A DNA stretch of 64,000 nt, from the NCBI GenBank assembly GCA_964247055.1, contig OZ176054.1, forward strand, positions 1,488,001 through 1,552,000. Direction: 5' to 3'. Shown here piece by piece: positions 1 to 64,000 of the stretch. The stretch is from Paragordius varius. Lineage: Eukaryota > Animalia > Nematomorpha. The position numbers and the translations under genes were made by a program. The notes under the pieces were generated by a model. That model was not told the DNA's origin. It worked only from the letters and a program-made list of their open reading frames with translations, and searched no databases. How positions within the stretch are numbered: position 1 is the stretch's first letter; each line of letters starts with the position of its first letter.

Positions 1-2118
1 GGTTTTTATATTTTATATGTACGATTCGAAATTATTGGGTAATGTATCATTTTGCAAATTGTTTGAGCCATATATATTTATGTTATTAACATATTAAAGC
101 TTAAAGTTGCTTTGGTTTAGCATACTTTCAGATTGCTGTTTTTAAATTATAAAAAAACTAATTAACCTTAACAAATTATTTTTGTCAATTACTTATAGAC
201 TTAAAATTATCCAAGTTATCATCTTTTTTCCGTATCTTCAGCCGACAACTTCTTATTAGTTTTTTTTAAAATTACTTTACCTATATTATGAGTGAGCGGT
301 ATCAGCGTAATAAACTACATTATGACTGCGACAGATTATGTCAAACACCAAACGAGAGCCGTATACGAAGACACACAATGCAAAGTATTCCAAAATATAT
401 CCTTTCAGGTTTTCGGCTAAAATTTTAATTGTCAGATGCTTAGATCATAGTTAAATTTTCGTATAAACAATGAAGAATTAATTCTCTAGCCACAACTTTT
501 CTGGAATTCTTAGCTCCATTTTACTATTTGATAATTATTGAGTAGGTCTATTTTTTATAATATATATATAAAGTTTTTCGTTTTGACATTTGCTTGTTTC
601 CGACACACTAATAATACTACAGGATAATGATACCATTCTTGTGGCATATCTCATGCTGATGGGGGTTTATTATACTTTATACTTGCTTTTTAAAGGATGA
701 CCAAATGTCATATTGTATTGTATTCATAATTAAACTAACTGAAAGTGTCGTATAATTAATGTTCATATTTTTATACAAAAATTACAGCAAAAAGCTTTCT
801 GTCATATACCATCCATGCTATTCCTGTTCTCTTCTGACATTCGGATTTATATTAAAGAATTACTCATTCTGTTGCAAATCAAAGTCTCCTATTCTTTTTA
901 CATAGGCAAGTTGAGTCAATATAAAGAATTTTTTATTTTGAAAAGATAGATATCGGGACACAAAGGTTAATAAATTATGCAATTATGGTAATTTTACTTC
1001 ACATAATGTAGCGTTAGTTTGTATATATATATATATATATATATAATAACTTAGTAAATATGATTGGCTAATTGATTGTATGATATAGAGACCTGTTTTT
1101 AACGATAGAGTAAATTGCTATTGATGTTTATCAAGGTCCTGTAATTGTTCGAATCTTTAAAAAATATGGGTGATCAAGTGAATGTCCATTATATTTTTAG
1201 GCATTTTATTTTTTCTCTATTCAGCAAATAAAATAAATAATAATAATACACGTCATGGAATTAAAACCAAACCCCCTTGAAAAAATTGTTGAATATTTAA
1301 ATTTATACTACAATTCTTAATATTGATTTGTTGTTACTTAGTCAATAATTATGCAAAAAAATGAAAATTTGTCGTTGAAGTGTTTTAGAGATAGTTGACA
1401 AAAATATGCAAATAATATAAAACACTCATGTATGGTGATGGTCTTACTTACGAATTAGCGTGTTATGTAATGACAAGTTTTTAATTAAAAAATGTCAGCA
1501 AATAAAAATAAGATTTGCTCAGCTTTTACACATTCAAGCATACCATCAATTCTCGCTATATATTTATAACAAGATTTATTGGATTCATATTTTACTATCA
1601 ATATTGTGTTTGTCTTCATGAGAAAACACTTTAAAAAACTTTTTTGCCAATTAAATTTCCAAATTTATTTTATCGAAAGTTTTATATTTTTATAATATCA
1701 TAAAACATACGCATGTATGAACTGGGATAAATTTTAAATTCTTTTAGAACTTTGTTGTCAATTTTTTTTAAAAGGATATGTAGATTAGACATTTTAAGTG
1801 AATGGCAAATCTGTTTACCAGACAACCCAAAATAAAATTGGATAGAATAAATCTTTAAATGGAAATTTTTATTATCTCTTAAAAGCATGTAAACAGGTTT
1901 TCGGTATTATCCTCAAGATAAAACCTTTTGATAACTATATTACGATTGCACTTTAAGATAATTAATGGTACTATTTTACAATAACGCCGAAAGTTTTAAG
2001 ACTTGTTTAGCCACTTTTAGTGTAAAAAAAGCCTTTAAAAAAGGTTAAGCAATTTTTTAAAAAAACGTATAGTTTATTCTTATAAAAAATGGTAATATTT
2101 TTAAATATAAATACGAGG

Positions 2119-2570
2119 GGGACTACACATTTTGTTTTCTCAATTGTAAATTAAAGGTCTATTGAATTTTTATAACATTATTTGATTGGTTTATACAGGC
2201 GACGGTGATTATGCCCTATTTAAAAATTCTTTTAGTATTGCGCGGTAATATGGAAATGTAAATTCATAAAAATATTTCGTTTGAAGAATTTTTCCGAAAA
2301 AACGTGCAGGCCAAATCAGTTTAAATAATTATATTATTAATAGGTTTAAAAATGCACCGAAGCTGACTGGTCCCTTAACCCGACCTGTTTAAAACTATGA
2401 ATATTTCAAAAAATAATGGCACTAAAGCAACTTTCAGCAAAACGTCTAGGTCTCTGTAGATTTTTTAATGTTTTAAAAGTCCCGACTTGGGCTCTTTTTA
2501 TCAATTAAGCCTCTTACCTTGCATATTTGAAATTGGTTTTGAAGCGATTTACCGACTCGTGTGTAGTCCC
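2119..2570. mobile_element. Possible degenerate MITE
   Basis: 11-bp inverted repeat gggactacaca (2119-2129) / tgtgtagtccc (2560-2570). No clear TSD. Confidence 0.3.
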
Positions 2571-4045
2571 AATTCGTCTAAAGTACTATTTTTTTTATTT
2601 TATAAATGGAAGATGAAGTCATTTTTATATTAGCCCATCAGTTCCCCATGCCAGTGTAATCTGGGAATTTTTTATAATAATTGTTTAAAGCATGTTTTGA
2701 AAAACATTTAGGTTAGTTTAAATAATAATTATTTTTAAAATATGCCGAATGTGACAGCCTTTTTGAATATCCTCAGTTCACCCGCCCATGTGCCTTAAGT
2801 TCGGTTCCAACTTTGGTGTAAACATCTCATGATAAACTATTTATTGATTAGAAAATTTTATAATACATCACCCATAAAAAAGCAACTTGAACAAGGGACA
2901 GTAAAAGATAGCAATTTGACGACTGGAAACTTAGTATAAAAATGGTTAGAGATATTCTCTTTAGTAAAATATGATTGAATTTTTTATTTTTTCCTTTTTC
3001 TATGTCTAAAAAGTTTTCACTAGGTGGATTTATTATTACCGAGGCTCCACAGCGGTTATGGAGTAGCTAGTATTTGGATAAATAGTTTTGAACGTATTCA
3101 TATGAAACAATTTTATTTTTTTAAAAAAATATTTTGGGAAACGATTTTGCTTTTTTGGATTCAACTTGAATTAATTTGTTTTTTACCAATTCCCACTTTA
3201 GCAGAGCATTTAATTATAAAAATTATTTTCTACATAATCCGAGAAAGCTTATTATTCAAATGTTTTGATTTGAAATTTTGTTTAAGATTCTGAAGGGATA
3301 AAGATTTCAAACGTTTGATAAACTCTAGCTTTCGATACAACCTCTTTTAAATGGGAAGATTTTGGTCTCGCGGCTAATGATAATTTTTTGTTGACCAGCG
3401 ATGTCCACAAAAATATTGTTTCTTTTTTTATTTGAATTTCACAATTCATTTTCGTAAATACACAAAATTAATATAAAATGATCTAATATAATATACGCTG
3501 TAGGATAAACATTTATTTACTTGGTTTTCATTGACACCATATGCATTGTAAATAATTTTTTGCGATGATAAATTACACACATTTGGAGGGTTTTAATTTA
3601 ATATTGAAGGTATGCTAAGCAATTTTTCAGGAAGTTGTAGAGGTTCATTTAAATAAAAATGGTTCTTACTATATGAAAGGGCAAAATAATTTACTGTTAG
3701 CCCCTCAGTTAAACTACACTTTGCGTGGAAAAGTGGTTATTGTGATTGAGTAATCACCATGAATTAAATGCGCCGCAATAAGAAAGGAAAAATTTTAACC
3801 ATGTGGATGCTGATATATATATTTCATACAGTGGCGTACCAAGCATTTGCGGCGGGGGCTTGAACTCTTATGGCGCCCCATTCTCTTTTTGAAATTCAAT
3901 AAAACAATTTTTTAAAAAATAATACAAACGTCTCAACCTAAACACCATAGATAAGACCGGCTTGTACAGTCATATACCTTTAAAATCTAATTAAATTTAT
4001 TCATGTTCAAATACATACATGTGAATATTCTAATAAATTACGAAA

Positions 4046-4990
4046 TTTATATATTTATAAAAATGGAAAGTGGTGGCTTTGTGGTCTGTTTCCGGAAAAC
4101 CGGTAGACGCACTCAAGTCCAAATATCTAAAAAATATAATCATTAATGAATGCCCCGACAATAACTTCGCCCTTTTTTATAAACGGTTTTTTAGAGAACG
4201 GAACTCCACAAAAATCGTGTCTTTGAGGCAATTCCGAAAACGTTTTGGACCATTCAATTTCAAATATGATTTTATTTTACTTCTTTACTAGTGCGCCGAA
4301 CATAGTCGGCTCGCTTTTTTAATTTAGGCCCTCTTTTTACCCGCTCACCCCGTAAAATGCCACAAAAGACAAAGTCCACAAAAATATTTTTTTGAAACTA
4401 CTTTTCGCCCAAAGTATGAGACCGTAAAAATTTAATGAGGATTCCAAGTATTTCCCGTTAAAAGGCAAAAGTTTACTCAAGCGTTTCTTTTATGATAGCT
4501 GCTGGTAAGGAGATACCCGCTAAAAACTGATTCGTCACGAAAGCGTGCTTTTGGAGCTAAATTTTGGAAAACCTATCAAGCCCTATGAGTTCAATCCGTG
4601 CTTAAAATATTCCCCGTAAAAAGTCAAAAAATTAAATAGAGCGGATTTTTTTAAATTAGTGGTTAAATAAGCCCTTTACGCCCTAAAAAATGGGCTATTA
4701 TTAAACAACTATTTAGTTTTGAAGCCATTCTTCTATAAACTATAAAGAACATATAGAATGAATGATTCCAGGTATTCTCGTATAAAGGCAAATATTTTTA
4801 TCTAACTACATTTTTATATTGGCCTCTGGGTAGGGGGCGCCTACAACTGCGCCATTATATCGATACAGCATGCCTTTGGACAAATTTCAGAAAACTTATG
4901 AGACTATGTGAATCATTTCAAAACTTTGTGCCGCATAATAATTGCTTATAAAATCAAAAATATATAATGCTCATTTCAAATAATATTGTC
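4046..4990 (+). mobile_element. 3'-truncated copy of the same Helitron-like family
   Basis: Aligns to 5328-6500 (ttccggaaaaccgg, gccgaacatagtcggctcg, repeat units). Confidence 0.72.
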
Positions 4991-5759
4991 TATCTTAATA
5001 TTCAAACGAGACAATCATCACAAATTACATTGTAGTATCTTGCTTTTTGGATCTCAAATGTTGTTTTAAGGAAAGGAGAGTTATAATTAGACCATTGATA
5101 TCATATAATAGTCACGTAGATTAGCAACAGCGAAATAAGAAATAGTTTCATAATTTAAAAAATTATACGCTTTTAATTGAGCTTTTCTGAGGATTTTTTG
5201 TAATGATCAATCAGACATTTGACTTTAAACATAAAATCGTATTAGTTTATTGTTTTATAATTTATTTATCTATCATATGTATAGGATATTAAAAAATATA
5301 TGGATAATAAAACATTATTTATCGTCATCTATATATTTATAAAAATGAAAAGTGGTGGTCTTGTTATCTGTTTCCGGAAAACCGGAGACCCATTCAAGTC
5401 CAAATATCAAAAAAAAATCATTAATGAATGTCCCGACAATAGCTTCGCCCTTTTTTGAATCAGGCCCCTAGTTCGGGCCCACCCCGTGTAACAAACGTTT
5501 TTATAAGAAAACGGAAGTCCACAAAAATCGTGTCTTTGAGACGATTCCGAAAACGTTTTGGACCATTCGATTTCAAATATGATTTTATCTTTTCGATTGG
5601 GCCGAACATAGTCGGCTCGCTTTTTTAATTTAGGCCCTCTTTTTACCCACTCCCCCCGTAAAATGCCATTTTTTTAAAAAGTCCACAAAAATAATTTTTT
5701 GAATCTATTTTTGGCCCAAGGTATGAGGCCGTAAAAATTCAATAAGGATTTTACGTTAT

Positions 5760-7150
5760 TCCCTGTTAAAAGGCAAAAATTTTAGTCAAGCGTTTCTTTG
5801 ATGATAGCTGCTGTGTAAGGAGCTACCCGCTAAAAACTGATCCGTCATATCGAAATAGCGTGCCTTTGGGGCTAAATTTCAGAAAACCTATCAGGCCATA
5901 TGAGTTCAATAGCTGCTCAGTGTATTAGGCTAAAATTTTCCTGCGGTTTTATAAAATTACCGTTTATTAGGCCTTTCACACCCTGAAAAATGTACCACTG
6001 TAGAATGATTTTTTAATTTTGAGGCAATTTTTCCAAAAACTAACCTATGAAATCAATTATGATACCAGATATTCTCCGTAAAAAGGCTAAATATTTAATC
6101 AAGCGCTTTTTTTATCAGCCTCTAAGCAGGGAATTACCCGCCTAAACGCTTCCATATCAAAATGGGTTGTTTAGGAGTTAATTTTCAGAAAACATAAAAG
6201 GCCATATAAGATTTATAAGGGCCGTAAATACCCGTAAAAAGGCAAAAATTTAAGTCAACCGGTTTTTTTAAATTAGCGGTCATTTACGCCCTAAAAAATG
6301 CGCTATCATTAAACTACTCTTTAGTTTTGTAGCCATTCATGGAATATATGATGATTCCATTCCCATATAAAGGCAAAAAATATATTTGAACGTCTTTTTT
6401 ATATTGGCCTCTGGGTAGGGATCTACCCGCCTACAACTGCGTCACTATATCGATACAGCATGCCTTTGGAGCCAAATTTCAAAAAACCTATACTATGTGA
6501 GTTCTATAAGGGCTAAAATATTTAATACTCCTTAAAAAACAAATATTTTAGTATAGGGGTTATTTCAATGAGTCGCTAATAGAAGTTTTACGCCTTAAAA
6601 AATTCGCCGCCATATAACAATTTTTTAATTTTGAAGTAATATTTCCAAGAACTTATAGGAACATATGGTCATTATAATTCTAGTTATTCCCTATATAAAG
6701 AGAAAAATTTTGCTCAACGCTTTTTTATACCTGCCTCTGGGTAAAAAGCTATTCGCCAAAACTGCCCCACCATATAGAAATTGCGTTGTTTTGGAAATTT
6801 AAAGAAAACTTATGCCATATGAGCTCATATAAAGTTCGAAATATTACCAGTAACTAGATAAAAATTAATGTCAGCCCTTTTTTATAAGCCGTTAATTTGG
6901 AACCTTTATCTAAAAATACGCCATCATATAACGATTTTATTCAAATAACCCATAAAACGATGGTCTCAAAGATGATTCCAAATATTTTCCCTATAAAGGC
7001 AAAAAATTTAACCTAGCGCTTTTTCCATATAGGCCTAAGGATAGAAGTCTACTGGTTTAATACTGGGAGTCCGTACAAAAATGGCGAGGCTTTGGAGCTA
7101 ATTTTCATAAAACTTAAGAAGCCTTACGAGTTCAATAAAAGCTTTAAATA
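5760..7150 (+). repeat. ~300-bp dimeric tandem repeat inside the Helitron-like elements
   Basis: Anchors (aaaggc/aaagag + A-run) at ~5768, 6081, 6369, 6697 and 6995. Each period has two related subunits. Also present at 4450-4950, 51830-52670 and 53230-53700. Confidence 0.8.
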
Positions 7151-7371
7151 TTACCCGTTAATATGTGAAAATTATAGTATAGTGATTTTTTATGTTAGCC
7201 TTCAATTTGGGGCCTTTACACCAGTAAACTATATATTAGTATGAATGCACCGTTTGGAAAATCCTATGAAATCATAGCTAGTATGTAATGTTTTGAAATA
7301 CACATATATGGTTCATTTTATTGTCGCTTTTTTCAAATAGTCCCCCTTAGAAGTCTGAAGGATGGCTGCGT

Positions 7372-9328
7372 CAGAGGCGTACCGATGGGGGGGCAAGGGG
7401 GTACATCATGCCCCGGGCGCCGTTATTTAGGGGCGCCTAAATGATCATTTTAAATTAAATTTAAATTATTTAAAAATAATTACAACTCTCAAGTAAGATT
7501 ATTCAGCAATTTACTTAATAATCCCTAAAATAATATGAAAATTATATAAATGAGATCAAGAACAAACATTATGCAAAAAACAACATTCATGTATTCCCTT
7601 TAACATGTGCAAACTTATTTTTTCGCTTAACACTTGGAAACAACACATTCATTTCAGTCCTCGATTCAAATTGGGGTCGTGGGACACCCCTGGCATGTTT
7701 AAAATTAATTGCCTAAAAAACTATCATTGGAATTGAATCCAAAAAGTTTGCACTTTTATAACATCAATGAACCGAAATATAAAAAAATTATTCCAAATAC
7801 GGATATAACATATTTTAAGTAATTCCTAAAGCTAAATATTTAGTTAACATGACTTGTGTGTATTGGCAAAAATAATACAAAATTAACCACTTTTCTGTTT
7901 ATATCAATGTTAGATGTGATTTAGATAATCTTAAATATTAGCTTTAAAATTAAATAAACACGATATTTTGTAAGAGCGTCGAACCAGTTCGATATGTAAC
8001 TTTTTTTTCAAAACTTAATTTTATTTGGATATCGTTATAAAATTTTTATTAGCATAGAAGCATAAATTTAAATTAAAACCGTTTCGTTCAGTATTTTTTT
8101 AGATATATCATCTTAAATATAGTCTGGAGTATTTAGATTTCCCAATTTGGATCGAAGTGTTTAACGTTTCTTTATCACGTCCATATTGTTAATTTATTGA
8201 TATTAATTAAATTTTCTTTTCCCTTTTCAAAACCTATCTCCTATTCTTATAATTATAATTGTATTTTTATTTTAAACATATTCAATTTTAGAACCCAATT
8301 TAATTTATTTGAATCCCCAAGATCATTCCATCTATAACAAGAACCAAGGTAGGTTTTTATTATTAGTAAAGCTTTGTATTTTTTATAATTATTTCATTTT
8401 CATCAGATACTATTGCCTAAACTCAGCGGTTACACAAATAGGACAAAAATCCAGGAATTGAATAAAACAAATAAAATGCGAATGAGTATGAAATCTTATT
8501 TAACGGGAATATTGAACATAACATTGAAAAGTATGCGACACAGACATAACGGTACCCCTTACATAATAACTTTAATAAACTTGAAACCCTAGTTATTGAT
8601 CCAATAAATATACAACTATACCACTAGTAATTCCAAGCGCTATACCTATAGAGTTTAATGATGTCGCATTTTTAAAATTTTCTAATAATAATGTTCCCGT
8701 AATATCTAATCACCTTCGCACAGAAAAGATTATTCGTGGATCTCAAGGATTTCAAAATAAATACAATCTCTTTAAAACAAAAAATCATCGTTCAATGCCC
8801 TAATCTTAGTTTTTTCCACGTGTCGCTAAAAAAGAAGGATTCGAAGTTGAGAGGTCTTGACTTTTATATTCACCAAAGAACAGATCTGAGTATTGTTTTT
8901 GATGCCTACTTTTTGATCGACCTAATTCATCACTTTTATAACTACGCATAGTTTTAATAAATGGAGAAAAAAAGAAATTAATCCATCATCAAAATAGCCT
9001 CAATGATCGGAAAGCATTTACTACTTAGAAAGAGGCAGAAAGAAGATTGATAAATATAGGAATTAATTCTGCTCTAGAAGCTCACATACAATTGGGTCGC
9101 TGGCGAAATATTTTCCATCGAATATTGGCCTGCCTGAAATTTTTAATCACCCAAAATTTCCCTTTTCGAGGACATGTTGAAATTATAATGTAACTTATCT
9201 ATGATGTTTAATTTGCAACGTTTGTATTTGTTCACTAAATTTTTTTATTGGCTTTCAAAAAGAGGAGGGGGAGGGGGCGCCATAAGGTTTTTATGCCCCG
9301 GGCGCCACAAATGCTCGGTACGCCACTG
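7372..9328 (+). mobile_element. Internally deleted hAT transposon (ZMYM1-like/DUF4371-type transposase N-terminus)
   Basis: TIRs CAGAGGCGTACCGA / rc CAGTGGCGTACCGA. 8-bp TSD ggctgcgt (7364-7371) and ggcggcgt (9329-9336), 7/8 match. Relic peptide RWRNIFHRILACLKFLITQNFPFRGHVE at ~9098-9181. Confidence 0.88.
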
Positions 9329-9969
9329 GGCGGCGTAGCAGCACGAGATTTACGCTAGTTATTGATAAAAATAAACAGCGGATAATGGGGAACAAACAAA
9401 AATGATATAAAAAATATTGTAAATCTAAGCGAATTATACAATACAGATTTTAAGGAAATTTTAGCTTCATGACAATTTATGTTAAGCGGTTGATTTAATC
9501 CTTAAATAGGTTAGGACTTATTACTTGGAAAAAGGTAAAAGAAAGGTTGAAAAAAAACAGTTATTTGTTGAAGATAAAAGGTCTATAAACTCAATTTGAA
9601 TTTTGGGTGAAACATTGGAAAAAATGAAATATTTAAGTTCTCATGTGTCCTCCCATTTTTGGGTAAAACATTTAGTAATAAGAAGTTCTCAGGATTAGGT
9701 GCTGAGTCATATAGACATGTTAAGTTTTCAACATATCCTCGAAAAGGGAGATTTTGGATGATAGAAATTTCATGCAAATATTAGACGTAAAATATTTCGC
9801 CATCGATCTTTTTCCGTATTATATGAGCTTCTAGAGTTGAATCAATTCCATTTTCATTATCAATCATCTACCTCTTGCCAAGTAGTAAATGCTTTCCGTT
9901 GATAGGGCATATTTTCATTATGGATTAATTTTCCTCCATTTATACCAAGCGTAGTTATGAAGGATCATG

Positions 9970-12231
9970 CAGTGATACTCAAACCGCGGCCCGCGGGCCG
10001 CATGCGGCCCTAAGAGTGCTTTAAAATTGCCCTATGACCTTTTTGATATTAAATTATTTTTTTATTGATGAATTTAAATACACATAAACGGATTTTCGCT
10101 TATTTTAATATTAATTTATTTTCTTTAGATTTAATTTTGGTAATTTATATTTCTGAAATGTATAAAAATTTCTCTATATTAAAATGATTTTAAAATTTTG
10201 GCACACGTTGTTTCTGCACTTTATAATATTTTCTATTTTGAAATTATTGCATTTTGTATTAAGCCTTTCACCCAAAATTGCATATACATATTCTTATCTT
10301 GCATCATTTTTTATAACTCATTCATATAACATATTTTTCAAATCAACATCATTAATTTTCGACTATTTTTTATAACATAATTCAAATATTCCTTTTTTTA
10401 AACAAATTTACATAATAAACATAATTTAAAGGATGACATCATATGTTAAAATACCTAAATTATCCGATGAAAATCGCTCCCTTTATAAAGAGAAGGTGAA
10501 GAAAAATTTGTCGTTTTAATTTAAAATCTTGTTTGCCTTATATGTAAAGACAACATAATTGAAATACAAATTTGAAAAACATTTACAATCCATCATTTTC
10601 AGATATTACCTGAAAATATGAGGTAAGAAACGAAAAAAAGAAGGAATTATACCAGAAAGAAAATTCTATTAGGCCCATAGCTTTCTCCCAGAAAAAACTA
10701 TAACACTAGCTTGAATTTGCTATATTTTAGGAAAAATATGAAACCGTTTACTGATTCCAAACTCATCAAAGATTGTCTAATTAATGGTTGCACTTTTTTA
10801 TTTGATATATTCTATAATAAAGATCAAATCATGCGTCAAATTAAAAAACTTTCTTTCTGATTCAACATGTGCTCGACGCAATGAAGTCTAAATATATTTA
10901 CAATATATTATTGGCTCTGAAAACTGCAAATATTATATTATTGCTATTTATTCTAGCAATGATATTAGTTCAGCTCCTCAATGTGCGCTCTTCGTGAGAT
11001 TTTGCAACGATAATACCAAGAAAGGAAGTGATTTTCTCGAAATATTATTTTTTTTTCTATAATAATGGTATATCTATGAATTGGTTTCGATCTGCACAGA
11101 TGGCTGTCCTTCTATGTTTGGAATAAACAAAGGATATATTTCTCTTTTAAAAAACAAATATAATTTGCAAAATATTTTATCATTTCATTCCTTTATTCAT
11201 CAGTAAAACTTGGTTTTTCGTGTAAAAGATTAATCTCAATTCAGTTATTAAAACGGTTCTGGAAATAGTTACATCCGTGGCAGAGAATTCAACCGCTGTA
11301 AATAAAACCTTCTGAAAAATATCCACAGGTTTGATGATATTCTTTTGTATACCGCTGAGAGAAGGCTGAACCTTACTAAAATAAATTGGTCTAAGACATG
11401 TAATAATATTAAATGATAAAAGAAAGTTTGACGAGGAAATTAATAGTGACAAACGATGGGTTGTGCCTACGTTTGCGACATTATTAATAAACTTGGTATT
11501 ATTAATACAAGTCAAGGTAAAATAATATCCCTTGGAGATCAATTTAATAATAGACAATTATTTAAAATTTTTATCTAATGAATGAAATTCAGATTCCAAG
11601 CATTATGAAATATTAAAAATTCTCAAAACTCGTTGAAAATCCATGGCATATGAATATATCCAATATTAAGCAACTTGTGCATTTCAGTTTTGATCAGGCG
11701 CATATCATTGAAGAATTCGTATATTTTAAAAATGATTCCAATTTGGAGGCTATATTAGGAGAATTCTAAAGAAGAAAGATGTGTAGAATTTTGGCGAGAT
11801 ATGCCAAATAAATATTAAAATATAAAAAATGTACTCAAGTTATCCACTGTTTTTCCCTCAACTTACACGTCTAAGACGGCATATGCAAAAATAAAGTACA
11901 AAAATACATAGAGAAATCGTTTAACCGATGATCATATGGACGACGTATTAAGATCGGCCTGTCATGAGGCGAAACCAAATTTGACAAAAATTATTGGTTA
12001 ATATCAAGAAAATGTTGTTATCAAAATATTTTAATTTTTCTAACTAAATGGTGTAAAACGAGCTTTTAGCTGGATTTACATGCGACCCGCAAAAAATTCA
12101 TTGTGCTGATTTAGAGTATAAATATGTGCATATGTGTCAAAGAGCTATAGAATATTTGCCTAAGGTTTGTGGCCCTTGAAAAAAAAATATATTTTATTTG
12201 GCCCGTCAAATTTTTTTGGTGAGTACCACTG
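9970..12231 (+). mobile_element. hAT transposon, Charlie/GTF2IRD2-like group, decayed transposase
   Basis: TIRs CAGTGATACTC / rc CAGTGGTACTC. ggatcatg is directly repeated at 9962-9969 and 12231-12238 (sharing the terminal G). Relic motifs KNMKPFTDSKLIKDCLI, SNDISSAPQCALFVRF, SICTDGCPSMFG and RNRLTDDHMDDVLRSA, with many stops and frameshifts. Confidence 0.9.
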
Positions 12232-13543
12232 GATCATGGTAAAAGCTCTTGGAGTTACTAATGATGTATTTGTAATTCATCTCTATTTTTCGGATCTATA
12301 ACTAGGGTTTCAGGTGTGTTTAATTTATATCATTACTAAGGTGTACCGAAATTTGTTTTTGTTAAAGTAAGTCATTCTCCTTTTAGTTTATTATCTTCCT
12401 GTTTTTTAGTCTCCTCTTTGCGTAACCGCTGAGTTTAGGCATTTTGATATCTGATGACGATGAAAGTATTTATAAAAAATACAAGCCTATTCCATCCTCA
12501 ATAAAGGTATATTGAAGCGCTCTGCAGATAGTTGCTCTCATATGGTCCACCATATAAAAAATTACGTATTAATATGTTAAGGATTTGGTATATCCGCTAA
12601 AACCGTCTTAACAATGATGGGACCGTTTTAAATCTAAGAAATACAATTTGATCAAACCAAACTGCTCCAAGCATCATCGCTGGTAACAATTTTAAAATGT
12701 AATAAACTCCTAAAAGAAATAGCCTATATTATTTTTTATTTTTGTCCTAGTTGACATATTAGGTAGTGTTAATAAACTAATATTTGAAAGATATTTTTGT
12801 ATAAATTTATTATCAAACATTGTTCACATATATTAGATAAAACTTATATTTTTATTATGTAATTTCTACTGTCAATTTGGACAGCTGAAAACACGATTAC
12901 AGACGCCTGATGTTAAAATCAGAATAAAAGTTTTAGCGTAGCCAGCTTTTTTAGTTAATTAATTACATTTTTTAAAAAATAAACATTTATTTTCTTGTTA
13001 CATTAGCGATTTCAAAAAAAATGGCGGCAAAAAAGTTTGAGATGAGGATTTTTTACAGTTATGCATATAATACGCCTAAAATGCTATAAAAAGCATATTT
13101 TAAATTTGGCGCAGTACCTTATATATGTTTTATGATATTTAAATTTCGCGTTCTAGCATACAAAATTACCTCAAACGGTCATGGTTGTTAATAAAGACAT
13201 TCTTTAGCACTCTAGGCGCAATCTCCCTTAATATAGGGTTTATTTAAAATACTATGCAAATGTTAATTTTTTGCAAACACGTTATGATGCTTGATTTTGC
13301 TTTGAATCCGGTAGAAAACATCATTTTTCCGTATTTAAAAGAATAAATGTTTAGTTTAAGTTTTAAAGAAAATTCCAAATTATCAGAAAGTATAGGGGAA
13401 ACATATATTTGATCCTCTATTACTGATAGTAATTATCGTCACACGATAAATATTTGCTAAAATAATTTATTTCCGCCCCTTAACTCATTCTAATGGTTTT
13501 AGATATTTATTATGTATCAACAATTTTTGGTAATTTTGCTATA

Positions 13544-13664
13544 AAAAAACTCTCTACCATATACATCTATCATCATATAAAGCTAATATTTATTATCAGT
13601 AAGTAAAAAACTCTCTACCATATACATCTATCATCATATAAAGCTAATATATGTTATCAGTAAG
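13544..13664. repeat. 61-bp tandem duplication
   Basis: ctctctaccatatacatctatcatcatataaagctaatat at 13550 and 13611. Confidence 0.92.
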
Positions 13665-14111
13665 ATTTTAAGTATAGTAAGGAAATCAATTATTAAGCAA
13701 CAATACCAATATTATTTATCAATACACATACATATCCATTCGATTATTCATTAAAACAAAAAATTTCTATTTTTAGTAAATTAATTATTGGTGATCGTTT
13801 CATTCCCAATTTAGCAATCAATAAAACACACACACACACACACATACACTAAAATATAAATATTTTTTAATATATAATTACATACTTCTCATGAAATATA
13901 TCTATTTATGATGTTAAAAATTCGAAATTTCTAAATATAGAATTTTTTTTATCAAACCTTATCTATTTACAATAGGGGAGGAGGGGGTTACATATTAAAA
14001 AACAAAATGTTTCAATACTTCTCTTACATCCTATAAATTAACTTAAAACTATCCTCAATTTTATTTTTGTATTTTTTACACCTTTAATAGGAAATTATTT
14101 TTTTTAATACA

Positions 14112-17100
14112 ATGGCGAGTAACTTAGTTCTCCATATATTTGCTTTGATATGTTTCACTAAATTAATAATGCCGGGATTGTCGGATTTCGTTGGTAAATA
14201 CAAAATTTGTCAAATTTTATTAAATCATAAATATAATATTTTTTTACTTTCTAGTTTATACCGACTTGGATACTGGAACCTCTGAATCGATTCAAACGAG
14301 TACATCAATTAATTAAATTTTTATATATTATGTTTTCTGATTATTTTATTACTGATATATATTTATAGCACTGGAATTGTATGAAAATCAAACAGGTAGT
14401 CATATGTAAAATACTTGAAATAATTTGTAACATTCCATTAGATTACCATTTTTTTTGAATTATATTAAAACAAAAAAGATTAAAAAATATTATCAAAATA
14501 AATTGCACATTATGTGAAATGAACTGCAGATTTGTTCCATTTTATAAGGATTTCGAAATAGGGATGTTAGGCCGAATATTAATCAAACCATATTTTAGGG
14601 AAAAATTAATTGAACGAACAATTATAAACATAGTGATAAATAAAAATCTTAGCTGGCAGTATAACTGTATAGACATACAGGTATATATACATATTAAAAC
14701 CCAAATATTAGAAACAGCAGCTGGGTATAAAAAAATGGGTGTGTAAACCAATCATTATAATCATGTTTTTAACACATTTATAAATATAATATTTTCATAA
14801 TCTGAATGATGATAAAATAATAATTAAATTATCAAAATAGATGAAAGTCTTAATATAACCCCGTTTCCCAAAAATAAAAATAGGGATTAGAAATTAAAAA
14901 ATATGACAACATATTTTCTAGTTTGTTAATTATAATTACCGTATAGATTGGGCTATTTAAAAAATTCATAAACAGCGGCAAAAAAAACAATAAGTTTAGA
15001 TACGGGATAATTTGATAAAATCTATCATTGGTTATAATTACATTATATATTAACGTTTTATATAATTTAATTATTAATATAATATATATACATATATTAG
15101 AATTAATGGAAAAAAGTAATGTTTTTTCTTAATTCTTTTCTTAGATTACTAAAATACGGACAAAACGTAAAAATATAAAAAAAATCTAACGGACAACCCT
15201 ATTTTTTTAAACCAAAATTTATCCATTAAAAATCATTTAATTAAAATGGTAAAATACATGATTAATTATGTTACCAATTTTCATATCTATTTTATTTGTC
15301 TTTTAGAAAAAATATTTGTCCTTATATTTTTACGTTTTGTCCGTATAATTTCCATTTTTTCATAATATAATTTTTTATAATACATAGTCGATCGATGGAA
15401 CACTTCTCTCAAAAGTTTATTATATTTTTATTAATTGCAAATTAAATATTTGCCGTAGTTATAAATTTAATAATAATATAATATGATTATAAATTAGTTA
15501 ACGAGGATTTCATTATGCCCCTTCGTTATAAGATTTATTCGCTCGAAAATCGAGGTAGTTTTTCTTTTCTTTTTTAAATTACTTTTAATCATTCAAAATT
15601 AAATATTTTTTATTAAATTTATTTTTCCTCAAAAAAAGATATACAATGGTTTCCGAATCAGGTAATATATTTACAGAATACGCCTGGAATAATTATTGTT
15701 TAAATTGACTTTCTAATTAATAATAAGTTTTTCTAACAATATATATAATATTCTATAGCAATATCAATTTTACATATAATTTTTTAGTCCATAATTCAAT
15801 CAAGTTTATTTTATTATATTTCCTTGTTTTTTAATAAATAATATATGATTGATTTATACGTTTTGATTATAATTATTTAGTTTACAATTATTCCGATGCC
15901 GTTTTGGATGATTTAAGTAATTATTGACAAATATTGAATACAATAAAAACTTAAATAAAATGAAACATCAAAAGACTATCCCATACTTTTTAAACCTTAA
16001 TTTATTCCTGTATTATAATTTGTTTTCAATCGTAAAATATATAATTAATTGTTTCACCAATTTAGTTATATTTAAAAAATGTTTAAAAATAGTAAAGCGT
16101 CTTTTAAAAAAATATTTATTTTTATGTATTTACTTGTTGTTTGGATAATTTCAATTTCTGATGTATAATTAGTTGAGGATTTGCGAAAACTAAAAATCGA
16201 ATCACATTGCCGAACATACACGTTTGAAAGTAAATATTAATACCATTTACAGCTTAAATTCACCCTCAAACAATTCAAATTTATTCTAAAATAAACTGTT
16301 CCAATATTTAAAATTAACTATATTTTTAAAATATTATATGAAAATTTCGTTTAAAATTAATATAATGAAAAAATAATAAACTATGCTATAAAGTAAAATA
16401 TTTTATATTAATAATGATATATTTCTAACCGAAAACACATAAATATTTTTATGGTGAATGTGAATTGTTCAAGGGTGAATTTATGATGATTTTAAGCATT
16501 AATTTTTATTAAATATTAACCCATGTCTCATTATAACTATATTTTATTTTTATTTTTAATTTTTATATGCATTTTTGGCGCATAACAATATTCTGACTTT
16601 AAATTAGCATTTTTAAATAAATTTTATTTCGATAAATAAATTTATTATTTTTAGAAAATCTAATCAGTGAGGGAATGATGAATGGCTTATTAAGTAGATG
16701 TTCATTTTCCTAAACAATACTTTTAAAATTAATTATTTTAATTTTTAAATGTAGTTAAAGAAATATGGAGCATGTACACTTTAGGTAAATATTGTGGAAA
16801 AAAATATTTTATTTTTAATTTTAATTGTACAGGAATCCCTGATATCAGCAACATAAAAAAAACTCATCTCAAAAATAAAACATGCTATTTTTTGGCTATC
16901 GGCGAATACACTGAAAAGGAAATTTCAAAAAATTTTAATTTAAGTATAATATATATATTATTACTTTTTAAAATGGAATAATTCAAATTCCAATATTTAT
17001 TTGTATTACCTTCTCCATATTTAGCATCCTATAAAGCTACCTTACAAATTAAGGATGGTAACTTATTTTGTTATACAGTAAAAAAAATAAAATTATACGG

Positions 17101-20100
17101 TCAAAACGAAAAAATTTAAGGACATTTTTTATAAAATCCACCATACTTTTCTAACTGTGATTATTCCCGCACAATGATTTAATTACCGTGGTCAATTATT
17201 TTTAACAATTTGAAAATCTATTATTTATTTCAGAAGATTAGTTATATTTAATAATAATATTCTGATAAAATTATTTGTCGTTAAAATTTAAGTTTCGTCT
17301 GCATAATTTCAATTTTTAATTAATATATAATTATTTTATCATTCATTTATTTCCACCAATAGATAAAGAATATTACTACGTGATTCGCAATTTCACATAT
17401 TTGGGTAAAATTAATTTTAACTTTTTTTTCAAACATTTTATTTCCAACATTTTTAAAAATGTATATATTATAGATTATCCACACCGAGCCAATATATGTC
17501 CTATTCAACAATCTCCATTGGATTACGCAACCTTTGGTATAATATTTTTATATCGATATTCGAAAATTTTTTATGATGATTATTTCAAATTGCCTTAACT
17601 ATCTTTTTAGTTAACAGGAATTCAATGTACAACATGCACCATCCTATAATTCATGCCAGGGGTAAACCTTATTCTAATTTTGTTAATATTAGTTATATAC
17701 CTGGGTTTCCCTTTTTTGTCCCATATAAGACTATATTCGCCTTTTAAAATTTTAATTCTATAAAAAATCAGCCAAGGTCAAAAAGTTGTTGATACATTAA
17801 ATTTGATAAAAAAAAAATTTTAAATTTTGAGATACTCCATTATTATAATCTTATATCAGTTTTTATCAATGTACCGTTTCCGCTAAAACATAATTAATTT
17901 TGTGTCAATTTTACCATAGCCTTATTTTCTTGTCGAAATATATGGTTTATAACGGTTTAAACCATTGTTAGATATCGGGCTTTGGGTTTTATGTATTCGG
18001 TGCGTTCATTTTGTTGAAAACTGCATAACAATAAGAAGATTGGACTTTCCAACACTTGAAATTTTCATAAATATCTATATAAAATATATGTATACATATA
18101 TATATATATATAGATTATAAACATTAATATATAATTGCCATAGATTATGATGCATTGATGGGACTTAGAGGTAATGCATATATCTTATTTCACTATTAAT
18201 TTTTTTTTAAATAAAATATTTATTTATCATGTCAATAGAACGATTGATTAGAGGTATAAAATTCAAAAATGAGAAATAATTATTTTTTCACTTGTCAATA
18301 TTTTAAAATAAATTATTATTATATAGGAAATAATTGGAAAAATTCTTCAAGAGGTAATTTAAAATTTATATAATATCGTTCCTTATTTAACGCAAAAACT
18401 AATACATATCTAATATTTTTAGCATTTCCAAACGAAAATTTTGAGATAACTCTCTTTTACAATCTGCATTACTTTCCACATCAAGGTACTTATTTTATTA
18501 TTTAAATTTCTTGATTATATATATATATATATTATTTATTTATTCCTTATTAGAAATGTTACCCAATTTTAAGGTAAAAGTTGTAATTTTAAATCAATTA
18601 AAATATATTTTATTAAAACAGTCAAGTTATGAAACACGTATGTATCTGACCCCTATTTTCATATATTTCATTTTTTATATATATACTTAAGGATTTCGGA
18701 TTTAATTAAAACCCATAGGGATCACAACCTTAATTTAAGATCATGTAATGCTCTAAAAATTTATTTACCCTTATAAGCTTTTTAATGATATGTATTTTAT
18801 ATTAAATCCAGAAAATGATATATTTTTTTAATATTCATATTTTTATTTGCAGTTGGTCAATTTTATAAAATGCATGATGCAGAAATAACAAATTCCCTTT
18901 TATAATCAAAAAATAATTTCGTTTTTTCATCGGGGAACATTCGAGATTATTGAATTGAAAATGATTTTTTTTGGTTGTGAGCTCAAACTATTTATGCCAA
19001 CTTAATTTAACCTGTTTTTTATAATTTAAAGTTTTACTATCACAAAAAATATCGTTTATATTAATAAAAAATATAGATATTTTCATTTTATTAAAACCAA
19101 CTATTGCTAAAATTTTATTATTATTGTATTTAGTTATCAATTATACGGAATCCGTTATGAAAAATCTAAGTAATTTGAAATAATTTTATTAATTAATTTT
19201 AAATTATATTATATTTACATATAGCTAAACATTCACATTCACCCTATTATCAAAGCTATTATTTTTCAAGTGATTTAATTTTTAAACATTTATATGCTAC
19301 TTTATATTTTAACCCAAAATTAACGCTTATTTTATTTTGCAGAACGTTTTCCATCCCAGGGAAAGTTGAATGGATCACAAAGTAATATTGAAACCAAATT
19401 TAACAAAATTTAAATTTTGGATTTATGGAGTTTTCATAAAACTATTTTTTTATATCCTTTTACTTATCATATAGTACAAGAAATATCGCAATTATATGGT
19501 AAAATATTGAAATTTATTCACTTATCTATCAACTATCAATGCTTTTCATTCGCTATTTAGATATGTTTGCTAATGAGCTGCAAGAATTTACAAAAACTCC
19601 AAACGCACAAAATTCAGAAAACAGAACATGTTATTATTTAACGTTTGGGCGGAGCATTGATGACCCCTTACCTAAATATTTTTCCAACCGTAGAGGTTAA
19701 TACTTACATTTTATTAGTCGCCTTAATTGAGTAAAATAAGTTTTACTAAAAAATATATTTATAAACGCATTTGTCGTATCTTATGAAAAAAACCAATTAA
19801 AATTTGGATATAATCTTTTCTCACAAAAAAATATTTATCAAAGTTAATAATTTTACCCGATTAATTTAACTATTAGATTCGTCATCATTTTTTGACTAAT
19901 AAAAGCTTAATTCTTATAATATTAAATAACTTTAATATCTGTAGATCTTGTCAATAAACTGTCGGAATTACGGACGGAATCTCTGAAAAAAGGTATAATA
20001 TGAGATTATTGTCCTTTCTTCCAAAATATAAATATATTATTAAATTTGTATAGATACCCCTTACGATTACATTGTTCGGAAAACGACATACCAAGGTAAC

Positions 20101-23100
20101 TCTATTTAAATCAACATATATCTATTATATAAATTTTATTCATTTGTTTTATGTAAATTCAACCGAAAAATATTTTATAATTTTCTAACACTATCAATTT
20201 TACAGAAGAAACACATATGCCAAAATTGTGCCCAATCTCATTGTCGCCCAATATCAATAATTCTAATAAAGGTATATATTTGTTTAAAATCAATATTTTA
20301 AAAATAATATGCAATAACCGCCTTGAACTTGAATTTCAAATTAAGATATTTATACCATACAATATATAATGTTTAAATCCGTAATATTTATTTAAAATAA
20401 ATTTTTACTTTTAAAAAGATATATGCTTGAATTAGAGGCGCCCCACAAATTGCTTAACTGTCGCATTTTTAGAAAATAAAAAAAGAATACGAAAACAATA
20501 CACACTATTATTTTCCATTTACTTGTTATTCCGTTCCCAAAAACAGTCGTAAATGAAAATATTAACCTTTAAGAACCAATTATTTTACTTTATATTCCAT
20601 CAATAAAATGAAAATAATTTAAAATTTGACTCTTTATCGAACAACTAATGTGGTCTTCTTAGAATCCAAACAATAGATATATTTTTCTGGCCTAATTACA
20701 AAATTTTGATTTTTCTCATTTAACGCATGGGACACCGCTTACAGTTTGCGCATAGAAAAATACGTTAGCCTGCTACCTTGTTATTGGGTTAACCTTAAAT
20801 TGGGCTTCATTACAAAATTATATATATATTTTTCAAATTGTCATCGAAATTTAAAATATTAATCATAATTAATTAATTGTTATATTTATGCTATGTTAGA
20901 TCATTTGAAAATACAATTAAAATCAAATATATTGCCGACAATGCGTCCGAATGCCAAAACACATGGTAAGTATTTGAAAGTTTGAATTTCCAAAATAAAA
21001 ATATATATGTTATAAAGAAATATTAAACACCTAACGGGAAATTATATCCCATCTATTAGAGTAAACCGCTAATATTAAATTTACTTACGTTATACGGCCA
21101 ATATTAGGCATTTAAGGCCCCCCGCCAGGTTTAATGCGGTTTATAGCCTAATGTCCGGCGCTTATTTTAAAAATCATTTTCGCAATTTATTCTTTAAAAA
21201 GAAGTCAATACAATGTATTAACATTACCATAAAAATATATATATTTTTGATTATTTGTTAAATCAAATATCCATAATTCCAAAAATACATAATAATACTG
21301 TCGTTCAAAAACGTATTGTTTGATATCCATGACGGATGGTCAATAAGCTAATAAAATAATTCACACCTCTGTAATATATTTTATAAATAAAACATATCAA
21401 ACACTAACTATAGAACCTCTTATCAAAGTAGTGTGACTTAAAAACTAAGAATTTGATGATATGAAAATATTTAATGTAATTGTCTATATATATAAAAATT
21501 TAAAAATTCATCGAAAAAGACGAAAATTTAAGTTTAACCCTGATTCATATCAAATTAAATATATATATATTTTAGATTCCAAGGAACTTAGGAATCTCAA
21601 AGGTAATCAAATAATTTTTTAAATATATATTTTTTTAAATATTTTTTTTAATTTAGAACGTCTAATCACAGGTAAAAAATATATTCAAATGGAATTCTTT
21701 TCTAATTTTTCGTATTATAATGTATCGTAATTTAATAATAAAAAACCGTAATAATCCCAATAATAATTTATTTGACACTATAAATGCTTTCTATATTAGG
21801 AAATAATTGGAAAAATCAATCAAAAGGTATTATATTATGTTAATTATTTAAAATTTTTTACAAAATATGAGGATTGTGTTTATAATATAAAATAAAATAG
21901 TTTTAATATTATATATATATAAATACTTTAAAGCTTCACCCAACGTAAATTATGTAATAACCCTGGCCTACAATATACATTACTTTGAAAACCAAGGTAT
22001 AAATACCTTTATTTTTTTCGTTTTGTCGCAATATTATACCCTAATATTTTTATTTACCTTTTCTAGAACTCTTGCCTGAATTTAACGTAAGATTAAATAA
22101 ATTTATTTAAAACAATTTTAAATTTATGTCCCTACAGTCTAGTTATGAAACACGTAAGTTTATTTAGATAATTAAAAATCTTTCAAAATATTCCGTTTTA
22201 TTATATTTGAAATATAATGATTCAGTTTGGATTACATGTAACATATAACAATGTGGTCAATTAATTTTGTAAAATAATGAAATGTTAAATAATTTTGCAA
22301 CTTAGTTTATCATCTTATATGCAAATCCCGGGGTCCTCCCAATTTTACAACTAATAGAGCTCATATTTAACTTCAGACTTTTAATTATCCAATATTTTTA
22401 ATAATTGAAACAAAAACATGAATTTAAATGATATGAGTTATAAAATTCTTAAGGCTGCTGGCATTATACCATAGCAACTTATTTAATATACTCTAATTGC
22501 ATATTAAAAGGATAGCTATGTGTTATCTTTATTGCTATTTTGAAACTTAAATATGTAACTGTTGAAATTGTTTTGCCTCACTAAATATTTTAAAAAATTT
22601 GTAGTTATTATATTAATCAAATTTTTTGCTCATTACAAATTAATTCCGCCCATCATTATTTAAAAAGAATAATGTTATATTTCGCTTCAAATTGGGGTTA
22701 CTAAATACCCCATAATAATTTAATTTGGTTTTTCAAAAAAAATTAATAAAACGGTCTCAATTTCAAATTAATATTTAAAAAAATTTGATTTTGATGAAAA
22801 AATATATATATCACTACTTCGACGCCATTTTTATTCAATTTTTAATATTTTAAAGGCTATTTATTTGAATAACATCTAAAATTTAAACAAAATGAAAAAG
22901 AAGTTTGTTTGCATTATATTTGATAAATTGCTAAATTTTCACTTTTGAGTTTTACCTTACAATATGTAATTTCAAGTATTTTGAATAAGATTTTGTTATA
23001 TTTCGGTTCATCATTGTTATATAAGTATAAATTTTTGTCATGGCTTCAATTCCTTCCATATTTTTTGAAGTATTCGATTTTAAACAAGCCTGGGGTATCC

Positions 23101-23355
23101 AATTACCCCAATTTTAATCAAAGGACGGAAATGACTGTGCTATATCCATGTTGTGTTTATAAAGTCGTATCATTTAAATAACATCTTTTTTTGTTATTAG
23201 CAAAGAATGTTTACGGTTAACCATATCCAAAATATTTTTAAATATTAAATAATGATATATTTCTTTTAACCGTTTTAGTTATCAACTATACGGATTCAAT
23301 TATGCCAAACATAAGTAATTATCAATTTATATAATAAATTATTATTTATTTAATA

Positions 23356-23393
<38 letters not shown>

Positions 23394-23752
23394 GATGAAT
23401 CAGTTTGGCTCTATTATCAAACCTATTATTTTGAAAGTAATTTTAGTTTTTTTTCAAAAAATTTAAATCGAATATAACACCATTTTTTTTATAGAACGCT
23501 TCCCTTCTCAAGGAAGACTCAATGGTTCTCAAAGTAAAAATTTTTTATTTTACCTTAAAATCAAAGGGTTTATTTTTCATCTTTTAAATAGCATTTTTAC
23601 AAAAACTCGAACCAACTTTTATTAGAAATATAACATGATTTACATAAGCGCCAAAAATACTAATTTTTATTAAAATTTACACTTATTTATGGGCGGAAAA
23701 CGCTAGAGATAATTATTTAGATTAAACCAATAGGTTCCCAAAACGTATAAAC

Positions 23753-23795
<43 letters not shown>

Positions 23796-26700
23796 ATTTG
23801 TACTTCAAGAGTCTCCTCAATACTTTAAATTCGCCCTCGAACAATTTAAATTCACCTGAAAATAAATTATGTTTTTTTAAGCAGCTAATAAAACTGATCA
23901 TTAGTAAAATAAATATTCTTATGCCATAATTTATTATTTTTCAGTACTATATTAATTTAAAACAAATTAAAAAATATAAAAAAATATAGGTAATTTTTAA
24001 TTTTTAAAAACACAAAATTAATTTTAGACTGAATTTAAATCGTTTAAAAACTAACTTGAATTGTTCAAGGGTAAATTTGGATTATTTAAGGGTGAAATTT
24101 GAATTGTTCAAGGGTAAATTTTAACTCTAAATGGTATATTCAAGATAGAGAGGGAGCGCTTTCTAAAAAATAAAATGAAAAGTACCGATTTTAGGTATGG
24201 TAAATTATATCCTGATAAAATTATCAGAAAAATATCATAATTTTCAGGGTCCCTAGCAAAATTTAAAGTCATCATGGGCCCCGAATACAATTTATGTCAT
24301 AACTCATTCGAGATTAGGAAAAAAGAGACTTTAAACACATAATAATAATATTTACTTGAGTAATTATTTTTTTATTGTTATTTAGTAAATGAAATCTCAT
24401 TACTATATGGTAATATAATATATTTCATAAATAATCATCTCATGTAAAAATATACCTAATGGTATGTAAATGGCAACAATATATAGATTATAATGCTGAC
24501 ATGCAAAAGGAAGATGATCTTCTGATCAAATACAACCCTCAAAGTACAGAAAACAAAACTTGTTATTATATGACGTTTGGGCGCAACATTAATAAATCAT
24601 TGCCTTACTATATTTCTAAACGTGATGGTTAGAATTTTACATTAACTTTTGTTTTTTTGGGATTAAAAATTAAATTTTTCAAAATTTAAAAGTTTTACAA
24701 ATTTTCCATTGAATCTCAAAAAATTGTATCCTACATCGTAATTAAAAACCGTTATTAATGTTTTATTTGGTAAAATTTCACATAATAATTATATTTTTTT
24801 GTGTAGATCTTCTTGCCAGATTACGAAACCTGCGCACTGAAACTCTTCAAAAAGGTACGCTCTTATTTTTGTTTCAAATATATAATATTTTAATTTATTG
24901 TCAATATTATAGATATGCCCTATGACTATATCGTTCGTCATACAACCTATCTCGGTAAGAATTATATTGTAAATAAAATTTTTTATTTAATTTTGGGCAT
25001 TTTAACAGATCAATCCTTTATTCCCAATCTATGCCCCATTCAAGTTATTGAAGAAACATTGCCATCCAATAAGACATCTAATAAAGGTATGTTCATTGAC
25101 TTTTCATTCATTTTTTAATACTTTAAATAGGTTTTAGAACTTAAATTTATATATTTAATATAGTAGTTTCAGCAGCAGCTCAAAATATAAACGTAACTGC
25201 AAATTCCACAAAAGGTCCATATAATTTGGATCAAATATCCGAACCACAAATCCTTAGTAAAACACTACTGGAATATATTTATTAAATATGTTTTAAAACT
25301 ACGCAGTTTATACTATTTAATAAATTAACTGATAAAAATATGATTGTGTTTTTAAAATAAACTACCAACATTCTTAAAAATTTTTGAACTTGAAACTTAG
25401 TGTATATTTAGTTTAGTTGATTTTCCGATCGATATTTAGATGGCTCAATCGAATCAACGATGGTAGCCTTGCCCTCAACTATATCACCAGAAAACAAAGC
25501 ACAAAGTAATATTATAGTATAAACAATTTTAAGAGTTAAAATTTTGAAATTAATACGGTTGGTGTTCTAATAAATATCATAAGTTCCCAATCCCTTTTTG
25601 ATAGTTATAACAGGGCAATTAAATATACGACGTTCAATAATTTAAATTTCATTTTGAATGAGGCCTAAAACTATGTTTATGTAGTTTATTTATAAAAAGT
25701 ATCAACATAACTTGATTTCCTGGGATTTTGACCTGTTAATACACGGTATGAATCTTATGCATAATGTCCTCTACGGTCTAGCCAATCAATTATAACACAA
25801 CGAAATCATATTTTATTAATAGGAAAAATTCCATTTTTCTATCAAATGTGTTTACTAATCTTCTTTTTTCAAAAATTATTCCCTTTTTTGAAAAATTATT
25901 CCTTAATTTATCCTTTTATTAGTTTAAGTTATGTTAAAATTTCTACGTTTATTCGTTTAGTGGTGATTGCAGGTAATTTGAATCAGATTTAATTATGTTG
26001 TCGTTTGGTATTATAATTGAATGTCACTCTACAAATAAATAATTTCTTTATTTTCCAGGGGCGGCGCTTACAGGCATAGCTGGTAAATATTGTTTTTTTG
26101 CTCTTTATTCCAAACAATTACATAACAGCAATTTTGCATTGCACTGTATTTAAGAGTATGGAATAGAGATGTACATTGGTATCCCACAATCATTTATTAC
26201 AGTATTCACCTTTTTATTAGCCAATTCAAATTATTTTTGGCCATTTGGCTATACATTAATGTATGGATTAAAATTAACATAGTTAAAATTAAACATTCTT
26301 TTCCAATCCTACAACATTTAATTTGTTTATATTATTAATATGTTATAATCATACGTTCCCGTATTCCTAATTGAACAGCAATAAATGTGCATATTATCTG
26401 TATATCGAAATTTTTACTGTAATATATGTATATGTATATGTATAGCTACGGGTGTAGCAATCGGGACAGCGACCGGAACAGCTGCAGCCTCAGCTGGAAC
26501 CGGTCTTGTGGTTGAAGGGGGAACTGCTTTGGCCGCTGGAGCTGAGACCGCTTTTGAATCTCTCACAGCTGGAAGTGAGACCTCTTTAGAATCTCTGACA
26601 GCTTCTTCAAGTTCTTCAAGTTCATCCTCGTCCTCTACGGCGGCGCTTACACAAGCCAACAGAGTCATCAGCAAGGGAACTACCAAAGTAGTAGTTTCAT

Positions 26701-29700
26701 CTTTAGCCGTGCCCCCGACTGCGTATGGGGCTTATCGAGCCTCCGCTCATTCCTCCCATTCTGAAGGCGGTCCATCTCATATCAGTAGTTCGGAAGTACA
26801 TACCCATATTCACACTGAAGCACACGAGGAACAACCTGAGGCCCCTATTACCATTAACAAGTTACAACCTAACCCAAATTCTATACGGATTGAACATGAA
26901 AGACTGCTTGGTGGAGGGACAGACGGTCCCAGTTCTCCGACCAGTGAAAGTCAATCATCGGATTCTTCGCAAACTCAGCATCAATCCAATGTTCCTTCCA
27001 AAAAACGACCAGCTGAGGACAGACCACAAGGACGTAAGTCATTTTGAAATAATATTTTGAAAATTTCATTAATATTTTTTATACCCTTTTAGCTAAACCG
27101 AAATCACAAAAATCAGGTAAAATTTTAAACTGGAAAATATAGCTGTGAAAAAAAATTTAAGAGTTATATTCAATTACTAAACATAAAATACCAATTATTT
27201 TATAGATTCCGAGTCTTTGGAATCCTTACTTACCCGAAAAAATTCCCGGACTCCAGTTAAAGCCCCTGTAAAACCTGTTAACCCTGCCTCTGTCCCCACC
27301 CAAATACATGAGCCTTCGACATCTTCCGTTGTCCAACCCTCTCATTCTAATGCTGCGTCTAAACAGTTTAAAAGACCTGTACAATCCACTCAAAATTCTA
27401 ATAAACCCAGACAACAGGAATCTAAACTTTTGCAACAACCAAATGTTTTAAAAGCCTCTAAACCAAGGCGGCCACCAACTTCAAATCGTGTCATTCCGGA
27501 AGCTGTGGAATCACCGAGCATCCCAGACGCGCCTGATACACCAACAACGTTTTCCTCGAATCCAGGTTTATTTTTTTAAAAATAAAATAGGATGGTGTAT
27601 TACAGGGGTCTCCAACATGAGACCCGATAAAAAAAAATATGGTCACCAAGATATTAAAATTTAAAAAAAAATTATAAAAGTTTCAAATGGCAAAGTACTT
27701 AAGTGTAATAAAGTAGTCATATTTTTTATCTTTTTACAGTTTGAAATCCAATAAACTATTTAATCATATTCATAACTTTCGAGGTGGCCTGCCAGATTGA
27801 TAGACACCCTTGCTGTATAAGATAAGGGGTGTCAATCCATATATATCCATATACAACTACTTTCGGCAAATTCCATAATATATATTTCCTTGAATGAAAC
27901 ATAGATGAAAACTTGCGCCCTGATGAAATTTTAGGAGAATCAAACCAGCCTGAAGGTATGCTATAATTCTAGTTAAATGACATATAGTTATTATACTACC
28001 CGAATTTTTAAAACCCAAACAGAATTTTTAATATTTAGTCATTAAAAATGATAAGCCTTTAGTGGGAACTGTCTTTTTTAAAAATCTACATTGTGAGAAG
28101 AGTGAAATAATATTTTAATGACAAAGCTGTTCCTTGTACAAATACTACTTAAATTTTCAAATTTCATTGAATATTTAGATTTAATAATTTGATAAAATTC
28201 CATTTTTGTCCTCTTTAATAAAAAATGATAAAATAAATTCACTAGTCGACTTTCAAATTATTCGCGGCGGATGAATTTAAAAACTTTGTATATTCAATTA
28301 AATTTATAATGATATGATGATTGTAAAAATGATTCATTGTTTTGAATTTAACATACCGACCCCAAATTAATCTCAACTGATTTCTTATATAAATATTTAT
28401 TTTATATTTCCATCATTTAATGTTAAATATGGCAATATATCGTTAAATGCAAAGAGTCACTATATTAACTATATTTATTTTTGCATATTTATAGAACACC
28501 AAAATGTTAAAGATTGTAAGAATACAAAAATTATTTTATTTAGAGTATCAATTATTTGTATATTTAGCATTACAAAATGTTAAATCCATTTTTTAGTCAA
28601 AAACATATTTTTTCAAGGACGCAATATTTTTTATCCATACGCAGCATTATTTCCAGCAAACTTATTTTTTCAGTCAAACGCAACTTTTCAAAAGGACTAC
28701 TGAAAATTGTGTTTGCTTGAAATAATGTTGCATTTGCTTGTAAAATGTTGCTTTTAGAAAAATGATATATATGTCATAAATGTGTAATAAAACTATTATC
28801 CTCATATTATCAATAATTTTTATAATGTAAACAAAATTTACAGTTTTTTTTAAAATCAATTATTTTCTGTTAATTGCTATAAATTTTTTTTGGTGCTTAT
28901 TACTAAATTTTGTGGCATTATATATATTTCATATATTATTTTTTATTTACATTCAAGGGCTAAGAAGTAATTATTTCTGCTAATATATTTATAATGAATA
29001 CAGTAGCGAGAGTTATTGGTGATTTCGGCTTTTAGAATTGGCTAAAAATGTAAAATATATAACATGTCAGTTGGCTTGTATAAGATTATAATTTTTAATA
29101 TTGACTTGATTGATAAATAAAATATTGCTTAAATGCTAAAAGACATGCAAGTTAAAAACCCTTTTACCCAATAAAAATTCTGAACTCATCAATAATGTCT
29201 CTCGTTACTGTTTACACAAGTTAATTTTTGATAGAAATTCAATTTTAAATAATTTTAAATTTAAATATAGTAAAATTTATTTCCATATTAATTAACCTTG
29301 TATAAATGTTTTACAATATCCATATATACAGAATCTTTCAATATAAATGGTGAGTCAGCGTTAAATATTTATATATATATATATATATTTATATTCAAAA
29401 TTAATATTTTTTGTTAAATATCTCCTTTTATTAATTAATTTTTATTTTCATTTACAAAACCAGTACCTAAGAATCAAATATTACCCACCGAAAACGGTAA
29501 TTTGATAAAAAATATTGTGGTCATATTATAGACATTAAAAATACGGAGAAAACGTAAAATAAAAAATATTATTTCAAAAGTAATTATATTTTTAAATTTT
29601 ATTTATTAATAAAACTCATTGTTTCAAAATGCAAAATATGAAATATAGATGTATATTGGTAATACAATAAATTAATATTGTACAATCGTAACTAAATTAT

Positions 29701-30692
29701 AAAAAATAATGGTTTAAAAAGTATGGTTGTCCTTTGAAAAAAGATATTAGTATTATATTTTTACGTTTTGTCCGTATTCAATTTTTATTGTATTTTTATG
29801 ACATCATTTGTTATAATGAAAATTCAGCTAAAAAATTTAAAATTGTTACACTTTTTTACAAAATGCATAGTTCAAGGTCAAGAGTCATCGATTCACAGCG
29901 AAAATGGTATTCCTTTAAAATTTTAAAATTTTTTAATATAGAATATTCTCATCTTTTTTTTGCTTATTTAGGAGGATCACCTTCAAGTATTTAATATGTA
30001 AAATGAAATAACAACAACAGTAACAATATACCAAATATCCATCATATGATCAATAATTTGATATTTTACTAATTTTAATTTTTAGATTTAGATAGCATTT
30101 ATAAAATATTATATTACTTCTCTGGTGTCGTTTTAATTAAAGTGCCTTTTGTTTTTAATTTAAAAAATTTATTTTTCGGAAACCGTTTTTAACAATGAAT
30201 AATGCATAAATTTCGTGTGAATTGTCGGTGCCGCATCAATCTAAATATTTATAAAATAAGTGCTTTAAATATGTGTTAAATCCTAAATGGCTAAACATAA
30301 CAGGAGCGAAGCACTGTGTTGACGATTAACAATCAATAAAATTTAATTATCTTCAATAAGTATTCGGTAAACACTTTATAATTTATTACACGTGTTTTTT
30401 TTAGCAATCGAATTGGAATCACAATCAAATTCCCATTCCACAAGTATAGTTGATTATTTATTATTTTTTTGTGATCGATAAATAGTTATTGTATTTAACT
30501 TATTTAATTGTGACCAACCCTCTTTATTCCTATATTATTGCAAAAAATTTAAATTTTACTTAATAATATCTTATACTGTTAATTTAGTGGTGATTTCATC
30601 AGAATCTGGTATATAATTTTCTTTGAATAATATTTTTTAAACATAAACGTACTGGTTTTTGCAATTAATTATATTGAACAGAAAATTAATAG

Positions 30693-30723
<31 letters not shown>

Positions 30724-33700
30724 TCATAAAAATATTTGACTTTTAGATTATAGGTTTTGTTTTAAAACAATTTTCATTTTTACTGTGTACAATTTTGTAT
30801 AAACAATAAAGGGATATTGTTTTAGATCGCTAATTTTGTGATTAAAGGAAGTAATTTTTTATCTAAACAACAATTATAAAACATTATATACCAATTACAA
30901 TTAAAATTGACCCTTGAACAATTCAATTTAACCCTCTAACGATTCAAATTAGCCCTTGTACAATTCAAATTCACTCTAAAAATAAATAATGTGTTTTCGG
31001 GCTAATATAACTCATTAACAAGAAATATATTCTTATAGCATAGTTTATTATTTTTTCCCTATTATATTAATTTATTTAGGGTGTATTTAAATTGTTCGAG
31101 GGTGAATTTGAATGGTTCAACGGTGAATTTGAACTGTGTAAGGGTGAATTTGAACTCTAAATAGTACATATTTATATGGATAAAAAATAACATTCTTTAC
31201 ATTTTTTACTATAATATAAAATACAGTTTTAAATTTTACTAGACCAATTAAATGCAAATTTTGTTCCCAAAACAATATATTTGTTTAGAATAATATGAAA
31301 TTTTTTATTTAGCCGTTAATTTGGAGATGAAAATATATCTTTATAAATTTCTTTTAGGGTCCAATACCCCAAAAAATTTAGGAATTTCGCAAATATAAAA
31401 TGATATAGCGCATCACATAAGAGCCTTTATTTAGGTCATAGTTGGTTTTTTATAAAATCCGCAATGTTTGAAAACACATTTTAGGGTTTAAATTTAAATC
31501 AGTATTCCAGCTCCAGTTTAAAGTCAAATTTATTGCCCTGAAAGTTTGTACACAAAGGTTTTTTTAGAAAAAAAGATGAAATGTTTTGCTATATGGCTTT
31601 TTAAAATTTTTGAAACCATTTTAATTATATGTAACGTAACTACTGGTTTTTTATTCCTTAATCCGTTCAATGTTAAACATACCATAATATTTCTAACAAA
31701 TTTTGGCTTTTTTTGCAATGTTTGATATGTTATTTAGATGGCAATCCCACTTCAATCCAAAGTTCTGAAACCATTCCACAAATTCATTCGCAAGATAGTG
31801 AGAATATTATTTCTAATTTTTTAAACAATTAAAAACTAGACATATATATATAATGTGCAATGTAGGGTCAATACATTTATAATTTGCGTATATTTGCATA
31901 GAAAAATTTACCAGTTTTCACCGAAAAAAATTAGCAGCTAAATTATGAATTAAACTTAGTAATAGAAAAAATTAATTGAATTGACCTAACCTTAGGAGCA
32001 AGAATATCTAAAACACAAAAATCATTAGTGTTATTTAATTTATTTAGAGCCCAATATTGAATGATATATATTCTAAAATTAATGAAAAAAACTTGATTTT
32101 TTAAGCGCTTCAAATTTAAATTTTTTGTAATCATAATTTTCTTGCTATATATTAAACTAGTAGGTATCCTATTTAGTATCATGAATTTATCATCTATTAA
32201 TATAACCATAATTAAAAAATTCGAAAAATTTAGCTGAAATCGCGGCATCCCCAGTTCAAGGTTAGTATTTTACATCTATATTAGCTATTTATACAATTGA
32301 TCTAAATGGTTACTGGCGAGATACTATTAAAACTATAACAATTATAAAATAATTAGCGTATTTTTTTACAATTATTTACTTTAAAATGAAAAATTTGTTT
32401 AAAAATATTAATGTCAAAATAAAAAATTTATATTTATAGGAATTTTCTATGGATAAATTATTTTTTTTGGACTATATAGGTAAAAATAATATATTTTGAC
32501 ATTATATAGAGATTAGATTATTAATAGCTTACGTTTAGAAGTGACAGTACTTTTTAAACTAATAGCTGGCCTTATGAAACAAAATTTTTACATAAAGTTA
32601 GGTGTAGGCTATTTTAAGAATATGATTACAGATAAAAGCTTCTGTTAAAAAAAATAATAAATTATATTTGGTCATACAGCAAATATCCAACCTTCGCTAG
32701 ATGTCTCAGATCCCCTCCAAAATATCCAGTCTATAGAAAGTTGTATTTTCATATTTAATCTTGATTAGCTCTGAGAATATCTGATACCGATTCCCCAAGT
32801 CGTGATATTTTTTATATATACCATTTACAATTCAATTTTACCCTTGAACAATTCAAATTCACCCTTGAACAATTCAAATTCACTCTCGAACAATTCAAAT
32901 TCACCCTCAAATAAAATATATGTTTTTGATTAAATATTACCAATATTTTTATATATTTAAAAAAAAAAATTAAAATTTTGTTTTAAATTAAAATAATACT
33001 GTTAAATAATAAACTATAACTTAAACATACATTTCATATTAATAATGAGTTATATTAGTTCGAAAATACATAATTTATTTTTAGAATTTGAATTGTTCAA
33101 GGGTGAATTTGAATTGTTGGGTGATTTTGAACTGTAAATGGTATATTCAAACATATTTTATTAAAAAAAATATAATCTTTTCTCCTATTAGTTCCCTCCA
33201 ACCCATCTATTCAGTCACAACAAAGTAGAACTTAAACTACTTTTTCTCTTTTAAAGATAAATTAACGATGAATATAATTTTAGCCTTAATCCGAGAATCC
33301 CCAACCCATGGTAAACAAATACAAAATTATAATTTATTTTATAATAAATTATGAAAATCAATCAAATATTTATGATAAATGCGTCCTTTAATATAGCATA
33401 ACAAAATTTAATTTTAGCGATAGGTCCAAATTTTGTCTAAATATTTATATTGATAATATTTTATTGCAAAATATTTATCTTGATGGAATAGAATTAAGCA
33501 TTCACGCTAATTTTAATAAAGACTATTTTTATGTTAAACATATATAGTAAAAATAGAAATTTTACGGACCTAACGAAAAATATGGCGATAAATATTTTTT
33601 TCTAACTGACAACCCTACCTTGTAAACTTAATTTTCATACACAAACTTTTTGTCAATTTTACCTAATAAAATAAGGTCTGTTAATAAATTACATCATTTC

Positions 33701-36700
33701 TTATTTCGCTACCCAGAACAATAAACATTTGACAAGATTGCTTTGAAGAAATTTTATAAAATATTTGTCTTTAAATTTTTACGTTTTTTCCGCTTTTAAT
33801 TTGATTGATATCAAAAGAGTTGCAAAAAAGTTGTAAGGACATTAGTCATATATTGAAATCAATACTTGCCAAGATCCAAAAACTTATGTTATCTTAGGAT
33901 TAAAGTTTTATAGCGGCACAAAGGGGCATAATTATTATTTTAAAAGATACTCTCAATAACCATATAAAATTGCATTATCATAGAGTATATAGCTAAAATT
34001 TGTCAATAACAGTTGTTTTATTCACGATTAAAACAAGTGTGACCAATTTAATTTTTCCATCAATTCAACAACAAGATTAATGTGTTTGGTAAAAGTATAG
34101 CATAGTATTAATCACACAAAATTTTAGCAAAAAAATATTGTGTAATTTGAGAGTCGCATATACCCTTATTTACCCAAAATAGTAAAGCGTAAACTATATT
34201 ATTAATCTCAAATTTATATATGAATTTATTTTTAAATTATTATGCAGGTTCAGATATACCAAACATACATTCGATGGAAAGTTTACATTTTCATTTTTAA
34301 CCTTTTTTAGCTGTTTTGAATTCGGATATCGATTCACCACGTAAAAATTTATATTTCAATTTAAAATTAAATATAAATTTATATTCATCCTGTCAGATGC
34401 CTCGAACAACCCATCTATTCAAGCCCAACAAAGTAAAAATAAAATATTTTATTTTGTATTTCAAATTTGTTAACAATAAAATTTTTTATTTTAGCCGAGA
34501 TCATAGTATCACCTTCTCATGGTTAGTATTTGAGTTTAGAAAATATTATCATATCTATTATATTATCATAAGAAGTTATTAGTTGTTAAAAAATACGTAT
34601 TCGAAACTTTTATCTTTTAACATCTGTTACGGACACTGTTAACAGTATATTATATACCATTTATAATTCGAATTCACCTTAAACAATTCAAATTCCCCAA
34701 AATATATTATGTTTTTAATGATTAAAACCATTTTTTTTATATTTTTAATAAATGATTGTTTAAAATTAAAATAATACTGAAAAACTAATAAATTAATCCA
34801 TAAAGATATATTTGATATTTAAATATGAATTTATTTTCATCTTGTCAGATGCCTCAAACATCCCATCTATTCAATCCCAACAAAGTAAAAATAAAATATT
34901 TTATCTCTTCGAATTTATTAACAATAAATTTAATTTTAGCCGAGATAGTATCACCTTCTCATGGTTAGTATTTAAGTTTAGAAAATATAATCATTTATAT
35001 TATATTAACATATTTTAAGTTAAAAATATGTACATATCAAAATTTACCAACGTAATGCGTTTCTAAACATTCATCTTTTAACATCTGTTACGGACACTGT
35101 TTAACATTATATTATATACCATCACCTTAAACAATTCGAATTCACCTTAAATTCGAATTCACTTTAAACTATTCCAATTCACTTTAAACAATTCAAATTC
35201 ACCTTAAATTAGAATTCCCCCTAAAATAAATTATATGTTTTTAATGATTAAAACCATTTTTTATATTAATAAAGAAAATTTTAAAATTAAAATAATATTA
35301 ATAAATTAATCCATAAAGATATATTTGATATTAAAAATAAATTATATTAGTTCAAAAACAGATAAATTAATTTTACATTAGATAACAAATTTTCTGAACA
35401 TCGAAAGTTTGCATTTCTATCATTTTTAGAGTAAATCTGAAATAAAAATTATAATATTACCTAAGAATTTTGTGTAAAATTTGATTTTTTTGTTATACGC
35501 CTTCTTTATCAAAATTTAATAAAAAATGTTTTTCTTTGCAAATATACAACAAATGTCTATTTATAATATATTATTCGAAAGAGTAAAAGTCTTATAAAAA
35601 GCATATTAATATGTTTTACATCGATAGTTACTATTGGACATAGGAAGCGCGCGCGAAGCGGCGTTTCCTTAATTAATATATTTTTAAAACTAATGGATGA
35701 AAATAGCTCAAACTATGTCTAGATGGCAATAATGTCTAGTTAAGATAACAAAAGAAATTTTTTTAATTAAAACTCATTTATTTCTTTAATGTCATTCAAA
35801 ACAGCCATTTTTAAGTTTAAAAATACCATCTCATGAATAATTAATTTCCTTAAAAGAGCTTATTATTATAAATTTCAAAGATTATAAATACAGGTTAGGA
35901 TATTCTTGATCCTTTATACACATTATTATACTATTCGAATTATGTATTTTAGTAACCACTAAGATAAATAATTTTGATAATTAAAAAGCAAACCAAATTT
36001 TTCAATTTTTTTTATATTTAATAATAATTCCAATAATTATAGATATGATTGTTAGTCTGTAAAAATTTTATTTAAGGGTTGAAAATTTCGACTATATAAA
36101 CCCAAATAACTTTTATATCAGATTGTTGTATGAATAACTATCATTCGAAAGAGCAGTTTTTCGCGCTCTTTCGAATGATATATAATTATATGGCATTATA
36201 TCTAAAACTAATTATAAAAATTTTAAGTCTAAGGTTAAATGCCAAATATTTTCGATAAACTCAAAAAAAAAATTCTTAAGAGTTGCGAATTTTGTTTTCA
36301 CTTATACTATTTATATATTAAAATGATATATGTATTTATAAGGATAACAGTTAAAAAAAAGTCAAAATTTGTTGTTTATCGATATAAATTGTTCAAGGGT
36401 TCGTTCGAGGGTTAATTTCAGTTGTAAATAATTAATATTCAGTATCTAAAACAACGAAAAATTTGTATACTCAATGATAATATTGGAATATAAATAAGTT
36501 AACTCAAATATTTCTCCAATAAATTTTAACTTACTTTTTTACCCAAATGCGCTTTTGTGGATTTCAATGAATTTGAGTTTAATAAAAATACTATTTTTTC
36601 AAAACCAAACTATAGAAATTAAATTTAACATAATATATAATACTTAATATTCCATATACAATTATAGATAATGGACCTAGCACGAGTAAGATTTTTATAG

Positions 36701-37944
36701 CTTAAAAACAAATTTTAAATATTTCAATTAAGGTCGACAAAATCAACACGTTTCACACCGCATTCAAACGGAAAATTCAGGTAATGTATCCTTGCATAAG
36801 ATATTAATATTTTTCTTAACATAAAAATTAACATCTATTTGTTAACTTGTTAGAGCCTCAACCAAGCACAAGTAAACAAAAAAACATTAGATCCATTTCT
36901 GTTAAACATTTATTATCATAACTTAAATATAATAACTTAACTATTTTAGGCCAAAATCCCGAAGATCATGAAGGACATAGAGAGACGGAACAAACATGTT
37001 TCTTTTGTTCAATTCATAATTCAATTTATAATTCATTTTTCAAATATAATTTATTTAAGAATAATAATTTAATCTTGATTTATTTAGCTCAAACAAACGT
37101 GGATGAACACGGTTTGACTTATTTTATTTTATTAATCTATCAAAATGTTATAACAATATCACATCTTTTTATCTTCCTTAATCTCCATTTTGATAATAAA
37201 ATAATAAATTGGGCGTAAATTTTGTTAACCCTCATTAATTTGTTAAGAAAAATGGGCTGGAAATAGGCTTATCATTATTGTCATTAAAATTTTTTATTTA
37301 AAATCGAAAATGGCTGATAATAATTAAACGTAAAAAACTGGGATTCAATATAATTAAAATAATTTTTAACAAATGCAAATTTGCTCAGAGCGTATTTTAG
37401 GCTGTTTTAATATGTAATACCCAAATTGATTGAATTTTATTTGATCGGTTATAAATGTAAAGTCTGTCTGTGTGTGACAGGCGTATTATTACATTTTGTT
37501 TTAAACAATATTCCGATAATATAATTATCGTTTTTTTGCGACCTAATAATTAGAGTTAATGCTGGAAGCTTTCCAAGAGTTTGATCAAATGAGGACTAAC
37601 TGTAAGTGTAAAAATCACTACTAAACTACATTAACCTTGAAGAGCGAAAAATTTACTATATTATTATGCGCATTTATTAGTATTCAATAGAATTGCAGTC
37701 AAAATTGAAGGATGCATTAATGGTAAACAATTAATCCTTATAAAATCATAATTATCAAATATTTGTAAAAATTATAATTTAATCATTTAGAATTGGAAGA
37801 TTGGATGAGAAGTATTTATAAATATATACATATATACATATATATAATGCAAAAATATACCTACATTAAAGGTAAATTAAAGGTTTACTTCGTGTACGTT
37901 TTACTAACTTTTTTTCAGATGGTATCAATGATGGGCTTTTATAA
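14112..37944 (+). CDS. Micro-exon gene (~82 exons, ~1377 aa): signal peptide, three tandem ~210-240 aa repeats, Gly/Ala hydrophobic segment, low-complexity tail; probable single-pass membrane or secreted protein
   Basis: Manual AG/GT model, open from ATG (MASNLVLHIFALICFTKLIMPGLSDFV) to TAA, 4134 nt, no junction stops. Exons: 14112-14193,14255-14299,14369-14395,15101-15115,15388-15414,15498-15554,15639-15661,15788-15803,15881-15916,16173-16229,16655-16693,16755-16784,16833-16943,17025-17057,17363-17404,17474-17536,17611-17661,18144-18170,18239-18253,18327-18353,18423-18485,18554-18573,18622-18637,19134-19169,19225-19269,19343-19381,19475-19498,19561-19695,19945-19992,20054-20095,20206-20271,20900-20965,21576-21602,21657-21671,21800-21826,21934-21996,22067-22086,22138-22153,23279-23314,23392-23436,23495-23533,24386-24409,24487-24627,24807-24854,24913-24954,25009-25086,25164-25256,25440-25505,25961-25972,26059-26082,26446-27033,27093-27116,27206-27565,27905-27955,28495-28515,28958-28966,29332-29349,29464-29496,29972-29986,30405-30443,30588-30608,31738-31797,32234-32260,32680-32739,32769-32798,33192-33224,33284-33310,34248-34280,34311-34340,34397-34432,34495-34521,34849-34884,34940-34963,36668-36685,36733-36780,36854-36871,36950-36997,37088-37111,37554-37601,37681-37722,37791-37811,37919-37944. 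Exons in the three repeats corroborate each other in length, phase and peptide. Exons after 28000 are individually less certain. TACTAAC-like branch point before the last exon; AATAAA at ~37983. Confidence 0.82.
15154..15346. mobile_element. MITE family 2 (~200-240 bp; TIR ATACGGACAAAACGTAAAAATATA)
   Basis: 24-bp inverted repeat. Further copies at 29541-29777 and, degenerate, ~33560-33805. Confidence 0.75.
23758..23793. repeat. (TA)n microsatellite
   Basis: Directly visible. Others: (TA)n ~1023-1045, ~23365-23390, ~45790-45819; (CA)n ~13826-13843; (TC)n ~30696-30723. Confidence 0.95.
27603..27812. mobile_element. Small hAT-type MITE in an intron
   Basis: CAGGGGTCTCCAA left end and rc CAAGGGTGTCTA right end. 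Flanks gtgtatta/ctgtataa match 6/8. Confidence 0.5.
31738..34963 (+). repeat. Six tandem two-exon Ser/Pro/Gln-rich modules within the micro-exon gene
   Basis: Each pair is a 33-60 nt exon ending ..IHSQD/IQSIE/IQSQQ/IHSME/IQAQQ/IQSQQ plus a 24-30 nt exon TEIAASPVQ/TLRISDTDSP/TLIRESPTH/TVLNSDIDSP/TEIIVSPSH/TEIVSPSH. The last two pairs also share intron sequence. Confidence 0.75.
32821..33141. mobile_element. MITE family 1 (CCATTT..AAATGG ends, TA-flanked, 21-bp subterminal tandem repeats), representative copy
   Basis: Inverted ends with a repeated cttgaacaattcaaattcacc unit. Other copies: ~16243-16483, 23794-24134, 30891-31164, 34657- and ~35119- (half copies), 39483-39715, ~40435-40655, 60679-60948. 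TA flanks suggest the Tc1/mariner superfamily. Confidence 0.85.
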
Positions 37945-38589
37945 AGTTCTAAAAAGAAATAACAGATATTAAATACTATTGAAATAAAATGTTTACTATA
38001 TGTAGGTATTTATATAAGCCGACAAATGCATTCGAATAACAGTTTTAATGATTTTTCTAAATATTAGGTGTAAACATCAAGATCCTATAATTTTAAAATT
38101 AAAAGTTTGCATTTATATAAATTCTGATAAATGCTCTTAACTAAAATTCTAATATTAATAAATAATTTATCATAAAATAAAATCAGCTATATTATTGGTT
38201 AAAAATAGAGGTAAAAAATATTACATGGATTACTATGCACTAAGCGCAACAAAGAAAGTTTTTTTACATAAGATAGCTTCTGACCAGCAATCCTTTGTCG
38301 TAAAAGTTTTAATTTGTTGGCGACCTGGGCGAAAGGTGAAAATCAGGGATAATCAAGAATAATTTAAAAAATAATGATAAAATTTGAGATATTATGGTAT
38401 ACTATCATTTAAGGAGATATTTTATATATTAAATAGCCTAAAATTTTATGGGTTTCTATAAAATCGCACTTCAAAAGATGGATTTTATTTTAACACATTT
38501 AAACGACAAAGATATTTTATGAAACTTTATAATTTTTTAATTAACTAACTAAACTCACTATTAAAATCTTAGCATTCATATTTTACATA

Positions 38590-38965
38590 GAAAAAACTAT
38601 ATCAAAATACCAAAAAATTTTATTTTAAATTTTGTCATCTGGTTTATGAGTGTATAATAATATAATACTCTTTTTTGGAATCCTAAATAAGTGTATGATT
38701 CAAAAATAAGGGGATTTCAACCAACATTTACAAATTCTATATAACAAGTCTGTTTAAGGACAATTAATTGGGATTCGTTCGGATTGTTGATTGTTTCAAT
38801 ACTTTTATGTCCTTTTTTACATAAATTTTATACTTAACAATTCCCACTCATACAAGATTCCAAAATAAAACAGTATAAATTTTTTATACACTCATAAACC
38901 AAATGACAAAAAAATGCAAATATAAAAAACAATATTTTTGGTTTTATTTTGATATATATGTTTTT
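38590..38965. mobile_element. Palindromic foldback-type MITE
   Basis: tttgtcatctggtttatgagtgtata (~38631-38656) is inverted at ~38885-38910; further inner and outer inverted matches. Confidence 0.7.
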
Positions 38966-40710
38966 TATTTAATAAAATTTGAATGGTAATCTTTTAATAG
39001 TAATTTTAGGCAGTAAATTAAAACAATTAATATCAAGTACTAATTTTCATATAGAAAAACGCCATCTTTATAAACTGAGGTTTTTAGAAATCCTAACTAT
39101 ATGATTTGAGGCACATTTTTTAATTATACTTAAAATCCTTTTTTTCGCTATTTGCCCAATTTTGTTTTTCCTCAATATTTCAAAAATGTGTCGTAAACAA
39201 ATAAAACTATTTGCGGCAAATGAATACGCTGGTCAGCTATCTCATGAAAAAAAATTATTTCGTTAAAAATTTCACAGTTCTATGTAATTCATTTATCATA
39301 ATGAGATATCGTATACAATTACAATTATATCAGGATTTTTTCATTCCTAAAAAACGAAAAGCAAAAGTTTTTATATGGGTATTTTAACGCGAATTTTAAC
39401 ATGATAAAATTTAGCATAACAAAAATCGGTTCTTTAAAAAATTATATTTTTATTATAACGTGCTCTTTCCCTCTCTCTTTTACCGTTTACAGTTCAAATT
39501 CACCCTTGATATTTCAAATTCACCTAAAAATAGTTTGTCTTTTCGAACCAATAAAACTCATTATTGATTTAAAATATCTTTATGGCATAGTTAGTTGAGT
39601 TTTCATTTTATGGAACAAAATATTATTTTTTAAAATATATAAAAATATAAGTATTTTTTAATCTTACATATATTTGAGGGTGATTTTTACGATGATGAAT
39701 TTGAATTTTAAATGGTATCCTGTAATTTTATTTTTTAAAATTAAATGTATAATATGATAAAAATTTTATAGCCCCAAAATACTAAAAACTGTTATATTTT
39801 TGGTTGATCTCACATGACCCTTGACTCCCCACTTTTTGATACTTAGAGAAACATCTATACTATATAAATATTGAGTTCACAAAACGCGAATAACTCTTAG
39901 AAAAATTTAACGATTTAGTTGCCTCTGAAAAAATTAGCTGGTAATAGGGAAAAGATCAAAAGTCATTGTTTGAGCTTAGCTGTTTAAAAAAATGTCTGTA
40001 TATTTTTTATGTTAATAAAGAATTGTAAATAATATAAATTTAGAGACTTGATGAATTTTGTTTTGAAATTAATATGAAAAATAATAAAAAGTGGGAAATT
40101 ATCTAGTTCAGAGGAGAATAAATAAGGCAAATTTTCTTTCAAAATTTTAATTTTTATAATTAAAAGGGTTAAAAATATTTTTATATCGGTAAAAAATTTT
40201 ACAAAATAAATTTTTTATGCCATTATAAAAGAACTAATGCTTCACCTTAGTATTTTCACCAATTTTTTTTGCTTATATTTATTTTACAAAAATTTAATAA
40301 GATTATAAAAATTTTAAATAAGTACCATTAAATTCCGATAATTTTCCATTCTTTGTATTTTGAAAGCTAATTTCTTTACAAAAAGGCAAAATAGTATAAA
40401 TTGTATTAATGACACTTATTTTATAATATAGTTATTACAATTTAAATTCACCATTAAAATAAATGATGCGTTTTCGGGCTAATGTAAATCCTTACTAGTA
40501 TAAAATATATTCTTATGTCATAATTTATTATTTTTCCAGTATTATATTAATTTTACAAAATAATAATATATAATATAGGTATGTTTTAATCCTAAAAAAA
40601 CAATTTATTAGGATGAATTTGAATTTTCAAAGATAATTTTTAAGTGTAAATAATATATCTAAAAAATATTAAATTATTTGATTGATATAAGAATTATTGT
40701 ATTTCCATAG

Positions 40711-41897
40711 ATTTTAACCAAAACATTCGGGATATTCCAAGTAAATAACTAAATTGCATTCTTTAACAAGATAAATTTATGCCTTTTATCCTGATTAATA
40801 TATGTGATTATTGTTATGATATAAAATATATAAGCCATAACAATCACTTTATTGATTGAATTTGGGATTTTTAGTTAATAATATATAATTTTTTTTCTTT
40901 TAGGATTAAAAAGCATTCTAGAAAGTATGCAATACACATAATATTTTTTACTCTCATAAATAAATCTTTTTCGTATTTTAGCGAGTAATTTTCATCTAAA
41001 GCGAATAAACTTTTTACCTTTTATATCTTTGGTTTTTCTCGGCACAATTTTTTTTGATTTGCATTCAATAAAATATTAGAATTAATTAATGACATTTGAG
41101 TTCACTAAGTTGGGTCCCATTACAAAAAGATGTTTAATTATATATAATTTATACATTGGCTATTTATAAGCTATATTTAACATAAAATAAATTAATCAAA
41201 TAATATGTTAAACATTTCGATGCGTTTTTAACAATGTATTTTTGTATTGAAATTCGCTTTAAGTCATTAAATTAGTTTTTGGATTTAATTAGTTCACAAC
41301 CTTTTATATTGACTAAATATTGAATTCTGTCTGTATTGTTAATACATCAATTTTTCAAAAATAGCCGTTTTTTCAATAATTTGTGTTATATATATTTTGA
41401 TATGATTTTTAAGATTATAAACAATTGATAGCGGGTATAATAATTTTGTCTATTTTATTTCATAATGGAATAAATAAAAACTAATTTTTTTTGATAGATT
41501 TGCATGTTTCAGAATTTCCACTTCCAAGTATATAATGCCATTTTTATAATTCAATTTAAAATTAATAACAACCATTATTATATCTTATAGGTTACAATAT
41601 TTGGGGTATATAGTATAATTTTATTGGACACTTAATTTTTAAATTTTAATATTTGTGCGGTCTTAACATAATTTTTTCACTTGTAGGAATCTTAGATACA
41701 CTAACAAGTTAAATTAATACTATTTAGATATATATAATGCCATCAAAATAAAAAACTCATAAATAAATTTTTTTAGTGGCCGAACTTGAGGAACTCGGAA
41801 GTAATATAAAAAATACATTATCATAAACCCTCTATATTATTTGTGGCATAATTGTAATATATTAAATATTTTAGCTGCTCACTTAATTAATTTGTGA
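40711..41897 (+). CDS. Second phase-1 micro-exon cluster (3' part of a gene; 5' exons not located)
   Basis: AG/GT-bounded exons 40711-40740,40904-40924,41498-41527,41591-41605,41687-41707,41777-41800,41875-41897 (30,21,30,15,21,24 nt plus terminal). They join to xFNQNIRDIPRLKSILENLHVSEFPLPSYNIWGILDTLTMAELEELGTAHLINL*. Confidence 0.55.
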
Positions 41898-42097
41898 TGA
41901 TTTGTCCGGAACGATGGGATTACATTTACTTTTTTTTATTGATGCATTTTTTTCAGTTTTATATTTACGGGTTACTACAGGGATTTTTTTTAGTATCTAA
42001 CATGAAATAAATTTTGTTATTCATTTATTAAATTGTATTATGAATTTGCAAAGATATATATTTTAATAGATTCAATATAAGACTATAAAAAATATAG

Positions 42098-42616
42098 ATG
42101 ACTTCAAATATTTCAAAATTAATACAAGATATGACGCTTGCCAGGTCTGAATATGGTAAAATGGCTTATAAAAATAACCTGCTAAAGAAACTATATATCC
42201 TCTATCATGGCATTTATCAATTAAGATCAAAACTTGGTGAAATCCAAATAATATTACATAATACAACGATATACATCATAAAAACCATTCAGTATTTTTC
42301 GGACCCAAAATTTAAGCAAAGATTATGCCACGTTTTAAAAATTAATTCAAATACACGCTACAAAATACACGAGGATCTTAAAAACGTATTTTATTTACCG
42401 AAATCTCAGGGGAATTCGGTTCAAAACCAGACATTAGGAACCCAAAATTTTAAATCAATGCCTCTTTCAAACATTTCATTCAATGATCATTATGATTCAA
42501 TTTGTAACATAGTACTGTCACAAAGTGAATTTATCCAACATTTAGAATCAGAAGGCGAAAGATTACGGAATGAAATAAATAGGTTACAGGAACTACTTTT
42601 AGCCGACAATATATAA
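42098..42616 (+). CDS. Uncharacterised 172-aa ORF with C-terminal coiled coil (possibly one exon of a larger gene)
   Basis: Long stop-free frame in very AT-rich DNA, starting immediately after an AG acceptor. C-terminal QSEFIQHLESEGERLRNEINRLQELL is heptad-like and loosely recalls SDCCAG8 (QSQYIHHLEAEV) from memory; not verified. Confidence 0.5.
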   Translation: MTSNISKLIQDMTLARSEYGKMAYKNNLLKKLYILYHGIYQLRSKLGEIQIILHNTTIYIIKTIQYFSDPKFKQRLCHVLKINSNTRYKIHEDLKNVFYLPKSQGNSVQNQTLGTQNFKSMPLSNISFNDHYDSICNIVLSQSEFIQHLESEGERLRNEINRLQELLLADNI

Positions 42617-44526
42617 ATTAAGTTGAAACAAATATTAATTTTTTCAAATTTAACAAATGACAATAAATCTGGTAATTATTTATATTTTCAAATTATTTAA
42701 ATGTAACTATACTTCAAATTCACTCTCGAACATTATAAACCTCATTACCCAAAAACTTTTTTAAATTTATCCGTAAACATTATAAAGTTACCTTTAGTGT
42801 TTTTGAATACAAAATTACCTTCATTTTTTAATATTTAAAATTAAGCTTTGTTTAAATCAACATACAGAAAGAATGATGAAAATATGCCCTACAAACTATT
42901 TCATATCAATAATAAGTTAGATTAGCCCAAAAACATGTAATTAATTTATAAAATGAGTCTAATATATTTGTGATAAAAATGTTGGAGGCGGAGAATTTAA
43001 AATCTTTTGAGGGGAAATTTGTGGTTTAAATGGTAGAGAAAGTTTTATAATAATATACCAGATGGTGTCACTAATTCGTGGAGAAATAATGTATTCAAAG
43101 CGATTATATATTAAAATTTCGACATGGTAGTTGTATATAAATATTAACCAAAGTGTTTTAATCGATATATAGGAATTTTAAACGAACATTTATGTGGAAC
43201 GAGGTAGGGGTTTATATTTTTTTCCCTAAAATTATGTCTTTTGGAGAAAATTAGCTACATTTAGATTGGCTAACAACCAGAACATTTATATTTTCCTATA
43301 TTAAACATTATTGTAAAGAAATAAACTTAGCCCATTTTAAAAAATGCTGGAAGATGTAATATAAATATAGTATTTAAATTTCAGAACGATTAAATAATTT
43401 ATGGATAGCATAGTATTTCATCGTTTTTATAAACCCAGAAAACCATAATAACTAAATAAGAAAATATCAGAAATGGCGTCTATCAAAGAAATGAGACGGT
43501 TTAAATATAAATTATTGTGTGTTTTAGTCAAACGGCATAAATTATTGTGAGCAAAGTTGATGACTATTAAATTTGAAGGTGTGGATTAATTTTTCAATAA
43601 AAATAAGCCTAAAATAGATTCAAAATACTTGGCTGGTGAAAAAATTTCAAACTGTATATTTATTAATACCCTTGGGAAGACTTTCAAGATTTTGTGGGTT
43701 CCTATGACAATTGTAGCCGTTAATTGCTATTATTTTATTAAAACTAAACAAAATCCATCATTTTATATATTTTTTTAAAGTAATTTGAGAAATATTGAAC
43801 ATATTAATCTAATAAATGTTGGTATAACATTTATGTGGGTCTCTAAACTAAAATAAAGCCAGCCAGCGGCTGCACCCAGAAGTGGATGAATATAATGTTT
43901 TATGTTTTGTCGGCGTAAGCGGTTTACTCTATAATATTATGAAGACAAAAATCATCAGTATAGTGTTATATGTGGTGAGATTACGTGTCCTGACTTTAGT
44001 ATGTGTATATATTACATGTAAATATGTTATAACTTACAAGGTATCTGCCCCATAATGAGAAAATGTCCTGAGCCTTTCTTAAAAGCGTTGGCGAATAATT
44101 GACAAAATAGGAAGGTTTGAGCCTTGGCATGATACAGGCAGTTAAAAAAGATAATCAATTAATTTTCTCTAAATTAAGGCAACTGAAAATATTGTATTAT
44201 AATTGTTGATCATAAAGGGAGTATATCATAAGTTAGACAGTATACTATTAACCCATTAACCTAATATCCCAAATTGTAGCAGGGCTTTACTTTTAATTTT
44301 TAAAAAGATTAATATTTTAAAAATTTTGATAAAACATTTCCACCAAATTGAGTGTCAATATTTATGAAAAAATTAACTTTGTAAAAATTTATACCGAATA
44401 TATTTATTGGTTTGAAACAGGCCAGGTTGAGTGAGTTATTAACAAGATTAAAATTATGAGATCCTTGTGCTGCTATTGCTGAATTTTCTGCATATTGGGG
44501 ACAAATTGATAAATTATACCCTAGAT

Positions 44527-45788
44527 CAGGGGTGTCCAATACAAATGGCTTGAAGAGCCATCTTTTCGACCTCAAAATTCCAAAGAGCCACTTTTTATTT
44601 ATATATATCAAGACATTGGTAACAAAAAAATTTATTATATTAACATATAGATGTGCTAATTTACCTATCAAAAAGAAAATAAACAGTATAAATATAATTA
44701 TGCTTTGCCAATTAAATTATATGAATGTGTAAAAAAATATAATAATACATGGCTATGGTAAACTTATTGCAATTCGATAGTATGCCTAGAGTAGACTGTG
44801 GCGAATTTAATCGCCAAAATGTAACCTTTTTTTATCTAATAAAAATAAAAGAAAGAAATATTTTTCATTGCATAAGTAAATTTTTAATAGGATATTTGTT
44901 TTGTAATTTTTTGCTTTTATTCAGATCTATATCAATATTTGATACAGCACATCTCAATTCATTCTCCAAGTTTTCATCAGTTAATAAAGAACGTGAAAGA
45001 GATTTTGTGTAATTTTTTAAAAAAAAATTCAAAGATAAGTGGACCCAAAAGCACACTAATTTAGGAAATTTATCAAATGTTATATATTTTTTTATAAAAT
45101 TCCATTTTATTTGTTTGCCCAAATAATAATTTTAATTCATTATTGGATTGCAAATCTAGTAATTCCTTTTTTAAATTAATAGGAGCGTTGATAGCTTCAA
45201 CGTAGAATGGACAACAAAATAAATCAAATATTTTTTCATATTTTGTCATTACCCCCTATCGATTATTAAAAGCTTTTGCTAATATGTTAATTTGATCTGC
45301 ATATTTTGAAAAATTGTTAGTTTTTCCAGCTTTAAATCTATTCAATTCTGGAAAATGTTCAAAATTTATTTTAATTGCATTCAAATAACGTCAATTTTTT
45401 ACAAAACGCTTTAATATGGTTATTCGCATCAACAATTAAATTATCTTGCTTTTGCAAAGATTCATTTAATTGATTTAGTTTTTCGGTAATATCTACGGAA
45501 AAGCATAAATCCGCCAACTAATCTTCAATAGTTAATTCCTCTACCAAATAATTATTCTGCAATAGAAAAATATTTATTTCTTTTTAAAAATAATATTTTT
45601 AGACATCCTCGACTAAGCCACCTTACATTTGATAAAAATATAAGATATCCATATTCTGAATGAATTTCTTTTAATAACTCCTTAAACTGCCCATGAGATT
45701 TTATAAAATCAACTACTTTAATAACAACGGTCATAACATTGTCCATTGTCAGAGCATGTGCGCTGAGATTTTCAGGTGAATCATGTGC

Positions 45789-45821
<33 letters not shown>

Positions 45822-46931
45822 TCAATATTAATACCATCGGATTCCATCTTATTTAACAATAATTTCCCGGTTTCCTTGTTTTCTCACATCATAGATAGCG
45901 CCCTCATATTTAATTTATTGCCCTCAATAAATTGCATAAAACATATCATCTCCCAGTTGTATTTTTGGAAGTAAGCTTAACATATATTTTGTTATATTAA
46001 AAAATTCATCTATCCCTCGAATAAAGACTACCAATTGTAGTATGTTGCTTATATCTGTGCTTTCATCAGACAAGGAAAACGCCACAAAATTTTGATTTCT
46101 TTCTTTTAGGGATAAATTTCTTCTGCGATGTCTGTAATTCGTCTACACATAGTATTGCGCGAAAGACTTATACTGAATATTAATTCAACTTTATTAGGCA
46201 AAACACATTTTATAATTTCCAGTACGCATTTCTTTACAAACTCACCATCAGAATAAGGCTTAATTTTTTTGGCGAGTAAATTGGCAACAATATAACTTGC
46301 CTTTACTATCGGATAAGGTTGCGTGAATAAAATTGTCGGTTGGAGATTATTAATAAAGATTCCAGTTTTATTATTTTCATTTCTGTAGTCATATTAATAA
46401 AATCCAAATTGGTATTGGCATGTCTTTTTAAATTATATTCGCGAAACCCGTTTGTCGTAAATTTGCAAATAAGGCACTCCGCTTTGTTGTATGCGTATTG
46501 AAAACTAAATTTATTTTAAATACCTATTTTTTGCTAGTATTTCAATGTTTCGATGGACCCAAATTATAATTCCCAGTATTGACATGAAAGCTAAATAAAT
46601 TATTTTAAATACCTATTTTTTGCAAGTAATTTAATTTTAATTTAATGTAAAAGTTATCATCTTGAAATTGGAAATAACATGCAGGAAAAAATGTGTCTTA
46701 TAAATGATTAAATAAATGCGATGATAGATATTTATAATAAAGAATTTTATAAAAAGTTTCTAAAAATAATATAAATGTCAAAATAAAAATGCATAATTTA
46801 CATATAAAATTTTTTTAAAAAAAAAGAAATTATTTCTTTTTTAAAAAAGATTTTTTTCAAAATTTTCAAAAGCCACTCAAAATTTTCAATGAGCCACTAG
46901 TGGCTCGCGAGTACCCTGTTGGACACCCCTG
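44527..46931 (-). mobile_element. hAT transposon, Charlie/SPIN/GTF2IRD2-like group, decayed transposase
   Basis: Perfect 13-bp TIR CAGGGGTGTCCAA and perfect 8-bp TSD ccctagat (44519-44526, 46932-46939). Minus-strand motifs ECLIC, KPYSDGEFVKKC, SDESTDISN, VRWLSRG and LTDENLENELRCAVS. Confidence 0.94.
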
Positions 46932-48090
46932 CCCTAGATCCTTATTGAACAATTTGTTTCTAGCCATATCTTTAAATTAAATTCGCCCAACTTTTGGGAA
47001 CCACTTTAAAAAGAAAAATATCTTAAAAAAATTGGGAATAAATTGCCACCATTTTATTACTTAAAAATTTTTTAAAACTTATCATACAACTCTTAATTTT
47101 ATACAAAGAATTAGGCATGTGTTTTTCGCCAAATCTTTTTATTAGAAATCACAATAATCAGTCAAATTTTGTGGTGGTCTTTTAATATTATTAATATTTG
47201 GATTTAATATAATGAGTAAATAATATGATTTTACCTTATATATACTAAGAAAGGGGCTTTATCAAATATTTTGTGCGGCTCACAAAAAATTTGGTATAGA
47301 TTAATACGGAATTTAATGATTTCCGAAAATATTCTATTCGAATTCAATGATTGGTAATTCAGTAAATTAATAGGAGTTTGATTAAATTATTAGTTTTTAT
47401 ACAGTTTTATGATTGAACAATAAAATTTTGATAAAGGCTACTACATTTGTACAAATTTAATCCGTCGGTTTTCCAAAAAATGCTGCCCGCCAAGCTTTTT
47501 GTATTGGGCATTACTGTTATAAAAGGGTAATTCATTTTTGGGGAAAAATGAATAAATTAAAATGTAGGCAAATAAGGTTTGATCACGATGGACCCTTTCC
47601 AGAAGGGCTTTTTAATAAACAGCGCCTACACCAACTAGCTCATGCTAATCATTATTCACTTTTCTTATTGATAAATAGGCCCTAGTTTTTATGTTATAAT
47701 CACTAATAAAATAAATTTTATCATTTTATATTATTATTTAAATTATTTATTATATATTATTCAATAATTTAAAATTATTATAACCAATAAGTTTATTTAA
47801 ATATTTTACAAAAAGGGTCATCATGCGGATATTGACCCTTTTGATTTGAATCGGTGAGGGAAAAATGCTGTAAGCACCTAATCTTGTGTATTAGACAAAT
47901 ATCTATAATGCGCTTTCCCCCATAGTTAAGGTGACCAGATATTTTGAAGGAAAAAGCGGGACAAATCTGAGAAGGGGGGGTCATTGGGGGGTACAACCAA
48001 AATATTATACAAAAAATTTATTGTAATATTTATTTATTTTTAACACAAATAGATTAATATAAAAAAATTTGTACCTTACAGGTTGTTTGT

Positions 48091-48935
48091 ACCTTATTCA
48101 ATAAATTTAGTGCACGAACAAAGGGTGAAGTGATTGTAATATTCCAGAAAAAAATAATAAAGACGAAATCATCACAAAGTGCGCTGGGTGATGCAAGAAG
48201 CGGCACAAAAAATATTTTTAACAATTTAGCGAATAATCTTAATCAAAACATTATTGGTAGATACACAACGCTATTCAAACAGCTACTGATTTGTTACCCC
48301 TGGATGTGGAAAATATAGATGTTAAAATGCTTGGATATTGTAGAACTGTTGGTTCTTTTGTCAGTGATTGAAATATTTATAAAAATGTGATCTCCTAGAA
48401 TCCTATTTTTATCACAGGACAAATATCAAAATTCCAAGTCAAAAAAGGTTAGAAAATAATTTTATACCATTACCTAATCGCAATATTATAAAGCATCCAG
48501 AAAAACAAGGCTCAATGAATAGCCAGAATATAAAAATGTTTTATACAAACAGAAACGATTATTTGGAAGACAAGATGGTGCACAATGACACTTTTTTATG
48601 AAGTCTCACTATTAAATAAATATATTGAATGAAAACTTATATTATGGACAACAGAAAAAAATACTTAGGATAGAAATGGTTATAATAATCATTTTTAAAC
48701 AAATAATGTTCCATACAATAATATTTTAATTGTAGAAATTGCATTATCCTTACCTGAACCACTGCTATTGAACGCGTTTTTTCACAGTAAATAAAGTAAG
48801 GAAAATCAAATTTAAATGTTGAATAAGTGTCATTTTATGTGTTCAAATATAATTTGACAAATTATGAAGACTTATACAATATTTTAAGTAATTTTGTTTA
48901 TTTTTTAACATAAAAACTTTATAAATATGAGAAAT
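48091..48935 (+). pseudogene. Deleted, diverged plus-strand copy of the same transposase, tail-to-tail with the minus-strand copy
   Basis: TLFNKFSARTKGEVIV; nucleotide run tacacaacgctattcaaacagctactgattt shared with the reverse complement of ~49920-49965; KMLGYCRT; EIALSLPE; KYNLTNY..YEKY ending at ~48935. Confidence 0.8.
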
Positions 48936-48940
48936 ATATT

Positions 48941-50720
48941 TTATTCTTTGGTATATTTTTTGTTTGAGTGAATGCGTTTTAGCAGATTGTCATCATTTTT
49001 TAAAATATTGTAGAAGTATTCACAAGAATTTGTCAAATTATATTTGACAGATAAAACGGCCTTTAAAGGTTCAACATTTAAATTTGATTTTTCCGATGTC
49101 CACACCTGATTTACTGTGGAAAAAACGCGCTCAATAGCAGCGTTGGTTCCAGGTAAAGATAGTGAAAATTCCACAATTTTTTAAATATTATTGTATGTAA
49201 TATAGTTGGCTTCAAAATGATGAAATATTTCCAACCATTTATTTTCTACTGTAATTTTTTTTGTCCATAATTTAAGTTTTTCATTTTTGATATATCTTTT
49301 AACTAAGAATTTTTGGGAACAGTTATAATCAAATGATTTTTGAACATCGCACCAATTAAATTATGGTTTTTAGGTTATCCAATGAAAATGATCAATTTCA
49401 TTGCATTGCCAGTCTTTCAAATAATCTTTACAGTTTGTAAACATTTTTATATGGTACAGGAGATCTTGGCGATTTATTAAGCCTTTTTTTTTAATTATTT
49501 ATATTGCGGATGTTTAATGGTATAAAATTATTTTCTAACCTTTCTTGACATTGGAATTAGGTTCTAACTTAATTAACTAATTCAATTGCCGAAATTTTGT
49601 CACCTTCTATCAATTTAATAACATTTTGAAAAAGAGAAGCTTTATTATTTAGGGACTCTAACCATATTTTTGAAGAATCACTTTCAAAAAACTTTTCCAA
49701 AGTTGTAGGACATTTGTCCTGTGATAAAAAATAGGATATTAAAGGATTATACATATTTAAAATTCTTTTGATTGGCAGAAGAGCTAACCAACGAGTTTTA
49801 CAATATCCAAGCATTTTTTCATATTAAACTTCTGCATTTTCACAGAATTCTTTAAGCGTTTCAACGCGTACCGTGTATATATAAAAAAGATATATATTTT
49901 AATAACTAAATTTTCCACATCTAGGGGTAGCAAATCAGTAGCTGTTTGAATAGCGTTGTGTAAATGCCACCCAACGCCAATAATGTTTTAGTTAAGATTA
50001 TCTGTAATTTATGAAAAATATTTTTCCCCTCCTTGTTTTCCACCGAATTTCGTAATGGTATCAGCGAAATGCGATGATTTTGCCTTTTAAATTATTATTT
50101 TCTAAAATATTTATTATTGAAGTAAAACATATGTCAGAATTCACACCGGGTAGCGAAATATAACCTAAAATTTTAATTACTCCAGTTTCAGGATCATCTA
50201 ATTAAAGTGGGAAATAATTTTGTTTCCTAGTGAGATGCATCAAAGTATAGCGATATGAAATTCATTTTCAGTAAATCTTTTTGTATTTCAGAAAATGCAT
50301 GTGGCGAAAGGACATTGCATTCAATGGCTTCAGCCCTTGTACGGGTACATATAGATTTTTTATTGAATAAGGTGCGAATAACATGTGAGGTACAGTCCAT
50401 AGATCTGAAGGAATGATTGTGATTAACGGCGTGAAAAGATAACACGCCCTCAGCTAGTGCCAAATTCATTTGTTCCTCTCCAAAAGCGATTTTTCGAAAA
50501 AAATCGCTCATTTTATAAGATGATGCCCCCATATCTAAACATTTTTTATGTTTCTGTGTTTCCATATGCTTTGTAATATCATGCTTGCCGCCATGTGCTA
50601 GGGTGAATTCCCCCTCGCACATAAGACATTTAACAGATGATTCATTCTTCGTTTTTTTGATAAAAGGTAAAATCTTTCATTAATTCATCGTTGAATTTAC
50701 AACCTCTTTTTGTGCTCATA
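48941..50720 (-). pseudogene. Near full-length Blackjack-type hAT transposase with frameshifts and stops
   Basis: ORF-track fragments in order: LAHGGKHDITKH, AEGVLSFHAVNHNHSFRSMDC, FDAS, KTRWLALLP, LPGTNAAIERVFS..KYNL. Confidence 0.88.
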
Positions 50721-50729
50721 TTTATAAAC

Positions 50730-51015
50730 TACTATTAGTATAATAAATATTATATTACCTTAATTTTCTAGAATAAACGTGTAAGGTACCGATTTGTGGT
50801 ATCTGTTTGTCTTTAAACCTACCGATTTGTGGTATTAATTTGGCTTTAATAATGTTGGCAAGTAATAAAACTAAAATATTAGTATAATAAATATTATATT
50901 ACCTTAATTTTCTGGAATAAATGTGTAAGGTACCGATTTGTGGTATCAATTTGTCTTTTAAGCTACCGATTTTTGGTATTAATTTGTCTTTTAATCTAGA
51001 GATTTGTGGTATAAA
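50730..51015. repeat. 144-bp tandem duplication with internal taccgatttgtggtat sub-repeats upstream of the transposase
   Basis: agtataataaatattatattacc at 50737 and 50881; about six copies of the ccgatttgtggtat motif. Confidence 0.85.
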
Positions 51016-52849
51016 CTTGGCTTTTTGTTAATGATGACAGTAGTAGTAGGAAGCAAAGTGTATAATCATAAGATATAAATTCGAAAAAAATAAATATTTT
51101 AATTTAAAAATAAAAAATTTTAATTTAAAATTGAATAGGTTTTAAAGATATTTAATGATAAAAAATATAATAAAAAATTATTTGTATTAAAAAAATTTTT
51201 TTTATATAATCGTGAAAAAGCGGGACATTTTTAAAACGTAATGGGACGCGGGACAAAGTGTGAAAAAGCGGGACTGTCCCGTCAAAAGCGGGACGTCTGG
51301 TCACCTTACCCATAGTATTTCGACTATGAGGGAAAGGTATAGGCCATTATCCGCATAGTAACCCTTTTGTAATCTATATACATTTTTAAAAATGAAAAAT
51401 GCTGGCTTTGTGATCTGTTCCCGGATAACCGGTAGACTTATTCAAATCCAATCGAAAAAATATAATTAATAATGAATGCCCCGACAATAGCTTGGTCCTT
51501 TTTTGAATTAAGCAGCCAGTCTAAGCCCACCCCGTGTAAAAAACGGTTTTTTTGGAAACAGAAGTCCACAAAAATCGTGTCTTTGAGACAATTTTCCGGA
51601 ACACGTGTTGGACCATTTGATTTCCAATAAATTTTTTTTACTTTTTTTGATCGCGCCGAACATAGTCGGCTCGCTTTTTTAATTTAGGCCCTTTATTTAC
51701 CTGCTCCCCCCGTAAAATGCCATTTTTTTCCATAAAAACCAAGTCCACAAAAATAATTTTTTTTAATCTATTTTTCGCTTAGGATATGAGAGTATATATT
51801 TAAGGAGGATTCCAGGTATTCCCTGTTAAAAGGCAAAAATTTTAGTCGTGCGTTTTTTATATATTGACTGCTGGGTAACGAAATATCCGCTAAAAACTGT
51901 CCCATCAATTCTAAATAGCGTGGCTTTGGAGCTAAATTTCAAAAAACTATGGGACCATATGAGTTCAATAGGTATTTAAAATATTACCCATAAAAAGGCT
52001 AAAATTTAAGTAGAGGGGTTATATTAAATTATTCCTTAATAAGGCCTATAGAAAAATGCGCCACCATAAAATACTTTTTGGTTTTGATGCAATTTTTCGA
52101 AAATCCCAGAGCATATAGAATCAATCATTCCAGGTATTACCATAAAGACAAAAATTATAATCAAGCGTTTTTTTGTTTCGCCCCTCGTTAGGGGGTTACC
52201 CGCGTAAAACTGCGTCACGATATCGATACAGCATGCATTTGGAGCCAAATTTGAGAAAATCTATGAGTCTTATAGGAACATATACCATAATAATTCCAGA
52301 AATTCCCCATATAAAGGCAAAAATTTTATCCAACGCTTTTTTATACCTGCCCCTGGGAAAGGAGCTAACCGCCAAAAACTGCGCCACTATATTTCCGTTG
52401 TTTTTGAGCTAATTTACAAAATATTTATGAAGCCTTATGAGCTTTTTAAAAGCTTGAAATATTACCCTTAACTAAGTAATAAAGGTTAGGCATTTTTTCA
52501 TTAGCCGTTATTTGGGGCTTTTATGCGCTAAAAATATGCCATCTATATAGATTATTTAGTGTTGAGGTATTTTTTCGAAAAACCCAAGAGACGATGGTAT
52601 CAAAGATGATTCCAAATATTTACCCTATAAAGGCTTTAACTCAGCGCTTTTTTCAAATAGGTATAGGAGAGAGAACATTCAATAATTTTAGGCAGGGCTT
52701 CGTGATAAAAATACAATTTAACAAAAAATGTTTTTTAACTTGTAAAATATTGTTATGAATAAAAATGACAATCATCGTAGATAAATATATCATAAAATCT
52801 TCTGGTTCGGAAAGACTTTATACCAGCATTTCTATTCCGATCATTATAT

Positions 52850-54077
52850 TCCATATGTTTATATAAAATAAATGCCGGCTTTATCTGTTTCCGGAAAACC
52901 GGTAGACCAATTCAATTCCAAATGTCAAAAAATTTAATCATTAATTAATGCCCGTTCAATAGCTTGGCCCTTTTTTTGAATTAGGCTCCCAGTTCGGACC
53001 CACCAAATCAGAGCACAAAAATCGTGTCTTTGAAACTTCCCGGAAAACGTTTAGGACCATTCTCAAATATGATTTTTTTTACTTTTTTTTTAATTTCCCG
53101 AACATGTCGGCTTACTTTTTTAATTTAGGCTCTCTTTTTACCCGCTCCCCCCGTAAAATGCCATTTTTTTCAGAAATAAATAATTTTTTGCCCAGGGTAT
53201 GAGACTGTTAAAATTCAATGAGGTTCCAGGTATTTCCTGTTAAAAGGCAAGAATTTTAGTCATTTGAATCAAGAAGCTATTAATCACACAAAACGAAACG
53301 TTTTTTTAATATTGGCTGCTGGATAAACGATAGCCGCTAAAACTGTGCCACTACATAGAAATTGCATTGTTTTGGAACTAATTTACAGAAAATTTATGAA
53401 GCCATATGAGCTCATTATAAGCTTGATATAGTCAAATTTAAAGCCTTTATGCCCTAAATTTACGCAATCATATAATTATTTAGTGTTGAGGTATTTTTTC
53501 AAATAACCCATGAGACGATGGTATCAAAGATGATTCCAAATATTTGCCATATAAAGGCAAAAAATTTTACTTAGCGCTTTTCCCATATAGGTCTATGGAT
53601 AGGGGTATGGTTTAAAACTGAGACGCCATACAAAAATGGCGTAGTTTTGGAGCTGATTTTCAAAAAACTTAAGAAGCCATACGAGTTCAGTTAAACATAT
53701 TTCTGGGGAATTTATATAATATCATTCTTCCTTTTAAACAGGGACCATAAATGATTTACTTTCTATATCCTTTGATCCCAGCTGCTTGAACACCGTTTCA
53801 AAATAAAACTTTTAATGATTTTGTAAAGTGAATATCTAAAAATAAATCCAAGGTAGTTGAATATTAACTTTATAAGGGACAGTTTAAATATGGCCAGTTT
53901 CGACTAAACAATATTTGAGTCTATGCGAAAACCCGTAAAAGAATAATTAAAAACATTCTTATTATTAAATATGTTTTTTATTATTTTTTTTATCTCCATT
54001 AACTCTATTTATTGCAAATTATTAAGAATAATTATCGGTGAGACTACGTCCCAACGAAGCGTGACAGAGCCAGCTAG
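52850..54077 (+). mobile_element. Helitron-like copy nested inside the split copy
   Basis: Same 5' block (ttccggaaaaccgg) and repeat units. Ends in a degenerate hairpin ctacgt..gcgtg followed by CTAG at 54074-54077. Confidence 0.7.
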
Positions 54078-54299
54078 GATCTAAATTTACTATGAATCAG
54101 AAAATGTTATAGAAATTTATAAAAAATGTAGATTTATTTTTGTCAATCTCTCAAAACCGAAATAATCCTGATTAATATTATCAACAAAATTTCTAGGTGA
54201 TTTTTCGAAGAAACTATTACTTTTCTTTTATATTTGTTGGGGTCGTTAAGAAGCTTGCAATCATAAATGGGGTCGGGAACTACAAAAGTTTAAGAAGCC

Positions 54300-55058
54300 C
54301 TGATTTAAGGTTTGCAGACGATACCACTCTTATAGCTGAAAGTGTAAATGATTTAGAATTGATCGAAGAGATTCGAAAAGAAATATTGAGTTATGGTCTT
54401 ATGCTTTAACCCTAACAAAACCAAAATATTATGTACTGGAGAAAAGCCTACAATTATTATAGAGGGAGTGGAAATAGAAATAGTTCAACAGTTAACGTTT
54501 TTCGGCGCAGTAATTTCAGAGGATGGGTCTTCAACTCCTGACATCAGAAAGAGAATAGGATTGGGTAAAGAAGCGATGACCAAACTAATAAAGATTTGGA
54601 AAAACAAAAGCGTAGGAGTTAAAACCAAAAAAGGATTACTCTACTGTTTCGTTCTCCCTGTCACCACATATGGATGTGAGAGCTGGACTCTCAGAAAAAG
54701 AGACAAAGAAAGGCTCATGGCTTTCAAAAGGAGCTGCTGGCGTAGGATGCTAGGATACACCTGGAAGGATAAAATTAAGAATGGAAATCTAACTACAGAA
54801 ATAAAGCCTAAAACAAACATCCTGGTAATAATTCTAAAAAGAAAGTTAACATATTTTGGTCATGTCATGCAATCGAATTCTCTAGAGAAAGATACAATGT
54901 TTGGGAAGGTAGAAGGACAAAGGAAACGAGGCTGACCACTGATGAGGTGGTTGGATATGATAAAAGAGGAGACTTAAATGACATTACGATCTCACTAGCG
55001 GTAAAAGATAGAAGAAAGTGGAAAGAAATATTTACTACTTAGAAATAACCAACCAACC
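54300..55058 (+). mobile_element. 5'-truncated non-LTR retrotransposon, RTE (BovB-like) clade, RT C-terminal part
   Basis: LRFADDTTLIAES, LNPNKTK (frameshift), YGCESWTL, YFGHVM, LEKDTMFGKVEGQRKRG..RWLDMI. Short (AACC)n tail at ~55047-55058. Confidence 0.88.
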
Positions 55059-56009
55059 TATGGATAGAAGTCTACAGGTTTAAAACTGAGATGCGGTACA
55101 AAAATGGCCTGGTTTCGGAGCTAATTTTCAAAAAACCCAAGAAGCCTTACGAGTTCATTTTTAAGCACATTTCTGTGGAATTCGTATATATTCTTTCCCT
55201 AAAAGGAACCACAAATGATTAACTTTTTATATCCCTTGATCACAGCCATGTGAACACAATTTAAAAAAATAAAGATTTTAACCATGATTTCCTAAAACAA
55301 AAATCTTAATATAAATCTAATGATAATTGATTAACTTTAATAAGAGACAGATGGTCGATTTCGTTATACATTATTTGAGTATATGCGAAAACCCGTAAAA
55401 GAATAATTAAAGACATTGTTTTTATTAAATATATTTATTATTTTTTTATTTCCATTACCTAGAAATAATTATCGGTGAGACTACGTCATAACGAAGCGTG
55501 GCAGGGCCATAATACATAAAATTAAAATATTTTGTTAATTAAATTGGTACTATTTTTTATTTATATATAAAAACACAATACACCGAAAAAATATCCTGAT
55601 AAAATATATACTCTTAAATAAATATATATTTTAATGATGCCTTTGGTTATGGCCCTTTAAATGATAAAGGTACGACTTTTGTGGTAACTGTTCTATATCA
55701 AAAATCAGCCAAATTTATGCACATTTTATTAAATTAAATTTTTTGGTGAAAGCTAAATATGTTTTACTCTAAGAAATTCATTATTATATTAAAATTATAT
55801 AAAAAAAATTATTAAAAAAATTAATTTCAGATGAGGGTCCAAAAAATTTTGGAGCGGTCTAAAATTGGCAAGACTTCTTAAAATATTCATAAATGCCGAG
55901 ATTGCACAATATATTTGGATTTATTTGAAATTTGAAAACATAAATTTTAAAAATGATAAATTTCGCTTAAAAATTAATTTTAAGTAAATTTTGGTAGTTT
56001 TATGGTGTA

Positions 56010-56574
56010 CCATTTGCACTTCAAGAGTGTCCTACACTTCAAGTTAGTCCTTGAACATTTCAAGTTCGTCCTTGAACATTTCAAGTTCGTCCTTGAACAC
56101 TTCAAGTTGGTCCTTAAAATTTTTTAATTTTAATTTAACCATAATTTTTGCATTTATTTTTTTTATTTTATTATTTTTTAACCTAATTTTCTTTATTTAT
56201 CATATATTTATCGATTTAAAAATAAAAGTTATTATTGATAAAACACTTTTTTGTTTAATTGAACAAAATTATTAAATTTTAATGTTTTTGAAAAATTTTA
56301 ATTAATATCCCAGAAAACTTACATATTTTTTTATTTCGTGTTAAAATCTTATAAAATCTTAAATAATTAATAAAGATATACGGTTTCTCAAATATTAAAA
56401 GTTGATATCGATTTAAAATTTATGTTATATAATAGAAAATAGGTTAAAAACAATAAAATAGATGAATTATTTTCGATTTGATTGATAAAAGTTAAAAACA
56501 AAAAAAAGAAGGACCAACGTGAAGTGTTCAAGGACCAACTTGAAGTGTTAAAGGACACTCTTGAAGTGCAATGA
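56010..56574. mobile_element. MITE family 1b (CCATTTGCACTTCAAGAGTGT ends, 21-bp cttgaacatttcaagttcgtc repeats)
   Basis: Inverted termini. A second copy at 60005-60650 lies in MYG1 intron 5 and shares the internal sequence. Confidence 0.85.
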
Positions 56575-57766
56575 TATATTTTGAAGTCAAAAAAAACAAA
56601 ATTATAATTTTTTTTTAAAAAGAATTTAATGATGCTGAACATTTCCATGTCATTTAAATTTAATGGCTTTTGGCTTTATATAAAGTAAATATCTAAAACG
56701 ATGCAAATTAAATTTAAAATGTGATTAGCATCATCAAATTGTATGAAAAAAGTATTTTTATATTTTAAAATGCTTTTGTACCGCTTCTATCATGCATTAA
56801 AATGATATGAAGTATGTTTTGAATATATTTTGCTATAAATAATTTTGAACAAATAATGTAATGCATTATTTCAAAAATGTTTTTCTGATGTTATAACTTA
56901 TTTGCTTTTGTATACAGTTTATCATATTTTAAAGCATATATCTTTCAACAAAATAAATTTATTTAACAAAATGCGTGTTTGCCATTTTCTGACGCAGGAT
57001 TTTGGGGTAGTTTTTAATCCAGGGCCATAAAATTTTAATATTTAAACAAATATTTGCGATTTTACGATATCAAGCAATTAGCACAAAAAGTGCAAGTAAT
57101 TTACCTATATCACTCATAAGCCTTAAAATGGAACAATGATCATGATACTTTTATTTATCATAATATACATATCTAATCAGGATGTATATAAAGCCGTTCC
57201 CTCATTTTGTGCGCAACGCTCAAGATACGAAACTACTTCAAAAATGAGATTGATGCGCTGTTGTAATAATAACCAGCCAAAAAAATGGGAAAACAAATGT
57301 TCAGAAACCTTGGTCACATGTAGAAATTATACAAAAAAGGGCAATATTTTCACAAACACAATAAATCAAATTAGAAATTTTATAAATCATATTTAAAACT
57401 ATTACCCATTTAGGCGGTCCTATTTTCGGGGCATATTCATAAGCTTATTGGGCTGTCAAAACATTTAATTCAAGTCATTTAAGATAATAGGTTTAATATA
57501 GTTGGATATAAATAAAATACTTTAGTACATAATATAATTTTCTAATTATCCAAATTAAATAAATCAGTAATAAGCATAGGACAGAAGGATCACGAGTTCT
57601 AATATAGTAAAACATCATGTCTGATATTTTATTAAAAAAGATAATATCTGTTTTATTTTTACGATAAGTATAGGACTAAACTCCATAACATTACTATGAA
57701 TGCCCATAATACTTTGATTCTAAATGAATAGATCATATGCGCTTTTTATTATTTGTTAGTCAAAGC

Positions 57767-60700
57767 ATGGTCTCCCCCTTAAAAAAAATTGGTACCCATG
57801 ATGGTAAGTTTCATTGTGATGAAGTCTTGGCATGTTGTATGTTAACGATTTTAAATGAATTTAAAAATCATGAAATAATAAGGTAATTTAATATATATTA
57901 ATTTTAGATCAAGGAAAATGGAAATTTTGGATACATGTCACATTGTTGTGGATGTTGGTGGTGTTTATAGTTATGAAAATAAACGATTTGACCATCATCA
58001 AAAGTAAAATAATTTTTGAAAATATAGAACATTTTCACTCACGATGGCTGATATAAATTATAAATTGAAAGAATATAATAACATACGATTGAGTAGCGCA
58101 GGTCTAATTTATGGACACTATGGCGAAGAAGTGATCTCAACTATTTTACCAACCTTATCTAATCCAGAATTGTTACAATATGTTTATCAAAATGTTTACG
58201 AAAATTTTGTGCGAGAAATTGATGCCATCGATAATGGGGTCGAAGTTTGTGATTGCAGCTTTAAAAAGTTTTTTCTTAATATACATACACGCATATTGAA
58301 AGAGTTGGAATAGGCATTTAACCGAATATAATAAAAAAATGATTCAAAATGGAAAATTTTTTTATTCTTAGTTTTGCTCAAAAAATTAGATTTTTGGCAT
58401 TTTTTAATAACTTCACTGCAAAACAATTTTAAAAGTTATAAGCATCTTATAATGTTAAAAACATGCGCGATTTCTTTGTGCCAATTTTTTTTCCAGACCT
58501 ATATTAGCTAACATAAAAAATATGTCTGTTTATAATTAAAATTTAATAAAATTTTATTTTTATTACATTTAATTCCCTGTTTGTTATATTATTTTCATAC
58601 CTTAAAAATACTTGTTCGAAAAAAGATACGAATTCAAATTAAGTTTTTTAATAACATGTGCCTCCACATAAATATTTTAAAAAAGATATTTTATTTCTAA
58701 TTTTTTTATCACGTAATATTTTGATAAATACTTTTTAATAATATATTATCAATTTTTATTATTATCGTACTTTGTAAATTATCTATAGAATAACCATTTA
58801 TATAGTTTTAGTGTTAAATAAGTTTTTATAGTTGGTTATAAAATTTGTCTTCTTTTCAGATATCTCATCAACACGAATGTTAGCGCTAGAGTAGGACGTC
58901 TAAATCCGCCCTGGAACAATGAAACCCTTGATCCAAATGTAATTATTTTTTTTATGAATGCGCTATAAGTGTCGCCTTAAATTAAAATAATCGGTCAAAA
59001 TATTTTCATTGAAGATGAAAATTATAAAAATTTATCGATTAACTCCTTTATTCAAAAAACATCTAGGTATTTTTACATTTTTGTGCAAAATCTTTTGTAA
59101 TAATTTTGCAACATAATCATAAATAAGAATTTGGCAAAGATTTTTGACAACTTTTTTAACCAATAGTTCTTAAATAAATCATTAAATGAATTAATATATA
59201 ACTTCTTTTACAGCATAAAACTAAATATTTTATAAATATATAATATTAATCTTTCAAAAATCATTGATGGAAAAAATTAAAAGTTTTTAAAAGGTACATT
59301 TTTCAGCACAGCCTTTCGATGCCATTTTACTATGTTCTAATGGGTATATAATTATGTGGATTTTCATACCACATAATAAAACTTTTTTTATTTTAATATC
59401 CGATTAATAATAGGTGAGATGTTGACTCTTAAATATGAAAAATATTTGCATTTTTGAAATTTATTCATTGGATGGTTTGAAAAGGCACATGACTTCATTT
59501 ATAAGTTGTAAGACTGTTTTTTTAACATCTTTTTATGCTTTAAAAATATAACGTTAAATTTGTATCTTTATATAGGTACAATTTACAAAAGCAATGAATC
59601 TTGTTAAACAAGAATTTATCGATTGTGTCAAACACTATGCCCAAGTTAAATGGCCTGCCATTGACATTTTAAAAAGAGCAATGTCATCTAGGTTACAAGT
59701 AATATTCATTTTAGTTAGTTTGGTTTTTTGCTTTAGTGCATATCTATCACATATAAATCGTAAGATAATATAAAACAGGAAATAAGTTGGAAACAAATAA
59801 ATATATTCATCTAGAATTTTAAGTGTAACATAATACCATAACGTCGCCTTGCTCAATTATTTGATTAAAAAATTTGTCCTTACAATGCAAAAATGTCTAA
59901 TTTTTAGCACAACACACGAAATTTTTTAAACGACTTTAATAATTGCTTGATGTTTGTTTATATGATTATTTTTATCTAGTAATTAAATGTTTCATTGATA
60001 TATACCATTTGCACTTTAAGAGTGTACTTCAACACTTCAAGTTGGTTCATCAACATTTCTAGTTGATCCTTGAACATATCATGTTGGTCTTTGAACACTT
60101 TTGGTCCTTGAGCACTTCAAGTTCATCCAAAATTTTTAAATTTTTATCTAACCATAATTTTTGGAAGTATTCTTTATTTTATTATTTTTAACCCTAATTT
60201 TCTTTATCTATTATATATTTATTCTTTAAAATAAATATTTTTATTCAAAAACCCTTTAAATGTTTTTAATCATAATTTTGAATAATAACCCGGAAAACTT
60301 ATATATTTTTTAATTACGTGTTAAAATCTTATAAATATCTAAAAAAAATTTAAGGAAATCAATAAAGATATACGGTTTCTCAATGATTAATAGTAGATAT
60401 TGATTTAAAATTTATTTTAAATATTATTAAATAGGTTAAAGATGATAAAATAGATGAATGATATATGATTTGATTGATATTAAAAACAAATCAAAAAAGT
60501 CTAAGCAACTTGAATTGTTCAAGGACTAACTTGAGGTGTTTAAGGACCAACTTGAGGTGTTCAAATACCAACTTAAAGTGTTCAAGGGTCAACATGATGT
60601 GTTCAAGAACAAACGTAATGTGTTCAAGGACACTCTTGAAGTGCAAATGGTATATATGGTCATCCTTATTTAAATATAGCATTTACATAACAAATCCACC

Positions 60701-62002
60701 TTTGAACAATATGAATTCATCCCCGAACAATTCAAATTCACCCTAAAAATATGTTTTGTGCTTTCGGGCCAATATAACTTATCATTAAAATAATTTATTT
60801 TTTATGGCATAGTCTATTATTTTTTCAGTATTATGTAAATTTAAACGAAATTTTATTTTAAATATAGGACCGTAATTTTATTTTAGGGTAGATGAATTTT
60901 TCGAGAGTTAATTTAAATTGTTCAATGCTCAATTTAAGTTATAAATGGTATATAAGGAAACGAAATGGTTTAAAAATACGTGATTCAAAATATAGGCTTA
61001 TAAATTACTCTACTTTGAAATAAGCTATCTTTTTAATTAAAATTATGTTAAAATATATTTTTTGTTGCAAGTAATATACCTCATGTGTTCATATTTTAAC
61101 ATAACATTAGCAAAATATTATATATCATCTTTATTAAATGTACACATTGTCCATAAATCAACCTGCACAAAACTAATTTAAAAAAAATATTATGATTGGC
61201 TTATTGCGATATTTTTCACATTCAGTTAAAAAAGCCGGTTAATAGATCAGGGCGCTTAAGAATGTTGTTAATTTTAGTTGATTAATTTTGTTTTATTTAA
61301 ATATTGCATGGTTTATTTTTTTAGTGGGATCCCAGTGGTCAAGTATTATTGTTGGATCAAATGATACCTTGGCAAGATTCGATTTATGAAGTTGAGAAAA
61401 GTATGGGACTTACATCCAAACACAATACAATCAAATTCGTCGTTTATTGCATAATCCCTTATTCGCCACAAAAAAGAGTTTTTTCCAACGATTGGCGCAT
61501 TCAATGTGTTCCGGTAGAAAAGGGCTCTTTCACAAATAGGTTAATATGAATATTTTTACATTCTAAAGTTCTATTTTTTGCCTAAAATTTATTTAACATT
61601 TATTGATTATTATTAAAATATAATTTTCTTTGATCAATCTTAAGCATTCATAACGATGAATTTTTAATTAAAATTTATTATCACTAATTGGAGGTTTATT
61701 GATATTTAACTTATTCAAATTTAGGTCAAAAATAGAAATAGATTAAATATTTTGTAAACGCTTATTTTTTTTCTAAAAAAGTTTATTTAACCGATAAGTG
61801 TTAATTTTAGTATTAAAAATTTATGAATTTTAGAATATCCTTACCAAAAGCTTGGTGTGGTTTGCGCGATTCAGAGCTGTCAACTGTTAGTGGGATTCCC
61901 GAATGCACATTCGTTCACATTAATGGTTTCATAGGAGGAAATAAATCACAAAAGGGTGTTTTGGAAATGGCTAAAAAAGCCATTCTTCAAGCATCAGATT
62001 AA
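57767..62002 (+). CDS. MYG1: MYG1 exonuclease (DHH-like/UPF0160 family), 7 exons, ~345 aa
   Basis: Exons 57767-57882,57908-58003,58028-58267,58860-58938,59576-59698,61325-61539,61834-62002 (1038 nt). Motifs in order: [95 protein letters not shown] further upstream exon cannot be excluded (acceptor-like AG at 57759). Confidence 0.96.
60005..60650. mobile_element. MITE family 1b copy in MYG1 intron
   Basis: TA|CCATTTGCAC ... GTGCAAATGG|TA, with 21-bp subterminal repeats. Confidence 0.88.
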
Positions 62003-62339
62003 TATCTACAACAATCTAAATTGGTAAAAGGATATTTAATTTTATACATTTACGCTATTATGCCAACGCATATTGCTCAATCATTCTTATTGTAAAAATG
62101 CACAATTTTATACCTTATATCATTGAAATAAAATATTACATATCTCTGAATTTTTAATTTCAATCATTAATTATACTTTATATTTACTTTTAAAAGTAGA
62201 AGTCCCAAATTATAGGTATTATCTAAAATATATAAATTTTAATTTTATCATAATATTTTTTCCAAATATAATCACGCAACGATGTATATTAGTGCTTTTT
62301 TTAGAACATAAGTGAAACGCTTCTTCCTTTAACACTTCG

Positions 62340-64000
62340 ATTCAAAATGAGGTATCAAAATACCCCAGACTAAATTTAAATTAAAAATTTTAAAAAAATA
62401 CTGAAGGAAACGGTCCCAATTTAAATTTATGCTTCTATCCTGATAAATATTATATAAATATGCCAAAATATCTTGATAAAATTTTGTAAAAAAAAGTTCC
62501 ATCTCAAACTACTTCGACGCCTTAAAATTTTCTTGCAAAAAATCGTTTTCATTTAATTTTAAGGGTAAAACTAAAGCTAATTTTTTATATAAATTACATC
62601 TAACATTGATAGAAATAGATAAAGCGGTTTATTTTGTATTATTTTTTAATTTTAAAATTTAACATGTCACGTTGACGAAATTTTTACCTTTCGGTTTTAG
62701 CTCAAAATAATTTATATCAAGTATTTTTGAATATTTTTTAGATATTTCGGTTTATTAATGTTATATAAGTGCAAAATTTTGCCATGGTTTCGATTCCTTC
62801 CACACTTTTTAAAGTATTTGATTTTAAACAGGCCTGGGGTATCCAACTACCCCAATTTGAATCGAAGGACTAATAGTGTGGTGTATCCAAGTGTGTTAAA
62901 TACGGTTTTTTTAAAAAAAACATGTGCATCAAATATTTGAATTATGAATTTGTTTAGCCAATGATAAGTCAAAGTTATCGGAATATTAAAGTTTAAATCA
63001 AATTATATACATATCCCCCCATACATGTTTTTTTTATTAAAAAACAAGTGTTCTAAAAAATTCTGTTAAAGGTATTATTACCATTTATTCTATACATTTT
63101 AGAGTGTTTTCTATTTTGTTTCTGTTATGGGATGTTATAAAAAACAATCCCTTTCGTTATGTTTAGTATATCATTGCTTGACATTTCTTGAAGCTTTCAA
63201 ACGTATATCATTTAAAATGACTAATCGCTTTTTATCAAAGTATATCATTATATTTTAAACAAAATAAATGGTTTATTTATAGAGAGTTCTAACCTCCAAA
63301 AATTATATATATATATATACTTCCCTATATACTTAAAATAAGCAACAATATTAATAGTTGCAGGGTTTTGATTAGGATACCGCTTTACAAAGTAATTGGG
63401 TGGTTTTTTTTGCTTTAAGGTAAAAAAATGTCAATGACTTATTAATTACATATTAATTAATCGGAGTTCGCGAAGGTTTATCGACACTGTATATTTAATG
63501 ATGCAGAATATTTCTCTTTCAGAATTTTTATTCCCCCATCCTCAAATTTTTGTTATATATAATTTTTTTACCGAAATTCAGATCCGAGACATACATACAA
63601 AAAATGCGCAAAATTACGCCTATAATTTTATTAATTATATTATTTTTCGTTTTAACACTTGGATACAACACATTCATTTCAGTCCTTGATTTGAATTGGG
63701 GTAGTTGGATACCCCAAATTTACTTTATAAGTTATGGAAGGAAATGAAGATATGTCAAAATTTTGCACTTATATAGCATTAATAAATCGAAATATATAAA
63801 AAAATTGATTCATACTTTATATTACTTATTTTAATATAATACAAAATAAACCATTTTTTCTATATTACGCAAATTTTGTAAAAATTTGTTATATAATTTT
63901 TATTAGGATAAAAGCATATAAATTGGGACTATTTACTTCAGTAGTTTTTTGAAAATATAAATATAAATTTAGTCTGGGGTATTTAGATATCCCAATTTAA
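62340..64000. mobile_element. Long-inverted-repeat (foldback-like) element running off the window
   Basis: 62340-62910 is an imperfect inverted copy of 63650-64000 (e.g. ggggtatccaactaccccaa / ttggggtagttggatacccc). Single arms also occur at ~7630-8170 and ~22680-23170. Confidence 0.78.

Follow-up and report, generated by a model that had tools for sequence, protein, structure and literature searches.

Within a 64,000-nt window of Paragordius varius DNA (the whole stretch that was analysed), about 24 kb of very AT-rich, non-coding-looking sequence on the + strand is predicted to splice into a single open frame that runs from an ATG at 14112 to a TAA at 37942-37944. We consider it probable (roughly 60%) that the locus is one real gene, apparently lineage-restricted, of some 76-82 exons whose product, about 1,330 aa long, is a type I membrane glycoprotein. 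The exon chain and its symmetry go beyond chance, the reading frame of the ectodomain is under purifying selection, and N-glycosylation sequons are distributed asymmetrically along the predicted protein.

The exon chain and its controls

To model the gene we used our own splice-aware dynamic-programming finder, which has no intron-phase prior, allows only GT-AG introns, none shorter than 20 nt, and keeps track of codons that an intron interrupts. Its exon count varied from 66 to 84 with the per-intron penalty, and its output was checked against the three internal repeats (R1-R3) to give a curated model of 76 exons (Table 1), a prediction from DNA whose 3,996 nt would encode 1,331 aa. A hidden chain from 14112 to 37944 in one open frame had already been proposed in the sequence-only reading, and this phase-neutral finder arrived at the same start and stop. 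The earlier architecture also stood, while its size of about 82 exons and about 1377 aa was revised downward; the approximately six extra exons are probably weak symmetric candidates, such as 21117-21128, 23201-23215 and 28495-28515, that found no support here.

Exons in the curated model have a median length of 36 nt, with 42 of the 76 no longer than 36 nt and 68 no longer than 66 nt, in place of the 46 and 74 of 82 counted earlier. The proposal that these are mostly symmetric phase-1 micro-exons was borne out: the length is divisible by 3 in 68 of 74 internal exons, compared with the 74 of 80 claimed, and the number of exceptions is the same, six. These exceptions are the pair of a 20- or 23-nt exon and a 16-nt exon in each of R1, R2 and R3, and the only three introns outside phase 1 are the homologous e|f junction, one per cassette. 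The other 72 of 75 introns (96%) interrupt a codon after its first base. Just 2 of 75 exons have T as their last base, and nearly every exon skip would therefore leave the frame open. The 588-nt and 360-nt exons together supply 24% of the coding sequence. The former is in phase 1 at both ends and has a GC content of 0.37 in its 2-kb bin; if the donor of the latter is left unused, the frame stops at 27579. GC content is 0.39 in exons versus 0.21 in introns, and in the tail it is 0.415 in exons versus 0.144 in their 30-nt flanks. An AATAAA motif lies about 40 nt downstream of the terminal exon.

Table 1. Features of the predicted gene, in window coordinates
Feature	Positions	Strand	Remarks
Exon 1, start codon and hydrophobic signal-peptide-like N-terminus	14112..14193	+	82 nt, sets phase 1; GT donor at 14194
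Two symmetric phase-1 exons (45, 27 nt), signal peptide to R1	14255..14395	+	finder
Cassette R1, 11 exons (57, 23, 16, 36, 57, 39, 30, 111, 33, 42, 63 nt)	15498..17536	+	
Linker exon, 51 nt, phase 1	17611..17661	+	finder
Cassette R2, 14 exons (27, 15, 27, 63, 20, 16, 36, 45, 39, 24, 135, 48, 42, 66 nt)	18144..20271	+	
Linker exon, 66 nt, phase 1	20900..20965	+	finder
Cassette R3, 14 exons (27, 15, 27, 63, 20, 16, 36, 45, 39, 24, 141, 48, 42, 78 nt)	21576..25086	+	matches R2 exon for exon
Two stalk exons (93, 66 nt) with more N-x-S/T sequons	25164..25505	+	finder
Two micro-exons (12, 24 nt), first part of Gly/Ala-rich hydrophobic segment	25961..26082	+	finder, hydropathy
Large exon, 588 nt, remaining predicted membrane segment and start of Ser/Ala/Thr-rich tail	26446..27033	+	within 220-aa ORF
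Symmetric exon, 24 nt	27093..27116	+	finder; substitutions between individuals at 27095 and 27111
Large exon, 360 nt, Pro/Ser/Gln-rich tail	27206..27565	+	120-aa ORF, phase 1 at both ends
Tail chain, 24 symmetric phase-1 micro-exons, 15-63 nt	27905..37811	+	finder, codon model
Terminal exon with stop TAA	37919..37944	+	best chain end in finder runs

The tail was tested with models whose training exons all lay upstream of 27566. These gave 26 symmetric exons among 26 internal ones for the real tail, at a score of 212, whereas the controls (10 dinucleotide shuffles, the reverse strand and three stretches of other DNA) yielded 2-12 symmetric of 12-26, with scores of 80-124. Control chains were about one third symmetric and two thirds asymmetric, and scored approximately 100 nats below the real tail. 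MYG1, at 57737-62002, was recovered with the same finder as seven exons of 79-240 nt with intron phases 2,2,2,0,0,2, and two of these exons match Pfam MYG1_exonuc (E 2.8e-19 and 1.5e-20). Its ordinary exons and zero phase-1 introns show that micro-exons and phase 1 are forced on a model by neither the finder nor the genome. With a codon model built from the two large exons, the annotated frame was the best in 23 of 24 tail exons, and all 24 were open there. Splice-site matrices alone gave 10 of 20 candidate tail pairs symmetric and open in phase 1 versus 7 of 29 in controls; as they discriminate weakly in the AT-rich DNA here, they were rejected as a test. Several tail splice sites scored poorly with ectodomain-trained matrices. 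Of the variants listed over 27000-32999, 2 of 40 substitutions and 0 of 12 indels lie within curated exons, against an exon share of 13% of that stretch; these variants are too few and too selectively listed to carry weight.

The four sequencing runs that best matched the two large exons were of genomic DNA, as seen over 27000-32999 from their even depth and from contigs that continue colinearly through the introns, and none of the sampled words from these exons occurred in five runs tentatively labelled as RNA under the same species label. Homology searches covered single exons and large-exon ORFs: the large-exon ORFs and the longest repeat exon had no matches in protein collections, eight single exons had no Pfam match even at E ≤10, and an Atlas search with one exon returned nothing usable. 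When the longest repeat exon was searched as a profile of its three copies against 1.84 billion representatives, a sole, borderline match resulted (P0001, E 5.5e-4). This protein consists of many repeats of a short motif, which we take to be FNIP-type, and the match, limited to a short motif around the first cysteine, was rejected as chance.

Ectodomain repeats and predicted topology

The ectodomain comprises three tandem domains of about 200 aa, each with one pair of cysteines 60 residues apart and numerous N-glycosylation sequons. R2 and R3 are 59% identical over 200 aa (pN 0.25, pS 0.65, dN/dS 0.20); R1 is 32-33% identical to them in amino acids with the same exon order, its exons being homologous to exons d-n of the other two. 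Self-matches by tblastx were confined to exons, and exons of R2 and R3 are 0.59-0.94 identical, whereas their homologous introns are no more alike than shuffles. The ectodomain micro-exons encode parts of a conserved domain under purifying selection, and their omission would be more likely to disrupt that domain than to create variety. In one cassette, 13 of 14 introns (the 13 inside the module of about 200 aa plus its boundary intron) are in phase 1. An internal repeat as the cause of this uniformity was rejected, since hhalign self-comparison found none inside the domain (best alternative alignment P 0.23).

A 19-residue Kyte-Doolittle scan, in which a hydrophobic segment was defined by values above 1.3, detected only two such segments, at residues 1-30 and 719-742. 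The first peaks at 2.04 and, as judged by hydropathy, is signal-peptide-like, in agreement with the signal peptide called in the earlier reading. The internal segment peaks at 1.86 at residues 721-739, is Gly/Ala/Thr-rich and has no flanking basic residues, features that weigh against the preferred reading. N-glycosylation sequons number 22 before this segment versus 9.7 expected and 0 after it versus 8.3 expected, and both counts lie outside all 2,000 shuffles. With a signal peptide, a single internal segment of at least 19 residues and sequons on the N-terminal side only, the predicted product looks like a type I membrane glycoprotein, with a putative topology and function. The tail of about 580 aa is Ser/Pro/Gln-rich and low-complexity, and is probably disordered; because it stands behind the membrane segment and carries no sequons, it would be cytoplasmic and not host-exposed. 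We also observed that a total lack of sequons in the tail is unlike the expectation for an unconstrained cytoplasmic region, which counts against the glycoprotein reading.

Tail cassettes and the origin of uniform phase

Between 31738 and 34963, a two-exon cassette is present in six copies. One tandem duplicate of about 450 nt (34397-34521 and 34849-34963) is recent, and its copies differ by two indels, one of 3 nt within an exon and one of 7 nt within the intron. The introns of the gene are mostly short, with a median of 84 nt; repeat families are shared among the long ones, which resemble transposon insertions. Derivation of the introns from one inserted element was rejected, as the short introns share merely AT-rich low complexity and the repeat families occur only in the long ones; introns that are copies of exon ends were also not found at this locus. 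Within the large exons, 51% of AG sites fall in phase 1. Codon composition was rejected as the whole cause of phase 1 because it explains only about half of the bias, so that some further pressure for symmetry is needed. Tandem duplication of exon units gives an open frame only when the exons are symmetric.

We propose that an ancestral domain, already cut into 14 tiny exons, may have been triplicated exon for exon, and that the tail would then have grown as units of two exons, introns included, were duplicated in tandem. Since the introns are mostly short and the long ones transposon-like, the transcript would be spliced by intron definition and mostly constitutively. Uniform phase would at the same time render exon skipping frame-neutral, and length variants of the tail could be produced in this manner.

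Known micro-exon systems and alternative readings

A schistosome micro-exon gene (MEG) comprises 10-20 exons, 6-81 bp long and mostly divisible by 3, and its secreted product does not exceed 189 aa. MEGs are Schistosomatidae-specific and lack a membrane segment or folded repeats, and their isoforms have been verified in transcripts and proteins. The gene described here is similar in that a signal peptide is followed by very short exons (68 of 76 at most 66 nt, 68 of 74 multiples of 3) separated by AT-rich introns, an arrangement that is hard to annotate automatically. Unlike MEGs, it has 76-82 exons, a product of 1,331 aa that is neither small nor unanchored, three conserved 200-aa domains and a membrane segment at residues 719-742, and it is a prediction from DNA. 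It is too large, membrane-anchored and equipped with folded repeats, and does not fit the definition of a schistosome MEG. The sequence-only reading had correctly anticipated both the larger size and the repeated domains.

That reading had gone on to suggest a MEG-like function, in which combinatorial skipping of symmetric micro-exons gives a host-interaction protein, secreted or at the surface, a very large number of isoforms. Such variation would be easy to generate, as hardly any skip closes the frame and a signal peptide is present, and the half of the phase bias that codon composition leaves over calls for an added pressure for symmetry. The functional reading nevertheless gains no support from the predicted product, which is anchored in the membrane and lies outside the MEG definition in length and exon number, whose ectodomain exons encode a domain conserved at dN/dS 0.20, and whose low-complexity part sits behind the membrane segment. 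We consider this scenario quite improbable.

We also weighed whether the glycoprotein gene might end shortly after 27565, with the chain at 27905-37944 forming a separate gene or a decaying remnant. Uniform phase 1 makes frame continuity uninformative as to whether the tail shares the upstream transcript, the intron at 27956-29463 spans 1.5 kb, low scores occur among the tail splice sites, and read-through of the 360-nt exon meets its stop and then an AATAAA. On the other hand, the tail chain lacks both a start exon and a signal peptide, its Ser-, Pro- and Gln-rich, sequon-free composition continues that of the two large exons, and its symmetric, open exons share their codon preference in all but one case, so that we regard a division into two units as unlikely. 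An artefactual chain, in which at least the tail is a product of a GT-AG search in AT-rich DNA or belongs to an unexpressed pseudogene, appears very unlikely to us. A low-penalty finder does build 14-28 pseudo-exons in control DNA too, the single-exon searches gave no homologue and the tentatively RNA-labelled runs no sign of the gene, but the control chains were mostly asymmetric and scored far lower, and neither selection between the repeats, nor 1,331 open codons, nor sharp GC steps at exon borders agrees with such an origin.

Short same-phase exons also make up the arrays of tropoelastin, titin PEVK and collagen, which encode repetitive flexible segments and have grown by tandem exon duplication. 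Their uniform phase lets cassettes be lost or copied without a frameshift. The tail cassettes at 31738-34963 resemble them in their proposed growth, and the borders of the gene split the codon at one same position at 72 of 75 introns, as in elastin-like genes. The known arrays belong to matrix and muscle proteins, have larger exons and are symmetric for repeats only, whereas the gene here also cuts a non-repetitive folded domain into 14 same-phase pieces. In class 1-1 modules, which spread by exon shuffling, phase-1 introns bound extracellular modules and mark their borders. The predicted gene shares with them an extracellular multidomain protein, duplicated modules and phase-1 boundary introns, but its phase-1 introns also lie inside the module. 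If transcribed as modelled, it would be to our knowledge among the most finely fragmented protein-coding genes.

A bolder proposal, to which we assign little credence, is that hairworms independently evolved giant micro-exon genes, in which selection would hold almost all introns in phase 1, those within a folded domain included, for in-frame skipping or duplication. This would permit a heavily glycosylated surface protein to vary through combinatorial isoforms or to change rapidly in length during evolution, and would be convergent with schistosome MEGs on a ten-fold larger scale. Returning to the preferred reading of a single membrane glycoprotein gene, constitutive splicing would still leave a lesson for annotation and an example of protein growth through cassette duplication. 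If the gene is transcribed as modelled, a class of surface proteins in a little-studied phylum would escape standard gene finders, and the locus would offer a clean case for why intron phase becomes uniform and would help to test the link between micro-exon genes and parasitism outside flatworms.

A phase-1 micro-exon chain between 14 and 38 kb

The window was very AT-rich (GC 0.20-0.37 in 2-kb bins), and the ORF listing from 14 to 38 kb was nearly empty apart from two ORFs at 26.4-27.6 kb, 220 and 120 aa long, in agreement with the sequence-only reading, which had described the region as non-coding in appearance. We used a self-written dynamic programming gene finder that allowed only GT-AG introns no shorter than 20 nt, carried split codons over junctions, scored codons as log-odds relative to a local trinucleotide background with re-estimated splice matrices, and had no intron-phase preference. 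From the ATG at 14112, the finder returned 66 exons when the penalty was strict and 81-84 when it was loose, almost all in phase 1; the stop at 37944 closed the chain in most runs. The chain contained three tandem copies of one coding cassette (R1, R2 and R3), with tblastx similarity restricted to exons. During curation, these repeats were used to add back homologous exons that the finder had missed, and frame-compensating oddities within repeat-derived intron sequence were removed.

The curated model had 76 exons with a median length of 36 nt, encoding 1,331 aa (3,996 nt), compared with 82 exons and ~1,377 aa in the sequence-only reading. Exons of 36 nt or less numbered 42 (earlier 46), those of 66 nt or less numbered 68 (earlier 74), and 68 of the 74 internal exons were divisible by 3 (earlier 74 of 80). 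Phase 1 was found in 72/75 introns, which ranged from 26 to 1,704 nt (median 84 nt), and GC was 0.39 in exons versus 0.21 in introns. The open spliced frame of symmetric phase-1 micro-exons was thus confirmed in sequence, down to an identical set of six exceptions; the count of 82 was not, as about six weak symmetric micro-exons, which make up the difference between the models, were neither supported nor excluded.

Exons of the curated micro-exon gene and other features of the window
Feature	Positions	Strand	Note
N-terminal exons	14112-14193, 14255-14299, 14369-14395	+	
R1 exons	15498-15554, 15639-15661, 15788-15803, 15881-15916, 16173-16229, 16655-16693, 16755-16784, 16833-16943, 17025-17057, 17363-17404, 17474-17536	+	
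Linker exon R1-R2	17611-17661	+	
R2 exons	18144-18170, 18239-18253, 18327-18353, 18423-18485, 18554-18573, 18622-18637, 19134-19169, 19225-19269, 19343-19381, 19475-19498, 19561-19695, 19945-19992, 20054-20095, 20206-20271	+	27, 15, 27, 63, 20, 16, 36, 45, 39, 24, 135, 48, 42, 66 nt
Linker exon R2-R3	20900-20965	+	
R3 exons	21576-21602, 21657-21671, 21800-21826, 21934-21996, 22067-22086, 22138-22153, 23279-23314, 23392-23436, 23495-23533, 24386-24409, 24487-24627, 24807-24854, 24913-24954, 25009-25086	+	
Stalk exons	25164-25256, 25440-25505	+	
Membrane segment to 360-nt exon	25961-25972, 26059-26082, 26446-27033, 27093-27116, 27206-27565	+	
Tail micro-exons	27905-27955, 29464-29496, 29871-29906, 29972-29986, 30405-30443, 30588-30608, 31738-31797, 32234-32260, 32680-32742, 32769-32801, 33192-33224, 33284-33310, 34248-34280, 34311-34340, 34397-34432, 34495-34521, 34849-34884, 34940-34963, 36668-36685, 36733-36780, 36854-36871, 36950-36997, 37088-37111, 37791-37811	+	
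Terminal exon	37919-37944	+	
Shortest introns of the chain	32743-32768, 34281-34310		26 nt, 30 nt
Recent tandem duplication	34350-35010		~450-nt unit
Short-unit repeat	16230-16500, 23790-24140, 30880-31170, 32810-33140, 34650-34700, 35110-35220, 60470-60750		~21-nt units
Introns with second repeat family	14396-15497, 15917-16172, 17058-17362, 29497-29870, 33311-34247		
MYG1	57737-62002	+	
MYG1 ultra-short introns (finder)	57883-57907, 58004-58027		25 nt, 24 nt
ORF outside the gene	42098-42616	+	172 aa
ORF outside the gene	50227-50622	-	131 aa
ORF outside the gene	54393-54935	+	180 aa

Coding constraint and chance controls

The cassette comprised 14 exons whose lengths corresponded position for position between copies: R3 departed from the R2 lengths at two positions only, exon 11 (141 nt) and exon 14 (78 nt), while the first three cassette exons had no clear counterparts in R1. 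R2 and R3 were 59% identical over 200 aa, and R1 was 32-33% identical to either. Between R2 and R3, pN was 0.25, pS 0.65 and dN/dS 0.20, and exon DNA identity was 0.59-0.94 with homologous introns at the level of shuffled sequence. This exon-by-exon match, the low dN/dS and the dissimilar introns indicate that the split into micro-exons predates triplication of the cassette and that the predicted frame has been under past purifying selection.

For the tail, the part of the gene after the membrane segment, the finder was retrained on exons upstream of 27566 alone. Starting at the 360-nt exon, it then continued into either the tail or length-matched control DNA, which comprised the reverse strand, three further stretches and ten dinucleotide shuffles. 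The real tail scored 212 with 26/26 symmetric internal exons; the controls scored 80-124, with 2-12 symmetric of 12-26 exons, about the expected one third. Using a codon model built solely from the two large exons (588 and 360 nt), the annotated frame ranked first in 23 of the 24 tail micro-exons, and all 24 were open in that frame versus 15-16 in the other two; this result is supportive and non-independent, because the tail exons had been picked with a related model. Tail exon GC was 0.415 versus 0.144 in 30-nt flanks, and splice-site matrices by themselves discriminated poorly in this DNA.

The neighboring gene MYG1 served as a positive control. Without special settings, the finder retrieved seven ordinary exons of 79-240 nt with intron phases 2,2,2,0,0,2, and two of these exons matched Pfam MYG1_exonuc (E 2.8e-19 and 1.5e-20). 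Therefore, micro-exons and phase 1 belong to the micro-exon gene and are neither an effect of the method nor a trait of every gene in the genome.

Duplications, introns and the origin of uniform phase

A two-exon unit was recognizable in six copies in the tail, with an N-P-S-I-Q-S-Q-Q-like motif in its first exon and S-P-S-H at the end of the second. All exon length differences among copies were divisible by 3, and the introns within them measured 436, 26, 59, 30, 62 and 55 nt. Between the members of the youngest pair (34397-34521 and 34849-34963), an exon differed by a 3-nt indel and the intron by a 7-nt indel. The recent tandem duplication, whose unit holds two micro-exons and their introns, was 81-92% identical between copies in exons and introns alike and may vary in copy number from one individual to another.

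Five long introns had a second repeat family in common (69-83% identity over 56-172 nt), which suggests that long introns are short introns enlarged by insertions. The short-unit repeat, with a translated reading of NLNCSRVNL or FEFTLEQFK, lay in several introns and again near 60.5 kb; its word depth in the DNA runs was 3.9-5.9 million versus ~400 in single-copy flanks, about 10,000-fold. Among the longest ORFs outside the gene, the three tabulated had no Pfam match at E <=0.01, and by eye the 131- and 180-aa ORFs look like fragments of mobile-element proteins.

Phase 1 usually accounts for ~0.3 of animal introns, a share at which the 13/14 phase-1 introns of one cassette would have a probability of ~2e-6. 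An internal repeat within the domain could have imposed one phase; hhalign found none. Origin of the introns from a common inserted element was not supported for the short introns, and no introns made from exon-edge copies were found in the micro-exon gene. Codon composition offers another source, as G was the commonest base at codon position 1, but just 51% of AG sites inside the large exons fell in phase 1, so at most it explains some of the bias. Duplicative growth accounts for the tail and the three cassettes, not for uniformity inside a single cassette. The remainder may reflect selection that keeps skipping or mis-splicing frame-neutral, and such selection may be the kernel of truth in the earlier idea that exon skipping generates many isoforms. 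Overall, the uniform phase is mostly due to cassette duplication and is partly without explanation.

The four best sequencing runs containing the two large exons proved to be of genomic DNA, with even depth across introns and colinear contigs (e.g., 27431-28021). Sampled words of these exons were absent from five small runs of the same species label tentatively labeled RNA. In runs X2, X3 and X5, nine substitutions in 42 nt of intron (27833-27874) separated haplotypes or individuals; the adjoining 51-nt exon (27905-27955) had none among the variants listed.

A predicted membrane glycoprotein and its relation to known genes

The predicted protein had only two hydrophobic segments, at residues 1-30 and 719-742. 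N-x-S/T sequons numbered 22 before the second segment (9.7 expected) and 0 after it (8.3 expected), both outside all 2,000 shuffles. Every repeat carried a cysteine pair 60 residues apart, and the tail was rich in Ser (19%), Pro (10%) and Gln (8%), with aromatics almost absent and no cysteine. We take the product to be a type I membrane glycoprotein whose tail is disordered and cytoplasmic, a topology predicted from these features. The sequon depletion exceeds the expectation for a neutral cytoplasmic region; several N-P-S/T occurred in place of sequons in the tail (from after 26500 to 37944).

With single exons as queries, we obtained no match in Pfam at E of 10 or below, nor in the Atlas and a word-indexed protein collection; these searches have low power, and blank results do not show a new domain. 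When a three-sequence profile of the longest repeat exon was compared with 1.84 billion representatives, a single borderline match emerged, to a short-motif repeat protein that we take to be FNIP-type from its many recognizable motif copies. This match was rejected because the alignment covered just the short motif surrounding the first cysteine.

Schistosome micro-exon genes (MEGs) consist of 10-20 exons, each 6-81 bp long, and encode secreted, Schistosomatidae-specific products of <=189 aa with verified isoforms (10.1101/2023.06.21.545858). The Paragordius gene shares their exon design and signal peptide, the part of the MEG-like reading that held, but departs from them in size, exon number and membrane anchoring; it is not a MEG member, and a MEG-like way of working is partial at most. 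Tropoelastin and the titin PEVK region, in which all exon borders are in one phase, are closer in design than MEGs in this respect. The earlier interpretation is partly supported, for the exon architecture and not for a MEG-like function: most likely, this is a real, extremely fragmented and apparently lineage-restricted gene for a membrane glycoprotein.

Follow-up and report, generated by a model that had tools for sequence, protein, structure and literature searches.

The locus described here lies in a window of 64,000 nucleotides, the whole stretch of Paragordius varius DNA that was analysed, and raises the question of what kind of protein is built from three tandem cassettes of 15 very short exons each. 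A sequence-only reading had proposed that each cassette may encode a degenerate von Willebrand A (VWA) domain. Our reconstruction of the gene and its comparison with a second copy suggest that the locus is probably an intact, selectively maintained and lineage-restricted type I membrane glycoprotein gene, whose product carries three copies of a compact alpha/beta module of unassigned fold.

The gene model was reconstructed by hand, and its exon borders and reading frame were checked by script. It comprises 53 exons on the + strand, from the ATG at position 14112 to a stop codon ending at 27579 (window numbering), and 52 GT-AG introns interrupt a single open frame with one stop that specifies a product of 1074 aa. 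Most introns are short, with a median of 77 nt, and 46 of the 53 exons measure at most 81 nt. Intron phase is strikingly uniform, with 49 of 52 introns in phase 1: the exon 5/6 junction is in phase 0 in units A, B and C, all other introns being in phase 1, and the exon 5+6 pair (20+16 nt or 23+16 nt) is frame-neutral only jointly. Composition does not explain this bias, as phase 1 accounts for only 54% of the coding-sequence AG dinucleotides. Exon 1 (14112-14193; GT donor, 88% identity with the paralogous copy) carries the start codon and a hydrophobic N-terminus resembling a signal peptide, and is followed by a short phase 1-1 segment, exon 2 (14255-14299), which has AG/GT borders, is open in frame and is retained in the paralog.

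Downstream of these exons, the cassettes occupy 14369-25256, and this span, as originally claimed, runs exactly from the first base of unit A exon 1 to the last base of unit C exon 15. Unit A (14369-17661; 209 aa) consists of exons at 14369-14395, 15101-15115, 15388-15414, 15498-15554, 15639-15661, 15788-15803, 15881-15916, 16173-16229, 16655-16693, 16755-16784, 16833-16943, 17025-17057, 17363-17404, 17474-17536 and 17611-17661, all of them retained in the paralog. Its exons 2 and 3 were found by a scan for frame-compatible segments with splice sites retained in the paralog. An open segment at 14562-14666 (96-105 nt), considered as a fusion of these two exons, was rejected because the paralog carries frame-breaking indels there; the true exons start at 15101 and 15388. 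Unit B (18144-20965; 223 aa), with the same exon lengths in the paralog, has exons at 18144-18170, 18239-18253, 18327-18353, 18423-18485, 18554-18573, 18622-18637, 19134-19169, 19225-19269, 19343-19381, 19475-19498, 19561-19695, 19945-19992, 20054-20095, 20206-20271 and 20900-20965. Unit C (21576-25256; 238 aa), whose exons match those of the paralog in length or deviate by 3 or 6 nt, has exons at 21576-21602, 21657-21671, 21800-21826, 21934-21996, 22067-22086, 22138-22153, 23279-23314, 23392-23436, 23495-23533, 24386-24409, 24487-24627, 24807-24854, 24913-24954, 25009-25086 and 25164-25256. AG/GT borders were present throughout all three units.

The rebuilt model confirmed that the units agree in exon number, order and phase, as the sequence-only reading had stated, and the peptides which that reading quoted were located at the positions it gave. 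Exon lengths (nt) are 27, 15, 27, 57, 23, 16, 36, 57, 39, 30, 111, 33, 42, 63 and 51 in unit A; 27, 15, 27, 63, 20, 16, 36, 45, 39, 24, 135, 48, 42, 66 and 66 in unit B; and 27, 15, 27, 63, 20, 16, 36, 45, 39, 24, 141, 48, 42, 78 and 93 in unit C. Conservation of length likewise held up: seven of the 15 are identical in A, B and C, and the others differ by multiples of 3. Identity is 57% between B and C but 26-30% between A and either of them, which bears out the earlier statement that B and C are more similar to each other than to A. Local alignments of the joined units scored z = 29 (A-B), 23 (A-C) and 84 (B-C) relative to shuffled sequences, so that, judged by sequence similarity, homology of the units is far beyond chance. 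In an alignment of six units (A, B and C of both paralogs), the exon borders are in register. Comparing unit halves by hhalign gave no match, which argues against an internal duplication. The 15-exon, nearly all phase-1 layout would already have been present in a single ancestral unit and been copied along with it, and the ectodomain would represent one module in three tandem copies that arose by ancient duplication.

Within each module, ~165 residues (exons 4-14) form a conserved core that is rich in Tyr and Asn and contains a conserved N-Y-S/T sequon and a conserved Cys pair, located in a Thr-Cys-Tyr motif (exon 11) and a Cys-Pro-Ile motif (exon 14). Exon 15 and exons 1-3 of the following unit form a variable linker between cores. 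Across the six-unit alignment, every exon from 2 to 14 includes one or more invariant residues, mainly Tyr, Phe, Leu, Cys, Gly, Pro or Asn. Units A, B and C contain 7, 6 and 9 sequons and 3, 2 and 2 Cys residues, respectively. Following unit C, a juxtamembrane stalk exon (25440-25505; AG/GT, phase 1-1) shows the lowest paralog conservation of any exon (61% nt identity). Two micro-exons with AG/GT borders (25961-25972 and 26059-26082) open a Gly/Ala-rich hydrophobic segment, which ends in a large exon (26446-27033; acceptor AG at 26444-45, donor GTAAGT at 27034; 95% nt identity with the paralog) that also encodes a Ser/Ala/Thr-rich tail and includes a 33-nt tandem duplication (26535-26603). A basic micro-exon of 24 nt (27093-27116; AG/GT borders, retained in the paralog) and a last exon with a Pro/Ser/basic tail (27206-27579; stop TAA at 27577-27579, AATAAA at 27581) complete the gene. 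The segments at 14634-14666 and 23201-23215 are candidates for additional micro-exons.

The protein is predicted to begin with a signal peptide, to continue through the three units and a membrane segment rich in Gly and Ala, and to end in a Ser/Pro-rich tail of ~300 aa. Exon 1 shows the highest Kyte-Doolittle hydropathy in the protein (2.04 in a 19-residue window), and the sole internal hydrophobic peak (1.86, again over 19 residues, around aa 735) is formed by the two micro-exons and the start of the large exon. Upstream of this segment there are 23 sequons and downstream there are 0, the large tail exon included. Such a product would display glycosylated modules on linkers above a membrane helix of Gly/Ala-zipper-like character, with a disordered Ser/Pro-rich tail and its Lys/Arg-rich patch extending into the cytoplasm, and its likely role would be at the cell surface, as a coat, adhesion or receptor protein.

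Relatives of the module were sought within and beyond this genome. Exon 11 has only six copies in the 110.5-Mb genome, and the same number was found for exon 4. A six-sequence profile of exon 11, the longest exon, had 0 matches among 1.84 billion protein representatives and gave only compositional or noise matches to PDB chains (giant-virus Crov588, MANF), and a protein atlas returned no usable match for this exon. Pfam searches with eight exon pieces gave a single noise match (ARMET_N at E 0.2), and the large tail exon (195 aa) had no match in Pfam or in a word search; since no query exceeded 46 aa except the low-complexity tail, these searches could have overlooked remote homologs and Pfam families. 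At this level of sensitivity the module is without detectable relatives, and the family, as far as sequence comparison reveals, is lineage-restricted.

Whether the exon series belongs to a functional gene at all can be assessed from the second copy, which lies ~49 kb upstream, is intact with a frame of 1099 aa, and retains all splice sites. Between the paralogs, identity is 91% in exons (0.6% gaps) and 84% in introns (4.8% gaps), and all exon indels are multiples of 3. By dN/dS, units B (0.28) and C (0.25) are under purifying selection, whereas the values of unit A (0.61) and the tail (0.55) indicate weak constraint. It is thus hardly credible that the exon series arose by chance or belongs to a pseudogene in decay: although the gene model is known from genomic DNA alone and neither the exon-11 profile nor the tail-exon word search found a homolog outside the Paragordius varius genome, both copies keep more than 1000 open codons over 53 exons with every splice site intact, exon conservation exceeds intron conservation, and dN/dS is below 1. 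Protein variation through exon skipping is documented for the micro-exon genes (MEGs) of schistosomes, and a variation system of this type, in which combinatorial skipping of frame-neutral exons yields many surface-protein variants, would accord with the phase-1 introns, the jointly frame-neutral exon 5+6 pair, the abundance of exons of at most 81 nt and the predicted signal peptide. We nevertheless regard it as distinctly unlikely here, since exons 2-14 each keep residues invariant over six units diverged to 26-30% identity and purifying selection acts on units B and C, so that obligatory module parts fit better than optional cassettes; moreover, the product is a large membrane protein and not a small secreted peptide. 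The exons are probably spliced constitutively, and their frame-neutral design alone would not be evidence of exon shuffling.

The proposal that each unit is a degenerate VWA-type domain (Rossmann-like, three-layer alpha/beta/alpha) that has lost its MIDAS metal site draws on several resemblances to VWA and integrin I domains. The units are likewise extracellular, their size is close to the 174-position Pfam model, and a crude propensity prediction shows strand-like and helix-like segments alternating across ~165-200 residues in an order that is superimposable on that of VWA if one helix is absent. The reported absence of a DxSxS motif was borne out, as a regex search of both paralogs for D-x-[ST]-x-[ST] gave no ectodomain match. 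However, only four clear strand segments are predicted, and strand 1 of the units is amphipathic, alternating polar and apolar residues, whereas a true VWA strand of this genome is fully apolar and runs into the metal-site motif. Profile similarity was also lacking: exon pieces of at least 20 aa, too short for a strong negative, had no supporting Pfam match at E <= 10, and an HMM of the six joined units scored ~0 bits against the VWA exons of this genome, itself a weak test. A six-frame genome scan with PF00092 matched three other loci, one with a canonical MIDAS motif, and had no match in the micro-exon gene, where short exons limit its power. Unlike the micro-exon units, the genuine VWA domain of this genome lies in large exons and retains the metal-site motif. 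A word search seeded with the genome's own VWA exon, aimed at a deep VWA alignment, had no matches. Although each of these comparisons is a weak test, we consider VWA descent very unlikely, and the module would not be a member of this family. It is also unlikely that the units are not autonomous globular domains but an extended, heavily N-glycosylated, Tyr-rich repeat stalk. A stalk would suit the FoldIndex of the units, borderline and close to zero or negative (-0.07 to +0.08), the very short aliphatic hydrophobic runs, most so in unit B, and the 22 sequons in the 670 residues of the three units, and AlphaFold2 gave a pLDDT of 54 for the longest exon alone, a 44-aa fragment out of context that is uninformative either way. 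Against it stand the 12% of aromatic residues in the ectodomain, the Cys pair and the Gly, Pro and aromatic positions kept across 26-30% identity, the low dN/dS of units B and C (0.25-0.28), and the amphipathic patterns of the helix segments. Counts of hydrophobic runs did not separate VWA, SEA and unit sequences.

We favour a compact alpha/beta module, and its fold can be narrowed down only tentatively. Chou-Fasman-type propensities averaged over the alignment suggest the order strand, helix, strand, strand/helix, helix, strand, helix, strand, which fits the first half of a VWA domain and a two-layer ferredoxin/SEA-like sandwich equally well. The leading candidate, still a doubtful one, would be an alpha/beta sandwich of the two-layer ferredoxin/SEA-like type that carries a further helix-strand, SEA being a mucin-type extracellular domain. 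As a lead only, we take the first part of the unit (strand-helix-strand-turn-strand-helix-strand, with Gly-Ser after the turn) to resemble the SEA/ferredoxin-like order. Tandem SEA mucin ectodomains of the MUC16 type, and other ferredoxin-like SEA or SEA-like modules close to the membrane, would be similar in overall design: type I membrane glycoproteins in which alpha/beta modules of 150-240 residues, with few cysteines and many sequons, are repeated in tandem. Unlike SEA modules, however, the unit gives no profile signal and would continue into an extra helix-strand and a Cys-Pro loop. A genome scan with PF01390 matched seven other loci and had no match in the micro-exon gene. When the joined-unit alignment was compared with three SEA exons of this genome, hhalign gave a probability of 0.1% (shallow alignments, low power) and the unit HMM, also built on a shallow alignment, scored 0 bits or less, so that the SEA-like guess is without sequence support.

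Based on the propensity estimate and the conservation pattern, each exon may carry roughly one strand, helix or loop of the compact module. A fuller proposal, to which we give only a slim chance, is that the module is a folded, lineage-specific extracellular domain with about one secondary-structure element per symmetric phase-1 micro-exon, kept through triplication and gene duplication, in which either in-frame skipping remodels the surface protein or the domain was assembled element by element from micro-exons. Should the unit indeed fold, it could serve to ask how a domain copes with introns at nearly all borders between its structural elements, and why these introns share a single phase. 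A gene with its coding sequence mostly in exons of 12-81 nt would be missed or mangled by standard gene finders, and none of the public protein collections that were searched contains the product of this gene. If the organism is a parasitic hairworm, a two-copy orphan surface glycoprotein would be a candidate host-interface molecule.

Among known systems, the gene design most readily recalls the MEGs of blood flukes, described as genes with exons of 3-81 bp coding for secreted proteins (PMC10526429). As in schistosome MEGs, a signal-peptide exon is followed by symmetric, frame-neutral exons of very small size that make up most of the coding sequence, and both kinds of gene are lineage-restricted without detectable homologs; a sequence relationship between the two was not found. 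In contrast to the small secreted, anchor-free MEG products, the protein described here has 1074 aa, an internal Gly/Ala-rich hydrophobic segment and three conserved 2-Cys modules, and the gene differs further in its mostly short introns and in the invariant residues of every core exon. The locus would therefore extend the micro-exon design to another animal lineage and to a large, membrane-anchored and apparently structured repeat protein. With the phase 1-1 modules of animal mosaic proteins, which follow the exon-shuffling rule, the units share flanking phase-1 introns, and cassettes of this kind therefore duplicate in frame, giving the A-B-C triplication. Unlike in those mosaic modules, the introns within each module are here also nearly all in phase 1 (14 of 15 per unit).

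Reading the plus strand from 14000 to 28200 for exons and verifying the series by script, we obtained an unbroken run of short exons bordered by canonical AG/GT splice sites. The window is very AT-rich (G+C 21-26% across the three cassettes and their surroundings described below). The gene extends from an ATG at 14112 to a TAA at 27577-27579, with an AATAAA two bases past the stop, and its 53 exons and 52 introns encode a product of 1074 aa with a single stop. Most exons are minute (46 of 53 measure at most 81 nt, the smallest 12 nt), introns range from 48 to 1125 nt (median 77), and the minus strand of the interval holds no ORF of at least 70 aa. This striking gene structure is verified.

The sequence-only reading had described three tandem cassettes of 15 exons at 14369-25256, conserved in exon order, length and phase. 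Indeed, the first base of this interval is exactly the start of exon 1 of unit A (14369-17661) and its last base the end of exon 15 of unit C (21576-25256), with unit B at 18144-20965 between them, and a six-unit alignment of A, B and C from this gene and its paralog placed exon borders in register. Introns are phase 1 in 49 of 52 cases; the other three are phase 0, one per unit at the junction of exons 5 and 6, which are jointly frame-neutral in each unit. Exon lengths are 27, 15, 27, 57, 23, 16, 36, 57, 39, 30, 111, 33, 42, 63 and 51 nt in A, 27, 15, 27, 63, 20, 16, 36, 45, 39, 24, 135, 48, 42, 66 and 66 nt in B, and 27, 15, 27, 63, 20, 16, 36, 45, 39, 24, 141, 48, 42, 78 and 93 nt in C; length conservation thus holds strictly for seven exons, and the others differ, always by multiples of 3. 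A scan for AG...GT segments of compatible frame, free of stops and with intact splice sites at both ends in the two paralogs, located the second and third exons of A; at 15 and 27 nt they match their B and C counterparts, and exon 3 has a Trp and an N-x-S sequon in common with these. B and C are closer to each other (57% identity) than either is to A (26-30%), as claimed. The three are clearly homologous, local alignment of the joined units having given z = 29 (A-B), 23 (A-C) and 84 (B-C) against shuffles. The observation of three matching 15-exon cassettes is thereby confirmed in full and strengthened. Read by eye, the 48-nt intron 5/6 of unit B (18574-18621) is a multiple of 3 and stop-free in frame, such that its retention would add 16 residues; its counterpart in unit C is 51 nt long and has a stop.

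When exon 11 was searched against the complete 110.5-Mb assembly, a further gene of this kind came to light some 49 kb upstream (G000 contig 5:1438777-1454870, loci L007, L009 and L008 of this genome). This tandem copy has the same 53 exons in the same layout (signal, A-B-C, membrane, tail), with exon lengths equal or 3 or 6 nt apart, and encodes an intact frame of 1099 aa, its stop codon lying 25 codons later. All splice sites of the window model are kept, exons are 91% identical (0.6% gap positions) versus 84% for introns (4.8% gaps), and at a dS of about 0.17 Nei-Gojobori dN/dS was 0.41 overall, being lower in units B (0.28) and C (0.25) than in unit A (0.61) and the tail (0.55). Conserved splice sites and frame, the higher identity of exons and the dN/dS values together argue that the window gene is real and selected. 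Two further AG...GT segments, at 14634-14666 (33 nt) and 23201-23215 (15 nt, 100% identical between paralogs), are open and frame-compatible, with splice sites kept in both copies; each may be an additional micro-exon of the cassettes or a coincidence.

The layout of the product fits a type I membrane glycoprotein. Hydropathy (19-residue Kyte-Doolittle) has two peaks only, at the N-terminus (2.04) and near residue 735 (1.86), the latter being Gly/Ala-rich and encoded by two micro-exons and the first part of the large exon 26446-27033; the product has 23 N-x-S/T sequons, all of which precede this segment and none of which follows it. The tail is rich in Ser (20%) and Pro (11%) and holds a short Lys/Arg-rich patch (~26990-27116), which resembles a nuclear-localisation signal and extends over the last part of the large exon and a 24-nt micro-exon. 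Together with the Gly/Ala membrane segment, this patch raises the idea of a putative regulated cleavage freeing the tail. The cytoplasmic-tail exon also contains a 33-nt tandem duplication (26535-26603; 2.1 copies, 86% match) encoding a repeated Ala/Gly-Glu-Thr...Glu-Ser-Leu-Thr motif. Within the units, residues invariant in all six copies (mainly Tyr, Phe, Leu, Cys, Gly, Pro and Asn) occur at least once in each of exons 2-14 and are absent from exons 1 and 15; they include Thr-Cys-Tyr (exon 11), Cys-Pro-Ile (exon 14) and an Asn-Tyr sequon (exon 7). On this basis we read exons 4-14 (~165 aa) as a probable conserved core and exon 15 with exons 1-3 as a variable linker.

The same units had been proposed to be degenerate von Willebrand A (VWA) domains of alternating alpha/beta order lacking the metal-site motif. 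A Chou-Fasman-type propensity averaged over the alignment reproduced the alternation at a crude level only: helix in exons 1-2, strand in exon 4, strand or helix in exons 6-7, strand in exon 8, a turn-rich loop in exon 9, a short mixed strand/helix in exon 10, helix, strand and loop in exon 11, helix in exon 12, strand in exon 13 and a Cys-Pro loop in exon 14, with exon borders tending to fall between predicted elements. This order is compatible with the first half of a VWA domain, and equally so with a ferredoxin/SEA-like beta-alpha-beta-beta-alpha-beta sandwich with an extra helix and strand (SEA being a mucin-type extracellular domain). D-x-S-x-S is indeed absent from the ectodomain, the prediction contains no more than four clear strands, and polar residues alternate with apolar ones along the first of them, whereas the strand of the genome's genuine VWA domain is fully apolar and leads into a canonical metal-site motif. 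None of these points is decisive, yet several lean against a VWA reading, which found no positive support in the sequences. The genome's own VWA protein (L019:1492-2115, minus strand, contig 1), which retains that motif, carries the first half of its domain on a single exon of more than 200 codons, and ordinary domains of this genome are therefore not split into micro-exons.

For family scans and database searches single exons served as queries, and joined units were compared only with this genome's own sequences. Eight exon pieces of at least 20 aa had no Pfam match, a six-sequence profile (45 positions) of exon 11, the longest exon of each unit, found 0 proteins among 1.84 billion representatives and only noise among PDB chains, the protein atlas gave no usable match, and no match came from a word search with the 195-aa tail exon. 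In the genome, exons 4 and 11 each have six copies, only the known ones. An HMM of the six joined units scored ~0 bits against the genome's VWA and SEA exons, which were located by Pfam models and are much larger than unit exons; a comparison with three SEA exons by hhalign yielded a probability of 0.1%, and the two halves of a unit had no detectable relation. FoldIndex is borderline, so even the globularity of a unit is tentative, and AlphaFold2 on exon 11 by itself (pLDDT 54) says nothing for or against a globular fold. Our best reading is that the product would be an orphan surface glycoprotein with three alpha/beta modules, its exons spliced constitutively; if true, a globular fold split element by element would make the gene remarkable.

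Several introns of units A and C hold small inverted-repeat, MITE-like elements (15154-15346, 16250-16488 and 23819-24065). One between exons 2 and 3 of A has perfect 25-nt arms, and one family with 21-nt GAATTGTTCAAGGG-type subrepeats inserted independently in intron 8 of A and intron 9 of C. Rfam found no RNA family within the window. Downstream of the gene lie a hAT transposase remnant (48941-50622, minus strand; a weak Dimer_Tnp_hAT match, E 0.0011, below cut-off), a reverse-transcriptase-like ORF remnant (54197-54935, plus strand; no Pfam match) and a MYG1 exon (58044-58313, plus strand; PF03690, E 2.8e-19).

Because 54% of AG dinucleotides in the coding sequence are in phase 1, composition favours this phase; by a rough estimate it cannot yield 49/52 phase-1 introns, or ~21/22 independent positions. 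The all-phase-1 layout predates the triplication and has been retained since, because intron positions are common to units at 26-30% identity. Among the papers listed by a literature search, no paper that mentions Nematomorpha mentioned micro-exons as well. Micro-exon genes of this type have been described in schistosomes (PMC10526429). Distinguishing features of the window gene are the conserved two-cysteine module, the predicted membrane anchor and the tandem paralog.
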